A DNA stretch of 64,000 nucleotides from a virus: IMG/VR virus record IMGVR_UViG_3300013102_000002, positions 32,001 to 96,000 of that record. One strand, 5' to 3'. The translations under genes were made by a program, and so were the position numbers. Shown here piece by piece: positions 1 through 64,000 of the stretch. Below the pieces are notes generated by a model. It was not told where the DNA came from. It saw only the letters and a program-made list of their open reading frames with translations, and made no database searches. How positions within the stretch are numbered: position 1 is the first letter of the stretch; each line of letters begins with the position of its first letter.

Positions 1-3000
1 GATGCCATGCTTGGCTGCTAGATCAGATTCGACGCTTGCTAATCTTATTTTCTCTTCGGTGTTTAAAATCGTTTTTTTGGTTAGATTATCATATTCATTC
101 GATAATTCTTGTAGCTCTTTTAGACTCCCGGTTTTATCTTTAAGTTTATCTAAGCTAGTTCCAGTATCGTCCATCACTTCAGAAGCATTAGAGAAATGAC
201 CTATAACTTTTTCGAGTATAAACCCCAATCCAGCAAATGCAACCCCAACTAAACTACTGACAAGCAAAGCTCTAAGGCCAATTTTAACCGCTCCTAAGAC
301 GACTGTCATTCTACTTAGTGCTCCAGATGCAGCAGAAGCAGAAGTGGTTATACCAAATAGATTAATAATAAATGCCTTAAACGAAGCATTTAAGAGATAT
401 ACTCCAGAGGCAATTACACCAAAAATAACAGGAAGAGCACCAAATGTATCGACAGTTTTTGTTAGGGCGCTACCTAATCCTGTCATTAGCGAGGTAAGGA
501 CTACAATTGAATCAGATATTAAAGCATTACCAACGGAGAGGGAGAGGGTGTCCCAGGCTGTCTTCATCTTTTGTATTCTGGCTTCCAAGGATTGCATGAA
601 CTTGGTATTTTCGGATACGGCAGAACCTTGTGAGTGTAACGCGGTCTCTGTTGCATTTAAAGAAATCTGATAGTTCTGCATGAGGGCAAGAAACCTAGAT
701 AATTGAAATCTCAAATCTGTTACTTTCAGAATTGAATATTCAATTCCTACTGACTGCATTTTAATCAATGCAGCGGAAATGGTTCTTCTTAAAAGTGTCT
801 TTACACTTGACCATCTCTCTCTATATTACTATAGAGGTCAGACTGTAATTTTATCTCTAAATGTTTAGAGATAGCCAACGTTCAGTCGTTACGGTTCGAG
901 TTCTATTCAAATAGAACAATTACCTCGGTATTGTCCCTGTATAATAAAACAAGCTATATAGATTAAAGGTATCCCATTTGGACGATCAATCATATATTTG
1001 GCTGGTTTACAGTAGGAGTTTCACCGATATGGTTGGCAGTTCACTAATTAATCGCTTAATTAGGGGGCAGATTTTTTACCCGCGAGACTGACAGCAGTTG
1101 ACTGCTGTTGTTCCTTGGAAAGACTAGACCAGCGAGAGGCCAAATCTACCAGTATGTCAGATACATCTCGTGTTTCTCCGCTTAAATCCCTCATCTGAAC
1201 TCCAACCCCAGCAAGCACAGACTCGGAATCTTTCATGGTGGTTAAACGTGAATATATTGTTTTCAGTGAGTTCGATCTGTTATTTTCATTATGCTTATAA
1301 ACATAATTACTGACCGTAATCAGAACATTACGGCAAGAACGATTCTTCGATCGTTCCTCTCTATGTCTCCATAGAGTGCAGACTATCGCTTTATCCGGTC
1401 TGGATATCTCTACACTTAGTCGTTCACGGTGTATTTAAACTTCCGCCCTGTCTTCCTGTTTATAAGGAGTTCCAAGTCAATCAGTAGAGATTTTTCACTA
1501 ATATGTTCCCATACTAGGCGGCAACTATTTTACCGACCACTGAACCACTTTCACGTGTTGCTGTAGTAATGGCTGTCGTATTCCCGATTAACTCTTCCAT
1601 TGTTACGCCAAAAGCCTTAGCTGAAGCGCCTGCCTTTGTGATACTTAAAGCAATGTTTTGAGAGGAAATAGCAAAGTTATTATCACATTCTGTTACTTTC
1701 AGATTCTTCTTTTTGAGAATCTTACTGACTATATTCATTTTAAAATATAGCGGAGAAAACTCTTCGGATTTCTCTCTTTATGTCTCCATAAAGTTCAGAC
1801 TATCGCTTCATCCTATGTAGTAAATAGGAGCCTTTTCACTTAGTCGTTCACGCTGCTCTCGCTTGCGCCCTGTTGCCGTCACCATAGTGTGTTACGGTCT
1901 CCAAGTCAATCAGAAAAGGTTTTTCACTATACATTACTGTATAAGGAGGCAGAAATTTTTTACCTCGTTGATTTTATTTGCAACTTCAATGCTCTTACTA
2001 GCTTCCACATTAAACACCGTCATAGCAGACGTTAAAGTGTCTACGGCTTCAGCAGGAGTCAAATCTGATATATTCTGAAACAATGTTGCAGTTTTTGCTA
2101 GTTCAATTGTTTGACTTTCATCAAATCCCATCCGGGCAAAACCAATGGCGTTCTCATTTACTTCTTTAATACTTCGACCCAATTCATTCGCTAATTCAAT
2201 GCTTTTCTCTAACATGCTATCAAAATCTGTATCGTTATCCATTACGCGCTTTAATTGCGTAATTTGGCTATCCACATCGATGATTGTTCTTGTCATTTCT
2301 TTTAGTGCGCTAGTTATCCCAAAGAATACACTTCCTACTCCAGAATAGAGTAAGATATTTGACATTGCAGATTTTAAACTATCTCCAAACGTACGAGTGT
2401 GACCAGAAGTTGCTCTTGCTTCGTCTCCAATCTGTCTAATTTCGGCAACGAGTTGAGCGGCTTTAGCCTTATAATTATCAGTCGAAGTAGTTAGATTTTT
2501 TAATTGCGTCAATAGCAAATTTAGCTTTGTGGTGTCAATTTTAGAATAAGCACTGCTTAAACTTGCCACTTTCTGCTCGGCCTTGGTTTGAATCGATATT
2601 AATTCTTGTTCTGCTTTCATTTGTCTAGAGGCAAGGTCGTTTAGGGCTTTAATTCTGCGGTTAATACCATTCAGTTCACTATCTGTAAGTTGCCGACCAG
2701 ATGCTTGAATCATTGCAATTCTTTGTGCAACTTCATCATATTTACGATTAAGCAAATCTAATGCTTTTGTATTTTCAACACCAGTAACAGCAGTCGTTTT
2801 ACTCGTTGCTAATTTACTGTTTAAGTTGGTATATGTTTTAGCATCCTGAATTTCACGTTCGCGAATAGCTTTTAAATACCAATCCTCATATGCCTTTCTT
2901 GTTTGTTGGGTGCGAGAAATCTCAGCCCGTTCTAAGTCAGCATTATTCTGAATCGCTCTCTGTTGGCTCTCATTCCATTGACGCTCAAAATCCCTAGTCT

Positions 3001-3646
3001 TAGATTCGGCGGTAATTCTTCCTTGAGCCATTTGTTCAGCCAATGCCAATTCTGTTTTAGAATTTTTTGTAATTTCATTTAATTGATTTTGATTCCAGTG
3101 TCGCTGGAAGTCACGAACTCTTGATTCAGAAGCAATTCTACCTTCAGCCATTTTATTGATTAAAGACTGAAGTTCTTTTGCGTCTTTTATTTGATTCTGT
3201 ATATTGTCTATATTCTTAATGGAGCCATCGGGAAGAGTGGTTACTACCTGTTTTGCGTTTGTTTCTGTGCTTCCATATGTAGTTGTTTTAATTCCTTTAC
3301 TATTTGTTTTCTCGCGTTCAATCTGCCACTTTTTTTCAGCAGCAATAGCTTCGTTTGTTACCTTAATTTGTTCGTTAATACTTTTTGTAGTAGTATTTAA
3401 CCCATTATTAAGAGTATTGTTGGCTGAACTCTGCTGATTAATTTGTGACGTAATTAAATTAAGATTCTTAGAGAACGAGGAGAGGTTCTTAATAAAATCA
3501 TCGTTAATAGTTATATTTAACTTTAGCTTTTGAAGAGACGGATGCTTGCTCAGTTGTTCAATCGACTTATTGATATCTTTTTCTGCGCGGCTTAAATCGA
3601 GTGCAGCACTTATCAAAATCTTCATGTTATCAGCCATTATATTCAA
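1..3646 (-). CDS. Phage tail tape measure protein (5' part, runs off the window), spliced: exons 3646-1962, 1685-1532, 1272-1078, 711-<1
   Basis: Joining the exons gives a continuous frame ...KINEV|DNNFAISSQ...RESGSVVG|NSLKTIYSRL...AVSLAG|RFQLSRFLALMQN..., typical TP901-type tape measure core; long helical N-terminus; position after tail genes. Start TTG 3646 or ATG 3637. Confidence 0.92.
712..1077 (-). ncRNA. Group I intron 3 in tape measure gene (366 nt, ORF-less)
   Basis: Exon ends GCGGGU and pairs with intron GCCC (U.G wobble, P1); P3 GCCAAC/GTTGGC; P7 GACTG/CAGTC; terminal G at 712; removal restores the frame. Confidence 0.92.
1273..1531 (-). ncRNA. Group I intron 2 in tape measure gene (259 nt, ORF-less)
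   Basis: P1 CGGU/GCCG; P3 TCTCTAC/GTAGAGA; P7 GACTA/TAGTC; P9 CTCTATG-GAGA-CATAGAG with GNRA loop; terminal G at 1273. Confidence 0.93.
1686..1961 (-). ncRNA. Group I intron 1 in tape measure gene (276 nt, ORF-less)
   Basis: P1 GAGGU/GCCUC; P3 CCTTTT/AAAAGG; P7 GACTA/TAGTC; P9 CTTTATG-GAGA-CATAAAG; terminal G at 1686; splits the Val codon GT|T. Confidence 0.93.
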
Positions 3647-3677
3647 ATCACTTCCTTTTACTTACTTTTGGGCAAAC

Positions 3678-3709
3678 AAAAAAGAAGCGATTCAAACGAA
3701 TGCTTCTTT
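3678..3709 (-). terminator. Putative rho-independent terminator after the endonuclease gene
   Basis: AAAGAAGC...GCTTCTTT hairpin followed by a T-run on the minus strand. Confidence 0.5.
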
Positions 3710-3718
3710 AATACCTTT

Positions 3719-4960
3719 TTATATAATTTGCTTGAAAATTTCATCTAATGTTTTATTTTCTAAATCTCCAGGAAAGATAAAAATGCAATTGTCAATGTAT
3801 CCCCATGAACTAAGATTTGATATTTTTTTCTTTGCTTTTTTTATATATTTATAAATGAATGGATTATTCAATTGTTGAGAACTCCAAAGACCAAAATACT
3901 CAATATAATATTCTCTGCCGTTATAACTAACTACCCAATCAAGTCTTCTTCTGGTTTGATCTTTATCGAAATAGTCACGGTAGAGAGGATGACTGATATA
4001 TTGTATGCCTTTTGAAATAAACCAGTTCGAGATAATCATTTCAGGTATAGAATCACATCTATTTCCTTCAGAATCGACGATCAGATTATCATAGTAGTCA
4101 TCTTCTGAATAATTTGGTCCAAGTCTCTTTTTGAGGTGATATTCTCTTAAATATTTTCTTTCACATTCCTCACAATAACGATGAATATTTTCAACATCGT
4201 TAAAATTTGTACGAAACTTGGATGTCTCAAGCCAATCTTTACAGGATGAACAATATGCGGCTCCCTGGATAAGTAACTCATTTTTCAATCTTATTGTAAC
4301 TTTCCCGTTTTTTCTACTTTTCATTTCTACATTAAGATCCCAACATTCTTTGCATCTTGTTCTAAACCCATTCCTATCTCTATAGAAGAATTGATCGTTC
4401 TCTGGTAATATTTTATTGCAATCTTTACAAATTCTCTTTTCTCCTTCTAATTTAAACTTATGAAGATGATTATATCTTTTGATTTTAAGTGTTTTTGTGG
4501 CGTATGCTCTAATGGTTGAATATTTTCTATGACTTAGTTTCTCAGCAATTTCATCTTCTGGAGTGAATGCGAAATTTTCTTTTAAATAATCAATTTCCCA
4601 CCGTTCCCATTTTTGTTTCTTTGATGCTCTGTGTAATCCAAGTTCATTTCTTTTATATCTAATCGAGTCAATTGTTTTATTTAATTCTTTTGATAGTTGT
4701 TCATCGTCATATTTTTCCCAGTTGACTTGCAGACAAATCAACTCTTCTTCTGCCCACATGGTATTGTTTGGTGTTGCGCCCATAAGAATGACGATTTCAT
4801 TCCATTTTTTGTTGTTATAGAATTTAGTATATTGATATGAAGATATAAAACCATCGGTTGCTTTTAGAGAGTTTTTACCTGGAACCCTACCATATTCGCT
4901 ATAATATCTCCAAAAATTATCATATAAAGTTTTGTAGTCCAATTTAATTACACCTCGCAA
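3719..4960 (-). CDS. Free-standing homing-endonuclease-like protein (W-x-x-x-E repeats, CxxC zinc fingers, C-terminal PD-(D/E)xK/Vsr-like nuclease)
   Basis: Four CxxC pairs; C-terminal DSIPE...RLDW...YIEYFG; likely start TTG 4942 after a GAGGTG RBS. Confidence 0.65.
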   Translation of the reverse strand: MRGVIKLDYKTLYDNFWRYYSEYGRVPGKNSLKATDGFISSYQYTKFYNNKKWNEIVILMGATPNNTMWAEEELICLQVNWEKYDDEQLSKELNKTIDSIRYKRNELGLHRASKKQKWERWEIDYLKENFAFTPEDEIAEKLSHRKYSTIRAYATKTLKIKRYNHLHKFKLEGEKRICKDCNKILPENDQFFYRDRNGFRTRCKECWDLNVEMKSRKNGKVTIRLKNELLIQGAAYCSSCKDWLETSKFRTNFNDVENIHRYCEECERKYLREYHLKKRLGPNYSEDDYYDNLIVDSEGNRCDSIPEMIISNWFISKGIQYISHPLYRDYFDKDQTRRRLDWVVSYNGREYYIEYFGLWSSQQLNNPFIYKYIKKAKKKISNLSSWGYIDNCIFIFPGDLENKTLDEIFKQII

Positions 4961-5334
4961 GTATTCTTGAATCTATTTATCTCAATTAGTAGATCACAAG
5001 GATGCATTGAACTTTTCTGAATAAAAGAAAAGCATTCCTTATCATCCCATCCAACAACGGTCTCATATTCATATGTATCCGACAAACCCATCTTTTCCAA
5101 CATATCTAAAATCATGTTTTTGAAATCATACTCGGGCAGGCTTTCGCCCATCTTAGAAGTAGTGTATAATTTGAATGTTAGAGTATCTTCTCCACGTTTG
5201 ATGTTTGATTTTGCAACTTGGGAACTGTTTGCAACTGTATGCCAAGTGCGGCCAAATCCATCTCTAACATAATAAACATTGCTTTGCTCGAAAAGAGGGG
5301 TTATTAATTGAACCTTTGTTTTCATGATCATCAT
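4948..5334 (-). CDS. Hypothetical protein
   Basis: 128-aa ORF with AGGAG RBS, coupled to the downstream gene. Confidence 0.7.
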   Translation of the reverse strand: MMIMKTKVQLITPLFEQSNVYYVRDGFGRTWHTVANSSQVAKSNIKRGEDTLTFKLYTTSKMGESLPEYDFKNMILDMLEKMGLSDTYEYETVVGWDDKECFSFIQKSSMHPCDLLIEINRFKNTCEV

Positions 5335-5443
5335 CTCCTGAAATATAATATCATCTAAGGTAATTATATTACGCTAGGAGTAATTTGTAAAGTGTTTATT
5401 TAGAATTTTGTTTGCAATAGATTTGGTTTGAGTATATAATAGA

Positions 5444-5465
5444 TTTACATATATTTATTAATTAA
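5444..5465 (-). promoter_or_regulatory. Copy of the conserved phage promoter/operator box
   Basis: Minus strand reads TTAATTAATAAATATATGTAAA. Confidence 0.6.
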
Positions 5466-5478
5466 TGGAGGCGAGCAA

Positions 5479-5685
5479 ATGGTTAAAATAAATGTGGCTG
5501 AAATGCTTGGAAAACATAAAATGACAAGAAAACAACTGTCTGAAATTACGGGAATCAGAGAAGCAACAGTTGGTTTGCTTTATAATGAAACAATCAAAAG
5601 AATAGAAGTGGAATGGATAGATCAGTTGTGCAAAGCCTTTGATTGTTCTGTTTCTGACCTTATCGAATATATTCCAGATAAATAA
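5479..5685 (+). CDS. XRE/Cro-C1 family HTH regulator (YozG-like)
   Basis: MTRKQLSEITGIREATVGLLY...LCKAFDCSVSDLIEY; GGAGG RBS. Confidence 0.88.
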   Translation: MVKINVAEMLGKHKMTRKQLSEITGIREATVGLLYNETIKRIEVEWIDQLCKAFDCSVSDLIEYIPDK

Positions 5686-5694
5686 AAACATACA

Positions 5695-5729
5695 AAAAGA
5701 CACCTTCTGTTAAGAAGATGTGCTTTTTA
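5695..5729. terminator. Bidirectional terminator between convergent genes
   Basis: A-run, CACCTTCT/AGAAGATGTG stem, T-run. Confidence 0.5.
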
Positions 5730-5736
5730 ATATTAT

Positions 5737-6336
5737 TTATTCTTGGATTGCAGTTACAATCCCATTATCAAGATATACATACTTTTCATCACCATAAACC
5801 CATTGTTCAGAAATATTATCCCCTGTGGTTGTTTTATTGATGTCGTTAGGTAATCCCCAACTTGAAGTTTTAAGTTGTTCTTTGGTCTCCCCAATAACGG
5901 GTGGTTTATCCCTATATTTTTCAACATCTGATTTTTCTTTTTGAGCTTTATAAGATTCTTTTTCTTCATTGATTAATTCAGTGAATCGATCTTTATATTG
6001 AGATGGGATATCGTGTGTATTTGAATAAACCATATAATCATCTTCATCGTGAATTGATTCTAATGCAGATGCATAATGATAAATTGCATTTAGTTCATCA
6101 TTAGAATCCTTATATTCTTCGGTTTTCGTAATTAGAGAACTGTAGTCTTTATCCTTAATTAGCGAGTCTAATTCTGTTCTCATTTCATTACTAATTTCGA
6201 TGTTGTTTTGATTATCTGTATTGACGGAACTAACAGCATTATTTGAACTACACCCACCCAAAATCACCATAGCCAAAACCACACAAATTCCCATGGCAAC
6301 TATCTTTCTTCCCATTTTCAATCTCATTCCCAACAT
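5737..6336 (-). CDS. Lipoprotein of unknown function
   Basis: Signal peptide with lipobox LGGC; C-terminal WG.P..INKTT...EQWVY...YVYLDNG.V..IQ domain. Confidence 0.8.
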   Translation of the reverse strand: MLGMRLKMGRKIVAMGICVVLAMVILGGCSSNNAVSSVNTDNQNNIEISNEMRTELDSLIKDKDYSSLITKTEEYKDSNDELNAIYHYASALESIHDEDDYMVYSNTHDIPSQYKDRFTELINEEKESYKAQKEKSDVEKYRDKPPVIGETKEQLKTSSWGLPNDINKTTTGDNISEQWVYGDEKYVYLDNGIVTAIQE

Positions 6337-6468
6337 ACAAAAACACCCCCAAATTTATCCACTCATACTTAAAAGTATAAGCGATATGTATCGGAGATGC
6401 CATAATTTTCAATCATGTATGAAACAATATGTTGGAGATATTATTTGGTTTAATTCTACCTTAATTAT

Positions 6469-6514
6469 ATTATAACCTAAATAATTAATTTGTAAACATA
6501 TATTTATTAATTAA
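6469..6514 (-). promoter_or_regulatory. Conserved box plus sigmaA-like promoter of the lipoprotein gene
   Basis: TTAATTAATAAATATATG-TTTACA-16 bp-TATAAT on the minus strand. Confidence 0.65.
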
Positions 6515-6612
6515 ACTCCAATTACACGATTAATTATTTAAGTCACAACACAATTATCCCAAGAGAGTAGAGGACCATAATAAAAAGCCACTCATTCGAG
6601 TGACTTAAATGC

Positions 6613-7119
6613 TCATGCGTCCAATTCATTTTCAACATTGTATCCGAGTTCAACCAGTCTCTTTTCAACCTGCTCTTCTACAAGGTTCTGAATAGTCTCT
6701 TTCAAACTTAATGTTTCAATCAGTTGCAAATCAACCTTGAACATATCTATGGGAGTAAGTTCACCCTTTTTATCTTCGAGTCGATTGCGCGTAACAGACT
6801 GAACCTGATTTGTCATGACAAACGAATCTTTGCTGAGTTGACCAATGTATTCTTTCTTTTTTAAGATCACATCAGTCATAATTGTCTTTTTTCTTATCCC
6901 TTTTTTATTAAACAATGATGTAATAGGAAGTACGACTACGGTATTCCGTGGAAATTCGCTGTCAAATAGAACGATAGCTCTATGTGTCCCACTGATAACG
7001 CATGAATCGCGTTTTATCTTTTTCTTTTCTCCACCAAAATCAACATTAAAAATCTCGCCTCTTTTGAATGACCGTTGATTACTGAATACGGTTTCTGATG
7101 CTACAATTTTATTAACCAA
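6613..7119 (-). CDS. PemK/MazF family toxin-like protein
   Basis: KRGEIFNVDFG, VVVLPITS, DSFVMTNQVQSVTRNRL...GEL motifs. Confidence 0.8.
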   Translation of the reverse strand: MVNKIVASETVFSNQRSFKRGEIFNVDFGGEKKKIKRDSCVISGTHRAIVLFDSEFPRNTVVVLPITSLFNKKGIRKKTIMTDVILKKKEYIGQLSKDSFVMTNQVQSVTRNRLEDKKGELTPIDMFKVDLQLIETLSLKETIQNLVEEQVEKRLVELGYNVENELDA

Positions 7120-7143
7120 GAAAAATCTTCTCCCTTGACAAAA

Positions 7144-7347
7144 TTAGCCCTCTAGAAGCTTTTCTTGATGTTGTTTAAACTTAAGCCGATTGTTCTCCTT
7201 CGGATCACCAGTAATAACTTTGTAATAGTCAATACCAGTATCTCTTTGGAGTTCGCTCAGTGCTTGTTTGAAAAGAGACTTTTTCTTCTGCTTGTCTGCT
7301 ACGGCTTGGTTTGAAACTGTTCGCAATTGCACGACATTACTCATCAA
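7144..7347 (-). CDS. Small protein, putative antitoxin partner
   Basis: 67 aa directly upstream of the PemK-like gene, GGAG RBS; role inferred from position only. Confidence 0.55.
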   Translation of the reverse strand: MMSNVVQLRTVSNQAVADKQKKKSLFKQALSELQRDTGIDYYKVITGDPKENNRLKFKQHQEKLLEG

Positions 7348-7582
7348 ACATCACATCTCCTAAGTTATTTGGCTAATTTTATTATAACACAAATCAAGAG
7401 AGAATTAACATATAGTATTCCCGATATGACCAAATAATTACATAATGAATTTTTTTCTAAATAATTTGCAAAACTGCCAACACCTATAAGCAGATGTTGA
7501 CTATTTCGAGAATTATTCAATTTTTATAAATTTAATGATTCAGAAACCCGCATAAACATTGGACTTTTTTAACGTGATTTCC

Positions 7583-7604
7583 TCATGAAATGATAGTTTT
7601 ATCT
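7583..7604. repeat. 22-bp palindromic boundary site
   Basis: TCATGAAA-TGATAG-TTTTATCT overlapping the stop codon of 7599..7943. Confidence 0.75.
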
Positions 7605-7943
7605 AGTGTTATTTTTTAAAACTAATTTTTCTAGTCCATCAAAAAAACCTTGTACAGTATCCACAGATGAAGAATTATACATTTGAATTTTATCGTCTTG
7701 TTTACACGTAACACTTCCACTATCTGAAAACCCATCACACCATACCTGCGGATACATAATTGGGTTAGGATTAACTACAGAAGGCAGAGGGGTGACATAG
7801 GTTGGTGGATAATGCACATAAGTAGGATAAGTTGGAAAAGTGGAGGCAGGTGGTGATTTTTTATTAGAATCAATTTCAAAAATTAGCTTTGCAATTTCTT
7901 CGACAGTTCCTTCGATTTCAATACCGTGAATGGTTGCTTTCAT
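7599..7943 (-). CDS. Hypothetical Pro-rich protein
   Basis: 114-aa ORF, AGGAG RBS; N-terminal IEGTVEEIAKL motif. Confidence 0.75.
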   Translation of the reverse strand: MKATIHGIEIEGTVEEIAKLIFEIDSNKKSPPASTFPTYPTYVHYPPTYVTPLPSVVNPNPIMYPQVWCDGFSDSGSVTCKQDDKIQMYNSSSVDTVQGFFDGLEKLVLKNNTR

Positions 7944-7972
7944 TATTTATCTCCTATCTTTTCTACGTTATA

Positions 7973-8977
7973 TTAGCCAAAAATCTTATTTCTTTCTTCG
8001 GCAAAATCTCTAAGATCATAATGGGCTATAGTTGTAGCGATATTCTCGTGATGAGCTATATATTTTGAGACTATTTCTATAGGAACCTTTTTAACTTCCA
8101 ATAGATATGTAACACAAGACGCTTTAAAAAGATGAGGGTTTATCCGTCTTCCTAGAATATTCGAAAGAGTTTCTTTACAAAACTCATTAGCCCAAGCTTC
8201 CGACATGGAACCAACTTCTCCACCATATTTAGTAGTAAAAATATATTCTGATTCATAATCCCGTTTTTCAATCCAAAGTTTCACATACTGCAATGCTTCT
8301 TCATTCACCATATACGGCTCTTGCTTCCCATCTTCGCCCCGACCCTTCAGACGAATTATATGAGACATTGTGTAGCCGCCACCTTCAACAATAGGATAGT
8401 TAAGAATCTCAGTTTTAAACTGTGGGATCTCTGCACGTCTTGCACCTACATTAAAAGCAAATGCTACCCATGCAGCACCCAGATAGTTTTTATCATTCAA
8501 TAATGTTTCCATCAATAGATCATAATCGTCTTTTGATATTTTTACTTTTGTGTATACATGATTTTTCGATATAGCTGGTAATCCACGAGTGAAGTTTCTA
8601 AATGTTTTATAATTCTTGTCATCATCCGCAACAACATTCTCTATATAGTTAGAAAGACTTGAGACACATGCCTTGCGTAAACCGATGGCACTAGAGGACA
8701 TTTTTCTTGTGTCTCTTAAAAAACTGATATATCTTAAAAAATCTCGTTTGCTGATCTCGTGTAATGGCTTATTATTCATGCTCTTATAAACGTAATAACC
8801 GAACTGTCTTAAACATGATTTATATTGAATTTTAGTTTTCTGACTATGTGCCTGAACCGAGATGTACTCCTCGACCAAGTTACGGTAATCTTCATTGACC
8901 AGTTGCCATTTCTCTTCGTCAACAGGAGGGAGCTTGTCGGCTGTTTCTCTGAGCATATTTTTATTTATACTTACCAT
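7973..8977 (-). CDS. Tyrosine recombinase (YomM-like position)
   Basis: N-terminal SAM-like domain; GARRAEI, LKGRG, PHLFKAS, HHENIATTIAHY. Confidence 0.88.
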   Translation of the reverse strand: MVSINKNMLRETADKLPPVDEEKWQLVNEDYRNLVEEYISVQAHSQKTKIQYKSCLRQFGYYVYKSMNNKPLHEISKRDFLRYISFLRDTRKMSSSAIGLRKACVSSLSNYIENVVADDDKNYKTFRNFTRGLPAISKNHVYTKVKISKDDYDLLMETLLNDKNYLGAAWVAFAFNVGARRAEIPQFKTEILNYPIVEGGGYTMSHIIRLKGRGEDGKQEPYMVNEEALQYVKLWIEKRDYESEYIFTTKYGGEVGSMSEAWANEFCKETLSNILGRRINPHLFKASCVTYLLEVKKVPIEIVSKYIAHHENIATTIAHYDLRDFAEERNKIFG

Positions 8978-9011
8978 GTATTCACCTTCTCATTTTACTT
9001 GCCAAATATTT

Positions 9012-9033
9012 TCACAAAATAACCATTTCATCA
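9012..9033. repeat. 22-bp palindromic boundary site
   Basis: Minus strand TGATGAAA-TGGTTA-TTTTGTGA, between the 9045 gene and the recombinase. Confidence 0.75.
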
Positions 9034-9044
9034 AAACTCACATA

Positions 9045-9485
9045 CTACTTCTTCACACTTAATCCCTGTCTCTTCAGCCCATTATAAATAGCATGTTCAA
9101 CGCTACCATCATTCAACAATTCATCTCTCGTAACCTCAGTAAAGGGCCTCCCTTTATGCGTATAAGGGAAAGGCCATTCCTCGTTGTACCCAACACCAGT
9201 TTCAACAATGACAGATACATCTCTACCATCATCCATACGTTTACTCTCAATGGATACTGTATTTGAATTAATCATATCTACATGAATATTAGCATCGTCA
9301 ATCAAACCACCATTTTCACCCAAACGTTCATAAATTACTGGTTCATAAACATCATAAACCTCAGATTGAATATTCTCCTTCATCTTAGGTCTGACCAGTT
9401 TTTCACCAACATCTTCTTTGAGTGTTTTGGGTAGTACTTGCTGGTTAACATATTTAGCTAATTCATTAATATTTTTAAAGTTCAT
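9045..9485 (-). CDS. Putative tail-completion/neck protein (HK97 gp10-like)
   Basis: Likely start ATG 9485 (MNFKNINEL); VYDVYEPVIYER...GRPF motifs; tail-module position. Confidence 0.6.
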   Translation of the reverse strand: MNFKNINELAKYVNQQVLPKTLKEDVGEKLVRPKMKENIQSEVYDVYEPVIYERLGENGGLIDDANIHVDMINSNTVSIESKRMDDGRDVSVIVETGVGYNEEWPFPYTHKGRPFTEVTRDELLNDGSVEHAIYNGLKRQGLSVKK

Positions 9486-9972
9486 CAGAATCAACTTCAA
9501 TGTTTTCGGCTGTTTTTGCTTCTTGTAATGCTGCTTGAATTGCAAGCTCTGCTGTTGCTTCGCCAATGCCTTTTGATACTTGTTCAAGTTTGGCTTTTAC
9601 TTTCTCAATCTGATCCTTTGGAATATGATTATATACTTCGACTAGGATTCCATTATCAAGCAGATTATGTGTAAATTTAATCAAGTTAGGAATATCATTT
9701 TTCTTTGGGATAGGAAGGTCGGTGAACTCTCTAAGAATCAATGTATCCAAGAGTACAACAGTATTCTTAATTGTTTCATTTGTTACATTTTCGCTTTTCT
9801 TTAAGTCTTCGAGCAGTCCAATGTAAGTCATAACCACATTCTCAATCAGTGACTCACGGAAACTAGTGTAGATTGATACTTCATATTGACCATCAAGAAT
9901 ATGTACTTTTTTAAGTTCATTGAATTTTGAACTAAGTTTATTTAACTCAGCAGCGGTAAGTTTTTTAGTCAT
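9475..9972 (-). CDS. Putative tail assembly chaperone
   Basis: 165-aa ORF directly after the tail tube gene. Confidence 0.5.
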   Translation of the reverse strand: MTKKLTAAELNKLSSKFNELKKVHILDGQYEVSIYTSFRESLIENVVMTYIGLLEDLKKSENVTNETIKNTVVLLDTLILREFTDLPIPKKNDIPNLIKFTHNLLDNGILVEVYNHIPKDQIEKVKAKLEQVSKGIGEATAELAIQAALQEAKTAENIEVDSDEL

Positions 9973-10069
9973 TTATTTGTTCACTCCCATTAAATATATT
10001 TAGTGTCAATAAGACACTTAGTACAGACTTCTTAAAATAAAAAATCTCTATATCGTGTCTCAGAAAGAA

Positions 10070-10113
10070 AAAAATAGGGAAAAGACAGCATTTTAGCCGA
10101 CTTCTCCCTATTG
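10070..10113 (-). terminator. Terminator after the tail tube gene
   Basis: AATAGGGA...TCCCTATT stem with a T-run on the minus strand. Confidence 0.55.
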
Positions 10114-10127
10114 TATTTTTATTACTT

Positions 10128-11120
10128 TTATGCAGAAGTCACTTGGATATAATCCTTAATGCCTGTTGCCGTGTGCGTTACCGTAATCAAACTCGTACCA
10201 GCCGCAACACGTGTGACCAAGCCACTTGAGTTGACTGTGCAAGTAGCAGTAGTTCCAGAAACATATGTGCAATCAGCGGCAGGAATAATTGTGTTTGCGT
10301 AAATGCCACCACGAACGCCATAAACGGTAATCTGCGATGTTGTAGTAGTAGTGGACAGAGACATGGTAGATGGAATTGCTGCAATTGCCTGATAGCTTGC
10401 GGTCGATGCAGCAATTGGCTTAATATACACATAAGCATAAGCATTATCGGAAGGATTAATCAGTGCCATTCCATCCAATTTACTTGTACTTACACCACTA
10501 GCGGTAAACTCAAGCGAGAAGTTACCGGAAACCTTGAACTGAGGGATTACACATTGCCATACAGCAGATTGACCAGCAGCATTAAAAATTTTAGCTGTCA
10601 TAGTCAACTCATAAGCAGCAGGTACGCCATCAGCCGACACTTCGATGTAGTCAACAGTAGAAGTTGCACGATAACTAACTTTAACAGTAGTATTTCCACC
10701 ACCAGAAACTGCGAACGTGCTGCCAGTAGGAGTTACAGTGATCAACGAATTGTCTGCTTTTTGTACATATACATTTCCTACTGGTGTTCCAGAAACAGTA
10801 CCAGAACCAGAAGAGAGAGTAACTACTTCATCTTGTACATAGAATGGTTTTGCTGCCGAAACAATACTCGTACCATTAGAAATTGCCATATATGTTTCAT
10901 CAAAACGACAATCCTCAATAGTAACATCGAGCTTCTTTTCAAAATTGTAAACATATTGCAGGGCGTTACCAAAACCGCCTCGTACTTCCTGGCTATTCAT
11001 GGTTTGATTCAAAGCAGAACTGATGAGTGTCTTACCCTTAAGTACAATTAGGTCTGCCGTAGTGTCGCGCAATTGAACGTCACATACTGATACCAAAAAC
11101 TGTTGGTTGTTAGCCGCCAT
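10128..11120 (-). CDS. Major tail (tube) protein with C-terminal Ig-like domain
   Basis: 330 aa, Ser/Thr-rich, EVRGGFGN motif, Big_2-like C-terminus (ATCTVNSSGLVTRVAAGTSLITVT); AGGAGG RBS and own terminator. Confidence 0.75.
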   Translation of the reverse strand: MAANNQQFLVSVCDVQLRDTTADLIVLKGKTLISSALNQTMNSQEVRGGFGNALQYVYNFEKKLDVTIEDCRFDETYMAISNGTSIVSAAKPFYVQDEVVTLSSGSGTVSGTPVGNVYVQKADNSLITVTPTGSTFAVSGGGNTTVKVSYRATSTVDYIEVSADGVPAAYELTMTAKIFNAAGQSAVWQCVIPQFKVSGNFSLEFTASGVSTSKLDGMALINPSDNAYAYVYIKPIAASTASYQAIAAIPSTMSLSTTTTTSQITVYGVRGGIYANTIIPAADCTYVSGTTATCTVNSSGLVTRVAAGTSLITVTHTATGIKDYIQVTSA

Positions 11121-11175
11121 TATTCATCCTCCTAGATAGTTAAAACGTTATATTTACTTTATAAATTGAAATGAA

Positions 11176-11901
11176 CTATGATTTGAAAATATCTCCGTCT
11201 GAAGTAATTTTCTTGAACTGAGATTCAGTCATAGTTACATCTGCATATTTTGCTTTTTCTTCTACATGAGACAACCAATGTTCTATTTCGTCTGATTTTC
11301 CGTTCTCGGCCAACAGAGCAGCATATGTATCAAAATTCTTAATGATCGAATATCTTTCTAATGTTTTATTGAATTGATAGATAGTATATTCTTTTATTTC
11401 TTTATATGGTCGTTTTGATAGACAATGAAGTGTAACTATTCTTTCCTCTAGCGTGGGCGGACTGCCGTTTTTCCTAGATAGAAATTCTTCTGCTTCCATT
11501 AATGTTTGTTCCATTTCTGGATCTAACATATCATCATCAATTTTAATCATATTCATTTCAAGAATTACTTTTTTGATTTCATCAAATTCATATCCATCAA
11601 ATACAACATCATTAATTTGCAATAGAATGCGTGATTCATCATATAAGAAACCATATTTTGCTCCGTTAAGAACTAGGCTTAAAACCTTGTCTAATTTATC
11701 CAAAACATGTTGTTCACCAGTTTGTGATGCCACGACAAATAAAAAATCAAGATATGTCATCTTGATTATACGGATGTCCTGCATTCTATTTTTTTGAAAC
11801 AATAGACACTGAACTGAGTCATAGAATTCATCAATATCTTTCATGGTGATGGGAAATATCTCAATACCTTTAACGAATCTTGTTTCTCCCCATATTTGCA
11901 T
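11176..11901 (-). CDS. Phage structural/assembly protein
   Basis: 241-aa ORF in the head-tail operon. Confidence 0.6.
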   Translation of the reverse strand: MQIWGETRFVKGIEIFPITMKDIDEFYDSVQCLLFQKNRMQDIRIIKMTYLDFLFVVASQTGEQHVLDKLDKVLSLVLNGAKYGFLYDESRILLQINDVVFDGYEFDEIKKVILEMNMIKIDDDMLDPEMEQTLMEAEEFLSRKNGSPPTLEERIVTLHCLSKRPYKEIKEYTIYQFNKTLERYSIIKNFDTYAALLAENGKSDEIEHWLSHVEEKAKYADVTMTESQFKKITSDGDIFKS

Positions 11902-12432
11902 TTAAACCGACCTCACCTCTGGATATATTTCATATCCTGAAAAGTAAGTGTTGTAACTGTATAGTCTAATGGGTTTATCTACATAAACAAGTCCTATTGA
12001 TTCGATGTCTGCTCCATGAATTTCCTTTAATATTTCCTGTATCATGATCAAAGGTCTCATACGACCCTCATCCATCAACCAAATTTGATTGCTTGAGATT
12101 ACCTGAATAGCAAAGCAAGTATTGGACATTACGAAGTTATTTGGTGAGAACTCTCTTATAAATATTCGAATCTCACTTTTTTCTTCATCTACAGATGATA
12201 AATTGAAAGGAGTGAAAGATATTCTTATTTGCTTTGGATCTGAATTATCATACAAGGAATTTATTTCTTCTTGTGTAAGATCTGGACTATACATTGCATC
12301 CTTGGTTGGATATTTTAAACATTTCATCAAAGTCTGATTCTGAGTCAATTTCATAAATATATTCTTGATTAGAACATCAGAGTTTTCCAAAGTGAAATAA
12401 TTATTCATTTCATTCTCCTTTCTAGTAGACAC
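11902..12432 (-). CDS. Putative tail terminator/head-tail protein
   Basis: 176-aa ORF (likely start MNNYF), operon position. Confidence 0.5.
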   Translation of the reverse strand: MSTRKENEMNNYFTLENSDVLIKNIFMKLTQNQTLMKCLKYPTKDAMYSPDLTQEEINSLYDNSDPKQIRISFTPFNLSSVDEEKSEIRIFIREFSPNNFVMSNTCFAIQVISSNQIWLMDEGRMRPLIMIQEILKEIHGADIESIGLVYVDKPIRLYSYNTYFSGYEIYPEVRSV

Positions 12433-13681
12433 TCTTAATTTGAATTCTCTTATTTACAGAAAGTGATAATTCGCCGCACGTAGCAACCAATCTAACAAAA
12501 CTTGTAGTTTGTGGACTCAGATATTTTAACCCTTTAATGACACAAGAGTTTCCTGTTTGAGTGGTTATTTGTGCAAGGTCAGTAAATGAGTCTGAAGCAT
12601 CATTAACCAAACTCCATAAAACAGTCTTCGTGTTATCTGGTATAGAATTGTTATAAATAACTACGGAATACGATTGTGACTGAGTGACCTTACAAATATC
12701 AGCACCAGTGATTGCAATTGAATAATTATTTGTAATTACATTAGAAATAGACAACAGAATCGAAGTGTGTATGCTAGGATGATCTGTCAAAGATGCTGTT
12801 ATGGTGACTTCACCATCTGTCAACATTTCTACAACTCCAGACTCAGAAACAGTAGCGACTGCTTCATTAGAAGAGGAGTAAGTAATAGGTAGATTTGTTG
12901 AAACAACCGATCCGTTTTTCATGTCTTTAGCGTCAATACTTAACTGTAACGCATCTCCGACACTAGCAACGGCTGACTCTCCATTTAAAATCTTTATGGA
13001 ATAAGAGTGGATATTTTCATAATAATCAGCTATTCTTAAGTCCATATTATCAGTATCTTTATTATAAAACCCTTCTTCGAGCGTTAAATTAATTATCCCA
13101 TCAATCAAACGATCTACCGATGTTACCCTCCAACCTCGTCCATCAAGAATAAATCGCTTATCTTTTTCAATCTTTCTTGACCATTCATTATTCTGAATGG
13201 TGATATTTCTACGTTCGTTGGGCATAATAATTACTTTGCCATCAGTTATACCAAAATTAGTGGCGGAGTCTGATTTAAAGCAGAACCATGACTCTCTAAT
13301 ATCGCCATTTTCGTCTAGCCATTTAATTGACGAATAGCAACGAATCATTGTTCCTCTATCATACATATCTCCAAGTTGATGATCGTTTTGGACAGTGAGC
13401 CAATATTCGTTATTCCAGAAATATAAATATCCCACATTCACAGATTGACCAGGAATAGCAGTTACTATTTTTTGAGATTTAGTATCACTATCATCAGTAA
13501 TCCAAACATCTGATTGAGTAGAGGTGAGAGGAGAGAAGGGAGTCAAGAGTAAAATATTATAGTAAGAAGGGTTATTGTAAAAAGAACCAACAATCTTTGC
13601 TTTTGTAGAGTTAATTCGGATATCTCGTATACTGCTACCATAATCTTCGTTTCTTTGATTGAATATATCTATATAAGACAT
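12422..13681 (-). CDS. Head-closure-like protein with Ig-like (Big_2) domain
   Basis: ITYSSSNEAVATVSESGVVEMLTDGEVTITAS Ig motif; head-tail position. Confidence 0.65.
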   Translation of the reverse strand: MSYIDIFNQRNEDYGSSIRDIRINSTKAKIVGSFYNNPSYYNILLLTPFSPLTSTQSDVWITDDSDTKSQKIVTAIPGQSVNVGYLYFWNNEYWLTVQNDHQLGDMYDRGTMIRCYSSIKWLDENGDIRESWFCFKSDSATNFGITDGKVIIMPNERRNITIQNNEWSRKIEKDKRFILDGRGWRVTSVDRLIDGIINLTLEEGFYNKDTDNMDLRIADYYENIHSYSIKILNGESAVASVGDALQLSIDAKDMKNGSVVSTNLPITYSSSNEAVATVSESGVVEMLTDGEVTITASLTDHPSIHTSILLSISNVITNNYSIAITGADICKVTQSQSYSVVIYNNSIPDNTKTVLWSLVNDASDSFTDLAQITTQTGNSCVIKGLKYLSPQTTSFVRLVATCGELSLSVNKRIQIKSVY

Positions 13682-13705
13682 GCTTCACCACCTTTTTAGT
13701 GGTTG

Positions 13706-14140
13706 TTATTTCAATTTATCTGTGCCAAAGAAATTGTAAGTATAATCTACAATCATCTTCGATATCTCTTTTTTTCTATCCGTTCTAAGTACGAGCAACT
13801 TTTCCAAATGATTTGCTTGACTCGTCATTGCAAATTCCCTAGATGTCATTGCTTGCTCAATTAAACTGAGATTGACTATTTGAGAACTCAGATATTCAAC
13901 AACCATTAAATTACCCAATATCTGAACCTCATCTAAACTCAATTCAATATTAAAAGTCAAATTAGAATCATCGCGATCATTTAAATCCTGCAAACATCTT
14001 CTGAATTTTGGAATAGAATTAAGCAAGTATTGAAAAGATATTGCTTCTCGAACAGACGAGGCGTTGAATATTGGATCATTTATTTGAGATTGAAATACTG
14101 TGAAAATTTCAGTATAAACAGTTGGGGTCATCAAAGACAC
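13706..14140 (-). CDS. Putative head-tail adaptor
   Basis: 144 aa, SQANHLEKL motif, two genes after the capsid. Confidence 0.55.
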   Translation of the reverse strand: MSLMTPTVYTEIFTVFQSQINDPIFNASSVREAISFQYLLNSIPKFRRCLQDLNDRDDSNLTFNIELSLDEVQILGNLMVVEYLSSQIVNLSLIEQAMTSREFAMTSQANHLEKLLVLRTDRKKEISKMIVDYTYNFFGTDKLK

Positions 14141-14143
14141 CCC

Positions 14144-14659
14144 TTATCGTCTAGGATTTTCGATATCAATATCAGCGTTGAGTTTATCTTGAATCAAGTT
14201 GATGATATGGGTATCAGTCAGTTCTTTTGATTCATATTTTTCTCTGGCTTTTCCTAAAATGAGAGATTTAACTCCAGTTGTTGCATTATCAAGAATGACA
14301 CTTAATTCTTCGACCGATTTTTGTAACATCAAATCAATTTCATCTGGAAGAATAGAATTTTTATAATGTGCATCAATCTTAAGATGTGAAATAACGTCAA
14401 GTTGATCTTCAGGAAAAATGATCCAATTCTCTTTAAAGAATACTGACTGCTGTGCTTTCATTTCTTTCAGTTCTTTAATAGTAAGTTCTTGTTCGTCCCC
14501 TTGTGCTCCCCACTCTCTGATAACATTTGAGGTAGATTTATAATACAAGAGACCCTTACAATTGCTGAGGACGGTTACGTTTGTGTCATCTGTAATTTTT
14601 CTAACTACTTTCTTTTTTGTTGCAACCTCAGTTGTCGCTTCAATATTTTTTTCAGCCAT
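14144..14659 (-). CDS. Conserved phage protein downstream of the capsid gene
   Basis: 171-aa ORF, GGGAG RBS. Confidence 0.7.
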   Translation of the reverse strand: MAEKNIEATTEVATKKKVVRKITDDTNVTVLSNCKGLLYYKSTSNVIREWGAQGDEQELTIKELKEMKAQQSVFFKENWIIFPEDQLDVISHLKIDAHYKNSILPDEIDLMLQKSVEELSVILDNATTGVKSLILGKAREKYESKELTDTHIINLIQDKLNADIDIENPRR

Positions 14660-14733
14660 TTTTACTCTCCCTTTTTACATTATTTTTAGGAGAGATTATA
14701 AAAACTCTCTCCTAAATTGTTTTTATATATTTA

Positions 14734-15726
14734 TTACGAAGGAATGTATACACCATATTTAGTTGAAGTCAGTACAGATACACCATATTTCTTCTTGAAT
14801 GTGTATTCTACGCTATCATCAGCATTAGCATTGTTGTCGTTCGAAGATTGAACGATTTCCGGTTCTCCTTCAAGTACAAGTTTAACAATCTTTTCTTCAG
14901 TAGTTGGAAGAACCAACAGGAAGTTGCCAATTGCAAAAGTATCAGTACCAGGAATATGGGATTGTTTAAGTTCGTAGAAATTACGACCATCTACAACTTT
15001 GAAGAATCCGTCTTTATTACGATCAGCAACAACCTGACCGTTATAGGCAACATAAGAAGGAACGGCCTTCTGCAAGCTCAGTTTTTGACCAACAACCATA
15101 GCTTCGCGTTGGGTAGCTGCTTCAACATGCATCATCAGAGTGTTGAACTGAGTCAGATCCCAAGTTCCTGTATATGTATAAGGAGCAGAAAGAGCGCTAT
15201 AGCCAGTAACGATTGCTGCACCAATATCTGCACCAATTTGAGCATTAAAAGAAGCTTGAACTTTAGAGATCAGTTTAGCCCAATCCACTTTACCGGAAAG
15301 GAAACGTTCCAATTCTTCATAAATCTTAATCCCTTTGTACGCAGTAGGCACAGTATTGCCAGTGCGTTCCAGTCTCTGACGGCGAAGTGCATTAGTGCCA
15401 GAAGCAATTGTTGCTACGTTAAACAAGTGATAATCATCTACCATAAATACGGGACGATCTCCGTGAGCCACATTGCGGTAGTCTACGAAATCAGCAAATT
15501 GGTCTTCAATACCTTCAGTAATCAAAACATCAAGAATGTCTTCCATTACAGTAAACAATTTATGTCCGTTTGCTCGGAACGCACGTTTCATATTTTTTTC
15601 TTCACCTAGAATTTCAGTGAAGATTGCACGAAGAGATTCTTCTGCCTCGGATTTAGAGAAATTGCCCAGTTGTCCTTTTGCCAAGTCGATCCCAAGATCA
15701 ACAATTTTATTTCTATCAGTAGTCAT
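14734..15726 (-). CDS. Major capsid protein
   Basis: About 330 aa from ATG 15726 after AAGGAGG; follows scaffold and decoration genes; followed by a hairpin. Confidence 0.75.
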   Translation of the reverse strand: MTTDRNKIVDLGIDLAKGQLGNFSKSEAEESLRAIFTEILGEEKNMKRAFRANGHKLFTVMEDILDVLITEGIEDQFADFVDYRNVAHGDRPVFMVDDYHLFNVATIASGTNALRRQRLERTGNTVPTAYKGIKIYEELERFLSGKVDWAKLISKVQASFNAQIGADIGAAIVTGYSALSAPYTYTGTWDLTQFNTLMMHVEAATQREAMVVGQKLSLQKAVPSYVAYNGQVVADRNKDGFFKVVDGRNFYELKQSHIPGTDTFAIGNFLLVLPTTEEKIVKLVLEGEPEIVQSSNDNNANADDSVEYTFKKKYGVSVLTSTKYGVYIPS

Positions 15727-15757
15727 CTTAAATATATCCTCCTTAGTATGTTGAAAA

Positions 15758-16249
15758 TTAGTTTGCAAGTACTTCGATTACAGATGCTGCTTGACCATAA
15801 ATGGTTGTTTTTTCGATAACTTTACCGATAAATTTAGTAGTCGTAGGAAGCGAAGCGGAGATTGCAAGCAGCGAGGAAGCATTTGCTGGCATTACATATT
15901 GACCAACAACGGTAGTTCCTGTGATCATGATGTCTGTAATGGTAATCAAATCACCATTTTTAGTTTTAATTCCGCGACCTGGGGCACCACTTGGAGTAAA
16001 ATAGTCGAGCAATGTTTGACCAGCCAGATAAACTACTTCTGGACTTGCTGCGATATACAAAGACTTACCTGCAAGCGTTGCTGTTACTGGTTGGACTGGT
16101 GTAAATAGTTCGCGTTCACCAGTCACCAAATCTTCTGCGAAAAATACTGAACCATTCTGTGTATCTGCTGTTGCCTTAAAAGAAATCAAACCATTGCCTG
16201 TTTTTACTGCGTCAACCTTATCTAGACGAACTGCGCCTTGTACCGCCAT
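15758..16249 (-). CDS. Head decoration/capsid-associated protein
   Basis: 163-aa beta-rich ORF between scaffold and capsid genes; AGGAGG RBS. Confidence 0.6.
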   Translation of the reverse strand: MAVQGAVRLDKVDAVKTGNGLISFKATADTQNGSVFFAEDLVTGERELFTPVQPVTATLAGKSLYIAASPEVVYLAGQTLLDYFTPSGAPGRGIKTKNGDLITITDIMITGTTVVGQYVMPANASSLLAISASLPTTTKFIGKVIEKTTIYGQAASVIEVLAN

Positions 16250-16373
16250 TTTTAAGTCCTCCTAATATTTGTATGTTTTTTTGAAATACAAAAAAGCGCG
16301 AGATCATTTCCCGCACCAATGATAAAAATATATAATATAATTTGATACGTTTCACAACGAACAAACTAATAAA

Positions 16374-18071
16374 TTAATCTACTTCTTTTTTAATAATGAT
16401 GTCTGCATATGATTTGTCCGAGACTGTCTTGGTCTGAGAATTGTCAACAATAGAATAGCGAATCGGTTTTTCTGCTTCTTCAGTTTTGCTGAAGTTTTGA
16501 GTAGGAACTTTTCTAGTTTTTCTACCAAGAATCACACAAAGTTTATCTTCAATTTCTTGAAGTGAAAAATTAGCGCTATCTTCCTTAACTATTGAAATCT
16601 CTTCTTCAGTTAAAGACGTAGAGAAAGATTCGAATAATTCTGCTTCTGCCTTTTCGCGTTCGATTTGAGTCTTCTTAGCCAATTCTCCATCTGTTGCTTG
16701 AAACTTCAGTTCCAGATCAGAATACTTAGCCTGTAGATTTTCAATGTTTATATTCAATTCTGCGATAGTTCTCTGTTTATCTTCTTCGAATTTCTTGGTG
16801 AGCTGCTTTTCTTTTGCATTAATCATGAAATCTGATTTTGATTTTGAAATTCCATCTAGAGCAGAATACATGCTATCAATATCTTCATTCATATCCATTG
16901 CCATTGGTACAAAATCGGACTTATATCTAACAATGGAAGAGGTATTGATTTCTACAGCATCACCCACCATAGTAAATGGAGCACCAACCATATAACACTC
17001 TTTACAATCCCAAGCAATAACAATATTTTCTACGGTCTTATTATCAATATAGGAATATCTAGGGTATGTATAAACTTCATCCCAATATACTTCTGTTAGG
17101 GTTTCGATTTCACACAGTTTTCTGTAAAGTTCGTTCTCTAATTGCTCAGATGTTAAAGAAAAATCTTCTTTGTTATTGATATCATTATCCTTCTCAAACA
17201 TTTCCTGAATTTTTGCTTCTAGGTCTTCAATAGAGAATTCAGAATAAACAATTTCTTTTATAATAAGATCTGCCTCAGTTAAACTATATTTTTGCAATAG
17301 TGATAAAATATCTTCTGGCACTTTCCTAAAACCTCCTTCTTTTAAATCTTCTGCAACATTACTTTCTAAATGTTGCATGTTTTTCAGCGAAAAATTAAGT
17401 TGTTTTAACATCTCAAAGAATGAATCTTCGAATGAAGATGTAGAATATTGTTCTAATTGAGCCATTGGAAAACAAGGGGTAACAGTGCTTCCTAATGCAG
17501 CAACGGCTTCAAATGTAAATGAATTTATTTTATAGCAACCAGCATCCTTGGAGTATCCACCCTTAATATTGTTGATCTCCATTGAAACCTTTGGCTCTAT
17601 TCCTTTACTCATCCATTCTTGAATTTTCTGTGTAGCTTCATATCTTTTCCATAAAAAAACGTTATCAACAACGACATAGGTTTTAATATCTGGAGATTTT
17701 TCCGATCCTTCGTTTACTTCTTCAAAAGAAACATTCGCATCAGAACCAATAACTCCAATAGGATAAGTGTCATTCTTGATTGTTAGGTTTCCATCTTTGT
17801 CGGTTGTTAAATATGGATTGTGTCCTTCTAAATCACCATCTGAACCGTAGATGTCTTCATCTTCTGTATATTTAGCAACAATAGGTTTATTAAAGATGGT
17901 AGGTTTAGCAATTTCAAATGCTTCTTTTGTAATGCTAGAACCATTCCGATTGTCTCCAAAGGCAAATACTTTCATTTTAACCTGAAGAAACGAGTCATCA
18001 AAGTTCTTGATATTTTCAAAACTTGCCTTCAAAGAAAGTTTTTTTTCGTCTATCAGTTTACTCACCTCCAA
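16374..18071 (-). CDS. Prohead protease/scaffold protein (YonD-like)
   Basis: GDNRNGS...KPIVA...VSMEI...ALG...PCF N-terminal domain plus acidic coiled-coil C-terminus; directly after the portal gene. Confidence 0.7.
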   Translation of the reverse strand: MEVSKLIDEKKLSLKASFENIKNFDDSFLQVKMKVFAFGDNRNGSSITKEAFEIAKPTIFNKPIVAKYTEDEDIYGSDGDLEGHNPYLTTDKDGNLTIKNDTYPIGVIGSDANVSFEEVNEGSEKSPDIKTYVVVDNVFLWKRYEATQKIQEWMSKGIEPKVSMEINNIKGGYSKDAGCYKINSFTFEAVAALGSTVTPCFPMAQLEQYSTSSFEDSFFEMLKQLNFSLKNMQHLESNVAEDLKEGGFRKVPEDILSLLQKYSLTEADLIIKEIVYSEFSIEDLEAKIQEMFEKDNDINNKEDFSLTSEQLENELYRKLCEIETLTEVYWDEVYTYPRYSYIDNKTVENIVIAWDCKECYMVGAPFTMVGDAVEINTSSIVRYKSDFVPMAMDMNEDIDSMYSALDGISKSKSDFMINAKEKQLTKKFEEDKQRTIAELNINIENLQAKYSDLELKFQATDGELAKKTQIEREKAEAELFESFSTSLTEEEISIVKEDSANFSLQEIEDKLCVILGRKTRKVPTQNFSKTEEAEKPIRYSIVDNSQTKTVSDKSYADIIIKKEVD

Positions 18072-18092
18072 TCAAGACGATATAAAATGCTG

Positions 18093-19613
18093 CTACTTTC
18101 TCGTTTCAGGATTATTGCTATCATTTTCAATAGTTTTTTCTCCTGCTTCAGATAAAGGTTTCTTACTCTTTGGTCTTCCGTTTTCATCTCCTGCAATAGT
18201 ATGAGCAGACTGTAAAGGAATCCACTTTTCTTGAAGATTTAGTATCTCATTTTCCAAGAATGCATTTGCATATCCACTAGAAGCTTTTCCGCCAAGTGCT
18301 GCGTTAATAACCATTTTATTAGGTATCCCACTATTTGCAGCGGCGGACTGAGAAGTTATAAATTCATCTATATTAAACACAGATGTTTTTAACATTCTGA
18401 CTCTAAAATTTGAGTAAGCAGGGAATTGACCAAGATATTTATTGATCCATCTTTCTATTTGGTTCAGCATCAAAAAAGCCTTTGCTTCATCTGCTTGCAG
18501 CGCCTTAGATAATGAGGCAGATGTGGATTTGTCGTTACTGCTGAATAGTAACTGAGACACCCCCGCATCAGACCAGTATTGAGCGGTTGCCTCACTTACC
18601 TTATTTCTATCAATGGAGTCTTTTTCAAATGTAATATCCGAAACGTCCATTGGAGATGTGATAATAGCAACTTGTTTTGGTAGGTTTGATTGAATATTTT
18701 CATGAAATTGAGCCGCAACATCTGCTGTAATAAGAAACTTATTTTCTTCACTATTCTTATCGTCAATAGGTATTTTTTGAAATAGTAATTTAGAGTTTCC
18801 CAATTCGGCTTCAGCCTTTTCCAGCGCTTTGAAATCAGCAATATTCAATGCTGCCTCAAATGTTCCAACAAAGGGGGGAAGGAAGTTCCAATTCGTTTCA
18901 TCATGCTTTATACATATAACATTGGTTGGTTCCAGTTCATACCAAAAGAAAGAGCTTCTTCTTTTAATATCACCTTTTACTCTGTCGTAAGCATCTCTAA
19001 ATTCTTGAGGATACATTCTCAATCTCTCTGGATACACAAAGAAATAAGTTAAATTAAAACTCAAGAAGTACAAACCATCTTCAACATATGTAATTTTTGT
19101 ATAATCATTATCAAGTTGTTGAAAGAAAAAACTTTCTTTGTTTTGGTGAACATATCCACAATAAACACCTTCGCGCCAAACAACTTGTAAAACTTTTGAA
19201 AACTCATGTTTAATATTCATCAACTCAACTTGATTGACGGTATTATAGTATTGATTCTCAAATGATTTTTTATTAACCTTTTTTGGGTTGAAATTTTTAG
19301 GCTCAACTATATGGTCTAAAGTTGTGAGCGAAGAGAAATGATCACAGGAAAGTCTATATTGAGAAGAAACGTTATATAAATATTTACTTATTCTTCTGAG
19401 TTGCTTTTGATTAGCATCAATCTCTGGTGCTTGCAAATATTTACGCAAATCTTCTCTCTTAAATGTTCCAATTAATTGCTCTTTTAAGCGATACGGATAA
19501 GTCTCTAAGTTAATTAATTCTAACTTTTGAAAGTGAGCATGAAGTTTTTTAGCATATTGTTCTTTTAATTCTTCTTCCGTATACTCTGGAGAAGATTTAT
19601 TTTCATTAACCAT
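18093..19613 (-). CDS. Portal protein (YonE-like)
   Basis: 506 aa after terminase; AGVSQLLF and C-terminal PLQSAHT...GRP motifs. Confidence 0.8.
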   Translation of the reverse strand: MVNENKSSPEYTEEELKEQYAKKLHAHFQKLELINLETYPYRLKEQLIGTFKREDLRKYLQAPEIDANQKQLRRISKYLYNVSSQYRLSCDHFSSLTTLDHIVEPKNFNPKKVNKKSFENQYYNTVNQVELMNIKHEFSKVLQVVWREGVYCGYVHQNKESFFFQQLDNDYTKITYVEDGLYFLSFNLTYFFVYPERLRMYPQEFRDAYDRVKGDIKRRSSFFWYELEPTNVICIKHDETNWNFLPPFVGTFEAALNIADFKALEKAEAELGNSKLLFQKIPIDDKNSEENKFLITADVAAQFHENIQSNLPKQVAIITSPMDVSDITFEKDSIDRNKVSEATAQYWSDAGVSQLLFSSNDKSTSASLSKALQADEAKAFLMLNQIERWINKYLGQFPAYSNFRVRMLKTSVFNIDEFITSQSAAANSGIPNKMVINAALGGKASSGYANAFLENEILNLQEKWIPLQSAHTIAGDENGRPKSKKPLSEAGEKTIENDSNNPETRK

Positions 19614-19665
19614 TTATTCACCTCCAATGCTTATATGGTTTGAGGGGAGAGGATGGAGCAGGGGA

Positions 19666-21507
19666 TTAATAAACTGTTGCCTTGCGCATAAAGAAGAAAT
19701 CCATAGGATTAGATGTGGTTCGTTTCTTCTTAGTAATGCTTTCTCTTCTCAGTTCATAAAGGAAATGAGCAAGGAGTAGCAGCGTATAGAATCTATCGTC
19801 ACCAATCTTATTCTCTTTATCTTTTGGTAAATCATAAGAGACATTATTATTTCCCGATTTAAATCTATGAATGCTAACGGTCTCTTCCTTCATAAGATCA
19901 ATATTGATAAGAGCTATTTCTTCTTCCATTGTCAGATGACGCTCTTTAATATTTCTTTCCTTGTCATCATCAATAATAAGATTGGCGTATCCTTTGCCGT
20001 CATACTCTTTAGTAAATTTAATTAGATCGAGTTCCATTAGTTCTTTTAGTTGTTCGACCATCTGCACCTTATATTTTTTAGGAGAAATCAGCCGCAACTT
20101 ATTTACTGCCGTGGGATATCTAGAAGAAACATTCTTATATTCATCATGTGAAGAATCAATTAACCCTTTGTGTTTAACTCCTTTGGAATCAGTCCATTCG
20201 TCCAACAAATTATCGGCGAATGCGTTAATCCCGCCACCACCAGCACCAGAGTCAAAAAGAACGCCTAAAATATTCTCATAGTCTGGAGCCTTCCCGTTAT
20301 AGTTCAACAGCATTTCCTTAAAATAAGCTATTTGATCTGGTGTCATCATTGGAGTACGTTTTTTCTTAGACAAATCAGAAAAACTAACACTATTTACAAT
20401 CTCACCGTAGTATCCAATATTTGGGTCTTCAACAATCCTCATTACAGAACAAATCGAATTATCATAACTTCTTGCGGGGTCAAACGCAAAAATAAACTTA
20501 TCACCTGTATTATCATTAGACATGATTGGTAATTGATTAATAGAGTTTCGAGTAATTATACCTCTCTTAATAACCTGAGCTTCGCCACCATCGGTTGTAA
20601 AGCGGTTATAATACTCTCTAAGGGCTTTTTCTCGATTGGTCTTCATTGCATTGTCAACTTGCTCTTTCTTAAGCAGAGGAGGATGTTTTTCTCCATCCAT
20701 CAGAGGATCTAGAGGAATGTCACAGGGGATATCTGCAACAAAATATCTGTCATCGCCCATAATCATCTTTTTGGAAAATTCCCTGTATCTTTTGAAGAAG
20801 ATGGTATCGACATCGCTTGCAGAGGAAGCGTAGATTAGCTGAGTAGGATTCTTTTTTCTTTGTGAATCTAGATTAAAACCAGAGTCAGTAGAGGTTGCAA
20901 AGTTACTATCTTGGGTTGCAAATGCTTCAGAGATCATAACAATTTCATCACTTGAAAATCCTGCTTCATCAAAAAATACTGCCGTAGCACGTTTTGAACG
21001 GTTATTGTCGGGGTTCCCGTTAAGTGTGAATATCTCACTGCCATTATAAGAAAGAGTATGAAAGCTTGCCGGATTATGTGTGAATCCGTCCTGGTTAGCA
21101 GGGCTAGTTACGACTTCATTTCTAAAAATATCTTTAAGTGATTTCGTTGATTCAATTCTTTGTTTTGCTATTTTCTCGATCTTCAAAAATGTTTCTTGTG
21201 ATTGGCTACCAACGCTTGAAATTATGTATATTTGCTGATTCTCAAATAAGAGAAATTTTAATATCATAAATATTGCACCAATGAAACTTTTCCCGAAATT
21301 CCGCGAACAGCACCATACTACATATGGTTTAGTCCATGATTCATTCAAAACATATTTTTGAGAGTCCAGTAACTTAATCCCAAGTATTTGCTCACAAGCG
21401 ATAACAGGATTTCTTCTCCAAAACTTTATAATCTCTGCATTTTTTTCATAAAGTTCGATTTTTCTATGAGATAATAACTCTTTTGATCGTTTACGCATTG
21501 GTTTCAC
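19666..21507 (-). CDS. terL: Terminase large subunit
   Basis: Walker A SRNFGKS, Walker B FFDEAG, ASSA motif III, nuclease FDPAR...DDRFYTL. Confidence 0.92.
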   Translation of the reverse strand: MKPMRKRSKELLSHRKIELYEKNAEIIKFWRRNPVIACEQILGIKLLDSQKYVLNESWTKPYVVWCCSRNFGKSFIGAIFMILKFLLFENQQIYIISSVGSQSQETFLKIEKIAKQRIESTKSLKDIFRNEVVTSPANQDGFTHNPASFHTLSYNGSEIFTLNGNPDNNRSKRATAVFFDEAGFSSDEIVMISEAFATQDSNFATSTDSGFNLDSQRKKNPTQLIYASSASDVDTIFFKRYREFSKKMIMGDDRYFVADIPCDIPLDPLMDGEKHPPLLKKEQVDNAMKTNREKALREYYNRFTTDGGEAQVIKRGIITRNSINQLPIMSNDNTGDKFIFAFDPARSYDNSICSVMRIVEDPNIGYYGEIVNSVSFSDLSKKKRTPMMTPDQIAYFKEMLLNYNGKAPDYENILGVLFDSGAGGGGINAFADNLLDEWTDSKGVKHKGLIDSSHDEYKNVSSRYPTAVNKLRLISPKKYKVQMVEQLKELMELDLIKFTKEYDGKGYANLIIDDDKERNIKERHLTMEEEIALINIDLMKEETVSIHRFKSGNNNVSYDLPKDKENKIGDDRFYTLLLLAHFLYELRRESITKKKRTTSNPMDFFFMRKATVY

Positions 21508-22651
21508 CGCTAGTCTTTAAATCAAGTATCTGTTTATTTGCCAAACGTAATCTCTCTTCAAGTTCCTCTTTTGATCTTTGCAGTTCGATTATTAAGTCCC
21601 GTTGGTCTTTAAACATATCCTCAATATCTTTTTCATCAAAATTCAACTGGCTAATTATTGCTCTAGAACTAATGTCTGCTGTCATTTTCATACCATAAGC
21701 TTTTTTCATGTCGTAATAATCTTCTTCGGCATCTTCAAATCCTAATTCTCGCAGATCTTTCATAAGATAGCCGAGAGTACTACGACCTGCCTTTTTATCA
21801 CCACGATGTTTAATGGCTATGGCGTTTTCTTTAGCTAATTTATCGTTATTATCTGTAATTTGTTTTTTAATAGCGGTAAGATTTTTTATTTCTGCGCTAT
21901 TCTTCAATAAACTCTCAAAATCAGAACTCAATTTATTAATCAACAAATCCATTTTTCGTATCTGACTATTGTTATTTATTAATTGAATAATGATTGATAT
22001 TTTATGTTGGTCTTCGAGAGTATCTTCGTCTAGATATGGAATTATTTCTGCATACATAAACTTTCTGTCTAGCGCCAAATATCCATCAAATGGATCATAA
22101 CCAAGCAATCTATGACAATCCTTCTGGGACTGAATGTCTTCTGACGTAAGAACAATATCTTCATCGTCATATTTATTTTGTGATTCACTAATAGGCTTAG
22201 AGCCTTCTTTTTTTTCATTGTCGGATGGAGAATTGGCTTCTTGGTGCAACATGCTATCCTTATCCGTAATGATATCGCTATCTTTATGAGAAAGTTCTTT
22301 AGTATGAGGCATGGAGATATTTTTCATATACACACCTAGAAAATCCATATCTCGTCTTTCAGATTCTTCGGCAGATATTAACCATAATTCATGAATATAA
22401 GGTCGATTTATTTCTGCCAGTAATCCATTGACCGCAGAGATGTAGTTTAAATCTTTTGGGTTTGCCAGGGGCAGGTTTTTGGTAAGGCATTCTTTACAAA
22501 CTGGATATTTACCATCATCATAGAGTGTACTATTGGTATGGTAGAAACCAGTTTTAATGTTATGTTCTTTTTTGCATGAAATACAGACTCTATACAATAA
22601 AGGATTTTTAGATCTTTTTTTTCTAACTGGTTTTTCTGATTTAATTACCAT
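21491..22651 (-). CDS. Zn-finger protein upstream of terL (possible terminase small subunit, YonG-like)
   Basis: CISC...CKEC; coiled-coil C-terminus; overlaps the terL start; ATG 22651 after GGGGAGG. Confidence 0.6.
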   Translation of the reverse strand: MVIKSEKPVRKKRSKNPLLYRVCISCKKEHNIKTGFYHTNSTLYDDGKYPVCKECLTKNLPLANPKDLNYISAVNGLLAEINRPYIHELWLISAEESERRDMDFLGVYMKNISMPHTKELSHKDSDIITDKDSMLHQEANSPSDNEKKEGSKPISESQNKYDDEDIVLTSEDIQSQKDCHRLLGYDPFDGYLALDRKFMYAEIIPYLDEDTLEDQHKISIIIQLINNNSQIRKMDLLINKLSSDFESLLKNSAEIKNLTAIKKQITDNNDKLAKENAIAIKHRGDKKAGRSTLGYLMKDLRELGFEDAEEDYYDMKKAYGMKMTADISSRAIISQLNFDEKDIEDMFKDQRDLIIELQRSKEELEERLRLANKQILDLKTSGETNA

Positions 22652-22696
22652 ATAGTCCTCCCCTAGACGATAAAAGCATCCGTCCATAATTTAATT

Positions 22697-22718
22697 TGAT
22701 GAAACTCCCATTTCACAA
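22697..22718. repeat. 22-bp palindromic boundary site
   Basis: TGATGAAA-CTCCCA-TTTCACAA. Confidence 0.7.
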
Positions 22719-22895
22719 CACTTTCACTCCACTTACCGACAACAAAATAAAAAACTTAAATGAGGATAGCGGGGGAGTGTCCACTGTTTAATGCAAACCC
22801 TTGTAGCAGGGGCATCCTCATTTAAAAAAATAAAGACAACAAAAAGGGCGATTCTATATTAGCAATCGTCCAAGGAGTTCTTCTTATTTTTTACA

Positions 22896-23288
22896 TTAAA
22901 TCAATTCATCGTCTTCTCCGTCACCATCAACAAGTTCGATCTCGAATGTGTACCCGTCATTCATAGCATCAATATCCATTTGTAGCATATCAACTTCCAT
23001 AGTCAATTTATCTAGTCTCTCGGCAAGCGCTCCATGACTAGAGGCATGACCCCAAAGTTTCATTAATTCAAACTTCAACTCATCTTTAGTTTTTGCTTTG
23101 CACAATACTTCAACATAATTATCCAGAATTAGATTGAGATTAATTTTCATATTCGGAACAATAATTACATTCGTATCTGTGGCAATGTCCTCATCAGACA
23201 GAAAAGTAGAAGGGAGGTCTCGCGGATCTCCATCGGGCTCTCCTTGCATATACTCATCGTAGTCTATTATAAACGCCTCCCTTAGCAA
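22896..23288 (-). CDS. Acidic hypothetical protein
   Basis: 130-aa ORF, start uncertain. Confidence 0.65.
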   Translation of the reverse strand: MLREAFIIDYDEYMQGEPDGDPRDLPSTFLSDEDIATDTNVIIVPNMKINLNLILDNYVEVLCKAKTKDELKFELMKLWGHASSHGALAERLDKLTMEVDMLQMDIDAMNDGYTFEIELVDGDGEDDELI

Positions 23289-23360
23289 GATGGATAATTG
23301 ACTATGTATAATTAGTGTATAGAATGTATAAAAACATAGATTATATATGTATATTTATTA

Positions 23361-24575
23361 CTATAATTTAATATTATAAGTTACAGTTCTTCCCTTGTCT
23401 TCCTCGATAATCATAATCTTTGCTCCAGCGTTGGAAGTCTTCTTTAGCTTCAGAGAGTAGTCATCGATTCCGATAATCGCATCTGTTTGAATATACTCAA
23501 CATTACGTCCGCCATTCATTGCAATTGTTTTTTCGTGAGAATGATGCAAATGTCCACTCAGAAGGATGTGAACGGGCTTGTTGTAGGTAAGCATATAATC
23601 CTTAATACTGTTCTCAAGATTACGTTCATTCTCTCCATGAACACAAAGGGTTTTAGTTCCTAAAATATCCAGATACGCAAATTCACTGCAATTCGTCACA
23701 GTAATATTTTTATTGTTTCTTAAGTTGGCCTCAATCAGTTTAGTGATCCATTTCTGAGCATTCTCATGTGGGAATTCATCGCGTTTACCCGACAACATTC
23801 TCATTTGATCATGATTTCCGAAGATAGAGTAGTAGTCTACCAAACAATATTTGCTTAACTCATTCAACCAGTGGCTCATAAATTCAGCAAAATGAATAGC
23901 AGAATCCGTAACTCCCAACTTCAAACTCATTAACTGACTCATACGAAGAATACCATCTACACTGTCGCCAAGATTAGGGAGAACAACATGATTAATCTTC
24001 TGATCATCATTAATAACAATGAATTCTTCAAGCAATTTCCACATACGCTTCTCAAGAATCTCAGGGCTATACTCATTAAGAATCTCATTTTCCCATCCAC
24101 GTAACTGGAATTCAACACCATCATGCATGTCTGCAATAGGGAAGAGGAAGTCACGCTTGGTATTATTATTCTTAATATAGATATCTGGAACAATAATTGT
24201 TGGTCTATTATTCACAGACTCAATAATCTTTTCCTCAAGCAACTCAGCTCTGGACTGTTCACGAATCATTTTATTGTATTCAATCTTTTCAGACTGAAGC
24301 TTAATACGCTCTTTTTGCTGCTCAATTGTTGCATCACGTACTTCTTGAACAACTTCATTGTTTGCATACTTAGAAAGAATAATTGGTTTCCATTCGAGAT
24401 AACTATTATAACGTTTACGCCATCTAGATTCAGAGTATTCTTCTTCGCATTCTTCATTTAGGAGTTTTGCTGCTTGAGTCCAGGTTATATCGTAGGTAAT
24501 TAGATTCTCGCCTAAGCGCAACAAAAAATCGTCAATACTTTCTGACGATTCTCGTTTAATATTTAAAGGAGTCAT
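23361..24575 (-). CDS. Calcineurin-like metallophosphoesterase (YonJ-like)
   Basis: ADMH, LGDSVDG, GNHD, VHG, GHLHH motifs. Confidence 0.88.
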   Translation of the reverse strand: MTPLNIKRESSESIDDFLLRLGENLITYDITWTQAAKLLNEECEEEYSESRWRKRYNSYLEWKPIILSKYANNEVVQEVRDATIEQQKERIKLQSEKIEYNKMIREQSRAELLEEKIIESVNNRPTIIVPDIYIKNNNTKRDFLFPIADMHDGVEFQLRGWENEILNEYSPEILEKRMWKLLEEFIVINDDQKINHVVLPNLGDSVDGILRMSQLMSLKLGVTDSAIHFAEFMSHWLNELSKYCLVDYYSIFGNHDQMRMLSGKRDEFPHENAQKWITKLIEANLRNNKNITVTNCSEFAYLDILGTKTLCVHGENERNLENSIKDYMLTYNKPVHILLSGHLHHSHEKTIAMNGGRNVEYIQTDAIIGIDDYSLKLKKTSNAGAKIMIIEEDKGRTVTYNIKL

Positions 24576-24586
24576 TCAATCACTCC

Positions 24587-24781
24587 TTATTCTTCTACTT
24601 GATGACTAGGCTCGAAATCTGAAGCTACAGTAATAGAAATGTTGCTACCATCAAAATCTTGAAGGAGAGACTTAAGATCAAAAATGTAAATCCCGTTTTT
24701 ATCTTCAGCAGTTACTGTCATTTTGTCCATTTCAAATAGACCAGTACGATTAACTGTTTTACTGTCCTTATTTTTAGCCAT
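24587..24781 (-). CDS. YonK-like small protein
   Basis: MAKNKDSK...FDLKSLLQDFDGSNISITV; immediately upstream of the YonJ-like gene. Confidence 0.65.
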   Translation of the reverse strand: MAKNKDSKTVNRTGLFEMDKMTVTAEDKNGIYIFDLKSLLQDFDGSNISITVASDFEPSHQVEE

Positions 24782-24813
24782 ATTTTTTACTCCCCAATAT
24801 GTATTTTTATTGA

Positions 24814-26127
24814 TTACAGCAAATCTGCACAAATCTGAGCAATATCAGAACGTTCGCCTCTTGAAAGAGTGATGTGTCCAACCAATTTCTGATTCTTCAT
24901 GGTTTCAATAAAATGAGTTAGTCCATTTGAGTACATATCGAGATATGTATTATCGATTTGCTCTGGATCACCAACCATGACCAATTTTGCTCCAGATGCA
25001 AGTCGAGTGGCGATAGTTTTTACCTCTAGCTTAGAAAGATTCTGTGCTTCATCCATGATCATAAACTGCATAGGAATGCTTCTTCCACGAATGTAGGTCA
25101 ATGGTTCAACCTTGATAATATCTTCATACCCTTCAAGGGTTTTATTTAATTCGGTATCACTTTTACAATCAAACAAAAATTCAAGATTATCGTAGATTGG
25201 TTGCATCCATGGTCTCATTTTTTGTTCGATTTCTCCTGGTAAATAACCAAGATCTTTACCCATGGGTACGATAGGACGGCCTACCAATACCTTACGATAT
25301 TTTTGTTCGTCCATTGTTTTTTGTAGTCCAGCAGCCAATGCTAAGAGGGTTTTACCTGTTCCTGCTTTACCTGATAGTGTAACAATTTTAACATCGTCAT
25401 CAAGTAATAATTCCAGAGCCATCATTTGTTGTACATTACGATGGGTAGTGGTTCCGAATACAGGGTCTCCGGTATAATGGTAGAATGGAACAATATCACC
25501 GTTTTTCTTTCGGCAAACTGCACTCTTACTAACATTTATATTTGACTTCAAAATAAACATATGATTTTCGGGATAACTATCGAACATTTCCATGTTCAAG
25601 TATTTGTTCTTATAGAAGAAGTCGATAATATCATCATCAACGCTTAATTCATCGTATCCCTTGTATAGTTCACTTTCATTAGTAGCAACTTTGTCATTTT
25701 GGTAGTCCTCAGAGTTAACAGAAACAGTATCCGCTTTGATACGAACCAATACATCTTTTGATAGTAAGATTACTTCAGTATCTGGACTTGCAATTGTTAA
25801 GTCATAAGCAACCGATATAATAGCATCGTCATTATTACATTCAATGAATTTATTAAAAACAGGAGACTCTGGATTATGAGTTATAATCTTGATTGTGCCG
25901 CCATTGTTTAACTTTACTCCAAGGTGCAACTTTCCATCTTCTCGAATACGATCCAATTCTCTCGCTACATTTCTAGCGTTGTATCCAACCTCGTCCATTT
26001 GTTTCTTCTTTGAGTCCAATTCACTTAAACAAACAGCAGGAATAACTACCTCGTTATCTCCAAAGGAATAGATAGCGTGTGGATCGCTTAATAGGATATT
26101 TGTATCGAGAACATAAGTCTTTTTCAT
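24814..26127 (-). CDS. phoH: PIN-PhoH family protein (PhoH2/YlaK-like)
   Basis: N-terminal PIN YVLDTNILL; GKAGTGKT, LGYLPG, YIRGRS, MDEAQN, GDPEQID. Confidence 0.93.
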   Translation of the reverse strand: MKKTYVLDTNILLSDPHAIYSFGDNEVVIPAVCLSELDSKKKQMDEVGYNARNVARELDRIREDGKLHLGVKLNNGGTIKIITHNPESPVFNKFIECNNDDAIISVAYDLTIASPDTEVILLSKDVLVRIKADTVSVNSEDYQNDKVATNESELYKGYDELSVDDDIIDFFYKNKYLNMEMFDSYPENHMFILKSNINVSKSAVCRKKNGDIVPFYHYTGDPVFGTTTHRNVQQMMALELLLDDDVKIVTLSGKAGTGKTLLALAAGLQKTMDEQKYRKVLVGRPIVPMGKDLGYLPGEIEQKMRPWMQPIYDNLEFLFDCKSDTELNKTLEGYEDIIKVEPLTYIRGRSIPMQFMIMDEAQNLSKLEVKTIATRLASGAKLVMVGDPEQIDNTYLDMYSNGLTHFIETMKNQKLVGHITLSRGERSDIAQICADLL

Positions 26128-26327
26128 AGGCGTTACCTCGTTGGGTAGGATGGAGGGGAGGTTAATCCCCTCATGTTTGTTGCGGGTTTTCTCCTATATG
26201 GAGGATGATATATGATTCTTGCGCCCCTTACCGGGGATATTGTTGCACTTCATCCAGATAAAAACTCATTTCCGTGTCTTATTTAACTCCCCACGGCGTG
26301 GAATCGAACTCTGGTATCCGATATGTA

Positions 26328-26349
26328 TAATAAAACTATTGTTTTATAT
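26328..26349. repeat. 22-bp palindromic boundary site
   Basis: TAATAAAA-CTATTG-TTTTATAT just downstream of the HU stop codon. Confidence 0.6.
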
Positions 26350-26358
26350 GAATATTTA

Positions 26359-26679
26359 TTATTTAATTGTGTCTTTTAGTCCCTTGGCAGGTTTAAATGC
26401 AGGAGCTTTTGATTTTTCAATATGAATAGCAGCCTGCGCTTTTGCTGTTTCGGGATCAACGCCTTGTTCTTTAAGTTGAGCCAAAAGCTTAGGATTGACA
26501 CCTTGACGAGCGGCACGTTCGCGTACTTCGAATGCTCCAAATCCATGTAGTGACACTTTTTCACCATTAGCCAAAGCATTTGCGATTTCTTCGAATGTTG
26601 ATTCTACTGCCAAAGTAACGGTTTTCTTATCCAAGCCTGTTTTACCTACAACTGCAACGATCAAATCCTGTTTATTCAT
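26359..26679 (-). CDS. hup: HU family DNA-binding protein with arm insertion
   Basis: MNKQDLI...GFGAFEVRERAARQGVNP...PAFKPAKGLKD. Confidence 0.92.
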   Translation of the reverse strand: MNKQDLIVAVVGKTGLDKKTVTLAVESTFEEIANALANGEKVSLHGFGAFEVRERAARQGVNPKLLAQLKEQGVDPETAKAQAAIHIEKSKAPAFKPAKGLKDTIK

Positions 26680-26801
26680 AATTTAAATTTCTCCCTTAGT
26701 TTTATAAATAGTAGAAGAATAACATATATTTATTCTTCCCTATTAGCGTTTTTGAAAAATTGTTAAAAAACCTATTGTTTATAAGGGTTTTTTGATGTTT
26801 T

Positions 26802-27608
26802 CTAAATGGTCTTATTTTTTGTTTTCTCATAGTACTTCTTGTTTTTATCTCTGACGATCTCTTTTTGTCTTTTATTCCAGCAGACACTACAATACTTATT
26901 TCTATTGGAGATAATGCGAATTGGGGTTCCGCACTCACAATAATCAACCCTAAAACCTCGCCACATTTCATACAATAATACAAATTCTCTGAAATCAAAA
27001 ATATTTATCCCATTATTCTCATCGTTAGCCTCGTATTCATCTGCAATATTGATCTCCACAAAAGACGACTGATGATTGTCTGATGGAGTCACATATCCTA
27101 ATTGCTTTAAATGATTAATTAAATTTCTATTCGCGTTAGAGAATGAGAGACCGCAATCTTTAAAGAAGTCTCTGTTGCAGTACGTACCAATCTTACAATC
27201 TCTTCCAATGATCTTATTAATCTTTCCGTAAACCATTAACACAAATGCAATTTTTTCAGCGTCTAAGTTTTCAATTAATTTAATTCTTTCTAGTTCATTC
27301 CCCGAAATAAAAATGCTGTCAATTTCATTTAATTTAAAGTCTTTATTAGAACGTTCATAACTTCTTTTTGTTTTGAAAATAGAAGAGACTGTGCTAGAAA
27401 TATAACTGTCCCATTTTTTTACCCTATATTTTTCTTTCAATCTCTTCTTTAAATATGTTTCAATATTATCTACAATAATACCTTTATCAATACTGCTTAT
27501 AACATAATATTTAACTAGTGTTCTAATAGTATCTGTCAGATTTTCGTCTTCGATTTCGTTATTTAAGACACTTTCCATGTATTTTTTCTCATTCAAAATC
27601 AATTTCAT
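26802..27608 (-). CDS. Conserved phage protein with C-terminal Zn ribbon, overlapping the RNA polymerase stop
   Basis: CECG...KYCSVC; 20-bp overlap with the upstream gene. Confidence 0.75.
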   Translation of the reverse strand: MKLILNEKKYMESVLNNEIEDENLTDTIRTLVKYYVISSIDKGIIVDNIETYLKKRLKEKYRVKKWDSYISSTVSSIFKTKRSYERSNKDFKLNEIDSIFISGNELERIKLIENLDAEKIAFVLMVYGKINKIIGRDCKIGTYCNRDFFKDCGLSFSNANRNLINHLKQLGYVTPSDNHQSSFVEINIADEYEANDENNGINIFDFREFVLLYEMWRGFRVDYCECGTPIRIISNRNKYCSVCWNKRQKEIVRDKNKKYYEKTKNKTI

Positions 27609-30378
27609 CTAAGTCCACCTCGTAATAAATTTTCTCAGTCTCTTTAAATTTCAATCCGCCATAAATAATGTCACCACTTTCATCTTGTACCGGGAATCTA
27701 AGTTTTCCGTCATTGTTTTGGAGAAGATTTTTAACGATTTGTTCTCCACACACATCCCACAAGAACTGTTTGGTTTTTTTATTCTTCTCTTTATAGCAAA
27801 TATCTATAATGATATTCGTCAATTCATCAATATCACTACATAATTCCAAAGCCTTCTTTCTAAATTCTTCAATAAACCTCTGTCTTTTCTCCGATTTTGT
27901 CTCATCTTCTTCTCTGGAATTTTTTATATACCTCATGTGAGACTGAATTTTTTGATTGTGTTCATTATGAAGTTCTACTATTTTATTTTTTAGTGATTTA
28001 TCATAATACTTAACCGACTTCATGATTTTATAGTCGAATATAATATCTTTACTCTTTTTTGTGGGTGTTTTAAATTCATTTTCAATCTTCCAACAAATAC
28101 GATTCATTGTTGAGTTAGCAAGTGACACCGGAAAGTCTTCTAGATATGATTTTATAAACTCACTTTCTTCATCAGACTTATTTTTTTTATTTAACATTTG
28201 TTTCAGAGAAATACCAAATCGATAATTACAGTTAGTATTGTTGTTCGCAATATACCTTTTATATTTTTTCATTAGATGAGGATATATGTATATAAAGAAG
28301 TATGGTTTTTTATCTGCAACAATAAGATTATTAAGTCTTTTTATTTCTTTGATTTCATCGTTATCTTTTTCTGATAGCTCACTATTTTTTTTATCATACC
28401 ACTCCTTTGGCATGGGATTGCTCTGTATACCTTTTGTTTTGTCTATTGCATTTTGTTGGTAATGCTGTACACATGTAATACGATATAAAACTTCTTTATA
28501 TTCATTGCTATCTTTATCCAATGTAGCAAGTACATCATACATTGCCGTGCCTCTATTTGTAACTGCCCCAATTTCGTCTCCAAAGGAGAGTTTATTGGCC
28601 TTAATTAGAGATTGCTCGTCTGGAATGATCTTGTCGGCGCTTTTCTGAGTACAGATAATTGGTTTTAGGTTTTTTACAGCACCCTTAATAATATCATTGT
28701 TGACAGTTAACATTAAGTCGGCATCAAAATCCATACCATTTAGAGCGTTTGCTGTACTATCAAAAGAATTCACGATTGTTACTGTTTTCATGTGTTTGTA
28801 CCATTTTTCAGTTTCTTCTGATTTGATCAATTTAAATGTACGAATATTATTATGTAATGTCATTGGTGCTCTAAATGCAACCACTTCACTAATGTCCTTT
28901 TCATTCCAGTGATTGCTATAAAATTCTCCTGCTTTTAAAATTCCTGTTGGCGCAATACCAAACATGCTTTGACAAAGAGAGTAGGGGTCACCGGACGCAA
29001 TACTAAAATTGCCCTCGACAATCAAGTCGCCTTTCTTGGCATCATCTATTCTTTTAGAAATCATGTCATAAATTCTATTTTTAATAAATGGGTCATTATT
29101 CATTCGATGATCTGCCATTATTGCCATTGAAAAATCATATTGGCTGCTTAGTACATTTTCGTCTGTTAGATGATCTCCTCTAAGAAATAGGAGGGACTTC
29201 ATATGGTCGTCGCCCAAAGAATCTTTAATCATTCTTACTGTCGGATAAATTAATGAATCAATCTGTTCATCACTAAGATCAAGAGACTGTATAAATTGAT
29301 AATTGAGATTTCTTTGGTTCTCTAGTTTTTCTGGAGCAACTTTAGTGACACTCAGAGTATAGGAATTTTCCTTGCAACATCTCAAGTAGTGTTCCATATT
29401 ATCATAAGAACCCCACAGTTTTAACATTGATTCGGTAAGTATTAGTTCCGCATCATGGATATTCCTTTCGTCTCCCCATATATCTATCACAGTATCTTTT
29501 TTTGCTATCGTATCAGCAAAATCTGTATACATAAAGGGGAATATCATACCTTTGATGAAACTTCCTCTTATACACATACCACTGGGAACATAATCTTCTC
29601 CAAGCTCCTTATTCCATCTTTCCAGAAGAGAAGGTAGCGCCAAACCGAACCCATCGCTTGCATTGTTTTCACATAAGCAATCATCCACATCTTCCATTTT
29701 AGGGAATTTACTGTCTTCTTCATCATATATCCTAATTACATTTTCCTTGAATGAGGTAATACAATCTTTTACAACAATAATTCCCTTTGGATCTGAGACA
29801 GGTACGCTTGCGCTACAAGACAAGGCTTTATAAGCCTCTAATTTTGCTGGAACAAACGTAATATTTTTATTTCTTCCATTGTCGATTTTATTATTGATTA
29901 TTTCGTGTATATCTTCACTCATATAAACAACGGTACTGTTTTTTGCACCTCCGGTAGTCGCCAACAAACGATTAAATCTCTTTCCATTAATATAAAACCC
30001 TTTTTTTCTATTCATTCTGTCAAAATCGGAAATTTTATCAATGATAACGCATATGTATTCTGGAACATATCTCAAATCATTAAGTTTTATGTATAGATTC
30101 TTAATCTTTACTCTGTTTTCAAGTGAATTTGATTCTTTTTTTGTCCTTTTAATTTCATTTTTAACTTTTTTAATTTCTTTTTCGATATCTAGATTATTCT
30201 CAGATTTATCTCTATGTATTTGTTTAATGAATCTAATTACTGAACTATCAGCCAAGGAAACAATTTCATCATTCTCCATAGCTTCAGATAGGGTAATCTT
30301 TAAATCCCAATTTGCTTTTCTAATTCTAGTAGAATTAATTTTTAATATGTATTTAAGACTCGTCTTTTGCTTTGCCAA
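27589..30378 (-). CDS. yonO: YonO-like single-subunit DNA-dependent RNA polymerase
   Basis: SDGFG, IRGSFIKG, FRAP, GMDFDAD catalytic loop, QNAIDKTKG; position at the head of the late operon as in SPbeta. Confidence 0.85.
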   Translation of the reverse strand: MAKQKTSLKYILKINSTRIRKANWDLKITLSEAMENDEIVSLADSSVIRFIKQIHRDKSENNLDIEKEIKKVKNEIKRTKKESNSLENRVKIKNLYIKLNDLRYVPEYICVIIDKISDFDRMNRKKGFYINGKRFNRLLATTGGAKNSTVVYMSEDIHEIINNKIDNGRNKNITFVPAKLEAYKALSCSASVPVSDPKGIIVVKDCITSFKENVIRIYDEEDSKFPKMEDVDDCLCENNASDGFGLALPSLLERWNKELGEDYVPSGMCIRGSFIKGMIFPFMYTDFADTIAKKDTVIDIWGDERNIHDAELILTESMLKLWGSYDNMEHYLRCCKENSYTLSVTKVAPEKLENQRNLNYQFIQSLDLSDEQIDSLIYPTVRMIKDSLGDDHMKSLLFLRGDHLTDENVLSSQYDFSMAIMADHRMNNDPFIKNRIYDMISKRIDDAKKGDLIVEGNFSIASGDPYSLCQSMFGIAPTGILKAGEFYSNHWNEKDISEVVAFRAPMTLHNNIRTFKLIKSEETEKWYKHMKTVTIVNSFDSTANALNGMDFDADLMLTVNNDIIKGAVKNLKPIICTQKSADKIIPDEQSLIKANKLSFGDEIGAVTNRGTAMYDVLATLDKDSNEYKEVLYRITCVQHYQQNAIDKTKGIQSNPMPKEWYDKKNSELSEKDNDEIKEIKRLNNLIVADKKPYFFIYIYPHLMKKYKRYIANNNTNCNYRFGISLKQMLNKKNKSDEESEFIKSYLEDFPVSLANSTMNRICWKIENEFKTPTKKSKDIIFDYKIMKSVKYYDKSLKNKIVELHNEHNQKIQSHMRYIKNSREEDETKSEKRQRFIEEFRKKALELCSDIDELTNIIIDICYKEKNKKTKQFLWDVCGEQIVKNLLQNNDGKLRFPVQDESGDIIYGGLKFKETEKIYYEVDLDEIDFE

Positions 30379-30426
30379 TAGTTAGTATTCCTCCTTGTTT
30401 TTTATTAATTAGTTATTTAACTATAT

Positions 30427-30693
30427 TTATTCATATGTATTTGTAAAACTAAATTCTCCTTTAAACGGTTCCCGATAAAACACTCCATTATTAGCGTTAT
30501 TCATCATCCAAATTGCTTCATCGTCTACAACATTGGAGTCTAAATACTTTGTACAATCGTTCAATCCTTCTTTCATTTCTTTGGAAACAAACTTCTCATC
30601 TAGATAATCAGCATCTCCGTCATAATACTTATCTTCCATTTCCTTAATTGAAAACCCTTGATATTGCATGTTAATCTCCTGTGTTTTTTTCAT
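30427..30693 (-). CDS. Small acidic hypothetical protein
   Basis: 88-aa ORF upstream of the RNA polymerase gene. Confidence 0.65.
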   Translation of the reverse strand: MKKTQEINMQYQGFSIKEMEDKYYDGDADYLDEKFVSKEMKEGLNDCTKYLDSNVVDDEAIWMMNNANNGVFYREPFKGEFSFTNTYE

Positions 30694-30784
30694 ATTATGT
30701 ATTCCCTTGCCCTTTCTTTTATACCCTCGTATGTTTTATTCAGGAGATGCTTGCTTGTGTTTAGCAATCTCTCTCTGTGTTTAT

Positions 30785-30831
30785 AATATAACATGATAAT
30801 ATTGCATCGTCAACATATATTTATTAATTAA
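30785..30831 (-). promoter_or_regulatory. Conserved box plus sigmaA promoter driving the RNA polymerase operon
   Basis: Minus strand TTAATTAATAAATATATG-TTGACG...TGTTATATT. Confidence 0.7.
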
Positions 30832-30899
30832 ATTCACAATGAGGCCGGGATCAAAGGGAGGTTATTCCTTCATTATATATAATAAAAAAGATGCTGATT

Positions 30900-30988
30900 T
30901 TAATGAATAAATATATACAAATAAATATATATGTGATATGATGTGTTTATGAGACAGATAAGTGCAGACATAATAATTACAATACATA
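30900..30988 (+). promoter_or_regulatory. Conserved box plus promoter of the recombinase-like gene
   Basis: TTAATGAATAAATATATACA...TGATATGAT...AATACATA. Confidence 0.65.
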
Positions 30989-31009
30989 TCAAATAAGGAG
31001 GAGAACATT

Positions 31010-32077
31010 ATGAGTGCTATAACAAACAATGTAGTGGGATTACATACGGGTAGTGTGTGGGAGGATATCCAGACGCACCTAAAAGGATTTGAAAGCAAAC
31101 ACACATCTGAAAATTATGAACGTGGTTTGAGAAAGTTCTTTCAATGGTATAAAGGAAAAGATCTAGAGTTGCTAACAAGGGAAGACTTATATATCCGAAA
31201 TGCAGACGTTTTGAAATACCGCAACTTTCTAAAAGAAATACTCGATGAAGAAGGAGAAAGACAATATACAAATACTTCGATCAACAACGTCATTGCTGCC
31301 ATTCAATCACTTTATGTGTTTCTAGAAAAAAACGATTATGATGTAAAATCCGTTACCACCAGAATCAATCCACTTGCTGATGACTCGGTAAGATGTGGTG
31401 CGCTCTATACGCACGAGGCTGAAAAAATGGCAGACATTGTTGTTGATACTGTCAAAGGAATAGAAAAATCGGCATTGATTAGAATGGCATACACAACAAG
31501 CTTTCGTAAGGATTCCCTACGTAAATTAGAATGGAATGACATTGTAAAACATCCAAGTAATAAATATTACGAAGTGACTGTAATGGGTAAAGGTGGTAAG
31601 AAACATACTGTTCCAATTTCAGAAGATCTTTATCAGTATCTACTGAAGATTAAGGATCAGAAGTATTATGCGAGATATGATGATAATAAAATATTCCACT
31701 TAAGTACTGGGGCAATTCAGGATATGATGACTTTTTTGAAAAATAAACTTGGTATCCCTGAACAAAGAAATGTTGTATTCCATAGCTTCAGAAACGTTGC
31801 GTCTATGTATGGAACATTGGAAGAAGCTAAAGAGCACTACAACCACAGCAGTTACAATGTAACAGAAAAATATAGACACAAAGATAATGACATGAGTAAT
31901 AGTTTGAGTTTGAGAATTGGTGAAAAGATTGACGATGGCGTTTTTGAGGAATTAAGTAAAGAGGAATTAATTCAATTACTTATGAGACAAAACGAAGGAG
32001 TGATTCACCAAATGAAGAGAGATGCACAGAAAATTGTTAATGATAAGATTGAAAATAAAAAGGAGAGTGTTGAGTAA
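31010..32077 (+). CDS. Tyrosine-recombinase-fold protein, candidate MrpR/YopR-like repressor
   Basis: SAM-like N-terminus; TTSFRK, GKGGK, FHSFR, NHSS...KY; C-terminal LSKEELIQLL extension. The repressor role is inference. Confidence 0.8.
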   Translation: MSAITNNVVGLHTGSVWEDIQTHLKGFESKHTSENYERGLRKFFQWYKGKDLELLTREDLYIRNADVLKYRNFLKEILDEEGERQYTNTSINNVIAAIQSLYVFLEKNDYDVKSVTTRINPLADDSVRCGALYTHEAEKMADIVVDTVKGIEKSALIRMAYTTSFRKDSLRKLEWNDIVKHPSNKYYEVTVMGKGGKKHTVPISEDLYQYLLKIKDQKYYARYDDNKIFHLSTGAIQDMMTFLKNKLGIPEQRNVVFHSFRNVASMYGTLEEAKEHYNHSSYNVTEKYRHKDNDMSNSLSLRIGEKIDDGVFEELSKEELIQLLMRQNEGVIHQMKRDAQKIVNDKIENKKESVE

Positions 32078-34255
32078 TTGAATCCTATTATTGAGTTGAA
32101 ATTAACACCAGTGAGAAAAATGTTTTATGGTAATGATTACGGAGTGTATGCCTGTGAGTCAAGATCGCCAGATGTAGAATACAATGCTTATGATAATTTC
32201 GTAATTAATGGCGGAATGCAGGAACTTTCATTGGGTGCAGAATATATAGCATCCATTGAACTTAAAGAAAATAAGAAATATGGAAAAGGTTACGAAGTAC
32301 ACAGTATCAGACAAGAACTACCCACTACTATAGAAGGCCAACACGCCTTTCTAAGAACAATATTAAGTGAGTCTCAGTGCGAACCCCTTATCAAAGCATA
32401 TCCCACACAAGATATTATTCAATTAATTAAAGACAACACACTTGACTACAATAAAATTAGGGGTATTGGAGATAAAAAATTCACAAAGATTCGAGATAAG
32501 GTCATTAAGAATATCGATATCCAGGAAGCACTAGTTGAATTATCAAAGTATGGAGTATCTTATACAATTGTTCAAAAACTGCTTGCTAGATATAATAATT
32601 CACCTACTCTAGTTGTTCAAAAAGTTAAGGCTAACCCCTATATACTTTGTGATGAAGTTAATGGGTTGGGATTTGATAAGGTTGATAAATATGCCATCAA
32701 AACAGGAGTTGAAGTTGACTCACCATATCGCATAGAATCAGCAATTTATTATATGTTAAAACAAGCAGAGAAAGATGGTAACTGCTGGACAGATAAAACT
32801 GAGATTATTCAATTGGCTGCTGGAATGTTATCTTTACCTGAAGCAATAATTATCGAATTTATGAGTAACGGAAATTTAAAGTCGGCATACATAGACGAAA
32901 GTAAAATAGCCCTAAAAAAGACATATATGCAAGAGAAGAAGATATGCGATAAAATATCTCAACTTGTAAAGAGTGAAAATATATTTAGAGTGGACAATAT
33001 TGATGATAAAATTAAAGTTGTAGAAGACGAGCAAGGATTCCAGTTTACAGACGAGCAAAGACAGGCGATATACGATAGTATTGATAATAACGTCATGATC
33101 ATTTCAGGTAAGGCAGGATGCGGTAAGACTGCATTGTTAAAAGGAATTATTAAAATATTGAGTGAATATACATATGATACATGTGCTTTTTCCGGTAAAG
33201 CCGCACAACGGATCACTGAATCTACAGGATTGAAATCACAAACTATACATAGAATACTTCAGTTTAATCCAAAGATTGGCGAGTTTATGTGCAATGAGGG
33301 CAGCCCAATTCCAGTACAGTCTGTTTACCTAGATGAAGGGAGTATGACTCCGACAAGTTTGTTTTATCATTTATCTGTTGCTGTTGCAAATGGGCATAAA
33401 CTGATTATTCTAGGCGATGTAGGACAATTATCCGCTATAGGGTGCGGTAGACCGTTTATTGATTTAATTGAAAGTGGAGTTATAAAAGTATGCGAATTAA
33501 CTAAGGTTCATAGACAGGCAATGAAGTCTGGGATATTGTTAGCAGCTAATGAAGTTAGAGAAGGAAAACAGATTATTAAAAGTGGAGATTATAAACCAAA
33601 AGTTATTGGAGAACTGAAGGATTTATATTTATATCCTAAAGAAACAAGTCAGCAGATTTTTGATCATATTATTCACCTATGCAAAAATAATAAAGATAGA
33701 TTTGATTTGATGGAGTTCCAGGTAGTCGTTCCACTTAAGAAGAAAGGTGTTATTAGTGCAAATAATTTGAATATTGAACTACAAAAAATATTCAATGACA
33801 GAGACGAACAGGGGTTAAAGAGAGGAGACTTTGTTTTTAAAACTGGAGACAAAGTTATTAAGAATGGCAATGATTATGATAATGGGGTATTCAACGGTAC
33901 TCTAGGGAAGATTGTTGAGATTGATTACGATGAAGATACTTTAAGTATTGATTTTATTGGAATAGATGACCTTGTGACATATAAAAGAGATCAGTTATTG
34001 CAAATTGATTTAGCATATGCACTTACTGGGCATCGCGTTCAAGGAAGTCAATTTAAACAAGGAATATTCGCTTTAGACTATGCGGCCTATAAATTGCTGA
34101 ATAGACAAGGTGTATATACTGGTATGACTCGATTTTCAGAGATGTGTGTGATGATCTTTGAGTTGAAGGCGTTAATTAAGGCAATTAGAACGAATGACAC
34201 TAATAAAAGAAACACATTTTTGAAAGATATGTTGATTGAGGAGTTTAATAAATGA
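32078..34255 (+). CDS. recD2: RecD2-like SF1B helicase
   Basis: N-terminal OB/HhH-like region (IRGIG), GKAGCGKT, LDEGSM, LGDVGQL, VHRQ, AYALTGHRVQGSQF. Confidence 0.92.
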   Translation: MNPIIELKLTPVRKMFYGNDYGVYACESRSPDVEYNAYDNFVINGGMQELSLGAEYIASIELKENKKYGKGYEVHSIRQELPTTIEGQHAFLRTILSESQCEPLIKAYPTQDIIQLIKDNTLDYNKIRGIGDKKFTKIRDKVIKNIDIQEALVELSKYGVSYTIVQKLLARYNNSPTLVVQKVKANPYILCDEVNGLGFDKVDKYAIKTGVEVDSPYRIESAIYYMLKQAEKDGNCWTDKTEIIQLAAGMLSLPEAIIIEFMSNGNLKSAYIDESKIALKKTYMQEKKICDKISQLVKSENIFRVDNIDDKIKVVEDEQGFQFTDEQRQAIYDSIDNNVMIISGKAGCGKTALLKGIIKILSEYTYDTCAFSGKAAQRITESTGLKSQTIHRILQFNPKIGEFMCNEGSPIPVQSVYLDEGSMTPTSLFYHLSVAVANGHKLIILGDVGQLSAIGCGRPFIDLIESGVIKVCELTKVHRQAMKSGILLAANEVREGKQIIKSGDYKPKVIGELKDLYLYPKETSQQIFDHIIHLCKNNKDRFDLMEFQVVVPLKKKGVISANNLNIELQKIFNDRDEQGLKRGDFVFKTGDKVIKNGNDYDNGVFNGTLGKIVEIDYDEDTLSIDFIGIDDLVTYKRDQLLQIDLAYALTGHRVQGSQFKQGIFALDYAAYKLLNRQGVYTGMTRFSEMCVMIFELKALIKAIRTNDTNKRNTFLKDMLIEEFNK

Positions 34256-35271
34256 ATATAGAAAATATACATAATGGATTTGTTGCGAAGAATTATAAAC
34301 ATATGTGCAAGGTATTGGGTGAGGAAATTAAAACCGCAGGTGGTGCAAAGAAGTCCCAGCTAAAAAAGTGGGCTTCTTATTTTGAATTTAAAAAAGATGG
34401 TAATAAGTTAGTAGTTACTGATATTTTTCATGAACAAAAAGAATTGTCTAGAGGTGGGAATTTTACGCCATATATAGAAGAAATGAATGAATTATTAATT
34501 CAGATATTATTGAAGGCAGAAAACTATAAAATAATGCTCTCCAAAAACAGATTGTTATTAATGTTAAATATGATTAATGAGAATTATAGGGGATGTAGGG
34601 ATCGTATAACAGGACTTAGTGAGTATCTAAATATAGATAAAATAGACGTTTACGACTTCTACAACATAACAGATAATGTATTAAAAAGAAATGTTGAAAC
34701 ATCTTTAAGAAGCCTGAAAAATAAAAAGGCGATATTTTATAAAACTGCTTTAATATTATGTGATTATAGAGGTGTTCACCGAAAGGCATCAGACGAAGAA
34801 GAGGAAATTATTCTAACAATACAGGCAGATGTATTGAAAAGTATGAATTATTCTGGTTTACTGGAAGTGTATAGGAATGGGAAAATAGAGGAATATACTA
34901 AATTGTGCAATAAAGAATTTCTCGAACAAGCAAATATTTCATACGTGTATGAAGCATATGATATAACACTAAACAGAGACAGGTTAAAAAAAGAGGTTAC
35001 GCTAATGAGTGCAGAGAAGATAAGAGAGATCAATAACACTCTAAATTTATCTGTACAAATAAGATTGATGGAAAATGCTAATAAAAGACATGATAAGGCT
35101 AAGGTGAAAGAAGACGAATGGTTTGGTGAAGTTGACGATAGGCATGAATTTAGAGGAAGGAAAGGATACTTAGACAACCAAAGGAAGTTAATTGATATTC
35201 TGATTGATAAAAAACATAAAATTATTACCGATGATGTAAAAAGCATTGATAAAGCTAAGAAAAATACATAA
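34252..35271 (+). CDS. Hypothetical DNA-binding protein ('KNYK' family copy 1), possible replication initiator
   Basis: 339 aa, coupled to recD2; similar over its length to 41189..42319. Confidence 0.7.
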   Translation: MNIENIHNGFVAKNYKHMCKVLGEEIKTAGGAKKSQLKKWASYFEFKKDGNKLVVTDIFHEQKELSRGGNFTPYIEEMNELLIQILLKAENYKIMLSKNRLLLMLNMINENYRGCRDRITGLSEYLNIDKIDVYDFYNITDNVLKRNVETSLRSLKNKKAIFYKTALILCDYRGVHRKASDEEEEIILTIQADVLKSMNYSGLLEVYRNGKIEEYTKLCNKEFLEQANISYVYEAYDITLNRDRLKKEVTLMSAEKIREINNTLNLSVQIRLMENANKRHDKAKVKEDEWFGEVDDRHEFRGRKGYLDNQRKLIDILIDKKHKIITDDVKSIDKAKKNT

Positions 35272-37017
35272 AAATAAAAAGTTGCCCTCCAAAACGAATA
35301 ATAGATAAAACTCTTATATACGTTTTGCACGGCAACTTTTATAAAAACCCTTAAAAACAAAGGCAAAGAGCCGTCATAAAGCTAAAGCTTTATTCCGTAG
35401 CCATCCAACTACGTTGGCTGTCTCCAACTTAGACCTTTCTGGAACAGGGGATGATTGTTGTGTAATGTTGTGTCAATTTTCATTATAATTTATGTATGAT
35501 TTTAATGGTGTAGTGTCTGGATGAACAAATAGACCAGATACATAGTTGAGGTGTGAATTTGTTATTAATTATAAATGAATTGTAGTTTAAAATTGAAATT
35601 GAGGTAAGAGGAAAAGTGTAGCGATATTAAATATATAATTGAATATTTATATGTGGGTAGTATCCAGGATATTGGGTGCTACCTTTTTTATGTTAATGTA
35701 CCCCCGGTATGGAGGAAGAGGATAAATTTTAATCGTGAGTGAGAAATGGGGTGAATGTGGTGTCGATTAGAATATGAAAATTGATGATAATTTAGTGTGG
35801 ATGAGAGAGGAAAAGTGTAGATAGAATAAGGATAATTTTATGATTGTAGATGATTATATTGCGAATGTGGTAAGTGAGTGCAGAGGGGTATGAGGAATGC
35901 GATATATAGAGTAATCGTAAAAGTTGAGGAAATATAAGGGTTATTGAGAGGAAATGGGGGACAAATGAGGAAAATGAGGTGATTTTAGAGGAAAATTAGA
36001 GGAAAAAGTGTAGGGAATATAAGGGGATTGCGATTGAAATTACGATTGAAATTAGGGTGAAAATGGACGGTAATTGGAAGGTGATGGAAAATAAGAATAG
36101 AGGATAAAATTTATGGAGAGGAGGTGAAAATTAAAAATTGAGTTGAGTGTAGGAGTGGAACAGATAGCGGACTATTTTCTATATTTACCAGTTATTGGGT
36201 TGTAAACTACCCCCGGTATCCCTTCATAGATAGCACATAAGTATAGTTGTATGCTATCTAGCTTAGATGATCAACCTTGACAACTCACTAGTTATATGCT
36301 GCTTATCTCACTGAATTTTATTTAAATTTTTTATTAAATTGAGCATATTTTCATTGAAATTTTTTGATTCTAGGCATACTATATATGATATCACTGTGCA
36401 TATCCACTATACACACTTGCAGAATCGAACGATAACGCGAAACCGCTAAATTATGACATCACATGTATCAACTTGATATATATCATATTGCAATATAAAT
36501 ATCTACTACCAGCATCACGGGACTTATATGCCATATCGGTTCGGCATATATCATATTGATATACTATCACAGTACACACACTCAGACGAAATCTCATTTG
36601 TTATTATCACAATGTATATATCACTATGACTCTTACAATATCATCCTCTTATTCTACTCATCACTACGTTCACTACTCATCATACTATTGTATCCATCTA
36701 TATAATATTATCGATTTAATATATTCATTATGATACTATCATCATGTTATTAACAATTAGTTATTATCTATTTACTCGTTAACCTATCACTAACACTCTT
36801 ATAATTATCAATATTATATTATCAATACAATACTATCATAATGACAATAACACATCTCCATCCAACATCACAGCATATTAACTATACCACATTCATTCCT
36901 CACCGACCTCATTCCAAACATATCAATCTATTTAATAAATAAATATATGTTGCAATCATCTATTATCCATGCTATAATAAATATATAAAGTAAATCATAC
37001 ATATTAATCCTAATCAC
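35272..37017. other. 1.7-kb non-coding region with strand-composition switch; candidate genome terminus/pac site or origin
   Basis: No ORF of 60 aa or more; G/A-rich to about 36180, then C-rich/G-poor; TACCCCCGGTAT at 35699 and 36208; GAGGAAAA(A)GTGTAG three times. Confidence 0.55.
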
Positions 37018-37032
37018 TTGGAGGTTATCCAC

Positions 37033-37671
37033 ATGTCAAACACTAAACTTACCGAAGCTTACGAGAAAGCAGTATCTGCCACTGACAAACAGAGATCCAC
37101 TATTGAACGTCACCAGTCACAACTTGACAAGATGCTTGCAACTCTCACTTCTAAAGGTGTTGACATCAATGACCTCGAAACTGCCAAATGGGCTAACACT
37201 GACAATGATCTTTACTGGGACATCTGCAAGATTCAAAGCAAGCAAGGTGACATCAAGAACGCTATCAAGAAACTAACTAAATGTGAATCCATTCAATCTA
37301 ATTGGTCAGATAAACTTAATAAAGAGATTGAGAAAGCACAACTGTTCTCAGAGCTTCCAGCTATCATCCTAGAGTTTGCAGAGAGATATAGAGTACGCTG
37401 CATTGAATGGCTGTTAGAAGGTCCAGAAGGCTACACACAAGCCGAAGCAGAGAAGAAGGCAGAACAGTTCAAGAAAGATCTGCTTACCACTCTAGTATAT
37501 AGAGTATCTGCCAAGGTTGGTAAAATCACAGACGCAAAAGGCTTAACAATTGGTATGAATGGTGAACTCAATGGTTTGGTTATTGGTGATAAAGACAGCG
37601 CAACTGTTACAACAATCCTAGCAGGTGGATATAATATCCAATGCTTGCACTATAGAGTATTAGTAGGCTAA
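37033..37671 (+). CDS. Conserved phage hypothetical protein
   Basis: ATG 37033 after GGAGG; C-terminal TILAGGYNIQCLHYRVLV; followed by a hairpin. Confidence 0.8.
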   Translation: MSNTKLTEAYEKAVSATDKQRSTIERHQSQLDKMLATLTSKGVDINDLETAKWANTDNDLYWDICKIQSKQGDIKNAIKKLTKCESIQSNWSDKLNKEIEKAQLFSELPAIILEFAERYRVRCIEWLLEGPEGYTQAEAEKKAEQFKKDLLTTLVYRVSAKVGKITDAKGLTIGMNGELNGLVIGDKDSATVTTILAGGYNIQCLHYRVLVG

Positions 37672-37736
37672 TAACAAAAAGGCTCAGAGAGACACTGAGC
37701 CTAAATATTCCTAACTTTGAAGGGTGGATACATATA

Positions 37737-38279
37737 ATGTTCAATAAAGCGCTCAAGGCTCTTCCTAGTAATGTTGGTTATGATCCAGGTGAGCATACTA
37801 CCGTTTCAGATCTGCTCTATATTGTTCAACATGAGTTAGACCTCATGAATGAAGAACCAGAACAATATGAACACATGTCAGCAAGAGAATTTAATAAACT
37901 ATCCAATCAATATAAAAAGTTTATTGTTCGTTTCAGTAAAGAAAAAAACTCTTCTAAAACAAAATATACATATGTAGGTAAAATAAACGGTTATGACTTC
38001 CAAAGAACTTCAACTAAAAAATATACTCATGCTGTAGTATGGGTATCTGATAACAACAAAATTACTCTCTCTGAATCTGCAAGTTTCTGCGGTAGTTTTG
38101 AATTGGCCCTAAAGAGATCCCATAAAGAGATAATTAATTTTGTTGGAAAAGATTTAGAAAATAAGGGGATAGATTGGTCTAATGTCTATACAGATATTTG
38201 GTTTGTTGAATGGAGTAAAGAAATTGCTGGCCCTAAAATTCCGGGATTTTGGCATATTGTTCAATTAGAGGTGGAGTAG
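37737..38279 (+). CDS. Hypothetical protein
   Basis: 180-aa ORF. Confidence 0.7.
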   Translation: MFNKALKALPSNVGYDPGEHTTVSDLLYIVQHELDLMNEEPEQYEHMSAREFNKLSNQYKKFIVRFSKEKNSSKTKYTYVGKINGYDFQRTSTKKYTHAVVWVSDNNKITLSESASFCGSFELALKRSHKEIINFVGKDLENKGIDWSNVYTDIWFVEWSKEIAGPKIPGFWHIVQLEVE

Positions 38280-38574
38280 TTTTCATACTCTCACACCTCA
38301 CACAATCCATTCTAAGCCATTCCACTACACTCCGCATATTAACACTCACTCTATATACTCACGCTGTCACACTGCCTATGTTGTCTCATATATATAATCT
38401 ATCTCGCTGGATCACAGCATATACTCACACGGTTGCAATATAACATTGTTACTCATCATCAAGTTTAATAAGTAAATATATATTGCATTACATACATAAC
38501 CATGTTATAATTAGTTATAAGTTAATAGCACTCACTGTTAACACATTCCAGCATCACAAAAGGAGATCATACAT

Positions 38575-39915
38575 ATGTCAATCCAAACTCAATCATCTAT
38601 CCAGCTCTTCACATCCAACCTTATCGGCCTTAAAGTATTTGGTAACTGGGGAATTAGCGGTTTTGATTATGGCGTTGTTATCAATGAATATTCTGACTCT
38701 TACGGCAAAGATATTGTTATTGAATGGGAAAACGGTAATACAAAACAGATTGATGTAAAGGAAGTTACTGTAATTGAACAGCGCACAGACATTCACAATG
38801 TAGGTTATTACATTGACGTTACAGGCGAACACTTAAGCAATGAAGCTTCCGTTACTGAATCCACCATCACAGAACCAACTCAAATCCCAGTCCAATCCAT
38901 CACTTTCAAATGGTCCGAAGCTTCTCATATCATCGCCGATAACACTACAGTTTCCACCTTCACAGAAGCAAATTCCCTTATCCATTCCGTAGCCTATGAC
39001 ATGTATCATAACAATGAATCAGCCTACACTAAAACATCTTTCACTATCACCTGGGCAGATGGTCACACGCATGAAGGCCGTATAGATATCACTCCTTCAC
39101 TTATGAATAAATATAATCCAATTGGTGAACATGTTAAAAATTTCTATGAATCCATAGCAGGACTTCGCAAGCCTTCCCATTGGTCAGAAGAACAATATAA
39201 AGGTTATCTCTTGTCTGTTTATAAAATGGATGAGATTAAAACAGAAGAGGTTAAAACTATGCTTAATACTTATCTGTTTGAAGATACAGCCTCACATACT
39301 CCTGATACAGATCCTGAACCAGTCACAGAAACAGAAGTACAATCAAATACAGACATCAATTCTAACAGCGTTACAACCGTTTCTGAGCAGCTATACAGCA
39401 ATACATTTAACACGTACTCAGATGCTTACAATCACGCTATAAAGCATGATATTCCCTTATCTATGATTCTATCCAGTAATTCCAATCTAACCAATGATCA
39501 ACTAATTGACCTTGAATCATCCTACACAACTAATAAGCGCAACATGTCATTACAAGACGCTACAGTCTATCTTAATCACCTTGTTACTATTCCTTATTCC
39601 TCTGATTCAGAAGAGCGTATAAACGCTTTAAACAGGATTATAGAGCGTCACAGCAACAAACAAACAGCAGAGGACAAAAGAGAAGCCGAAACAGTAGAAT
39701 TAATTCATAAATTTGAGTCATTACAAAATAAACTTTACTCACTCGGTGTAACCAAAAAGAATCTCGGTGAATGCGGTTCATATTACACTAAATACTTTTA
39801 TAATGGCGAATGCATTTATACTTATTTCAGCGGTGAACATGTTTCAAAACTATATAATGACTTATTAACCGTTTATAATAAGTATTTTAAAAGTGAATCA
39901 TCTTATTCGGCCTAA
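38575..39915 (+). CDS. Multidomain protein with LPD25-like domain
   Basis: ITFKWSE...AYTKTSFTITWADGHTHEGRIDI resembles large-polyvalent-protein domain 25; AAGGAG RBS. Confidence 0.6.
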   Translation: MSIQTQSSIQLFTSNLIGLKVFGNWGISGFDYGVVINEYSDSYGKDIVIEWENGNTKQIDVKEVTVIEQRTDIHNVGYYIDVTGEHLSNEASVTESTITEPTQIPVQSITFKWSEASHIIADNTTVSTFTEANSLIHSVAYDMYHNNESAYTKTSFTITWADGHTHEGRIDITPSLMNKYNPIGEHVKNFYESIAGLRKPSHWSEEQYKGYLLSVYKMDEIKTEEVKTMLNTYLFEDTASHTPDTDPEPVTETEVQSNTDINSNSVTTVSEQLYSNTFNTYSDAYNHAIKHDIPLSMILSSNSNLTNDQLIDLESSYTTNKRNMSLQDATVYLNHLVTIPYSSDSEERINALNRIIERHSNKQTAEDKREAETVELIHKFESLQNKLYSLGVTKKNLGECGSYYTKYFYNGECIYTYFSGEHVSKLYNDLLTVYNKYFKSESSYSA

Positions 39916-40035
39916 GATTTAATGAATAAAAATAATAAAACCCATTGCAAGTTTATTTGGTCTGTGCTAATATGTATATATAAAGGTAATACATATTAAC
40001 AGCGCAAACCAAATAAACTTTCGGAGGTTTTCACC

Positions 40036-40530
40036 ATGAAAAAATATTTCCAATCCTGCAAAACGAAACAAGAGGCCAAAAAGTTGTTCCGTGAACTGGC
40101 TAAAATTAATCATCCAGATCAAGGCGGTTCTACTGCTGAAATGGTCGCTATCATTGCAGAGTACGAAATTGTCATGAAAAAACTTCCATCACAGAAAGAA
40201 GACAATTCCAGCACTGAAAATCAAACAGAAGAAGAATTCAACTTTCATGTTTCAGAAGAACTTAAAACAGTTATCAATAACATTTCACATCTGCCTTTAG
40301 ATATTGAAGTTATCGGTACGTGGATCTGGGTTTCTGGTGTTAATACATATAAATATAAATCTTATCTCACTGCTAACAACTTCGTATGGTGTCCTTCAAA
40401 GAAAATGTATTCTTGGCACATGGAAAAGGCCAAAAAGGGATATCACGGCAAGCCGCAAGAAATTGAAAAAATTCGTTTCACTTATGGCAGCACTAAAGTA
40501 AATAACACTAAACAGTATGCAATCAGATAA
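40036..40530 (+). CDS. J-domain (DnaJ-like) protein
   Basis: AKKLFRELAKINHPDQGGS with intact HPD; C-terminal IEVIGTWIWVSG domain. Confidence 0.85.
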   Translation: MKKYFQSCKTKQEAKKLFRELAKINHPDQGGSTAEMVAIIAEYEIVMKKLPSQKEDNSSTENQTEEEFNFHVSEELKTVINNISHLPLDIEVIGTWIWVSGVNTYKYKSYLTANNFVWCPSKKMYSWHMEKAKKGYHGKPQEIEKIRFTYGSTKVNNTKQYAIR

Positions 40531-40665
40531 TAAGTAAAAATTATTAACGCTTGAATCGATGAATGGTTTAGGCGTTAATAAATAAATATATTGCAATACA
40601 CAACCAACAATGTTACAATGAACTTACCAAATTAAATACATATTCCTAAAGGGAGACGATCTATA

Positions 40666-40845
40666 ATGTCTTATAATCAATTAGTAAAAAAATATGGATT
40701 AACAAAAACAAATGATGCTCGTGATCAATGGTATTCTAATTATGGTCTCAGGGTTCGCGGGACACTTGCGACACTTGACATTAAGGGTTGTGCTGGAAAG
40801 GTGAATAAATGTCTTGAACTGATTATAAAAGGAGAGTTGGTTTAA
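40666..40845 (+). CDS. Small hypothetical protein
   Basis: 59 codons, GGGAG RBS, directly after a conserved promoter. Confidence 0.55.
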   Translation: MSYNQLVKKYGLTKTNDARDQWYSNYGLRVRGTLATLDIKGCAGKVNKCLELIIKGELV

Positions 40846-40846
40846 A

Positions 40847-41077
40847 GTGAAACCTAAAAAAGATATGAAGGAAGTTTTCAGAGAATATCGGGTTCATGCC
40901 GACAGCATTGAAGAGTTCTTAAATAAATATACAAAACCTCGTTCGCATGGAGAGCGCGGAGAAGAATATGTACAGGATAGAATTCAATTTCATAAAGAAC
41001 GCTTAAGCAATTATGGATATACCTTCATTACCAGACATGACAGTATAACAGGTGATAATGTTTCATATTATGGATAA
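40847..41077 (+). CDS. Hypothetical protein
   Basis: 76 aa, AAGGAG RBS. Confidence 0.7.
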   Translation: MKPKKDMKEVFREYRVHADSIEEFLNKYTKPRSHGERGEEYVQDRIQFHKERLSNYGYTFITRHDSITGDNVSYYG

Positions 41078-41188
41078 ATATAAATATTGCAAATTTCCAA
41101 GGAGAATCCTATTCTCCTTTTTATCATATATCCTCACACCGACTCAATAACACCAATAACAACAAACAATCAAAAGGAGGACATTCAT

Positions 41189-42319
41189 ATAGACACATCT
41201 AAACTTAAAAAAGGTCAAACGTTTAAGAATTATAAAGAATTATGTTCCCATCTCAATGAACCCGTTAAGGCTGGCAACTCTAAGAAGGTTCAACTTGAAA
41301 ACTGGGAAGTGTATTTTTTATCATCAAAATCAGGCCATAAAATTGTCATTGAACAAATATATAAAAAGCCAAAAGGGAAAATGAGTCGTTACGGATTAAT
41401 CAATGAGATAGAAGAATTGGTTTTAGATTTACTTGTGCAGGATGATAACAAGGGAGAAGTATTCTTATCTAAAATTAGGCTGTTTAGATCTTTAAATATG
41501 ATCAATGATAATTATAACTATGGCAGATATCATATTCCTAAACTAAGTTTATTCACTGAGATAAGCGAAAAAGAAATACATGAGTTTTATGATCTATCTA
41601 AAGAATCACTAGCCAGAAGCGTTGAAAATGCCCTGACACGACTCAGAAAGAAATCTCTTGTATATTGGTCAGCAGCTATGACTATTTGTATCTTAAACAC
41701 AAATATAGAGTCTAACCAGAGTGGAGATGCTAAAGCCTCCAGGAGCGTTCAGGGGCTTGATGAGTACGGTTCGGAGGTATATGATTATGATATCAATTAC
41801 AACATAAGACACGTTCACAGAGAGGCCACAAAAGAGGAGATTCAAGCTGTTTTATCAGCCGAAAGAAAGATAATGGACGAATTAAAATGCAACGACAAAT
41901 CAGAGGTAATAAGACGCAACCTATGGAATGACTTCTCAAACAAAGTTAAAAATTTAATATTCGATTCTCATAATATTCTTTATTATTACGACTCATATAA
42001 AATAACATGCAATGAAGATTTTATATATACTGTTTGGTCGGATCTGAACGAATTATCATTAACCAATATTACCAGAAACAAAAAATACATAAACTTGAAC
42101 AATAGTATAAAACACAAATTATTAGAAAATGCAGAGAAGAGACAAGCAAAAGCGCTTGAACATAATCTAGATGATTCAGATAATATAAGGTTAAACGATG
42201 CTTATCTAAGCAATAGTCAAAAGTTGATAGATAATTTGGTTGATATGGGAGCTAAAAATATTAAGCCCGATATTAAAAAGATCAATATCCATAAGGGTTT
42301 TGTGGATAAAAATAAGTAA
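41189..42319 (+). CDS. Hypothetical DNA-binding protein ('KNYK' family copy 2), probable ATA start
   Basis: AAGGAGG lies 8 nt before ATA 41189; this start aligns with the Met of the paralog at 34252. Confidence 0.7.
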   Translation: MDTSKLKKGQTFKNYKELCSHLNEPVKAGNSKKVQLENWEVYFLSSKSGHKIVIEQIYKKPKGKMSRYGLINEIEELVLDLLVQDDNKGEVFLSKIRLFRSLNMINDNYNYGRYHIPKLSLFTEISEKEIHEFYDLSKESLARSVENALTRLRKKSLVYWSAAMTICILNTNIESNQSGDAKASRSVQGLDEYGSEVYDYDINYNIRHVHREATKEEIQAVLSAERKIMDELKCNDKSEVIRRNLWNDFSNKVKNLIFDSHNILYYYDSYKITCNEDFIYTVWSDLNELSLTNITRNKKYINLNNSIKHKLLENAEKRQAKALEHNLDDSDNIRLNDAYLSNSQKLIDNLVDMGAKNIKPDIKKINIHKGFVDKNK

Positions 42320-42751
42320 AAATTTGAACGGAACAGCCTAATAATAATATATATAGTATTACTCCGTTTGGTTCAAATTTTTTATCGAAAAGTAAGTAAA
42401 AAGCTATATAGAATAAGGGTTTTTAATGAAAAGTTTAAAATTATTACTTCAAAGAACAAGATCAAAGGCTCCAGTGTAAAACTCGCAAAGGGCGCGAGTA
42501 GTACACTGAACGTCAGAACGCAAAAGGCGCGTTCATCCGTGAAGTTTTAACATCTTGACCGTCATTTCCATTATGACGGTTATTTCTCATTCTCATTCAT
42601 TAACTCATTTTAAAGAATAAATATATGTAGACAAATAACAAATAGCGATGATATAATAAGTCATACCCAATAAGCAATACATATTATCCACCATTCAAAG
42701 TTTCAAGCCAACAGGCCGAATAAATCGGATGAGGTGAAAGGAGTCCTTCAC

Positions 42752-43324
42752 ATGACAACTCAAACACTTTCCCAATCATCCGCAATCACTGCTGAAGCCA
42801 ATCAATATCCATCGCTTTCCAATTTCTCTTTGCTCTCGACTTCCAACAAAGTTGACGTTTTGTCTGATGTTCTTGCTACAATTATCAGAGATGAATTCTT
42901 TGCTGATTATTACTCTGAACTTTCTTCAAATGAAAAGTCACTTGTTCAAATGTCTTTAATTGCCGAACTGTCCTTACACGGTATCAAGGTTGATGCTGAA
43001 CTGATTACAATGTGTGAAGCATGTTCTTCTGTCCTTGCTACACTTGTTATCAAATATGTTCAATCCATCTCCACAGCCGAACAAATAAACTCCGAACTTC
43101 AGATCATTAAACTGTCTGGTCAGAAATTCGCTATCAACAAAACCAGCTACGCTATGCCCAAAGGTTTCGCCTTACATCATCCTATCTTCGGCTTCCTGGG
43201 CTTCTCTGATGGCATCTCACCTTATCAACCAATTGGAGGTAAAAAAGCCCTACAATGGATTCTAGACGATGGTGGGTTTGTATCATTTGAGGGTATGAGA
43301 TGGTGGAAACCTATGCAAGTTTAA
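42752..43324 (+). CDS. Hypothetical protein
   Basis: ATG after AAGGAG; own promoter box. Confidence 0.7.
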   Translation: MTTQTLSQSSAITAEANQYPSLSNFSLLSTSNKVDVLSDVLATIIRDEFFADYYSELSSNEKSLVQMSLIAELSLHGIKVDAELITMCEACSSVLATLVIKYVQSISTAEQINSELQIIKLSGQKFAINKTSYAMPKGFALHHPIFGFLGFSDGISPYQPIGGKKALQWILDDGGFVSFEGMRWWKPMQV

Positions 43325-43425
43325 TAAATAAATATATTGAAATACATTATCCTGTGTGGTAAAATGGTCTTAGATAGTTAATCAACCTTAACTCTATTCC
43401 ACTTACCACACTGGAGGTCATTGCA

Positions 43426-43866
43426 ATGTCAACATCAACTCAGATCACCTCAACAGAACTTGAATACATCCTTAAGGACTTCCTTACTACTAACTCCATT
43501 CATGACATTTATCTCAAGGATACATATAATTGTGAACTTGCCTCATTTCTCTATGATGATTTCATGTCTGAGATTGAAGTAAATATATCTAATATCATCA
43601 CATACGCTCAAAATCATTCCCTTGATCCTGTTCATGCAGCTAAGGCCATTCTGTGCCATGAATTAGGCCATTACATCGACTTCACAGCCTATAACGGCAT
43701 CCAGCGTTCAAACAGCGTAGAACGCGCTACAGGAGACCGTAAAACACGTTTACAACGTAACCTGGAATTGTCGGCCTATAGACACGGCAAACAATTTGTT
43801 ACTGCTGACTTTGCTCATGCTTATGAAGTAGTAAACAAAATCAATCTGCAATGTTATGCAGTGTAA
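43426..43866 (+). CDS. HExxH zinc metallopeptidase-like protein (ImmA/IrrE-like)
   Basis: ILCHELGHY with a downstream Glu (LELSAY). Confidence 0.6.
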   Translation: MSTSTQITSTELEYILKDFLTTNSIHDIYLKDTYNCELASFLYDDFMSEIEVNISNIITYAQNHSLDPVHAAKAILCHELGHYIDFTAYNGIQRSNSVERATGDRKTRLQRNLELSAYRHGKQFVTADFAHAYEVVNKINLQCYAV

Positions 43867-43896
43867 ATAAATAAAAATATAAAGGTGGTTACCATA

Positions 43897-44244
43897 ATGA
43901 AATCAATCCTATTCGCTCTGTTCATTTCTCTTTCCCTATCTCAATTCCCACTATCCCCAATCAACTCGGCTCAGATCCTATCCGTTCCAGTCTCACACGC
44001 TCAATCACAGCAATACATATTTGAAGACTTCCGCATTGTCGATGTAACACCAATGGGTGAAATTTACGGCGAACTAATCACAGGCACAGGTGAAGGGATC
44101 TTTCTTCTCCAATCTCAATTATCAACTATTCCAGACGCACCGACTAAATTAATTGTTGGTGATGAAATAGAGATTGCTTGGACTGTTCAAGATTATCAAG
44201 ATGAGAACTGGGAGAATATACATTCGATTGAGTTTCTAAATTAA
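43897..44244 (+). CDS. Secreted hypothetical protein
   Basis: Signal-peptide-like MKSILFALFISLSL; followed by a terminator. Confidence 0.65.
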   Translation: MKSILFALFISLSLSQFPLSPINSAQILSVPVSHAQSQQYIFEDFRIVDVTPMGEIYGELITGTGEGIFLLQSQLSTIPDAPTKLIVGDEIEIAWTVQDYQDENWENIHSIEFLN

Positions 44245-44366
44245 GAATCCTTAACAGGGTTCTTTTTCTCATTTAATGAGTAAATATATATTGACAAATA
44301 CTATATATTCGTGGTAAAATTAATTATAACTTAAATTAACCACCTTCACTTAAGGAGCGGATACAT

Positions 44367-44804
44367 ATGACAGAAATCAAAAAGGTAATAACTAAAAATG
44401 GCAAGGTTCAATATTATGAATTTAGCCGTTTTCAGTTTCGTTCGTTCCGTATCTCAGCAGCAGATGCTGAATTAAAGTTAGCGACAGGTGAAAGTTGCTT
44501 AGTTGATAAGTTCTTGCATGAATCCGTATCTGCCGAACTTTTTCCAGAAGAAAATAAAAATGTTGAGTGTGTAGAAGTTGGCAAAGCTATTGAAGAAGTA
44601 AAACAAGATAATGTTGTTTCTTTTACCGATAAGTTTAAGGCAAAGCAAGAAAAAACTGACTTAGAAAAAGCTAAATCGCATTTTATTAATAACATTTTAC
44701 CCAACATGAGCTTGCAAGAAAAAGAGACTGTCCTGAACAATCCCGATATGATCAGAGAAGTTTTACTCAATGTAATGTTGAGAACTACAGTAGAAAAGAT
44801 GTAG
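44367..44804 (+). CDS. Hypothetical protein
   Basis: 145 aa, AAGGAG RBS, own promoter. Confidence 0.75.
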   Translation: MTEIKKVITKNGKVQYYEFSRFQFRSFRISAADAELKLATGESCLVDKFLHESVSAELFPEENKNVECVEVGKAIEEVKQDNVVSFTDKFKAKQEKTDLEKAKSHFINNILPNMSLQEKETVLNNPDMIREVLLNVMLRTTVEKM

Positions 44805-44812
44805 TAAATTAA

Positions 44813-45130
44813 TACATTGCAGCAGTTTACAACCAATTACAGCCGATCCCATTAACTCAACAGGAAGCATTATCAGTCATTCCAGCACTCACCAAACAAT
44901 CAGCCTTCACATACTCCTCACACGCTCTAGAACGCCTTAACCAGCCTGATAGATGCTTTACTGTTGAGCGTATGCTATTTATACTCAAGTTTCCTAAAGC
45001 AGTATCAGAGCCAGTATACAATGATAAATATAATGAGTATCGTCATTGTGTTCGAGGGTATAATAACAGACATGTTGTAGTCTCTTTAAGCGCTGCCAAT
45101 ACAGCAATGGTCATTATCACCGTCTATTGA
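44813..45130 (+). pseudogene. DUF4258-like open frame without a canonical start
   Basis: Stop-free frame ...FTYSSHALERLN...HVVVSL...MVIITVY*; no ATG/GTG/TTG upstream of HALER. Confidence 0.5.
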
Positions 45131-45219
45131 TTGTCTGTGATTCTCTGGCCTTTCCTGGAGCCTCAGAGCGCGTTATAATTGAATCTAATACATAGTTACC
45201 AATACAAATTTACATAGGA

Positions 45220-45459
45220 GTGTTACCCATGACTAATAATCAGTACATAACCGATATCATTCAAAATGCATTCAAAAACAATAACAAAATGGATCAATTT
45301 AAGCACTTTTATAATTTATCTCATGAGGATCTGACCGGAGTTGCTGAAGCTTATAAACATGGAGCAATGACGGAAGAGGAAATGCAGGAACAAATTAAAG
45401 TGTTTATGAATGAGTATACCTATAATTTGATTGAGTTGATGAGTAGCGAAGGGGAGTAA
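45220..45459 (+). CDS. Hypothetical protein
   Basis: 79 aa, AGGAG RBS. Confidence 0.65.
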   Translation: MLPMTNNQYITDIIQNAFKNNNKMDQFKHFYNLSHEDLTGVAEAYKHGAMTEEEMQEQIKVFMNEYTYNLIELMSSEGE

Positions 45460-45576
45460 AGTACGTAATGTACGTAAACTGAGTGAATTTAAAGAATAAA
45501 TATATTGCAATAACCTTTTATGTGTTGTATAATAAAAACAAGAAGAAGATAATACATATAAGGGAGACGATGTAAA

Positions 45577-45786
45577 ATGATGTTAGTTAGAAACTCTAAA
45601 GGAACGCCAATCGGTAAAGTTAGTGCAAACGAGGATCAAGCGGGAACAACTTGGACAGCGACAGCGATTCTCTGGGGAGACGATGCCAGCAAACATCTGG
45701 GCATTTTCTCAACAATTGATGAAGCTATTAAAGAAGTAAAGAAAAACGGACGTAAAAAGCTTCAGGCATATTATGCGGCAATGTAA
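45577..45786 (+). CDS. Hypothetical protein
   Basis: 69 aa after a conserved promoter, GGGAG RBS. Confidence 0.7.
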   Translation: MMLVRNSKGTPIGKVSANEDQAGTTWTATAILWGDDASKHLGIFSTIDEAIKEVKKNGRKKLQAYYAAM

Positions 45787-45861
45787 ATAAATAAAAATAG
45801 TAAGACTACATTTTCTTGTAAGAGCGGAGATGCGGTCTTACTTGTGAGAGGATACTCATAA

Positions 45862-46206
45862 ATGAAAATAGAAATTACTAACGATAGTTCGACTCTGGGG
45901 AAGCAATACATATCTGAGCTTGGATCATTTAAAGAAAAAGGTAAAACAAAGGAAGAAGCCAAAACAAATTTACAGAACGCTCTTAAATGGTACTTTGACT
46001 TTACCGGAGACGATAATATAATTAAGCAGATCCCAACAGCAAAAAGAACTTTAATTCTACAGCGTTCATTTACTGGATATATGCTTGTAATCAGTTATCA
46101 AGACGACACAGAAGGTCTTAATACTAGTATCAGTCTTTTGGGGAGAATAAATCATTCTCAGGCGTTAAACGTCTTAGAAACATATATACATATGTACAGT
46201 AATTAA
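45862..46206 (+). CDS. Protein with HicB-like N-terminal motif
   Basis: KGKTKEEAKTNLQNALKWY resembles HicB G.T.EEA..N...AL. Confidence 0.45.
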   Translation: MKIEITNDSSTLGKQYISELGSFKEKGKTKEEAKTNLQNALKWYFDFTGDDNIIKQIPTAKRTLILQRSFTGYMLVISYQDDTEGLNTSISLLGRINHSQALNVLETYIHMYSN

Positions 46207-46209
46207 ACA

Positions 46210-46231
46210 TCATGAAATACTTGTTTTATCA
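46210..46231. repeat. 22-bp palindromic boundary site
   Basis: TCATGAAA-TACTTG-TTTTATCA, 3 bp after a stop codon. Confidence 0.75.
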
Positions 46232-46403
46232 AGTTATTTATGTATATGTATTCATGATTGGATGTATAAATGAGCATATTAGATGAATAATATACATAAT
46301 ACTGTATAAATATAATATAGTTGATTTATAAGAATAAAAATATATACAATAATCAATATTAGGTGTATTATTTATATATTAAGCAATGAGAGGCGGAATT
46401 ATT

Positions 46404-46625
46404 ATGGCATCTTCTAAATTTAATGGAATGTATGAATACATGGGTTTTGCTATTACTAATGACGGTGATGCTCATGAATGGAACATAGAGCCTATAGAAT
46501 GGGATCTGAGAGCCGTTGAACGGTTTAAGGGAGAAGCACCTATTCCAATAATTAAAACACTAGCAGCGGCTAAAAAATGGATTAGGGCTAATAGTGAACA
46601 ATATAGAGAAGCAGACTTTTTATAG
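46404..46625 (+). CDS. Hypothetical protein
   Basis: ATG after GAGGCGG; followed by a GAGGCC-GAAA-GGCTTC-T6 terminator. Confidence 0.7.
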   Translation: MASSKFNGMYEYMGFAITNDGDAHEWNIEPIEWDLRAVERFKGEAPIPIIKTLAAAKKWIRANSEQYREADFL

Positions 46626-46738
46626 AGGCCGAAAGGCTTCTTTTTTGTTTAATGAATAAATATATTGACAATACACAAATAAAGGTTTAATATATAGATA
46701 AGAAGTTAATACATATTAATTACATGGAGGTTTTACAA

Positions 46739-49060
46739 ATGGCTAGAACATATAACTATTACAATTTCAGAGACGCAAAGGTAAACATCGCTCATACGCT
46801 TATGGCGAAAGGTTGGGAAGTATTCGGTTATTCTGCTGATCAATCCGACAGCATGACAGATTATTACTGCCCAGCTCACTGGAACGGTGTGGCTTCTAAA
46901 AATGGTTATGTGTTACTGGTCGATGTTTCTTCTCTTAGTGATAGTGGCCGCACAGTTACAAAAAGATCATTTAACAGTACAACTAAAGACATCCAAAATA
47001 AAATTGCAAAACTTCAAAATATGACAACGGAAAAAGGTGCAAGCCAACAAGAAGAAGAATCTGCAAAAGCAGCAATCGAAAAATTGCTTGAAAAACAAAA
47101 TGAAGGTTGGACTGAAGAAGTTGTTGCAATCTATCCAGAATTTAAAAACGTTAATCCTTCCACTTCAAAATGGCACATTGAAAAAGATGGTGTTTTAGTT
47201 GATAAAGGTACGGGCATTGGTAAATTTTCTGATCTCCCGTATAACTGGGACGGCATAACAAAACACGAAGACGAAGACAAACAAAAAGCAATCAGCGCTT
47301 TTAATAAATTCATCTCCAGAATTGAAAAAATTGTAAATACTATCACTGTTACGGATGGTTCAGAAGTTGGATCTGCCGATGTTGAAACAATGCAGCTAGT
47401 GACTGAACGAGTAACAAAGACAGTGACAAGACCAGTACAAGTTGAAAAAGAAAATATCGAAATTGGTGACTATTTGAAATTTGCTCATCGTGGCGGGTTC
47501 TGGTTAGTAACAAATATTTATGAAGTGAACGGGAAAACCCGTATCTCTTATGAAAATGTAGGCAGTGAAAAAAGAGGATATCAACAATTGAAAAACTGCA
47601 CTAGATATTATGACCTGGAAGAAAGAATGCTCAAATCTATTCAAGAAGGAAAAACAGTTATTCATCAAATGACTACTTTCGACGAAATGACAGAAGTTGA
47701 AAAGTGGGTTAAGGTTGGCAAGACTCCTAGAGCAAGTAAAGAGGCCGTTACTGTTGATGCTGAAGAAGTTGTAACTGTTAACGAAGAAACGGCAACGGGC
47801 GAAACCGTAGAGACTTCTAACAGCGTTACAATGACAATCAATGAAGAATTGAACGGTATCGAATTGAAGTTTTCTAAAACCCTATCAGAAGAAGAACTAT
47901 CCACTCTATACGCTAATGGGTTTAAGTGGTCTAAACGCGGTGGAAAATGGTATACAAAGCAAACACCGGAGCGTCTTGAATTTGCTCAGACTCTCGTACC
48001 TTCTAACACTTCCAGCAGCGACAACGTAATAGAAACACAAGACACACAAGAAACGGCCTCAGAGACGGTTACAGACAGTCAGAACGATAACGTAATCTAT
48101 TATGAGTTTAACCAAAATGAAGCAGCAGAAACGAAACAAGAAGGTGATACAATGGATAATACATATGTCAACAACGATACGGATTACAATGTTAACGAAT
48201 CAATTCCTTTTAACTCTTTTGATGATATTTTTAATAAATTTGATAACATTGAAATTACAGCAGATCAAAAGGTTTCCGGTGAAGATTTGGAATTCTGTAA
48301 AGAACAAGAATACATTTATAAAGAATTGATCTCTAATTATAATGAATTCTATGAGCGTCTTCAGACTATAGGGGAGAAAGACAAAGAACACAGGAAAAAG
48401 TACGGAAGACAGTCAGGAACATACTTTCATGCTCAAAATACGGCCTATTATTGCTCAATGAGTAAATATGATTTTCAGGACGCAATAAACAAAATTAAAA
48501 ATTCTTTTATAGCTTGTGTGTGCGGTTATTTTGAAGGAAAATACAGTATTACAATTGATAGAGATAATATAATAAGTAAATATAAAGAATACATCAATTG
48601 TGATAATATTATTGATGAAATTCACGAACAAATGGGCGGACATAATTTCACAGAAAAGGCCGAACAAGAAATAAAAGCAAAATCTATCAATATTTTTAAA
48701 TATAATGATGAAAGAATAACTATTCGTAATAATAAATTAATCTTAAATGGTTACTTTGTTCGTCATGATTCAATTTGGAAAGATTATAGACTTACCAACA
48801 ACAAAGAATTCATCTTTAGCGCACTATCTCATTTTGACAATGGATCTGTGAAAATTAATCAAGAATTGTCAAATAAATATTGTGGTTATGATAACGAGAA
48901 AAAACCATCAAACTTTGAAAAGTATGAGACACAATCACTTAACAAAGTTAAATCAATTAAATTTTTGAAAAATGGAAAAATGGAAATCGAATTCACATCT
49001 AATCAAGTTGCTACTAAGTTTGCAAATGAATATTGCGGGTATAATCAACAATCAGCATAA
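46739..49060 (+). CDS. Large multidomain (polyvalent-type) protein
   Basis: DUF2786-like KIAKLQNM...GASQQEEESAK, GFKWSKRGGKWY module, acidic linkers; ATG after GGAGG. Confidence 0.7.
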   Translation: MARTYNYYNFRDAKVNIAHTLMAKGWEVFGYSADQSDSMTDYYCPAHWNGVASKNGYVLLVDVSSLSDSGRTVTKRSFNSTTKDIQNKIAKLQNMTTEKGASQQEEESAKAAIEKLLEKQNEGWTEEVVAIYPEFKNVNPSTSKWHIEKDGVLVDKGTGIGKFSDLPYNWDGITKHEDEDKQKAISAFNKFISRIEKIVNTITVTDGSEVGSADVETMQLVTERVTKTVTRPVQVEKENIEIGDYLKFAHRGGFWLVTNIYEVNGKTRISYENVGSEKRGYQQLKNCTRYYDLEERMLKSIQEGKTVIHQMTTFDEMTEVEKWVKVGKTPRASKEAVTVDAEEVVTVNEETATGETVETSNSVTMTINEELNGIELKFSKTLSEEELSTLYANGFKWSKRGGKWYTKQTPERLEFAQTLVPSNTSSSDNVIETQDTQETASETVTDSQNDNVIYYEFNQNEAAETKQEGDTMDNTYVNNDTDYNVNESIPFNSFDDIFNKFDNIEITADQKVSGEDLEFCKEQEYIYKELISNYNEFYERLQTIGEKDKEHRKKYGRQSGTYFHAQNTAYYCSMSKYDFQDAINKIKNSFIACVCGYFEGKYSITIDRDNIISKYKEYINCDNIIDEIHEQMGGHNFTEKAEQEIKAKSINIFKYNDERITIRNNKLILNGYFVRHDSIWKDYRLTNNKEFIFSALSHFDNGSVKINQELSNKYCGYDNEKKPSNFEKYETQSLNKVKSIKFLKNGKMEIEFTSNQVATKFANEYCGYNQQSA

Positions 49061-49122
49061 ATATAAGAATATGGGGAATCGGTTTTCAAAAGACTGATTC
49101 TCTTTTATTGGAGGACAGATAA

Positions 49123-52100
49123 ATGTACCAAATTTCAAACATAGAAGTACCACAAAATAAGCGCAAAGAGATAAATGAAAAGATTCAATTCATGATTCAA
49201 AATGATTCTTGTTCTAAACATGGAATCACCAAGCAAAACATATATGACATGTACAGCGGTACGGGTGGATTACATGGTCTAGAATTTAAAGATTTTGATT
49301 CTTTTTACTCCTTCACTGAGGCTAAAAAATTGCGTGAAGTAGGGGAGTTTTTTACACCTCATTCATTGTCAAAGTTTTTAGTGAACTGTTTAAAGATTGA
49401 TCGGTTTCAATTAGTCGCAGATTTGACGGCAGGTAGTGGTAACTTTATTAATTGGCTTCCTAATCAGCAAAATGTATATACTAACGAATTAAATATAAAT
49501 AACTATAAAGTTATGAAATATCTTTATCCTGATATTAACGCAACATGTGGAGATATACGCGAATATAACCCAGGAATGACCTTCGATTGTATTATAGGCA
49601 ATCCGCCGTTTAATTTAAAACTGCACATCAATAGAACGGAATATCTGAGTCAGTTATACTATTGCATTAAAGCCCATGAACTTTTAAAACCGTGCGGAAT
49701 ACTAGCCTTAATTGTTCCAGTCTCTTTTTTGTCTGACGACTTCTCAGATGGTGGAATGATTAAACAAATGAATGATATGTATAACTTTATCCATCAAGTG
49801 GAGTTACCGTCTGATTCTTTTAAATCTAGCGGAGTCGATAAATTCCGTACAAAAATTATGTTCTTTTCTAAAAAGAGTGAACATGTAACAAATGATAATT
49901 TGTATAATACAAGCCTATCAATGTTAAGCGGAATTTCAGACTTAAACAGCAAATCAATTTATAATACATATATTCTACCAGTAATTGAACAAAAGGAAAA
50001 AATAAAACATAAATTATTCTTTGAGCAAGTACAGAATAACCAAAAGGAAAGTAAAAATAATTTAGAATTTCAGTCAAAAGTTAAAAAACACCTATTTGAT
50101 ATCAAACGATCAAAAAATATTAACAACAAATATGCCGCATGTATGGAACATGTCAATAAATATTACAATCAAGAAAAACCCGAAGGAATGAAGTTCGAAG
50201 AATGGGAAAAAGTTCGTTTAACGCCTAATAAAGTATTGTCATATCTCAAGCGAGTCTTAAAGAATCAACATAAAAATGAGCAGGATTGTATTAAACTGGT
50301 TAAGACCAATAGCGGATTAAAATTAAAGGGATACTCTCATAAGAAAAAAATATATCTGTCAAAATACACAGGATTAAAAGAAATAAGTTTTAATGACTTG
50401 ATTTTGAAAGGTGAATATCCATTTGAAGATCAAACCTATAGAAAATTATTGAATAGAAAAATGAAAGCATACAAACAGCAAAGTAAGCCATTTAAAGAAA
50501 TGCAGCAGAACAGTTATATTTCTGAATGGTTAAATTCATATAGGCTTAATGACTCTCTAAATGACCGTGTAATTGAGTTGAACAGCATTCAACGGGAAGA
50601 CATAGGGAAGATACTTCAGAAGCGTTACGGCTTGTTACAGTGGGATTGTGGGGGCGGTAAATCATTGGCAGCAATTGCTTATACTCAATACCATTTACAG
50701 CATAACAATGTTAAAAACATGTTTGTTGTTGCTCCAGCAATTGCAATTACTGGAACTTTTGAATCTGTTTTAGATAGTTACGGTATTCCATTTGTTAAGA
50801 TTGATTCATTAAAAAGTATTGCAAGAATTAAGCCTTCTGACATCGTTCTAGTGACGTTTAATATGTTAACCAAGTACCAAAGACATATTAAGAAATTCAT
50901 ACGTTTAAACGGGCGTAAAATTGGCTTAGTGCTGGATGAATCCGACAGTATAGCAACAATGACAAGCAAGAGAACAAAAGCAACTTTGAATGTATTTAGG
51001 AATGCAAAATATAAACTTTTGACTACGGGTACAAGTGTTAGAAATTCAATAGGGGAAGCATTTCCGCAATTTCAATTGCTCTTTAATTCATCGGTGAATT
51101 TTATTAATCGCTGTGAAGAAATTTATGTACAAGATAAAAAAACTAAAGAGCTGAAAACAGAACGAAATTCACACTATTTAAAGCCTTATCCGCAATATCA
51201 TAAAGGGCAAAAGTTATTTCAGGAAAGCCACATCCCAGAAAAAATAACTGTATTCGGCGTGTCGCAGTCAACACAACATATTTATAATTCAGATATCCTT
51301 AAAAATCTTATTGACTCTACAATTATCACTAGAACGTTTGAAGAAATTACGGGTAGATCTATTGCAAACAGATTTCAAGATACTTGCACATTTAATAACC
51401 ATGAATATACACTATATAAAAAAATTGTAGATGAGTTTTACGAAATGGCTAGGAATGTGCAGAGAACCGGAAACAGCCGAAAAGATAGAATGCTTAAAAT
51501 TATTCAGCAACTTAATATGCTTATTAGAAGTTGCAGTGCTGCACATTTATTTAAAGAATATAATGGTAGTGGTTATTCTTCAAAATTTAAAAAAGTTTTT
51601 ACTATGCTTAAGGAATGGGATAATGAGCCTGTAGTTATTGGATGTCGGTTCAAAAAGACAGTATACAGTTATGCGAGATATATTAGAGAACTTTTCCCAG
51701 AACGCAAATTATTTATTGTTACAGGTGAAGATATGAGCCTTAAGCAGCGCAAAGAAATGATTACAGAAATGAAAAAACATACAAATCCAATTATGGTTTG
51801 CACTCAGCAATCACTTTCAAGCAGCGTTAGTATAAATTATGTGAATAAAATTATAGTAACGGAATTAGCCTGGAATGGGGCCAGCCTACACCAATTTACA
51901 GCGAGATTTATTCGTTTTGATTCAGAAGCCGATAATAAAGAAATTCATTATGTAACATACGAAAACAGTATCGAAAGCAATTTACTTAAACTGATATTGA
52001 GTAAAGAAAAGCTTAATTTATTCATGAAGGATGACAACATAGATGACGAAGAATTATTTGAGCGTTTCGGCGTTGACTTTGACATTTTGAATATGCTAAT

Positions 52101-52164
52101 GACAAAGGAAAAGGATCAAGACGGATATACTAGATTGAACTGGGGTCAACAAGAAATTATTTAA
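49123..52164 (+). CDS. N6-adenine DNA methyltransferase fused to SNF2-like helicase
   Basis: GEFFTP, DLTAGSGNF, IGNPPF; Walker A CGGGKS, LDESD, TTGT, C-terminal helicase domain. Confidence 0.85.
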   Translation: MYQISNIEVPQNKRKEINEKIQFMIQNDSCSKHGITKQNIYDMYSGTGGLHGLEFKDFDSFYSFTEAKKLREVGEFFTPHSLSKFLVNCLKIDRFQLVADLTAGSGNFINWLPNQQNVYTNELNINNYKVMKYLYPDINATCGDIREYNPGMTFDCIIGNPPFNLKLHINRTEYLSQLYYCIKAHELLKPCGILALIVPVSFLSDDFSDGGMIKQMNDMYNFIHQVELPSDSFKSSGVDKFRTKIMFFSKKSEHVTNDNLYNTSLSMLSGISDLNSKSIYNTYILPVIEQKEKIKHKLFFEQVQNNQKESKNNLEFQSKVKKHLFDIKRSKNINNKYAACMEHVNKYYNQEKPEGMKFEEWEKVRLTPNKVLSYLKRVLKNQHKNEQDCIKLVKTNSGLKLKGYSHKKKIYLSKYTGLKEISFNDLILKGEYPFEDQTYRKLLNRKMKAYKQQSKPFKEMQQNSYISEWLNSYRLNDSLNDRVIELNSIQREDIGKILQKRYGLLQWDCGGGKSLAAIAYTQYHLQHNNVKNMFVVAPAIAITGTFESVLDSYGIPFVKIDSLKSIARIKPSDIVLVTFNMLTKYQRHIKKFIRLNGRKIGLVLDESDSIATMTSKRTKATLNVFRNAKYKLLTTGTSVRNSIGEAFPQFQLLFNSSVNFINRCEEIYVQDKKTKELKTERNSHYLKPYPQYHKGQKLFQESHIPEKITVFGVSQSTQHIYNSDILKNLIDSTIITRTFEEITGRSIANRFQDTCTFNNHEYTLYKKIVDEFYEMARNVQRTGNSRKDRMLKIIQQLNMLIRSCSAAHLFKEYNGSGYSSKFKKVFTMLKEWDNEPVVIGCRFKKTVYSYARYIRELFPERKLFIVTGEDMSLKQRKEMITEMKKHTNPIMVCTQQSLSSSVSINYVNKIIVTELAWNGASLHQFTARFIRFDSEADNKEIHYVTYENSIESNLLKLILSKEKLNLFMKDDNIDDEELFERFGVDFDILNMLMTKEKDQDGYTRLNWGQQEII

Positions 52165-52248
52165 TGAGTAAATATATGTTGTAATGTGTAATAAATAATG
52201 ATAAGATAAAGATATAAATTTAATAAATATTACAAGGAGGCTCCCCCT

Positions 52249-52413
52249 ATGATCCAAGCAATCAGCAAAATTCTCCCTATTCCCAGCAAATCAAACTTTA
52301 CCAAGACTATGCAGCAAGAAACTAAACTCAAAAAGAAAATCAACAAACTAAACGAAACAGACGTTTATACGTCATTTGCTGAGCAACTAGGACTGGCTTG
52401 TAAATTCAACTAA
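52249..52413 (+). CDS. Small hypothetical protein
   Basis: 54 aa, AAGGAGG RBS, own promoter. Confidence 0.6.
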   Translation: MIQAISKILPIPSKSNFTKTMQQETKLKKKINKLNETDVYTSFAEQLGLACKFN

Positions 52414-52441
52414 ATAATAAATATACAGAGGAGTTTATATA

Positions 52442-52597
52442 ATGAAAACAAAAACAATCAAACTTGTGAAGCGTGACGGATCGGTTATCTTGAAATGCGA
52501 GGGTGATAACATGAAGGTGTTTGAACTTGCTACATGCTGTAAGCATGATATTATTTGTTCTTATGGTGATGTTGTGGAGATTAAGGTTAGTGCATGA
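52442..52597 (+). CDS. Small hypothetical protein
   Basis: 51 aa, GAGGAG RBS. Confidence 0.55.
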   Translation: MKTKTIKLVKRDGSVILKCEGDNMKVFELATCCKHDIICSYGDVVEIKVSA

Positions 52598-52688
52598 TAT
52601 AATAAATAAATATAAAATAGTATTGCAATAAAATTTGATGTGTGCTAATATTATTACATAAGGTAATACATATTAGGAGGCGGTAAAA

Positions 52689-53087
52689 ATGGTGATTACA
52701 GCTAAATTCGCAAGTGTTTGTCCGGTTTGTTCTAGAGGTATCGAAGTTGGTTCCAGTGTAGAGTGGACTAAAGGCCAAAAAGCCAAACATTCGAAGTGCT
52801 GCAATAACCCAACCGTCAAAAGTGAAAATAGAATGGGGATGTCTCTTCCCGTAATCGGAATGAAGGTAAAATCTTTTCTCAATATTCAAATGAAAAACAC
52901 CTTATTAGGAACTACTCACGAAGGTGTTATTATCGGCTTTGATGATAAGTATCCTATAGTTGATTGGAGTATTGAGGGAGTAAAGCCAGAGGCTATACGT
53001 GTAATCAACGAAGAAAAATGCACCAGAGAGAAGAAAGCGCTTTGCATATTTGATATTGAAAACCGTAAACAACTTTACGTGGTCTAA
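52689..53087 (+). CDS. Hypothetical protein with N-terminal Zn-binding motif
   Basis: AKFASVCPVC...HSKC; AGGAGG RBS. Confidence 0.75.
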   Translation: MVITAKFASVCPVCSRGIEVGSSVEWTKGQKAKHSKCCNNPTVKSENRMGMSLPVIGMKVKSFLNIQMKNTLLGTTHEGVIIGFDDKYPIVDWSIEGVKPEAIRVINEEKCTREKKALCIFDIENRKQLYVV

Positions 53088-53133
53088 GGGGAAGAAATTC
53101 CCCTTTCTTCAATTTGAATCTTGAGGTGGTTTT

Positions 53134-53331
53134 ATGAAGCCAAATAACTTAATTAATAGACAGGTGAAAATAACTGATCATGATTCCCCTTATTATGGTC
53201 ATTGGGGATACGTTAAAAATTATGATGGTGACTTATTTCATATATCAGGCGGTTCAATATCTACAGACAGCGGAGAGATAACGGCAATTTTTGACCGTGA
53301 TCAATTTAAAATCGTCAAAACAAAAAAGTAA
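53134..53331 (+). CDS. Small SH3/KOW-like protein (paralog of 59438..59629)
   Basis: GHWG...DG..FHI.GGSIS.D.G.IT..F.RD.FKI shared by both. Confidence 0.75.
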   Translation: MKPNNLINRQVKITDHDSPYYGHWGYVKNYDGDLFHISGGSISTDSGEITAIFDRDQFKIVKTKK

Positions 53332-53684
53332 CGGAGTGGACGGTGTAATAATGGAGAATATAAGAGTTAATAACAATACTGATTATGAAAATGACCAATT
53401 TTTAGGCATATGTAAGTTCTGTCTAGAGGCTGCAATAATTGACGATATAGAGGTGTGCATACATTGTATCAAGTGAGTTAGAATAAATTCCGTTCTTGAT
53501 AAAAACAAGGTTTTATCAAATTCTAAATGAATATTTATACGGCCCTTAATTTACAAGTGTCGTATTTTTCATGAGAATATACATTTAAATGTATGAATAT
53601 TAGGACGGAAAATTTAATGAATAAATATATACAAACACATAAAAGTGTGATACAATGTATTTATAAGGTAATACATAGGAGGCA

Positions 53685-53876
53685 ATGAATATGAAATTTG
53701 AACGTGGAGTACCATACGAAATCAAGTATAAAGGCGTAAAGAAATCAAAGGTTGGAACGTATCTCTGTACAAGCGATGGAGTTAACATATTTTTTGATAT
53801 AAGCGGTGAATTTGGTGTAAGTGATGAATTTATCAAGAATCGGCATGTTGATATTGAAGAAATAGCGGACATTTAG
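53685..53876 (+). CDS. Hypothetical protein
   Basis: 63 aa, AGGAGG RBS. Confidence 0.7.
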   Translation: MNMKFERGVPYEIKYKGVKKSKVGTYLCTSDGVNIFFDISGEFGVSDEFIKNRHVDIEEIADI

Positions 53877-54067
53877 TGAATTACTCATTTCATAAGGAGA
53901 TGTTAACAATGTTGAAAAATAAAAATCCTAAATTGTGGGCTTGCGCAAAAGAGATTTGCAGAATTAAGAATGAAGGAAAAACATTCAAAGATGTAAAGGA
54001 TTTAAGGAATTTCGTTAAAGAGAATAAATCTCTCTTGCCAGCAGTTGTTGATGGTTGGGCGGTCTAA
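53876..54067 (+). CDS. Hypothetical protein
   Basis: Ends inside a palindromic site. Confidence 0.6.
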   Translation: MNYSFHKEMLTMLKNKNPKLWACAKEICRIKNEGKTFKDVKDLRNFVKENKSLLPAVVDGWAV

Positions 54068-54113
54068 ATGAAAGAGTGATTTCGTTTAATAAACATTGAA
54101 AGGGAGTATAAAT

Positions 54114-54278
54114 ATGAAGGATGAATTAATTATCACACTAAAAACAAACAATAGTTCTACAGACATTATGAATTTTGTAACTGCTGTAAATAAAACAAAT
54201 AGTCTGACTGCGCTAGTTTTACCAAAATTAGATGATAAAAATTATTTTGAGATTAGTGTCTATAAATTAAACACTTAA
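54114..54278 (+). CDS. Small hypothetical protein (cassette-like)
   Basis: GGGAG RBS; bracketed by sites 54066 and 54276. Confidence 0.6.
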   Translation: MKDELIITLKTNNSSTDIMNFVTAVNKTNSLTALVLPKLDDKNYFEISVYKLNT

Positions 54279-54391
54279 TAAAACCCGTCTTTCATAGCCT
54301 ATATTCACAACACACAGTCACAATAGCCCATTACTTACGCGATTTATTCAGATGTGTTACTATGGCAAAAAGAGCTATAGGAGGCGTTAAA

Positions 54392-54646
54392 ATGGCTTAC
54401 ACAACGTGTAGAGATGAGTTGTTGAAGACGGTCAGAACGTTAGTGAAGGATAAGGGTAAAAATGAATTTACACCTATAGAAGTCATATCCCTGATGATTC
54501 AAAATGGGTCTAATTATAATGTGAGAACGATACGAACACATATTGTATCTAAGTGCTGCATTAACGCTAACCAGAATCATGCTGAAGTATTTAATGATTA
54601 TAGGAGATTGGAAAGAGGAAAGTATGAGTTGGTTAATTTTAAATAA
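54392..54646 (+). CDS. Winged-helix-like hypothetical protein
   Basis: EFTPIEVI...TIRTHIVSKCC...RLERGKYEL; AGGAGG RBS. Confidence 0.65.
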   Translation: MAYTTCRDELLKTVRTLVKDKGKNEFTPIEVISLMIQNGSNYNVRTIRTHIVSKCCINANQNHAEVFNDYRRLERGKYELVNFK

Positions 54647-54782
54647 AAAGTGAGTGCTTGGTGAGTAGATCACTGAGCACGTTTTTATTTAATTAATAAA
54701 TATATATTGACAATACAATTAGTGGAGTGTATTATTGTAGATAAGAAGAGGAAACACAATACATAGTGCGGAGGCGGTAAAG

Positions 54783-55013
54783 ATGATGAAAATTTCAGAG
54801 CTTATTGAAGTTTTACAAAAGATTGATCAAGATATGTATGTTGAGGTGGATACTCCGGTAAATCAAACATATCATATTCCTTATTCTTCTAGCAACGAGA
54901 TTTTTAAGGTTGAGGGGCTAGTGAAGAAGAGTATGGATAGATTTGTAATAAGCATTCGCTTCCCAGAAAATGTACAGGAATTAAACGCTCAAGTTAATTT
55001 AAGTAAAAAATAA
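54783..55013 (+). CDS. Hypothetical protein
   Basis: MKISELIEVLQKID-type small phage protein; GGAGG RBS. Confidence 0.7.
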   Translation: MMKISELIEVLQKIDQDMYVEVDTPVNQTYHIPYSSSNEIFKVEGLVKKSMDRFVISIRFPENVQELNAQVNLSKK

Positions 55014-55065
55014 GTAACGAAGATTTGATCAAATTTTAAATTTATTAGATAATGGAGGAATTTAT

Positions 55066-55248
55066 GTGGATGTTAGTCAGAAAGTGCTTAACATTACTTT
55101 TAGTATCGCTGCCGCCTATGTAGTTATTCGAATGGCATTAGATTTTTCTACTGACAACTTCAATCACTTAGTGATTAGAGCCGGACAACTCGCTTTTATT
55201 GCTGCCGTTTATTATTACACTACTTACAGATTAAAGAAAGACGGATGA
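55066..55248 (+). CDS. Small two-TM membrane protein (cassette-like)
   Basis: Two hydrophobic helices; bracketed by sites 55026 and 55261. Confidence 0.65.
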   Translation: MDVSQKVLNITFSIAAAYVVIRMALDFSTDNFNHLVIRAGQLAFIAAVYYYTTYRLKKDG

Positions 55249-55381
55249 TATGTTATCTTTGAATGAAATGTCAATTTCACATAAATCAAGGTATTCAAAA
55301 TGAAAATTTAGGTATTGACTTTGAATCACTAAATATGTTAAGATGTAAATATAAGAAAAGATATTAAAGGAGCGGGTTAAC

Positions 55382-55816
55382 ATGACAGAAGTAGTCGAAG
55401 TGGTTAAGGTAGATGGAAGAGGTAAAAACATTAAACATTTTGATCTTCTAGAAGTTAACACTGCTTATCTGGACTCATTCAGAAACAGTAAATATCCAGA
55501 GTGGAATACAAATAAAAAACAAAGTAGTTCTTGGGCGCAATATAAAGTAAGCTTTGGAAAGTTTCTTGAGTCTATTGATAAAGATGCCGTTACAATTGAT
55601 GAAGACGAATTGATGACCTTCATTGTATCATTTGAAAATGAAGAAGTTAAAAAGAATCGCACCGTACACGTTAGAACATTGCTGACACACATTTTAACAC
55701 ACAACATTGAAAACTGCCGTGATCATGCAAGCAAATTTGTATTAGTATTTACCGGAAGTGTTGCTGCTTGGTTGGTTGATGATAAAGAATTGTTAGCAAG
55801 AATTGAAAAAATGTAA
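55382..55816 (+). CDS. Protein resembling the integrase N-terminal SAM-like domain
   Basis: SSWAQYKVSFGKFLESIDKDAVTIDEDELMTFI; preceded by TTGACT-17-TAAGAT. Confidence 0.5.
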   Translation: MTEVVEVVKVDGRGKNIKHFDLLEVNTAYLDSFRNSKYPEWNTNKKQSSSWAQYKVSFGKFLESIDKDAVTIDEDELMTFIVSFENEEVKKNRTVHVRTLLTHILTHNIENCRDHASKFVLVFTGSVAAWLVDDKELLARIEKM

Positions 55817-55831
55817 TAAGGAAGTGGCATC

Positions 55832-56050
55832 ATGAATTTTGGACAATATATCAAGAATCTAATTGATGAGAGAGGTTACCGCATTCCCTGGGTAGCTGAT
55901 AAAGTTGGAATACATGAAAAAACATTACATGGAAAAATAAGAAGAGACAGCTTTAGTTATGATGAAATGATTGGGCTGGCGGTGTTCTTTAATATAGATT
56001 TGAATCAATTTAAGGAATATGAAGAGTTTCAAAAATACAAAAACAATTGA
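55832..56050 (+). CDS. XRE-family HTH protein
   Basis: MNFGQYIKNLIDERGYRIPWVADKVGIHEKTLHGKI. Confidence 0.75.
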   Translation: MNFGQYIKNLIDERGYRIPWVADKVGIHEKTLHGKIRRDSFSYDEMIGLAVFFNIDLNQFKEYEEFQKYKNN

Positions 56051-56064
56051 TGGAGGTTTTATAA

Positions 56065-57084
56065 ATGATTAAAAAAGCTAACATCCAATGGAGTGCGAAA
56101 CAACTCACAAAGTCAATTCAAAAAGGCAACATTAAATTTGATAATGCTGTGCAACGTGGTTATGTATGGGATCAAGATAGAAAGTCTCTGCTTATTCATT
56201 CTCTTATCGAAGGATACCCTGTACCAGCGTTCTACGCTGTCAAAGATGAGAATAGTCAATATAGCATGCTCGATGGCAAGCAACGCTCTGAGGCCATTAG
56301 CGGCTTTCTAAATGGAGAATATGAACTAACCAATGTCCCAGAAATTAATATTGGCGATGAAGGCGAAACGCTGAATATTAACGGTCTAAGATTTTCCAAT
56401 TTACCAGAAGATGCAAGAGATGAAATAGAAAGTTATTCACTAACTGTTTATTATTTTGATAGTCAGATTACGGACGATGAAATAAATGAATTGTTCTTCA
56501 GATTAAATAACGGTAAGCCATTAACAAGTATTGAACTTAGCAGAGTTAAGGCTAAATCAATTGAAACTATCCAGGAGATCGGCAAACATGAACTTTTCAA
56601 AGCAACACTAACAGAAAAGGCCATTAACAAATATACAAATGAAGAAATTGTTATTAAATCATGGGCGATGCTGAACGTTGAACAACCTTCATTTGAAACT
56701 AAGTCAATCCGTCCTCTGATTGAAACAGCAGATATTACGCCGGAACAGACAGAAGAAATTAAAATTGCCTATGATCGAATCCTAGAGACATATAACTCAA
56801 TCAAGCAGATTGATGATAAAGAGCATAATAAAATTGCAAAACGAATCATCACACGCACACACTTGATTGCACTGGTTCTAGTAGCCGCTAAATCCGTTAG
56901 TGATGGAGTTGGGATTTCCGATTTTACAAAATGGGCAACGTCATTTTTTAGTGGAAAGAATTCTGCAAGTGTGAGCGATATTTATAATAGTGCAATTGGC
57001 TCTGGATCTGCAAAACCGGAAAACATCAAGAAAAGAAATGATTCGATTATGGAAAGTTACAATGAACAATTCTCAAACCAATAA
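56065..57084 (+). CDS. DUF262 (ParB/Srx-like) domain protein
   Basis: VQRGYVW...LIHSLIEGYPVP...LDGKQR...LFFRLNNGKPL. Confidence 0.85.
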   Translation: MIKKANIQWSAKQLTKSIQKGNIKFDNAVQRGYVWDQDRKSLLIHSLIEGYPVPAFYAVKDENSQYSMLDGKQRSEAISGFLNGEYELTNVPEINIGDEGETLNINGLRFSNLPEDARDEIESYSLTVYYFDSQITDDEINELFFRLNNGKPLTSIELSRVKAKSIETIQEIGKHELFKATLTEKAINKYTNEEIVIKSWAMLNVEQPSFETKSIRPLIETADITPEQTEEIKIAYDRILETYNSIKQIDDKEHNKIAKRIITRTHLIALVLVAAKSVSDGVGISDFTKWATSFFSGKNSASVSDIYNSAIGSGSAKPENIKKRNDSIMESYNEQFSNQ

Positions 57085-57513
57085 CCACACCTGTACTTAC
57101 TGCAACAAGCCCGTCACACAAGCAGCATACGCTTACTGTCTGTCTAATGGGCTTCCTGTGGCTTGCTACAGGTGTCAATATGATAAGGGTATAAGTAAAT
57201 ATAGTGTACACCAGAGAATGCGACAGAAGGTCGATGAGGAGGGTTTGACAATGAATTTAGATGATGAGGAGGAATAAAGAATGAATATGTTAAAAGGAAT
57301 AATGATGGACTTTTGGTCTAATAACTGGACTCTGGTTGCTGCTATTGTGGTATGGGGATTATGGATTGTTAAAGTTGTGGAGTGTGTAACTGATTAGTTT
57401 AAAGAATAAATATATATTGAATAATATATATGCGTGTGGTATGATTGCATCAAGAAATACATAGGACGAATACTGATCAAACAGTTACTTTATCAAATTT
57501 AAGGAGGTCATCT

Positions 57514-57672
57514 ATGAATGATTATCTGGTAGTGTTCTATAATCGGTTTGCATGTCAGACTCAGACGATAAAAATTAGAGCAAAAAATAAGTTTCGAGCT
57601 GGACGAGAATTTTATAAACAATACGATAAAAAACAGTAATATGAAACAATTGAGGCTATTACTAAGTGCTGA
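57514..57672 (+). pseudogene. Small cassette gene with a probable internal nonsense codon
   Basis: MNDYLVVF...YDKKQ*YETIEAITKC*; second stop TGA is the start of site 57670. Confidence 0.4.
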
Positions 57673-57715
57673 TGAAAGTCTGAGTTTATCAAAAATATAA
57701 AGGACGGTAGATAAA

Positions 57716-58048
57716 ATGAAAATTAATGAAGAATTACTAAAAGAAAAAGGATATAACGCTTATACTGCTGGATTCCGAATCGACAACCCGGCCTATGTGC
57801 AATCATGGCAAAAAACGTTTTATGATACAAATAATAAATATTATATTGATATCGATCAATTTGATTTTGCTAAAGTTCCACAATATAAAATCCCCTATGA
57901 TAAAGCGTTTGGTGCTCATGCTCAATTTATCACTGAAGAAGACGAAACATTTAATATTGAATATTTTATTGAGAAAGATACTGAGTTGATTGACATAGAA
58001 CTATTTTTCAAAAAAGTATACGAAAAGATGGATTGTAAATCTGAGTGA
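57716..58048 (+). CDS. Hypothetical protein
   Basis: 110 aa. Confidence 0.75.
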   Translation: MKINEELLKEKGYNAYTAGFRIDNPAYVQSWQKTFYDTNNKYYIDIDQFDFAKVPQYKIPYDKAFGAHAQFITEEDETFNIEYFIEKDTELIDIELFFKKVYEKMDCKSE

Positions 58049-58352
58049 TGAATATATAAAAGGAGGTACTAGTGTTATGCAAACAGCAATACGTTGTCGA
58101 GATGATCAAGGAAATATTATCATGAGTATGCGCGAAGAAAAAATCAAAACTTTGCCCGATATAATTGCAGATATTGAAAAAGCAATAATTATTGTAGGAG
58201 TAATCTTTATAGCTGTTGTAACTGCTGTAGCGGTACTATTATAAATAAAAATACAAATACATATCACAATTATGGGAATACACATCAAGAAAATAGCCGA
58301 TGTGTATTTTTCTTTGTGGTAAAACAAATCAAAAGGAGCTGCAAGCCTCTAT

Positions 58353-58535
58353 ATGTCATCATATGACCGTTATCTAATTGAAGCAGAACATTCGTCGCAT
58401 CCATTTGAAACTGGCCTTATATCGTCTTTTACGGTGGCTAACAAGGTGTATAAACGTTGGCAAAGTGATCCGTGGGTTAGTAATGTACGATTGATGAAAT
58501 GCACTAACCAGGGGAGAGTACATATAGAAATATAG
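58353..58535 (+). CDS. Hypothetical protein
   Basis: 60 aa, GGGAG RBS. Confidence 0.5.
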   Translation: MSSYDRYLIEAEHSSHPFETGLISSFTVANKVYKRWQSDPWVSNVRLMKCTNQGRVHIEI

Positions 58536-58640
58536 AAATAATGAATAGATTTAATAAATAAATATATATTGACTGTTGTTGTTTTGCGTGATAAGATAAT
58601 TACAGATAATAAACATACATACATGAGGTGAAATGGATTA

Positions 58641-58790
58641 ATGTACGAAGTAAAAATCATTGAAAAGATATTTGGAAAGTTAGCAGTAAACGTGTACAGC
58701 TTTGAAAAAGAAGGAGATATGGAACTGTTCATTGAAATGTGTAAGGATGATAGGGGGATTATTTTGATCCATAAAGCGAGAGCTGCTTAA
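58641..58790 (+). CDS. Small hypothetical protein
   Basis: 49 aa after a conserved promoter, GAGGTG RBS. Confidence 0.55.
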   Translation: MYEVKIIEKIFGKLAVNVYSFEKEGDMELFIEMCKDDRGIILIHKARAA

Positions 58791-58839
58791 AGAAAAGCTG
58801 ACGAAATTATGTTTTTATCAAAAAGGAGAGAGGTAAACA

Positions 58840-59184
58840 ATGCAAGTTGGAGATAAAGTTTTCTTGAAAGCAGTAAACAATAATGCGCGAGGTCGTAAAG
58901 AAGTACTGATTAAAGAATATGAAATTGTTAAGATCGGAAGAAAATTCTTTGAGGTTAATAATAACCCCAATTACAAACCATTAAAATTTTTAATTGAGAA
59001 TAAGAAGCAGGAAATGGGCGGCTATGTTCCAGACTGGGAATTGTACTTTTCTGAACAAGAAATTTTAGATGAAATAGAATTCAATAGATTATTCGGGAAA
59101 ATCGAAAGCAGATTTAATGTATATGGGAAAGTGAATTTAACTTTAGACCAACTTAGACGAATTATAAAGATTATTGAAGAGTAA
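58840..59184 (+). CDS. Beta-barrel-type small phage protein (cassette-like)
   Basis: MQVGDKVFL...IVKIGRKFFEV; bracketed by sites 58799 and 59183. Confidence 0.75.
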   Translation: MQVGDKVFLKAVNNNARGRKEVLIKEYEIVKIGRKFFEVNNNPNYKPLKFLIENKKQEMGGYVPDWELYFSEQEILDEIEFNRLFGKIESRFNVYGKVNLTLDQLRRIIKIIEE

Positions 59185-59215
59185 ACGAAACTATATTTTC
59201 ATGTGAAAAAGGAGA

Positions 59216-59404
59216 ATGAGAGTGAAGAAGATTATCGAATATACTAACGTTACCTATCATTATGATACAAGAGAAGAAAGAGATAAGCACGTTGTTGAAA
59301 TGGAGTCTGAAGGTTGGGAGTGTAGCGGACAGATTAGGGAAACTCCATCACTTCATTCATCGGAATCTGTGTGGTGCGGTAAATTCACAAAATACAATGT
59401 TTGA
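59216..59404 (+). CDS. Hypothetical protein (cassette-like)
   Basis: Bracketed by sites 59183 and 59403. Confidence 0.7.
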   Translation: MRVKKIIEYTNVTYHYDTREERDKHVVEMESEGWECSGQIRETPSLHSSESVWCGKFTKYNV

Positions 59405-59437
59405 GTAAAATGATCCTTTCAAAAGGAGTTAAATAGT

Positions 59438-59629
59438 ATGAATCCCAAAAACATGATCGGCAAAAAAGTATCAATCATCAACAAAGAATCTCAATACATA
59501 GGACATTGGGGATTTATAAAACAATGGGATGGAAGATGGTTTCATATTGGAGGAGGTTCCATATCAAGAGATTATGGTGGGATTACACCAGTATTTGAAA
59601 GAGATGAATTTAAAATCATGAGTAAATGA
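59438..59629 (+). CDS. Small SH3/KOW-like protein (paralog of 53134..53331)
   Basis: Shared motifs; AAGGAG RBS. Confidence 0.75.
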   Translation: MNPKNMIGKKVSIINKESQYIGHWGFIKQWDGRWFHIGGGSISRDYGGITPVFERDEFKIMSK

Positions 59630-59658
59630 ATATTATAACAAAAAAAGGAGATTGGAAG

Positions 59659-59823
59659 ATGAGTCGAATTAAAGGTTTTACCTTAACCTGCAATGAGTGC
59701 GGAAACACCGTTGTACTGCAAGACAAATTCGATAGATGTACTGAGAACATCTTCATTAATACGTGGATGTCTTGCGATATTAAATGTGAAAACTGTGAAA
59801 ATCAAGTTGAAGAAAAAGCATGA
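59659..59823 (+). CDS. Small Zn-ribbon protein
   Basis: CNECG...CENCE; AAGGAG RBS. Confidence 0.6.
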   Translation: MSRIKGFTLTCNECGNTVVLQDKFDRCTENIFINTWMSCDIKCENCENQVEEKA

Positions 59824-59852
59824 GTTTATAAATAGATTATTTTATAAGGAGG

Positions 59853-60047
59853 TTGATTTATAAGATGTACCAACACAAAGTTACTTATATTGAAGGAGAC
59901 TATGAGGATAAGCTGTATGTTGGAGGTAAATATTGTGGTCGCGTGGATACATTTTCACCGTCAGAGATGCTTTGTTTGCTCGCAAGAGAAGGATTAATTG
60001 AGTTGCAAATTAAAACTGTGGAAGAAATCGATTTGTTGAATAGATGA
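59853..60047 (+). CDS. Hypothetical protein
   Basis: AAGGAGG RBS; stop TGA begins site 60045. Confidence 0.65.
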   Translation: MIYKMYQHKVTYIEGDYEDKLYVGGKYCGRVDTFSPSEMLCLLAREGLIELQIKTVEEIDLLNR

Positions 60048-60088
60048 TAAAAGGATTCTTTTATTAAAATAAAAATAAAAGGGAGTGT

Positions 60089-60460
60089 ATGAAATTTATG
60101 ACTAAATGGATTGGCAATGAAGTCAATACGAGTGGAAGTTATTACGAGGCAGGTTGTGAAGAACTAAAGAAGAGAAATGGCGGTACAAATAATGGAGGAA
60201 CTTTGTATGAGTTCAGTAGCAGATTTGACGAGAACTATTATATAAGCGATATCGATGTAATTGAAAAAATTGAAACATTGATTGATAAAAAAGAACCTTC
60301 AGAATTGATTGATTACTTATATAAATTGACCATTGATAAATTCGGCGCTGTTGATCTTTTAGTGAGAATCGGACATAAGATAGCACGACAGCGAGATGAA
60401 GGTTATAAAGCAGGTAAAGAAGCGGCTAGAAGCACCATGCGTGAAGCGCTTGGGTTATGA
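60089..60460 (+). CDS. Hypothetical protein (cassette-like)
   Basis: Bracketed by sites 60045 and 60455. Confidence 0.75.
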   Translation: MKFMTKWIGNEVNTSGSYYEAGCEELKKRNGGTNNGGTLYEFSSRFDENYYISDIDVIEKIETLIDKKEPSELIDYLYKLTIDKFGAVDLLVRIGHKIARQRDEGYKAGKEAARSTMREALGL

Positions 60461-60491
60461 AAGAAGTATTTCACAAGGAGACATTAGCATA

Positions 60492-60695
60492 ATGGATGAA
60501 AAAGTATATGTAGAGTTTGCCGAAGATTGCGGGAATTATGACAACGTTATCTATAATCTGAGAATTAAGAAGTGCGATTTACCACATATTGGTGACACTA
60601 TTGAGTTCTATCCAGAAATCAATGGCCGTAAAGTTGTCGATAGAAAAATTACATACTCTAAAGGTGAAATTGATAAAATCAGAATTTATCTATAG
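60492..60695 (+). CDS. Hypothetical protein (cassette-like)
   Basis: ATG after AAGGAG; bracketed by sites 60455 and 60699. Confidence 0.65.
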   Translation: MDEKVYVEFAEDCGNYDNVIYNLRIKKCDLPHIGDTIEFYPEINGRKVVDRKITYSKGEIDKIRIYL

Positions 60696-60732
60696 GGCTA
60701 ATGCAATAAGTCTTTTACAAGGAGTTGATTTA

Positions 60733-60930
60733 ATGACAGAAACAGAAGCAATTATGAGAAGAAAAGCTAGGAGAATTAAAAGAGCAAGTGAAATGGTCGA
60801 ATGGCTTCGTTATGATATTGAACGTACAGCAGTAAGTGAAGTTGAAAAACAAGGGTTATTAAATACAATCACTTTATTGAATAAAATTTTAAAGAATGAT
60901 GATAAAGAAGATTCCATATGGAATAGGTGA
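60733..60930 (+). CDS. Hypothetical protein (cassette-like)
   Basis: ATG after AAGGAG; bracketed by sites 60699 and 60928. Confidence 0.65.
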   Translation: MTETEAIMRRKARRIKRASEMVEWLRYDIERTAVSEVEKQGLLNTITLLNKILKNDDKEDSIWNR

Positions 60931-60981
60931 TGAAAGAGAAAGTTTATCAAGAATTTATTATAAAAAATAAATATACAAAGG

Positions 60982-61164
60982 ATGATACATATGAATACAT
61001 GGGATTTCATTGTTAACAATCAAGTTGTTGAAACCATTGACCAACAACAAAACAAGGAATCATTTTATTGGATTGTATTAGACAAGGTGTATTCACTCAC
61101 ACAGCACTATGGGGCTTCTGTGACCGTCTATAACCGTTACGGGAGTGAATACAGTTATGTATAA
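60982..61164 (+). CDS. Hypothetical protein
   Basis: 60 aa. Confidence 0.55.
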   Translation: MIHMNTWDFIVNNQVVETIDQQQNKESFYWIVLDKVYSLTQHYGASVTVYNRYGSEYSYV

Positions 61165-61274
61165 GAATGGACGAGTAAAGGACGGAAAGTGTGTTGTGGT
61201 GACTGTGGAAGGTGCGGAAATTGGTTTACTTGATGCTGCTAAAAAATATAGTCAAAATATTAAATAGCTGATGT

Positions 61275-61306
61275 GGCGGACATTATAAAATGTTCGCCAT
61301 TTTTTA
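61275..61306 (+). terminator. Rho-independent terminator
   Basis: TGGCGGACATT...AATGTTCGCCA followed by a T-run. Confidence 0.7.
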
Positions 61307-61657
61307 TTTAATAAGTAAATATATATTGAATAATGACTATGTATATGGTAAAATGAAGGAGACAAGAAGGATGTTATACATATGAAGGAGAATAGAATAT
61401 TGAGCGCTGATAATGCTAAAATGAGATCAATGATTGCTTTACAAATCCGGGATCTGGAAGCATTGAAGGATTCTGCCGTTGCCAAGTCATCACCTCAACG
61501 GTTAATGATGGTTGAGGCTGAGATTAAGGGATTGCATGTTAGAATGGAAAAGTATGCTTGATTTATGTTTTCGTAAAAGGTTGGTTTTATCAAGATATTT
61601 GGTTTAAAAAAGCCAATAAAATCAAGGGTTTTTAAAATGACAAGGAGGAGTAAAAAA

Positions 61658-62194
61658 ATGAAATGGAGCGATATACCGCAACTTATTCAAAGTAGTGGAT
61701 GGGAATGTGATTATTCTTTTCCTTCTTTTGTTCGGTTCATTGAGGAGAACGAACAAGATTTTGGGCTGCAAATGAATCCTGATTTTCAACGTGGTCATGT
61801 CTGGAGTGAAGAACAGCAAGTATCTTACATAGAGTTTTTACTGCATGGCGGTAAAACAGCTAGAGTAATTTATTTGAATAATAATCATTGGCAGAAGACG
61901 AAACCCCAAGGGGAACAATATTTTGTTTGTGTTGATGGACTGCAAAGGGCAACTGCGATCAGAAGATTTGTAAACAATGAAATTAAAGCAATAGATCATT
62001 ATTATAGTGAATTCGAAGGAAGCCCAAGAATTATGCAAGGAATCAAAGTGAATGTGAATGATCTTCAAACTAGAGCCGAGGTTTTACAATGGTATATTGA
62101 ATTTAACTCAGGTGGTACGGTACATACAAAAGAAGAAATAGAGCGTGTTCGTGAATTGCTAATAAAAGAAACTAAGTACAATGATCTACTTTAA
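61658..62194 (+). CDS. Stand-alone DUF262/ParB-like protein
   Basis: NPDFQRGHVWS...VDGLQRATAI; AGGAGG RBS. Confidence 0.8.
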   Translation: MKWSDIPQLIQSSGWECDYSFPSFVRFIEENEQDFGLQMNPDFQRGHVWSEEQQVSYIEFLLHGGKTARVIYLNNNHWQKTKPQGEQYFVCVDGLQRATAIRRFVNNEIKAIDHYYSEFEGSPRIMQGIKVNVNDLQTRAEVLQWYIEFNSGGTVHTKEEIERVRELLIKETKYNDLL

Positions 62195-62209
62195 AGGAGA
62201 GTACGAACG

Positions 62210-62437
62210 ATGCTTGTATTTTTTCTAATTTACTCCTATGTCACTGTAATGCTCTGTAAATATCTATATAGAGGGATAATGTCATATCATAGTGAAAGCA
62301 ATTTTATCTTGGCGCTTAAAGAAATGAGTGAGCGAAAATACTTGAGAATCGTATTTTCGGTGATTGGATTTTGTTTAACCGCTGGATGTCTAGTTTTTCT
62401 GCTTTGGTTGGCAGAAATTACAGATAATGCGTTTTGA
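62210..62437 (+). CDS. Small membrane protein
   Basis: Two hydrophobic segments. Confidence 0.65.
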   Translation: MLVFFLIYSYVTVMLCKYLYRGIMSYHSESNFILALKEMSERKYLRIVFSVIGFCLTAGCLVFLLWLAEITDNAF

Positions 62438-62503
62438 CATCTGATCAAAGGAATGTTTTATCGGATTACACATTAGACACATATAGTAAAGGAGAAAAGT
62501 AAA

Positions 62504-62707
62504 ATGACCTTTAAAATCCTTAAAGAACATAAGTATTTTCTTAGTATTGGAGCGAAACGTCCAGAAGGATTTACTGGAATCATGACATCCAGTGAGCATA
62601 TAGCAACATACAAAGGAAAAAATGAAGATGGAACTTTCATCTTTGATGAAAATGGTTCTGAGTTGTTGGTATGTCCAAGCGATATCAGAGGGATATCAAA
62701 TTTCTAA
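62504..62707 (+). CDS. Hypothetical protein
   Basis: 67 aa, AAGGAG RBS. Confidence 0.7.
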   Translation: MTFKILKEHKYFLSIGAKRPEGFTGIMTSSEHIATYKGKNEDGTFIFDENGSELLVCPSDIRGISNF

Positions 62708-62945
62708 GACTGCTGAACAGTCGAAGATATAACGACATATGAAAGGAATGGAGGGTCCTAAAATGCACAGCAATGTGAATGGTGTTAATGGATATCAAAT
62801 TCATCATTGGACGCTATTACATAACAGATAAAAAAGACAACGGTGTGTGGCTCTGCGAGGATAAGGATAGAAGTATTGTAGAGGAATATGCAAAAACATT
62901 GGAGTAGAATGAAAGGCATCTTTTATCAAGAAAGGAGGGTGAATA

Positions 62946-63167
62946 GTGAATCATAATACCGGATCAGTACTTAATGGCGATTATGTTAGGCTAGGAGACG
63001 TTTTAATGGGCGACAACATGATTAAAGCTGTTGTCCTATGGGATGATGTTAATAGAGCATATGGGGTTGAAATTGGACAACAGAGAGACACATGGTGTGA
63101 ACTTGAGCCATATCTGATTAAAGATGAAAGTCTAAAAGTTGTTGGCAATATTCTTAATAGAAATTGA
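62946..63167 (+). CDS. YopX-like small protein
   Basis: TG...NG..V..GDVL...LKVVGNI pattern of the YopX C-terminal half. Confidence 0.55.
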   Translation: MNHNTGSVLNGDYVRLGDVLMGDNMIKAVVLWDDVNRAYGVEIGQQRDTWCELEPYLIKDESLKVVGNILNRN

Positions 63168-63234
63168 CTACTAAGAGGACATTCTAAGAGAGTGAAATGA
63201 AAGCTCCATGCAGAAAGTATAGGAGGGATTTAAT

Positions 63235-63432
63235 ATGAGAGTCGAATATGTTAAAGATCGTTTCGATGATGAATTTACTCTTAATAAAAAATACGACTTT
63301 GATGTTAAATCGTATGGTATTGAGATTGTTGATGACCTGAACAATAAACATGTAATAGCCACGAGAAACAATGAGTTCAATAGTTATGAAGAAGACGATT
63401 TTTTTAGGCACAGATTCGAATTTTGTGATTAA
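63235..63432 (+). CDS. Hypothetical protein
   Basis: 65 aa, AGGAGG RBS, stop overlaps site 63432. Confidence 0.7.
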   Translation: MRVEYVKDRFDDEFTLNKKYDFDVKSYGIEIVDDLNNKHVIATRNNEFNSYEEDDFFRHRFEFCD

Positions 63433-64000
63433 GATAAAATGTAGTTTTGATCAAAAGATATACATACATTGAGAGAGAAAGGAAGAAGATAAATGATTGA
63501 GTTAAACAATCTTAATGTAACTAATATCGTTTATGATGAGGACTATGTTCTCATCATAAAAGGTAAAGAAATTGTACAAATTAGTCGAGTTTTATTGTCG
63601 CGAATCAATGTGATGTTATCAGATGAAAAGGAATAAATATTTCTTATGTTACGAAGTCACAGAACCAGAAAGAGAGTTATGAATAAATGCATCAGAAAAA
63701 AGTATGGAGCCTTGACATGAAGTACGAAGATACAAAGGGAGGATATAAGCGTGGACAGTAGACTTTGTGTTTGCAGAGAGTGTCAAAAGGCATTTCGGAG
63801 CACGTACAACGGCTATCTGTGCAGAAATTGCAGGTTGTCTAAAAGAGGACCTTTACCAAAATGATATTTAGAGGAGGATATTAAATGACACAAACAATTG
63901 TAGACTTTATGTATAATATGGATATTAACGATAATGGCAATATTCAAGCAGTCGTACAGATTAACTCAGAAACGGGGAGGTTTGAAATAACGGAGAAAGA

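Follow-up and report, generated by a model that had tools for sequence, protein, structure and literature searches.

The tape measure gene of a soil phage (IMG/VR record IMGVR_UViG_3300013102_000002) very probably contains three group I introns, most likely self-splicing, which as judged from sequence comparison belong to one family specialised in the PF10145 domain of Bacillota phage tape measure genes. The virus record is complete, 174.5 kb long and with terminal repeats. The window is the 64,000-nucleotide stretch of this record that was analysed (positions 32,001 to 96,000); the gene lies on its minus strand, with the 5' part in the first 3.6 kb. Without splicing, the ORF that starts with a TTG at 3646 ends in a stop at 1934-1936; after it come shorter frames, and a frame beginning near 768 stays open to the window edge. 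Exon 1 (1962..3646, minus strand, 1685 nt) starts at this TTG and is collinear from residue 1 with the uninterrupted 2187-aa tape measure ORF of a related 166.6-kb virus (L004); left unspliced, its frame meets the stop 9 codons into intron 1 (1936..1934). Exon 2 (1532..1685, minus strand) comprises 154 nt and exon 3 (1078..1272, minus strand) 195 nt, or 65 codons. Exon 4 begins at 711, fills the minus strand to position 1 and continues past the window to genome position 28179, with a total length of 4533 nt including the stop codon. A 74-aa ORF at 1514..1738 was considered and set aside, as it is merely an ATG of intron 1 read in frame through exon 2.

Joining the four exons at the boundaries proposed in the initial annotation gave 6567 nt, that is, 2188 codons and a final stop, with no internal stop codon. 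All coordinates of the three inserts (276, 259 and 366 nt) and of the two internal exons held, as did the claim that removing the inserts restores a single frame, and the junction peptides INEVDNNF, SVVGNSLK and SLAGRFQL appear in the spliced translation as predicted. The spliced protein is 93.8% identical to that of L004. Their alignment runs ungapped through all three joints, where the residues are conserved, and is broken by one gap only, well downstream at residue 2032. L004 gave no match in Rfam. A divergent soil contig reads straight through sites 1 and 2, and three more distant relatives (L007, L009 and L010) are also continuous in this region. At the DNA level, intron 1 and exon 2 recur nearly identically in three other metagenomes, with a handful of differences, and contigs from four DNA runs contained no intron-less joint at high identity; a look-up of sequencing runs that contain the stretch returned no RNA run. 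A megablast search of phages returned no close DNA relatives; distant blastn searches found nothing in plasmids and only short core or exon matches in phages.

Assignment as a tape measure gene is based on the presence of a PF10145 (PhageMin_Tail) domain within a 2188-aa spliced protein of a tailed phage. Residues 485-564, encoded by exon 1, match profile positions 3-87, and the match proceeds consecutively through positions 87-135 on exon 2 and 136-201 on exon 3; in L004 the corresponding match is continuous over profile positions 3-199. The PF10145 region is approximately 50% identical to annotated tape measure proteins of SPbeta- and Tsamsa-like phages. As read from the DNA, production of the full-length tape measure protein would require three splicing events, which would join the four exons into an mRNA for the 2188-aa product.

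The three introns, all on the minus strand, are located at 1686..1961 (intron 1, 276 nt; site 1, NEV|DNNF; terminal G at 1686), 1273..1531 (intron 2, 259 nt; site 2, VVG|NSLK; terminal G at 1273), and 712..1077 (intron 3, 366 nt; site 3, LAG|RFQL; terminal G at 712). As had been noted on first reading, in each case the preceding exon ends in GGU, the intron ends in G, and a common motif forms the 3' tail. A covariance-model search of the 1.7-kb region with Rfam RF00028, the check put forward in the initial annotation, matched all three inserts. Intron 3 scored 72.9 bits (E = 3.7e-18; minus strand, 1087-819), above the curated gathering score of 50 bits, while intron 1 (48.9 bits; E = 5.7e-11; minus strand, 1971-1776) and intron 2 (35.8 bits; E = 4.8e-07; minus strand, 1541-1359) fell below it. 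No further RF00028 matches were present in the 174.5-kb genome, and an HMM of the intron family run over the whole genome recovered the same three introns and no others. The curated threshold thus catches one of the three introns here, so that routine Rfam annotation will under-report the family.

Each intron can be folded into a group I structure. P1 comprises 5, 4 and 4 bp in introns 1, 2 and 3 (1966..1962 with 1950..1946, 1535..1532 with 1522..1519, and 1081..1078 with 1068..1065), ending each time in a U.G pair at the 5' splice site; the internal guide would pair in this way with the exon end GGU. Helices P2 to P9, and three more hairpins toward the 3' end, are intact in all three introns (P7 of intron 1, for example, is formed by 1845..1841 with 1802..1798), and the introns would be expected to adopt the standard P3-P9 core with its P3/P7 pseudoknot. 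The sequence blocks that introns 1 and 2 had been said to share are visible in an alignment of the three introns (A1), and the additional length of about 100 nt described for intron 3 was located to an extension of P5 (about 70 nt) and to P9.1 (about 25 nt). In introns 1 and 2, P9.1 is shortened and lacks an internal hairpin that is kept in most relatives and in intron 3. This shortening, together with the scores of introns 1 and 2 under the Rfam cut-off, is what could be expected if at least one intron were a splicing-incompetent relic and the gene a pseudogene or dependent on a helper. We consider this highly improbable: none of the core helices is broken, the exons are conserved and free of stops, the genome is a complete one with terminal repeats, and other metagenomes contain the same sequence with no more than a handful of changes. 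In introns of subgroup IA, two additional helices, P7.1 and P7.2, typically lie between P7 and P3'. Introns 1, 2 and 3 have a spacer of just 3 nt there, leaving P7.1/P7.2 absent, and the introns are therefore not assignable to subgroup IA2 by these helices.

The core is supported by covariation. Alignment A2 contains 11 ORF-less members of the family, drawn from the window and six other loci; it was used in place of a MAFFT alignment of the three window introns, in which P3-P6 of intron 3 were misaligned. RNAalifold predicted 57 pairs from A2, 42 of them with compensatory changes. After the P7 pseudoknot had been added to this structure and P9.0 trimmed to 2 bp, 96.6% of cells were paired, compared with 30-47% when the partners were slid, and 43 of 60 pairs had compensatory changes on both sides, compared with 8-13 in the slid controls. 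None of 500 shuffles reached the observed covariation values. The closing pair of P7 alternates between A-U and G-C among family members, and the 2-bp P9.0 is invariant in all 11 members. The P3-P9 core, including the P3/P7 pseudoknot, is thus supported by covariation within the family.

P9.0 is formed by a CA in the conserved 3' tail, which pairs with a UG located just after P7. Such a pairing is the usual device for docking the terminal G of group I introns; it explains the conservation of the 3' tail and would bring the terminal G into the core. At the exon side, hand pairing of the sequence yielded a P10 of 6 bp in intron 3 (1074..1069 with 3' exon positions 711..706) and of 4 bp in intron 2 (1526..1523 with 1272..1269); that of intron 1 is weak, with about three of five positions paired. 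At the joint of intron 3 and exon 4, the same hexamer is repeated in the 3' end of the intron (712-720) and in the first six bases of the exon (706-711), and the P10 guide at 1074..1069 can pair with either one. Cutting at G 712 alone keeps the conserved frame; use of G 717 would add 5 nt and break it.

The identical 3' tails and P9.0 pairings of the three introns raise the question of exon skipping, in which an upstream ribozyme would use a downstream 3' splice site. Skipping of exon 3 would keep the frame, its 195 nt being divisible by three, and would shorten the protein by 65 aa; clustered group I introns are reported to cause exon skipping in Twort orf142 and in a Bacillus phage polymerase gene (PMC11878797). 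Against this, hand pairing gives the P10 guide of intron 2 a better fit to exon 3 than to exon 4, and the skipped product would miss a third of the conserved domain, which together make the reading extremely unlikely. It is likewise very doubtful that the 3' splice sites are interchangeable to the extent that one gene gives rise to two tape measure forms; if it were true, exon 3 skipping would amount to production of two forms of the tail ruler at the RNA level.

The family extends well beyond this genome. A scan with a pattern composed of the end of P7, the conserved linker and the 3' tail retrieved 51 further loci, 41 in IMG/VR and 10 in bacterial genomes, with hosts including Virgibacillus, Paenibacillus, Bacillus, Clostridia and Faecalibacillus. 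About 40 of 57 intron copies are located in tape measure genes, where they occupy only a few positions: 15 at site 1, before DNNF; 7 at site 2, before NSLK; 7 at site 3, after AG; 8 a few codons further on from site 3; and 3 further downstream in the gene. This domain of approximately 200 residues is thus a common landing pad, with at least five insertion points, for one intron family in phages and prophages of Bacillota. Family members were also observed elsewhere. One with the same 3' tail lies in a large terminase gene (L041:2646-4185), and four loci (L016, L019, L020 and L026) carry members in a gene whose downstream exon starts with CxWFNGYEE; this gene had no match in Pfam.

The fullest occupation was observed in a related 152.5-kb phage (L028, IMGVR_UViG_3300012153_000089), which has four introns in its PF10145 domain (L028:780-3420), at 792-1059, 1139-1452, 1528-1795 and 1991 to about 3411. 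Three stand at the sites used in the window, and an extra intron of 314 nt, inserted at FG|V, splits the equivalent of exon 2 into 79 and 75 nt, which together make up the same 154 nt. The last intron of L028, about 1.4 kb long, probably carries an ORF. In a prophage of Virgibacillus profundi P3-H5 (L053; NZ_NPOA01000004.1, approximately 250-2500), sites 1, 2 and 3 all appear to be filled, to judge by the gaps in a tblastn alignment, and a prophage in a cultured bacterium offers a possible laboratory system for splicing.

The core of intron 2 is 85-89% identical to the site-2 introns of other phages but shares just 70% identity with the neighbouring intron 1, indicating that the introns go with their sites and did not arise by recent copying from one another. 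Intron 1 is about equidistant from all other members, and the best relative of intron 3 is an intron at the same site in a Paenibacillus prophage (L057). A tree of 11 introns was poorly resolved except for a site-1 clade. Rfam gave no match in loci L007-L011 and five sub-threshold matches in L022 to L057; most relatives either scored 31-41 bits or were missed altogether. This sparse sub-threshold recovery indicates that Rfam is insensitive to the family.

None of introns 1-3 has ORF-sized room for an endonuclease, in line with their initial description as ORF-less, and neither a DUF559 match nor a homologue of the intron ORF of L008 was present in the genome to which the window belongs. By the criterion of a homing endonuclease, none of the three classifies as a mobile intron. 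At site 2 of related large phages, longer introns were found (L008:3433-4836, 1404 nt, and L011:3433-4797, 1365 nt), which have their P1 type and 3' tail in common with the window introns and contain ORFs of 362 or 376 aa matching DUF559 (PF04480, a Vsr-like nuclease). The DUF559 score lies above the curated cut-off in L008 and just below it in L011. Its position places the ORF in the P6 loop, with the 3' end overlapping the ribozyme core. On this sequence match, the DUF559 ORF is a candidate homing endonuclease, of a class uncommon for phage introns. A reading of these 1.4-kb in-frame inserts as inteins was rejected because their frame is full of stops and their ends are intron-like. In the introns of the window, a homing endonuclease gene may have been lost or may never have been present.

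The exons around the introns bear a trace of how they may have been acquired. A patch of 721 nt of exon sequence (598..2219, minus strand; CDS nt 1428-2148, codons 476-716), which corresponds approximately to the PF10145 domain and includes all three intron sites, is 68.9% identical at the nucleotide level to the intron-less L004, compared with 89.7% outside the patch (Fisher P = 1e-44). This mosaic pattern suggests that the patch and the introns arrived together through recombination with a less closely related phage, in the manner of co-conversion during homing; the introns would then probably have entered along with about 720 nt of flanking exon. The coincidence of the patch with the PF10145 domain could also be read as fast evolution of the domain itself, an explanation that is conceivable in strict terms. 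The patch resembles a recombination scar, and copies of the family are known both with and without a DUF559-type endonuclease, which makes the gene suitable as a natural system in which to study the spread of endonuclease-less introns between phages.

A stop codon lies in frame 9, 6 and 6 codons into introns 1, 2 and 3, respectively (1516..1514 in intron 2 and 1062..1060 in intron 3), and relatives have one in the same place. Such stops may keep ribosomes out of the ribozyme. They also mean that unspliced RNA would yield truncated products only, and with the full-length protein depending on three splicings, they bear on a checkpoint proposed in the initial annotation, by which splicing would delay or gate tape measure synthesis and tail assembly and the introns would be kept for that purpose. 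This proposal found no support in comparison with relatives and is very unlikely. A 93.8%-identical gene functions with no intron at all, 0, 1, 2, 3 or 4 introns are present in the PF10145 domain depending on the relative, some copies carry putative homing endonucleases, a hallmark of selfish spread, and the sequence indicates no sensor. The close intron-less relative and the variable intron number argue instead that the introns act as dispensable selfish elements, and we infer that they are passengers of the tape measure gene rather than regulators of it.

Introns in tape measure genes have been published before, in 2008 and 2023, and this gene is a further example of a known phenomenon. Tourasse and Kolsto (2008) described group I introns TMP-IVS1, IVS2, IVS3a and IVS3b at three sites in the tape measure genes of Bacillus cereus-group prophages, with IVS1 and IVS2 as a related pair that differs chiefly in P1, an intron of another kind at the third site, and no ORF in most of the introns (PMC2504315); the same paper also records an intron in the tape measure gene of Lactobacillus phage JCL1032. 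Introns 1 and 2 here are similarly akin, with P1 as their main difference, and intron 3 is the more divergent one. In contrast, the B. cereus prophages detailed in that paper have two introns per gene, whereas all three sites are filled here, and IVS1 and IVS2 were published as IA2 (PMC2504315), whereas in the present introns P7 and P3' are just 3 nt apart. The tape measure gene of plasmid pBWB404 gave no useful tblastn match to the window protein, and sites were therefore compared via Pfam coordinates. Exon 1 of the plasmid gene ends after a GGT codon at PF10145 profile position 201, the position of site 3 here; unlike intron 3, the pBWB404 intron lacks the family signature and has no Rfam match.

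A second published case is the tape measure gene of Vibrio phage ICP1, which contains an intron with an HNH endonuclease whose splicing was demonstrated by RNA-seq and RT-PCR (Barth et al., 2023; PMC10448857); the tape measure gene is called "frequently interrupted" in that study. ICP1 resembles the window in having an intron-interrupted tape measure gene and differs in its Gram-negative host, its single endonuclease-carrying intron and its unrelated tape measure sequence. The initial annotation had named orf142 of Staphylococcus phage Twort, a late tail tube gene with three group I introns and exon skipping (Landthaler and Shub, 1999, as cited in PMC11878797), as the precedent. What had been omitted are the tape measure introns themselves (PMC2504315 and PMC10448857), and because of these Twort orf142 is not the closest precedent. 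In both cases one virion gene holds a cluster of three group I introns that are small, related and free of ORFs. The two cases differ in gene, host and phage type, and splicing and skipping are experimental in Twort, whereas here splicing is predicted from sequence. What is added here is the filling of three sites by ORF-less copies, the probable recombination patch, and a simple signature that retrieves a large family of introns, most of them in tape measure genes.

The expectation that automated annotation would split such a gene is borne out by Geobacillus virus E3 (KP144388). Its homologous tape measure gene contains a 304-nt group I intron (L005:1783-2086; 48.7 bits in Rfam), and the record lists gp42, "tape measure N-terminal", and gp43, "C-terminal", as two CDSs of what is really one intron-split gene. 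The E3 intron lies at the same NEVDNNF motif as site 1, in a large siphophage of Bacillota. Unlike the window gene, that of E3 has a single intron, which is positioned 4 nt downstream of site 1, has another 3' end and carries an insert of about 40 nt after P7. For the gene described here, gene callers will report an essential gene as four fragments. A few kilobases upstream of it, among ORFs without a Pfam match, lie an ORF for a PemK/MazF-like toxin (window 6613-7119, minus strand; PF02452, E = 2.8e-12) and one for a tyrosine recombinase/integrase (window 7973-8977, minus strand; PF00589).

Follow-up and report, generated by a model that had tools for sequence, protein, structure and literature searches.

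The attC sites of integrons are 57–141 nt long, with recognition of a folded single strand, and integron cassettes change position. The pdif sites carry arms for host XerC/XerD, alternate in orientation and bound modules found in varied contexts, and stoperators are 13-bp, asymmetric, oriented with transcription and have no locus-specific part. For lox/FRT sites, recombining partners need the same centre and differing centres do not cross-react (e.g. PMC2875000), so the segment between two sites with different centres is exchanged in place. The PeSLs of T4-like phages are composite promoter-terminator elements with one common sequence, which serve, through homologous recombination, as exchange points between otherwise unrelated sequences (PMC4122927). 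In the phage family considered here, MrpR is a tyrosine-recombinase fold that has turned repressor (PMC10516654). Here we describe a 22-bp palindrome in the genome of a large soil phage (174.5 kb; 174,510 bp) and its counterparts in a related phage genome of 166.6 kb (G001). Coordinates refer to the window, the whole 64,000-nt stretch that was analysed.

A 22-bp palindrome at gene junctions

The element, TNATRAAA-N6-TTTYATNA, consists of two 8-bp arms around a 6-bp centre (8-6-8). Using a weight matrix, about 76 copies were found genome-wide, compared with roughly 10 expected (10.4 ± 3.1 in Markov-2 random genomes). Within the window, the strict core ATRAAA-N6-TTTYAT had 7 matches versus 0.28 expected, and 26 22-mers matched with ≤3 mismatches versus 7.7 ± 2.8 expected. 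Enrichment was limited to the 6-bp spacer (76 matches), with spacers of 2–5 and 7–11 bp giving background counts of 7–17; this strict 8-6-8 geometry matches core-type tyrosine-recombinase sites, as the first-pass annotation had noted. Its expectation of enrichment at gene junctions was also borne out, as 61 of the 76 sites are intergenic, though only 16% of the genome is; 80% of copies follow a stop codon and precede the ribosome-binding site of the next gene. Typically, the upstream stop falls −5 to +10 nt from the left edge and the next start codon 13–45 nt past the right edge. All 76 centres are mutually distinct within the genome, in agreement with the earlier claim that no two are alike.

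The eleven sites quoted in that annotation were all recovered where it had placed them, and its estimate of about 20 copies in 53,496–63,453 was close. This region holds 18 sites of ≥8 bits, one of which (60283, inside a coding region) is probably a chance match; with two weaker sites added, 19 are credible besides this doubtful one. These two, at 54066 and 59403, were validated by relatives that have identical centres at the corresponding positions. The element had been regarded as a local array downstream of one shared promoter; instead, sites are spread across ~110 kb of the genome and the region itself holds at least five promoters. Sites referred to here are as follows (no strand assigned):

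53497–53518, site TGATAAAA-acaagg-TTTTATCA: perfect consensus, 20.8 bits; acaaga (5/6) in G001, homology beginning exactly at the left edge
53874–53895, site, centre tactca: centre also in G001 and contig L078; homology stops at the right edge
54066–54087, weak site AAATGAAA-gagtga-TTTCGTTT: <8 bits; gagtga at the equivalent place in G001 (52178) and in L078
54276–54297, site, centre cccgtc: same centre in G001; homology begins at the left edge
55026–55047, site, centre ttttaa: centre shared with G001 and L090; genes on either side non-homologous
55261–55282, weak site, centre tgtcaa: 9.0 bits; G001 has this centre at 53418
57474–57495, site, centre cagtta: not in G001; centre present in L061, L093, L118 and L102
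57670–57691, site, centre gtctga: 18.6 bits, between genes; relatives yielded no counterpart
58799–58820, site, centre ttatgt: 19.1 bits; site absent from the relative, where homology stops 9 nt upstream
59183–59204, site, centre ctatat: centre in L061, L078, L093, L099, L118, L129 and L090, with centres in the same order
59403–59424, weak site GAGTAAAA-tgatcc-TTTCAAAA: centre in eight other contigs, G001 among them
59826–59847, site, centre agatta: centre in at least seven contigs; tgatta (5/6) in G001
60045–60066, site, centre ggattc: centre used as the IMG/VR query; G001 genes non-homologous on both sides
60455–60476, site, centre gaagta: centre in G001 and eight contigs
60699–60720, weak site, centre taagtc: centre in G001, L063, L078, L093 and L111
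60928–60949, site, centre gagaaa: same centre in G001; homology begins at the left edge
61571–61592, site, centre ggttgg: ggttga (5/6) in G001, followed by inserted extra genes and sites
62442–62463, site, centre ggaatg: decayed site with the same centre in G001
62907–62928, site, centre ggcatc: 22-mer identical in G001; upstream gene replaced
63432–63453, site, centre tgtagt: 16.7 bits; immediately after a stop codon
46210–46231, site beyond the range first reported, centre tacttg: same centre in G001; homology begins at the left edge
26328–26349, site in the late (minus-strand) cluster, centre ctattg: lies between genes; centre kept in G001, right flank alone homologous
22697–22718, site in the late cluster, centre ctccca: lies between genes; centre kept in G001
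9012–9033, site immediately upstream of the YomM-like gene, centre taacca: lies between genes; centre kept in G001
7583–7604, site, centre tgatag: same centre in G001

The symmetry of the element lies at the DNA level. No covariation between the arms was found at the variable positions 2/21 (15 Watson-Crick pairs versus 17.3 expected) and 5/18 (22 versus 23.9), which argues for a double-stranded site for a two-part protein rather than a hairpin. The sequence pattern thus indicates a candidate protein site on duplex DNA.

Conserved centres in variable surroundings

Collinear site pairs between this genome and G001 numbered 54, with identical centres (6/6) in 46 and 5/6 matches in the other 8, compared with ~3 identical centres expected by chance. 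Non-homologous genes lay on both sides of 33 of these paired sites. Sites in variable surroundings keep identical centres, and they persist as neighbouring genes are replaced. Centre identity at orthologous sites was 97.5% compared with 50–63% at degenerate arm positions; for sites paired by position alone, mismatch was 4.8% in the centre, 15% in the flank (P = 6e−5) and 37.5% at degenerate arm positions. Where centres of relatives mismatched, they did so at their outer positions, 9 and 14. The order of centres recurred in at least ten further IMG/VR viral contigs (ctatat, tgatcc, tgaata, agatta, ggattc, gaagta, taagtc and onward), with slots differing in length and content. Because the centres keep their order in relatives while the intervening genes differ, the copies resemble crossover points for gene exchange, each with its own label.

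Both neighbours were conserved in the relative at 3/57 motif junctions, significantly fewer than at other junctions (37/159, P = 0.0024). Homology breakpoints showed no significant excess at motif junctions (22/57) versus other junctions (48/159, P = 0.25). Neither excised cassette circles nor joints at the sites occurred in the only available sequencing runs. Where the right flank alone was shared, identity was 92% in the right arm and 78% in the left (P = 0.003), and at the gaagta site (60455) four genomes agreed in right arm and right flank and each had a left arm and left flank of its own, suggesting that arms travel partly with their own flank. Where the left flank alone was shared, the right arm (85%) did not drop below the left (80%), which points to many crossovers outside the site. 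Homologous genes at differing addresses (7 pairs on the left side, 13 on the right) were mostly in neighbouring slots, and the presence or absence of gene-plus-site units varied among genomes.

The same pattern of kept centres and differing genes was seen in Tsamsa-group Bacillus phages. Here, Tsamsa, Nate and Kirov provide an independent replicate, with alignable DNA only 74–79% identical. Where both flanks were unalignable, their centres were either identical or unrelated (6/6 versus 5/6 = 8:2 and 5:1); at sites in conserved surroundings, centre drift (21%) was close to the flank rate (17.5%). The same arms, in half-site and spacing, occurred in phages of Bacillus, Geobacillus, Psychrobacillus, Staphylococcus and Mammaliicoccus, and the motif was not found in Clostridium phage c-st or lactococcal 949 phages. 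Centres were common to one lineage only, and none recurred in Perkons, E3 or SPbeta, in keeping with labels that are arbitrary.

Candidate proteins and competing explanations

Two proteins encoded in the window are candidates for acting at the sites:

31010–32077, plus strand: YopP-like tyrosine recombinase (P0001), candidate enzyme
7973–8977, minus strand: YomM-like tyrosine-recombinase-fold protein (P0002), alternative candidate binder

P0001, whose gene opens the plus-strand early cluster, had been called a tyrosine recombinase from the sequence, and this was confirmed: it matches Pfam Phage_integrase (E = 2.7e−12) and SPbeta YopP (30% identity, E = 4e−34) and carries the full R-K-H-R-H-Y set (R166, K194, H258, R261, H279, Y288). 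Across the YopP-like family, the active site keeps its R, K, H, H and Y without exception, and the second catalytic arginine is a lysine in all relatives, this phage being the sole exception. Most examined phages with a YopP-like gene have the motif; Lactococcus 949-type phages have the gene and not the motif. P0002 is 64% identical to a gene conserved in SPbeta-like phages, Perkons and E3, has a lysine in place of the second catalytic arginine and is probably inactive.

Tentatively, and judging it somewhat less likely than not, we favour a reading of the palindromes as position-labelled crossover joints, with centres matched as in lox, FRT and dif and possibly served by the YopP-like recombinase. 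The two 8-bp arms would dock a two-part phage protein on duplex DNA and the 6-bp centre would act as a position label. Related phages would swap the small early genes between sites by crossover at allelic sites, strand exchange taking place inside the centre, and partner centres would have to match like the overlap region of lox, FRT and dif sites. Such a rule would both preserve gene order and block recombination among the ~76 sites of one genome. The catalyst would most likely be the YopP-like protein or, failing that, the YomM-like protein. Since allelic centres are locus-specific and nearly invariant, in-place allelic exchange is suggested rather than capture or shuffling between sites, and the tolerance of non-identical cores known from Tn916-type integrases, which the first-pass annotation had invoked, is not needed.

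Several observations weigh against crossover joints. The breakpoint excess is non-significant, many crossovers appear to fall outside the site, and some homologous genes occupy other, mostly neighbouring addresses. Short-homology recombination at ~12–14 identical bases predicts the same conservation, and the 8-bp arms are shorter than those of Xer and Cre sites (11–13 bp). The lysine at the second arginine in relatives and the 949-type phages lacking the motif speak against the YopP-like protein as catalyst.

The main rival, which we regard as possible although on the unlikely side, is that the site serves regulation as a protein dock and that homologous exchange uses it only incidentally. A dimeric phage protein (e.g. 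the YomM-like protein or some repressor) would bind the arms at gene junctions and block or tune early-operon transcription, either as stoperator-like silencing in the prophage or as early-gene shut-off late in infection. The conserved site, as the sole sequence shared between unrelated genes, would then be used by ordinary or annealing-protein recombination, and gene swapping would be a by-product in which exact matches alone recombine. This would account for a symmetric site with fixed spacer and no covariation, for the neutral centre drift in conserved surroundings between Tsamsa and Nate and for the many breakpoints at outer site edges; the same arms in phages of five host genera imply a conserved binder, and the sites lie inside operons, between stop and ribosome-binding site and away from promoters. 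MrpR offers a precedent for a recombinase fold turned repressor (PMC10516654), but a separate promoter repeat is the more plausible target of the MrpR homologue, and the sites are palindromic, unlike stoperators. Moreover, a spacer without a binding role should not be 97% conserved beside arm turnover, and uninterrupted identity between partners is often only ~12–14 bp. Such a length is short for homologous recombination.

An integron-like array, in which a recombinase tolerant of non-identical centres captures, excises and shuffles cassettes across sites, is very improbable. Sites do bound promoterless one- and two-gene blocks, some homologous genes sit at different addresses and gene-plus-site units come and go between genomes, but the address differences mostly involve neighbouring slots, as insertions and deletions would give, and centre order is conserved in at least 12 genomes with centres that are locus-specific and conserved, not hybrid. 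Sites of 22 bp lack attC-like length and folding, and no integron-type integrase with an attI platform adjoins the array, which extends over ~110 kb. What stands of the cassette system proposed earlier, besides the junction placement, the 8-6-8 geometry and an encoded tyrosine recombinase, is that sites border variable genes and outlast their replacement; the integron analogy, and capture and shuffling with it, does not.

An RNA hairpin in polycistronic early transcripts, directing how the message of the downstream gene is processed, stabilised or translated, is scarcely credible. The site is always transcribed, 0–12 nt upstream of the ribosome-binding site, and the three bases that follow the right arm (A-R-A) are conserved on one side only, but A-C mismatches are as frequent as expected with position 2/21 pairs below expectation (no pairing selection), the stem would be only ~6 A-U pairs, the spacer is rigid in length, the conserved locus-specific centre would have no role as a loop, and sites remain when the downstream gene is replaced. 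Just as implausible is binding by a conserved Bacillales protein, e.g. a nucleoid, segregation or Xer-type factor, which would fit the common half-site and spacing in phages of several host genera but not the absence of the motif from c-st and the 949 phages, and no host operator is known to match the site among dif, Fur, Rex, CodY, Spo0A and parS.

Relation to described systems

Like the stoperators of cluster A mycobacteriophages (PMC6550527), the sites occur as dozens of repressor-type copies in short intergenic gaps throughout operons. SPBRE, the MrpR operator of SPbeta (PMC10516654), is a repeated element from the same phage family whose binder has a tyrosine-recombinase fold; unlike the palindrome, it lies inside promoters and has the core ATACA-N7-TGTAT. 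The palindrome was rejected as an SPbeta repressor operator on account of this different sequence and promoter location, and the SPBRE counterpart in this genome is likely to be the promoter-linked repeat TTTAATRAATAAATATATA. The pdif (dif) modules of Acinetobacter plasmids (PMC10132070) similarly include many Xer-type sites with 6-bp spacers bounding small gene modules, whereas the phage sites have a symmetric, phage-specific arm consensus and a conserved order of contexts. Integron attC/attI arrays share promoterless small genes and recombination-type inverted repeats downstream of promoters; the phage sites differ from attC in being 22 bp long, in the lack of pairing selection and in their fixed address order.

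PeSLs resemble the palindromes as short conserved motifs that border small early genes in hyperplastic regions (PMC4122927), but the palindrome is neither promoter nor terminator and has a locus-specific centre. Separate from it, PeSL-like terminator-plus-promoter repeats are present in the window at 54654–54735 and 61273–61354. Heterospecific lox/FRT sites, used for cassette exchange (PMC2875000), and dif/Xer sites have the same inverted arms around a short centre of fixed length. However, those are engineered or single-site systems, whereas this phage has ~76 natural sites with 8-bp arms, each with a centre of its own.

Placement and geometry of the palindrome

The contig containing the window (174,510 bp, 34% G+C, viral, with direct terminal repeats) represents a large SPbeta-type siphovirus. 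Late genes occupy the minus strand between 10.7 and 62.7 kb of the genome, and early and middle genes, on the plus strand, fill the remainder from 63 kb onwards. The features needed here are as follows, in window coordinates unless the genome is named:

7973-8977, minus strand: YomM-like protein with a tyrosine-recombinase fold, 64% identical to its counterparts in SPbeta-like phages, Perkons and E3
27589-30378, minus strand: YonO-like single-chain RNA polymerase, with 44% identity to the enzyme of Clostridium phage c-st, 36% to those of Enterocloster phages and 25% to SPbeta YonO
31010-32077, plus strand: YopP-like tyrosine recombinase, 30% identity to YopP (E = 4e-34)
30909-30940, 38474, 44282, 53623, 54698, 57408, 58560 and 61317: copies of a second repeat, TTTAATRAATAAATATATA
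genome 102,473-103,468, outside the window (L016:6473-7468): MrpR-family repressor homologue (Pfam MrpR_N_CB and MrpR_C_cat; PDB 9rd5, 4e-35, and 8a0a, 2e-23)

The first-pass annotation had described an integron-like cassette array of about 20 palindromic sites at 53,496-63,453. All the sites it quoted were found in place and the number was borne out, two weak sites among them being backed by conservation. The strict core was matched 7 times (0.28 expected) and the loose 22-mer 26 times (7.7 expected). Across the whole genome, an iteratively built weight matrix (consensus T-N-A-T-R-A-A-A, N6, T-T-T-Y-A-T-N-A) identified 76 sites compared with 10.4 ± 3.1 in random genomes, and this enrichment was confined to a spacer of 6 bp (76 matches versus ~10). 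Two inverted arms around a centre of fixed length (8-6-8) are the layout of core-type tyrosine-recombinase sites, whose centres are 6-8 bp long and whose arms are bound by a cognate recombinase that exchanges strands at the borders of the centre. All 76 centres were mutually different, none was palindromic or the reverse complement of another, and the set was near random expectation; avoidance of near-identical centres inside the genome was not detectable.

Enrichment at gene junctions was confirmed genome-wide, as 61/76 sites were intergenic in a genome that is only 16% intergenic. A site usually started a few bases from the upstream stop codon and ended 13-45 nt before the next start codon. 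The idea of one shared promoter was only roughly right: promoterless blocks do lie downstream of promoters, but the region holds at least five transcription units (promoters at 53628, 54707, 57417, 58569 and 61326; terminators at 54654 and 61273). No promoter or terminator was found at the palindromes, both occurring as separate repeats.

Centre conservation and gene turnover among relatives

In a complete relative from IMG/VR (G001, 166,580 bp), the core motif was counted 77 times and the control pattern 12 times. G001 and this genome are collinear, with just 47% alignable at 65-95% identity. Homologous segments ended within 15 nt of a site centre in 14 cases, compared with 1.6 expected for random positions. 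Breakage judged from BLAST segment ends did not differ significantly between motif junctions (22/57) and other gene junctions (48/159, P = 0.25), and this test was replaced by one of gene conservation. Both neighbours had a homologue in G001 at 3/57 motif junctions and at 37/159 others (P = 0.0024); motif junctions adjoin variable genes. Where homology broke at a site, the entire 22-mer including its centre was retained in both genomes, attached to its left flank in some cases and to its right flank in others; the fine position of the breakpoint is ambiguous there because all arms are alike.

Sites of the two genomes formed a collinear chain of 54, preselected for centres matching at 5/6 positions or better, in which 46 centres were identical and 8 had one change (per-base identity 97.5%); about 3 identical matches were expected by chance among 7,068 pairs. 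The genes on both sides had no blastp similarity at 33/54 chained sites. At 59826-60928, five consecutive centres (agatta/tgatta, ggattc, gaagta, taagtc and gagaaa) were common to both genomes and the four genes between them were unrelated (60 vs 82, 123 vs 71, 67 vs 124 and 65 vs 53 residues, here and in G001, respectively).

Given this preselection, the test was redone with sites paired only by a spanning alignment of at least 70 nt. Mismatch was 4.8% in the centre, compared with 15% in the flanks (P = 6e-5) and 37.5% at the degenerate arm positions. In orthologous sites, the six centre positions were 91-100% identical and the degenerate arm positions 2, 5, 18 and 21 only 50-63%. The few changes in the centre fell mostly at its outer positions, 9 (two) and 14 (five), with one at position 12. 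Across these alignments, the centre is the most conserved part of the site. Identity of the centre in presumed recombining partners, as in sites of the lox/FRT/dif kind, was thus seen by genome comparison only, while arms and flanks changed.

Other features of this part of the genome were also compared with G001. Immediately upstream of the variable region, 49123-52164 encodes an N6-adenine methylase fused to a DEAD/ResIII helicase (1,013 residues in all), and this protein is 94% identical in G001. Two genes with a GmrSD_N domain (DUF262, ParB-like nuclease) lie within the small-gene array (56065-57084 and 61637-62194), and their G001 counterparts share only 25% and 63% identity. Two paralogous small genes in different slots, i.e. 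in different stretches between consecutive sites (53134-53331 and 59438-59629), are 52% and 89% identical to one single G001 gene. A block of ~650 bp with two sites and two genes (57378/58029) is missing from G001 (55066-55082), where the homologous segments around it overlap by 17 bp; this points to an indel at a short direct repeat and not at a palindrome.

The order of centres was kept in at least 12 genomes. Scanning IMG/VR for the centre ggattc within its arms gave mostly chance matches, together with at least ten motif-dense contigs (L061, L063, L078, L093, L099, L111, L118, L129, L090 and L039). Their common order runs cagtta, gttgaa, gattaa, ctatat, tgatcc, tgaata, agatta, ggattc, gaagta, taagtc, then gagaaa or gagcga, ggttga or ggttta, taacta, tgactg, and finally ggcatc and tacgaa. 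Slot length was strongly variable (249-1,146 bp from ggattc to gaagta), extra slots occurred occasionally, and the flanks at any one centre were usually unrelated across genomes. The centre beside homologous genes was the same in 10 left-side and 17 right-side pairs; in 7 and 13 pairs it was another, mostly neighbouring, one.

At the gaagta site, four genomes had a common right flank and an unusual right arm, TTTGATAA, combined with four different left arms and left flanks. Where the right flank alone was shared, identity was 92% in the right arm and 78% in the left (P = 0.003); where the left flank alone was shared, the arms were equally similar (80% and 85%), meaning that travel of an arm with its flank was significant in one direction only. 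These identity patterns place some crossovers inside the site and others at its outer boundary. The only sequencing runs containing the phage DNA were two rhizosphere DNA metagenomes, as contigs, one of which probably yielded this genome, and in both of these no joints were seen at palindromes, the only joints being between repeated promoter elements. A megablast search with 53,400-63,500 as query found nothing similar in the phage collection.

We further investigated the occurrence of the motif in other phages, comparing its count with that of a reversed-pattern control in each.

Occurrence of the palindrome in other phages (motif count; control count; stringency)
Psychrobacillus phage Perkons: 71; 13; at most one mismatch
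Geobacillus virus E3: 69; 16; at most one mismatch
Bacillus phage FADO: 49; 8; at most one mismatch
Bacillus phage PBC2: 32; 8; at most one mismatch
Clostridium phage c-st: 61; 40; at most one mismatch (not clearly enriched)
Tsamsa: 21; 0; exact
Nate: 18; 0; exact
Kirov: 21; 0; exact
Staphylococcus SPbeta-like phage: 10; 0; exact
Mammaliicoccus phi36: 18; 1; exact
Lactococcus 949: 2; 0; exact (not enriched)
Lactococcus phiL47: 2; 2; exact (not enriched)

About 10 junction sites in SPbeta had the form RATAAAA-N6-TTTTATYT, among them those at SPBc2 positions 24125, 44414, 57145, 83685, 113661, 128074, 131388 and 132744. Lactococcus 949-type phages possess a YopP-like gene and lack the motif; a generic inverted-repeat count, too noisy for the purpose, revealed no other motif in them, and 949 had no perfect 5-mer arms. 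Centres common to this phage and Perkons, E3 and SPbeta were at chance level, indicating that the labels are lineage-specific.

Tsamsa and Kirov, 56% alignable at 74% identity, had 10 identical centres versus 0.7 by chance, all collinear, and both 100-nt flanks were unalignable at 9/10. For sites in variable surroundings (anchor-defined intervals), centres were either identical or unrelated. Neutral drift at 74-79% identity predicts that 5/6 matches outnumber 6/6 matches, whereas the observed ratios of 6/6 to 5/6 were 23:4 (this phage and G001), 5:1 (Tsamsa-Nate) and 8:2 (Tsamsa-Kirov). Within conserved DNA, in contrast, Tsamsa-Nate centres mismatched at 21%, the same as their flanks (17.5%). 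Centres thus remain exact where neighbours have been exchanged and drift where neighbours are stable. At what is apparently the same site in Tsamsa (8162-8179, KC481682.1) and Nate (7949-7966, NC_071044.1), the centre is TGATGA in one of the two phages and the reverse complement, TCATCA, in the other, which could reflect two substitutions or a centre flipped between perfectly palindromic arms.

Candidate recombinases and alternative readings

The universal arms imply one binding protein, and locus-specific centres that stay intact despite the turnover of arms and genes point to a function that requires a match to the corresponding site of another genome. Both properties would be explained most simply by a tyrosine recombinase performing strand exchange over a 6-bp overlap identical in the two partners. 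Based on the comparative pattern, we tentatively put strand exchange between sites with matching centres at slightly below an even chance. Dissimilar centres would, in addition, guard the genome against deletions between its own sites. The fuller proposal is of a natural recombinase-mediated cassette exchange in large SPbeta-, Tsamsa- and E3-type phages of Bacillota, with ~75 heterospecific sites per genome, one tyrosine recombinase (YopP- or YomM-like) and the centre as an address. Co-infecting or resident relatives would then trade accessory genes slot by slot with the gene order unscrambled. This wider proposal we regard as doubtful.

Which enzyme acts is the least secure part of the strand-exchange reading. 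The candidate catalyst would be the YopP-like recombinase (Pfam PF00589, E = 2.7e-12), predicted from its sequence to have the complete catalytic set (R166, K194, H258-x-x-R261, H279 and Y288), with R and K confirmed by alignment to XerD. Its gene is the first of the early genes, at the head of the early cluster and 22 kb upstream of the array. Active-site R, K, H, H and Y were invariant throughout the YopP-like family. The second catalytic arginine was replaced by lysine (H-S-F-K) in the YopP-like proteins of SPbeta, FADO, PBC2, 949, the Staphylococcus and Mammaliicoccus phages, Tsamsa and Kirov, and was kept (H-S-F-R) in this phage alone among those aligned; the YomM-like protein also has lysine at this position (H-L-F-K). 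YopP has no assigned function in the literature (PMC8612738). The Tsamsa genome paper, too, describes three Cre/XerD-type recombinases to which no role is ascribed, with no mention of the palindrome (PMC3903500).

In the main rival reading, the arms would bind a purely regulatory protein, with exchange using the site as the sole exact short match between otherwise unrelated genes. This predicts the same pattern of conservation and fits the outer-edge breakpoints, but has to depend on only ~12-14 bp of identity; we consider it somewhat unlikely. If the protein were only a regulator, the sites would still make a new control element of genome-wide scope, as well as a clear case of recombination limited to exact short matches.

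Each arm fitted the half-site consensus independently of the other. Watson-Crick pairs at the variable positions numbered 15 versus 17.3 (positions 2/21) and 22 versus 23.9 (positions 5/18) expected from shuffling right arms among sites, and A-C mismatches there were as frequent as expected. The rigid spacer and the lack of covariation argue for the target of a two-part protein on duplex DNA, as opposed to a hairpin in RNA or a folded strand of the attC kind. A hairpin in RNA or single-stranded DNA was rejected, there being no covariation between the arms, and an RNA element is unlikely. The likeness to integrons did not hold either: the sites are 22 bp long with pairing at or below chance at variable positions, and an integron-like model is unlikely. 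A host factor is also unlikely, and to our knowledge none of the host dif, Fur, Rex, CodY, Spo0A, parS or ComK boxes fits the palindrome.

A promoter for the YonO-type RNA polymerase was rejected as well, the site being symmetric, located mostly in the early cluster and too near the ribosome-binding site to leave space for a transcript leader. SPbeta YonO drives one late operon only (PMC5467207).

Relation to known systems

How gene order is kept while unrelated genes are swapped between phages is an old question, dating from the 'linker' idea of modular phage evolution. In the present genomes, such linkers are visible, uniform and each individually labelled, and literature searches found no description of this palindrome. 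The sites occur in cultured phages with genetics, namely SPbeta (Bacillus subtilis 168), the Tsamsa group, FADO and Geobacillus virus E3, which makes the idea directly testable by crosses with matched versus mismatched centres. If true, the conserved 'extra' tyrosine recombinases of these phages would acquire a function, and engineering would gain a ready set of mutually exclusive recombination sites.

The SPBRE operator of MrpR, recovered from ten MrpR-bound SPbeta promoters as CAAATACAAAWAATATGTATA, lies within the promoter; identity of the palindrome with it was rejected, as the palindrome has another sequence and lies inside operons. The SPBRE counterpart in this phage is likely the promoter-linked repeat TTTAATRAATAAATATATA, as operator of the MrpR-family repressor. 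This repeat, with ~19-20 copies genome-wide, contains the palindrome ATTTA-N5-TAAAT (19 copies versus 0 in a random genome) and abuts the -35 box of early promoters, often directly downstream of a terminator, and the YopP-like gene has a tandem pair of copies in front of it. The 8-6-8 palindrome and TTTAATRAATAAATATATA are separate elements. The MrpR homologue is preceded by a YopQ/DndB-like gene, and shortly downstream is an AgrB-family gene (L016:8241-8777), part of a peptide-signalling cassette.

Stoperators, at which the immunity repressor binds and blocks elongation, are asymmetric and oriented with transcription, unlike the palindrome, whose matrix is symmetric across the arms. Integron attC sites are long, imperfect inverted repeats that are recognised in the form of a folded single strand, whereas the element here has 22 bp and no covariation. 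Integron cassettes move, a gene and its site turning up together in several positions, and integrons possess an integrase of their own type beside an attI site and a cassette promoter. Among known elements, the PeSL linker of T4-like phages comes nearest in concept (PMC4122927). Like PeSLs, the palindromes lie at the borders of swapped genes in variable regions, with slot contents replaced between genomes; a PeSL, however, is a composite of early promoter and terminator stem-loop, which the palindrome is not, and it is TTTAATRAATAAATATATA with its terminator that forms PeSL-like composites. In mechanism, the nearest parallel known is the exchange that takes place between heterospecific lox or FRT sites.
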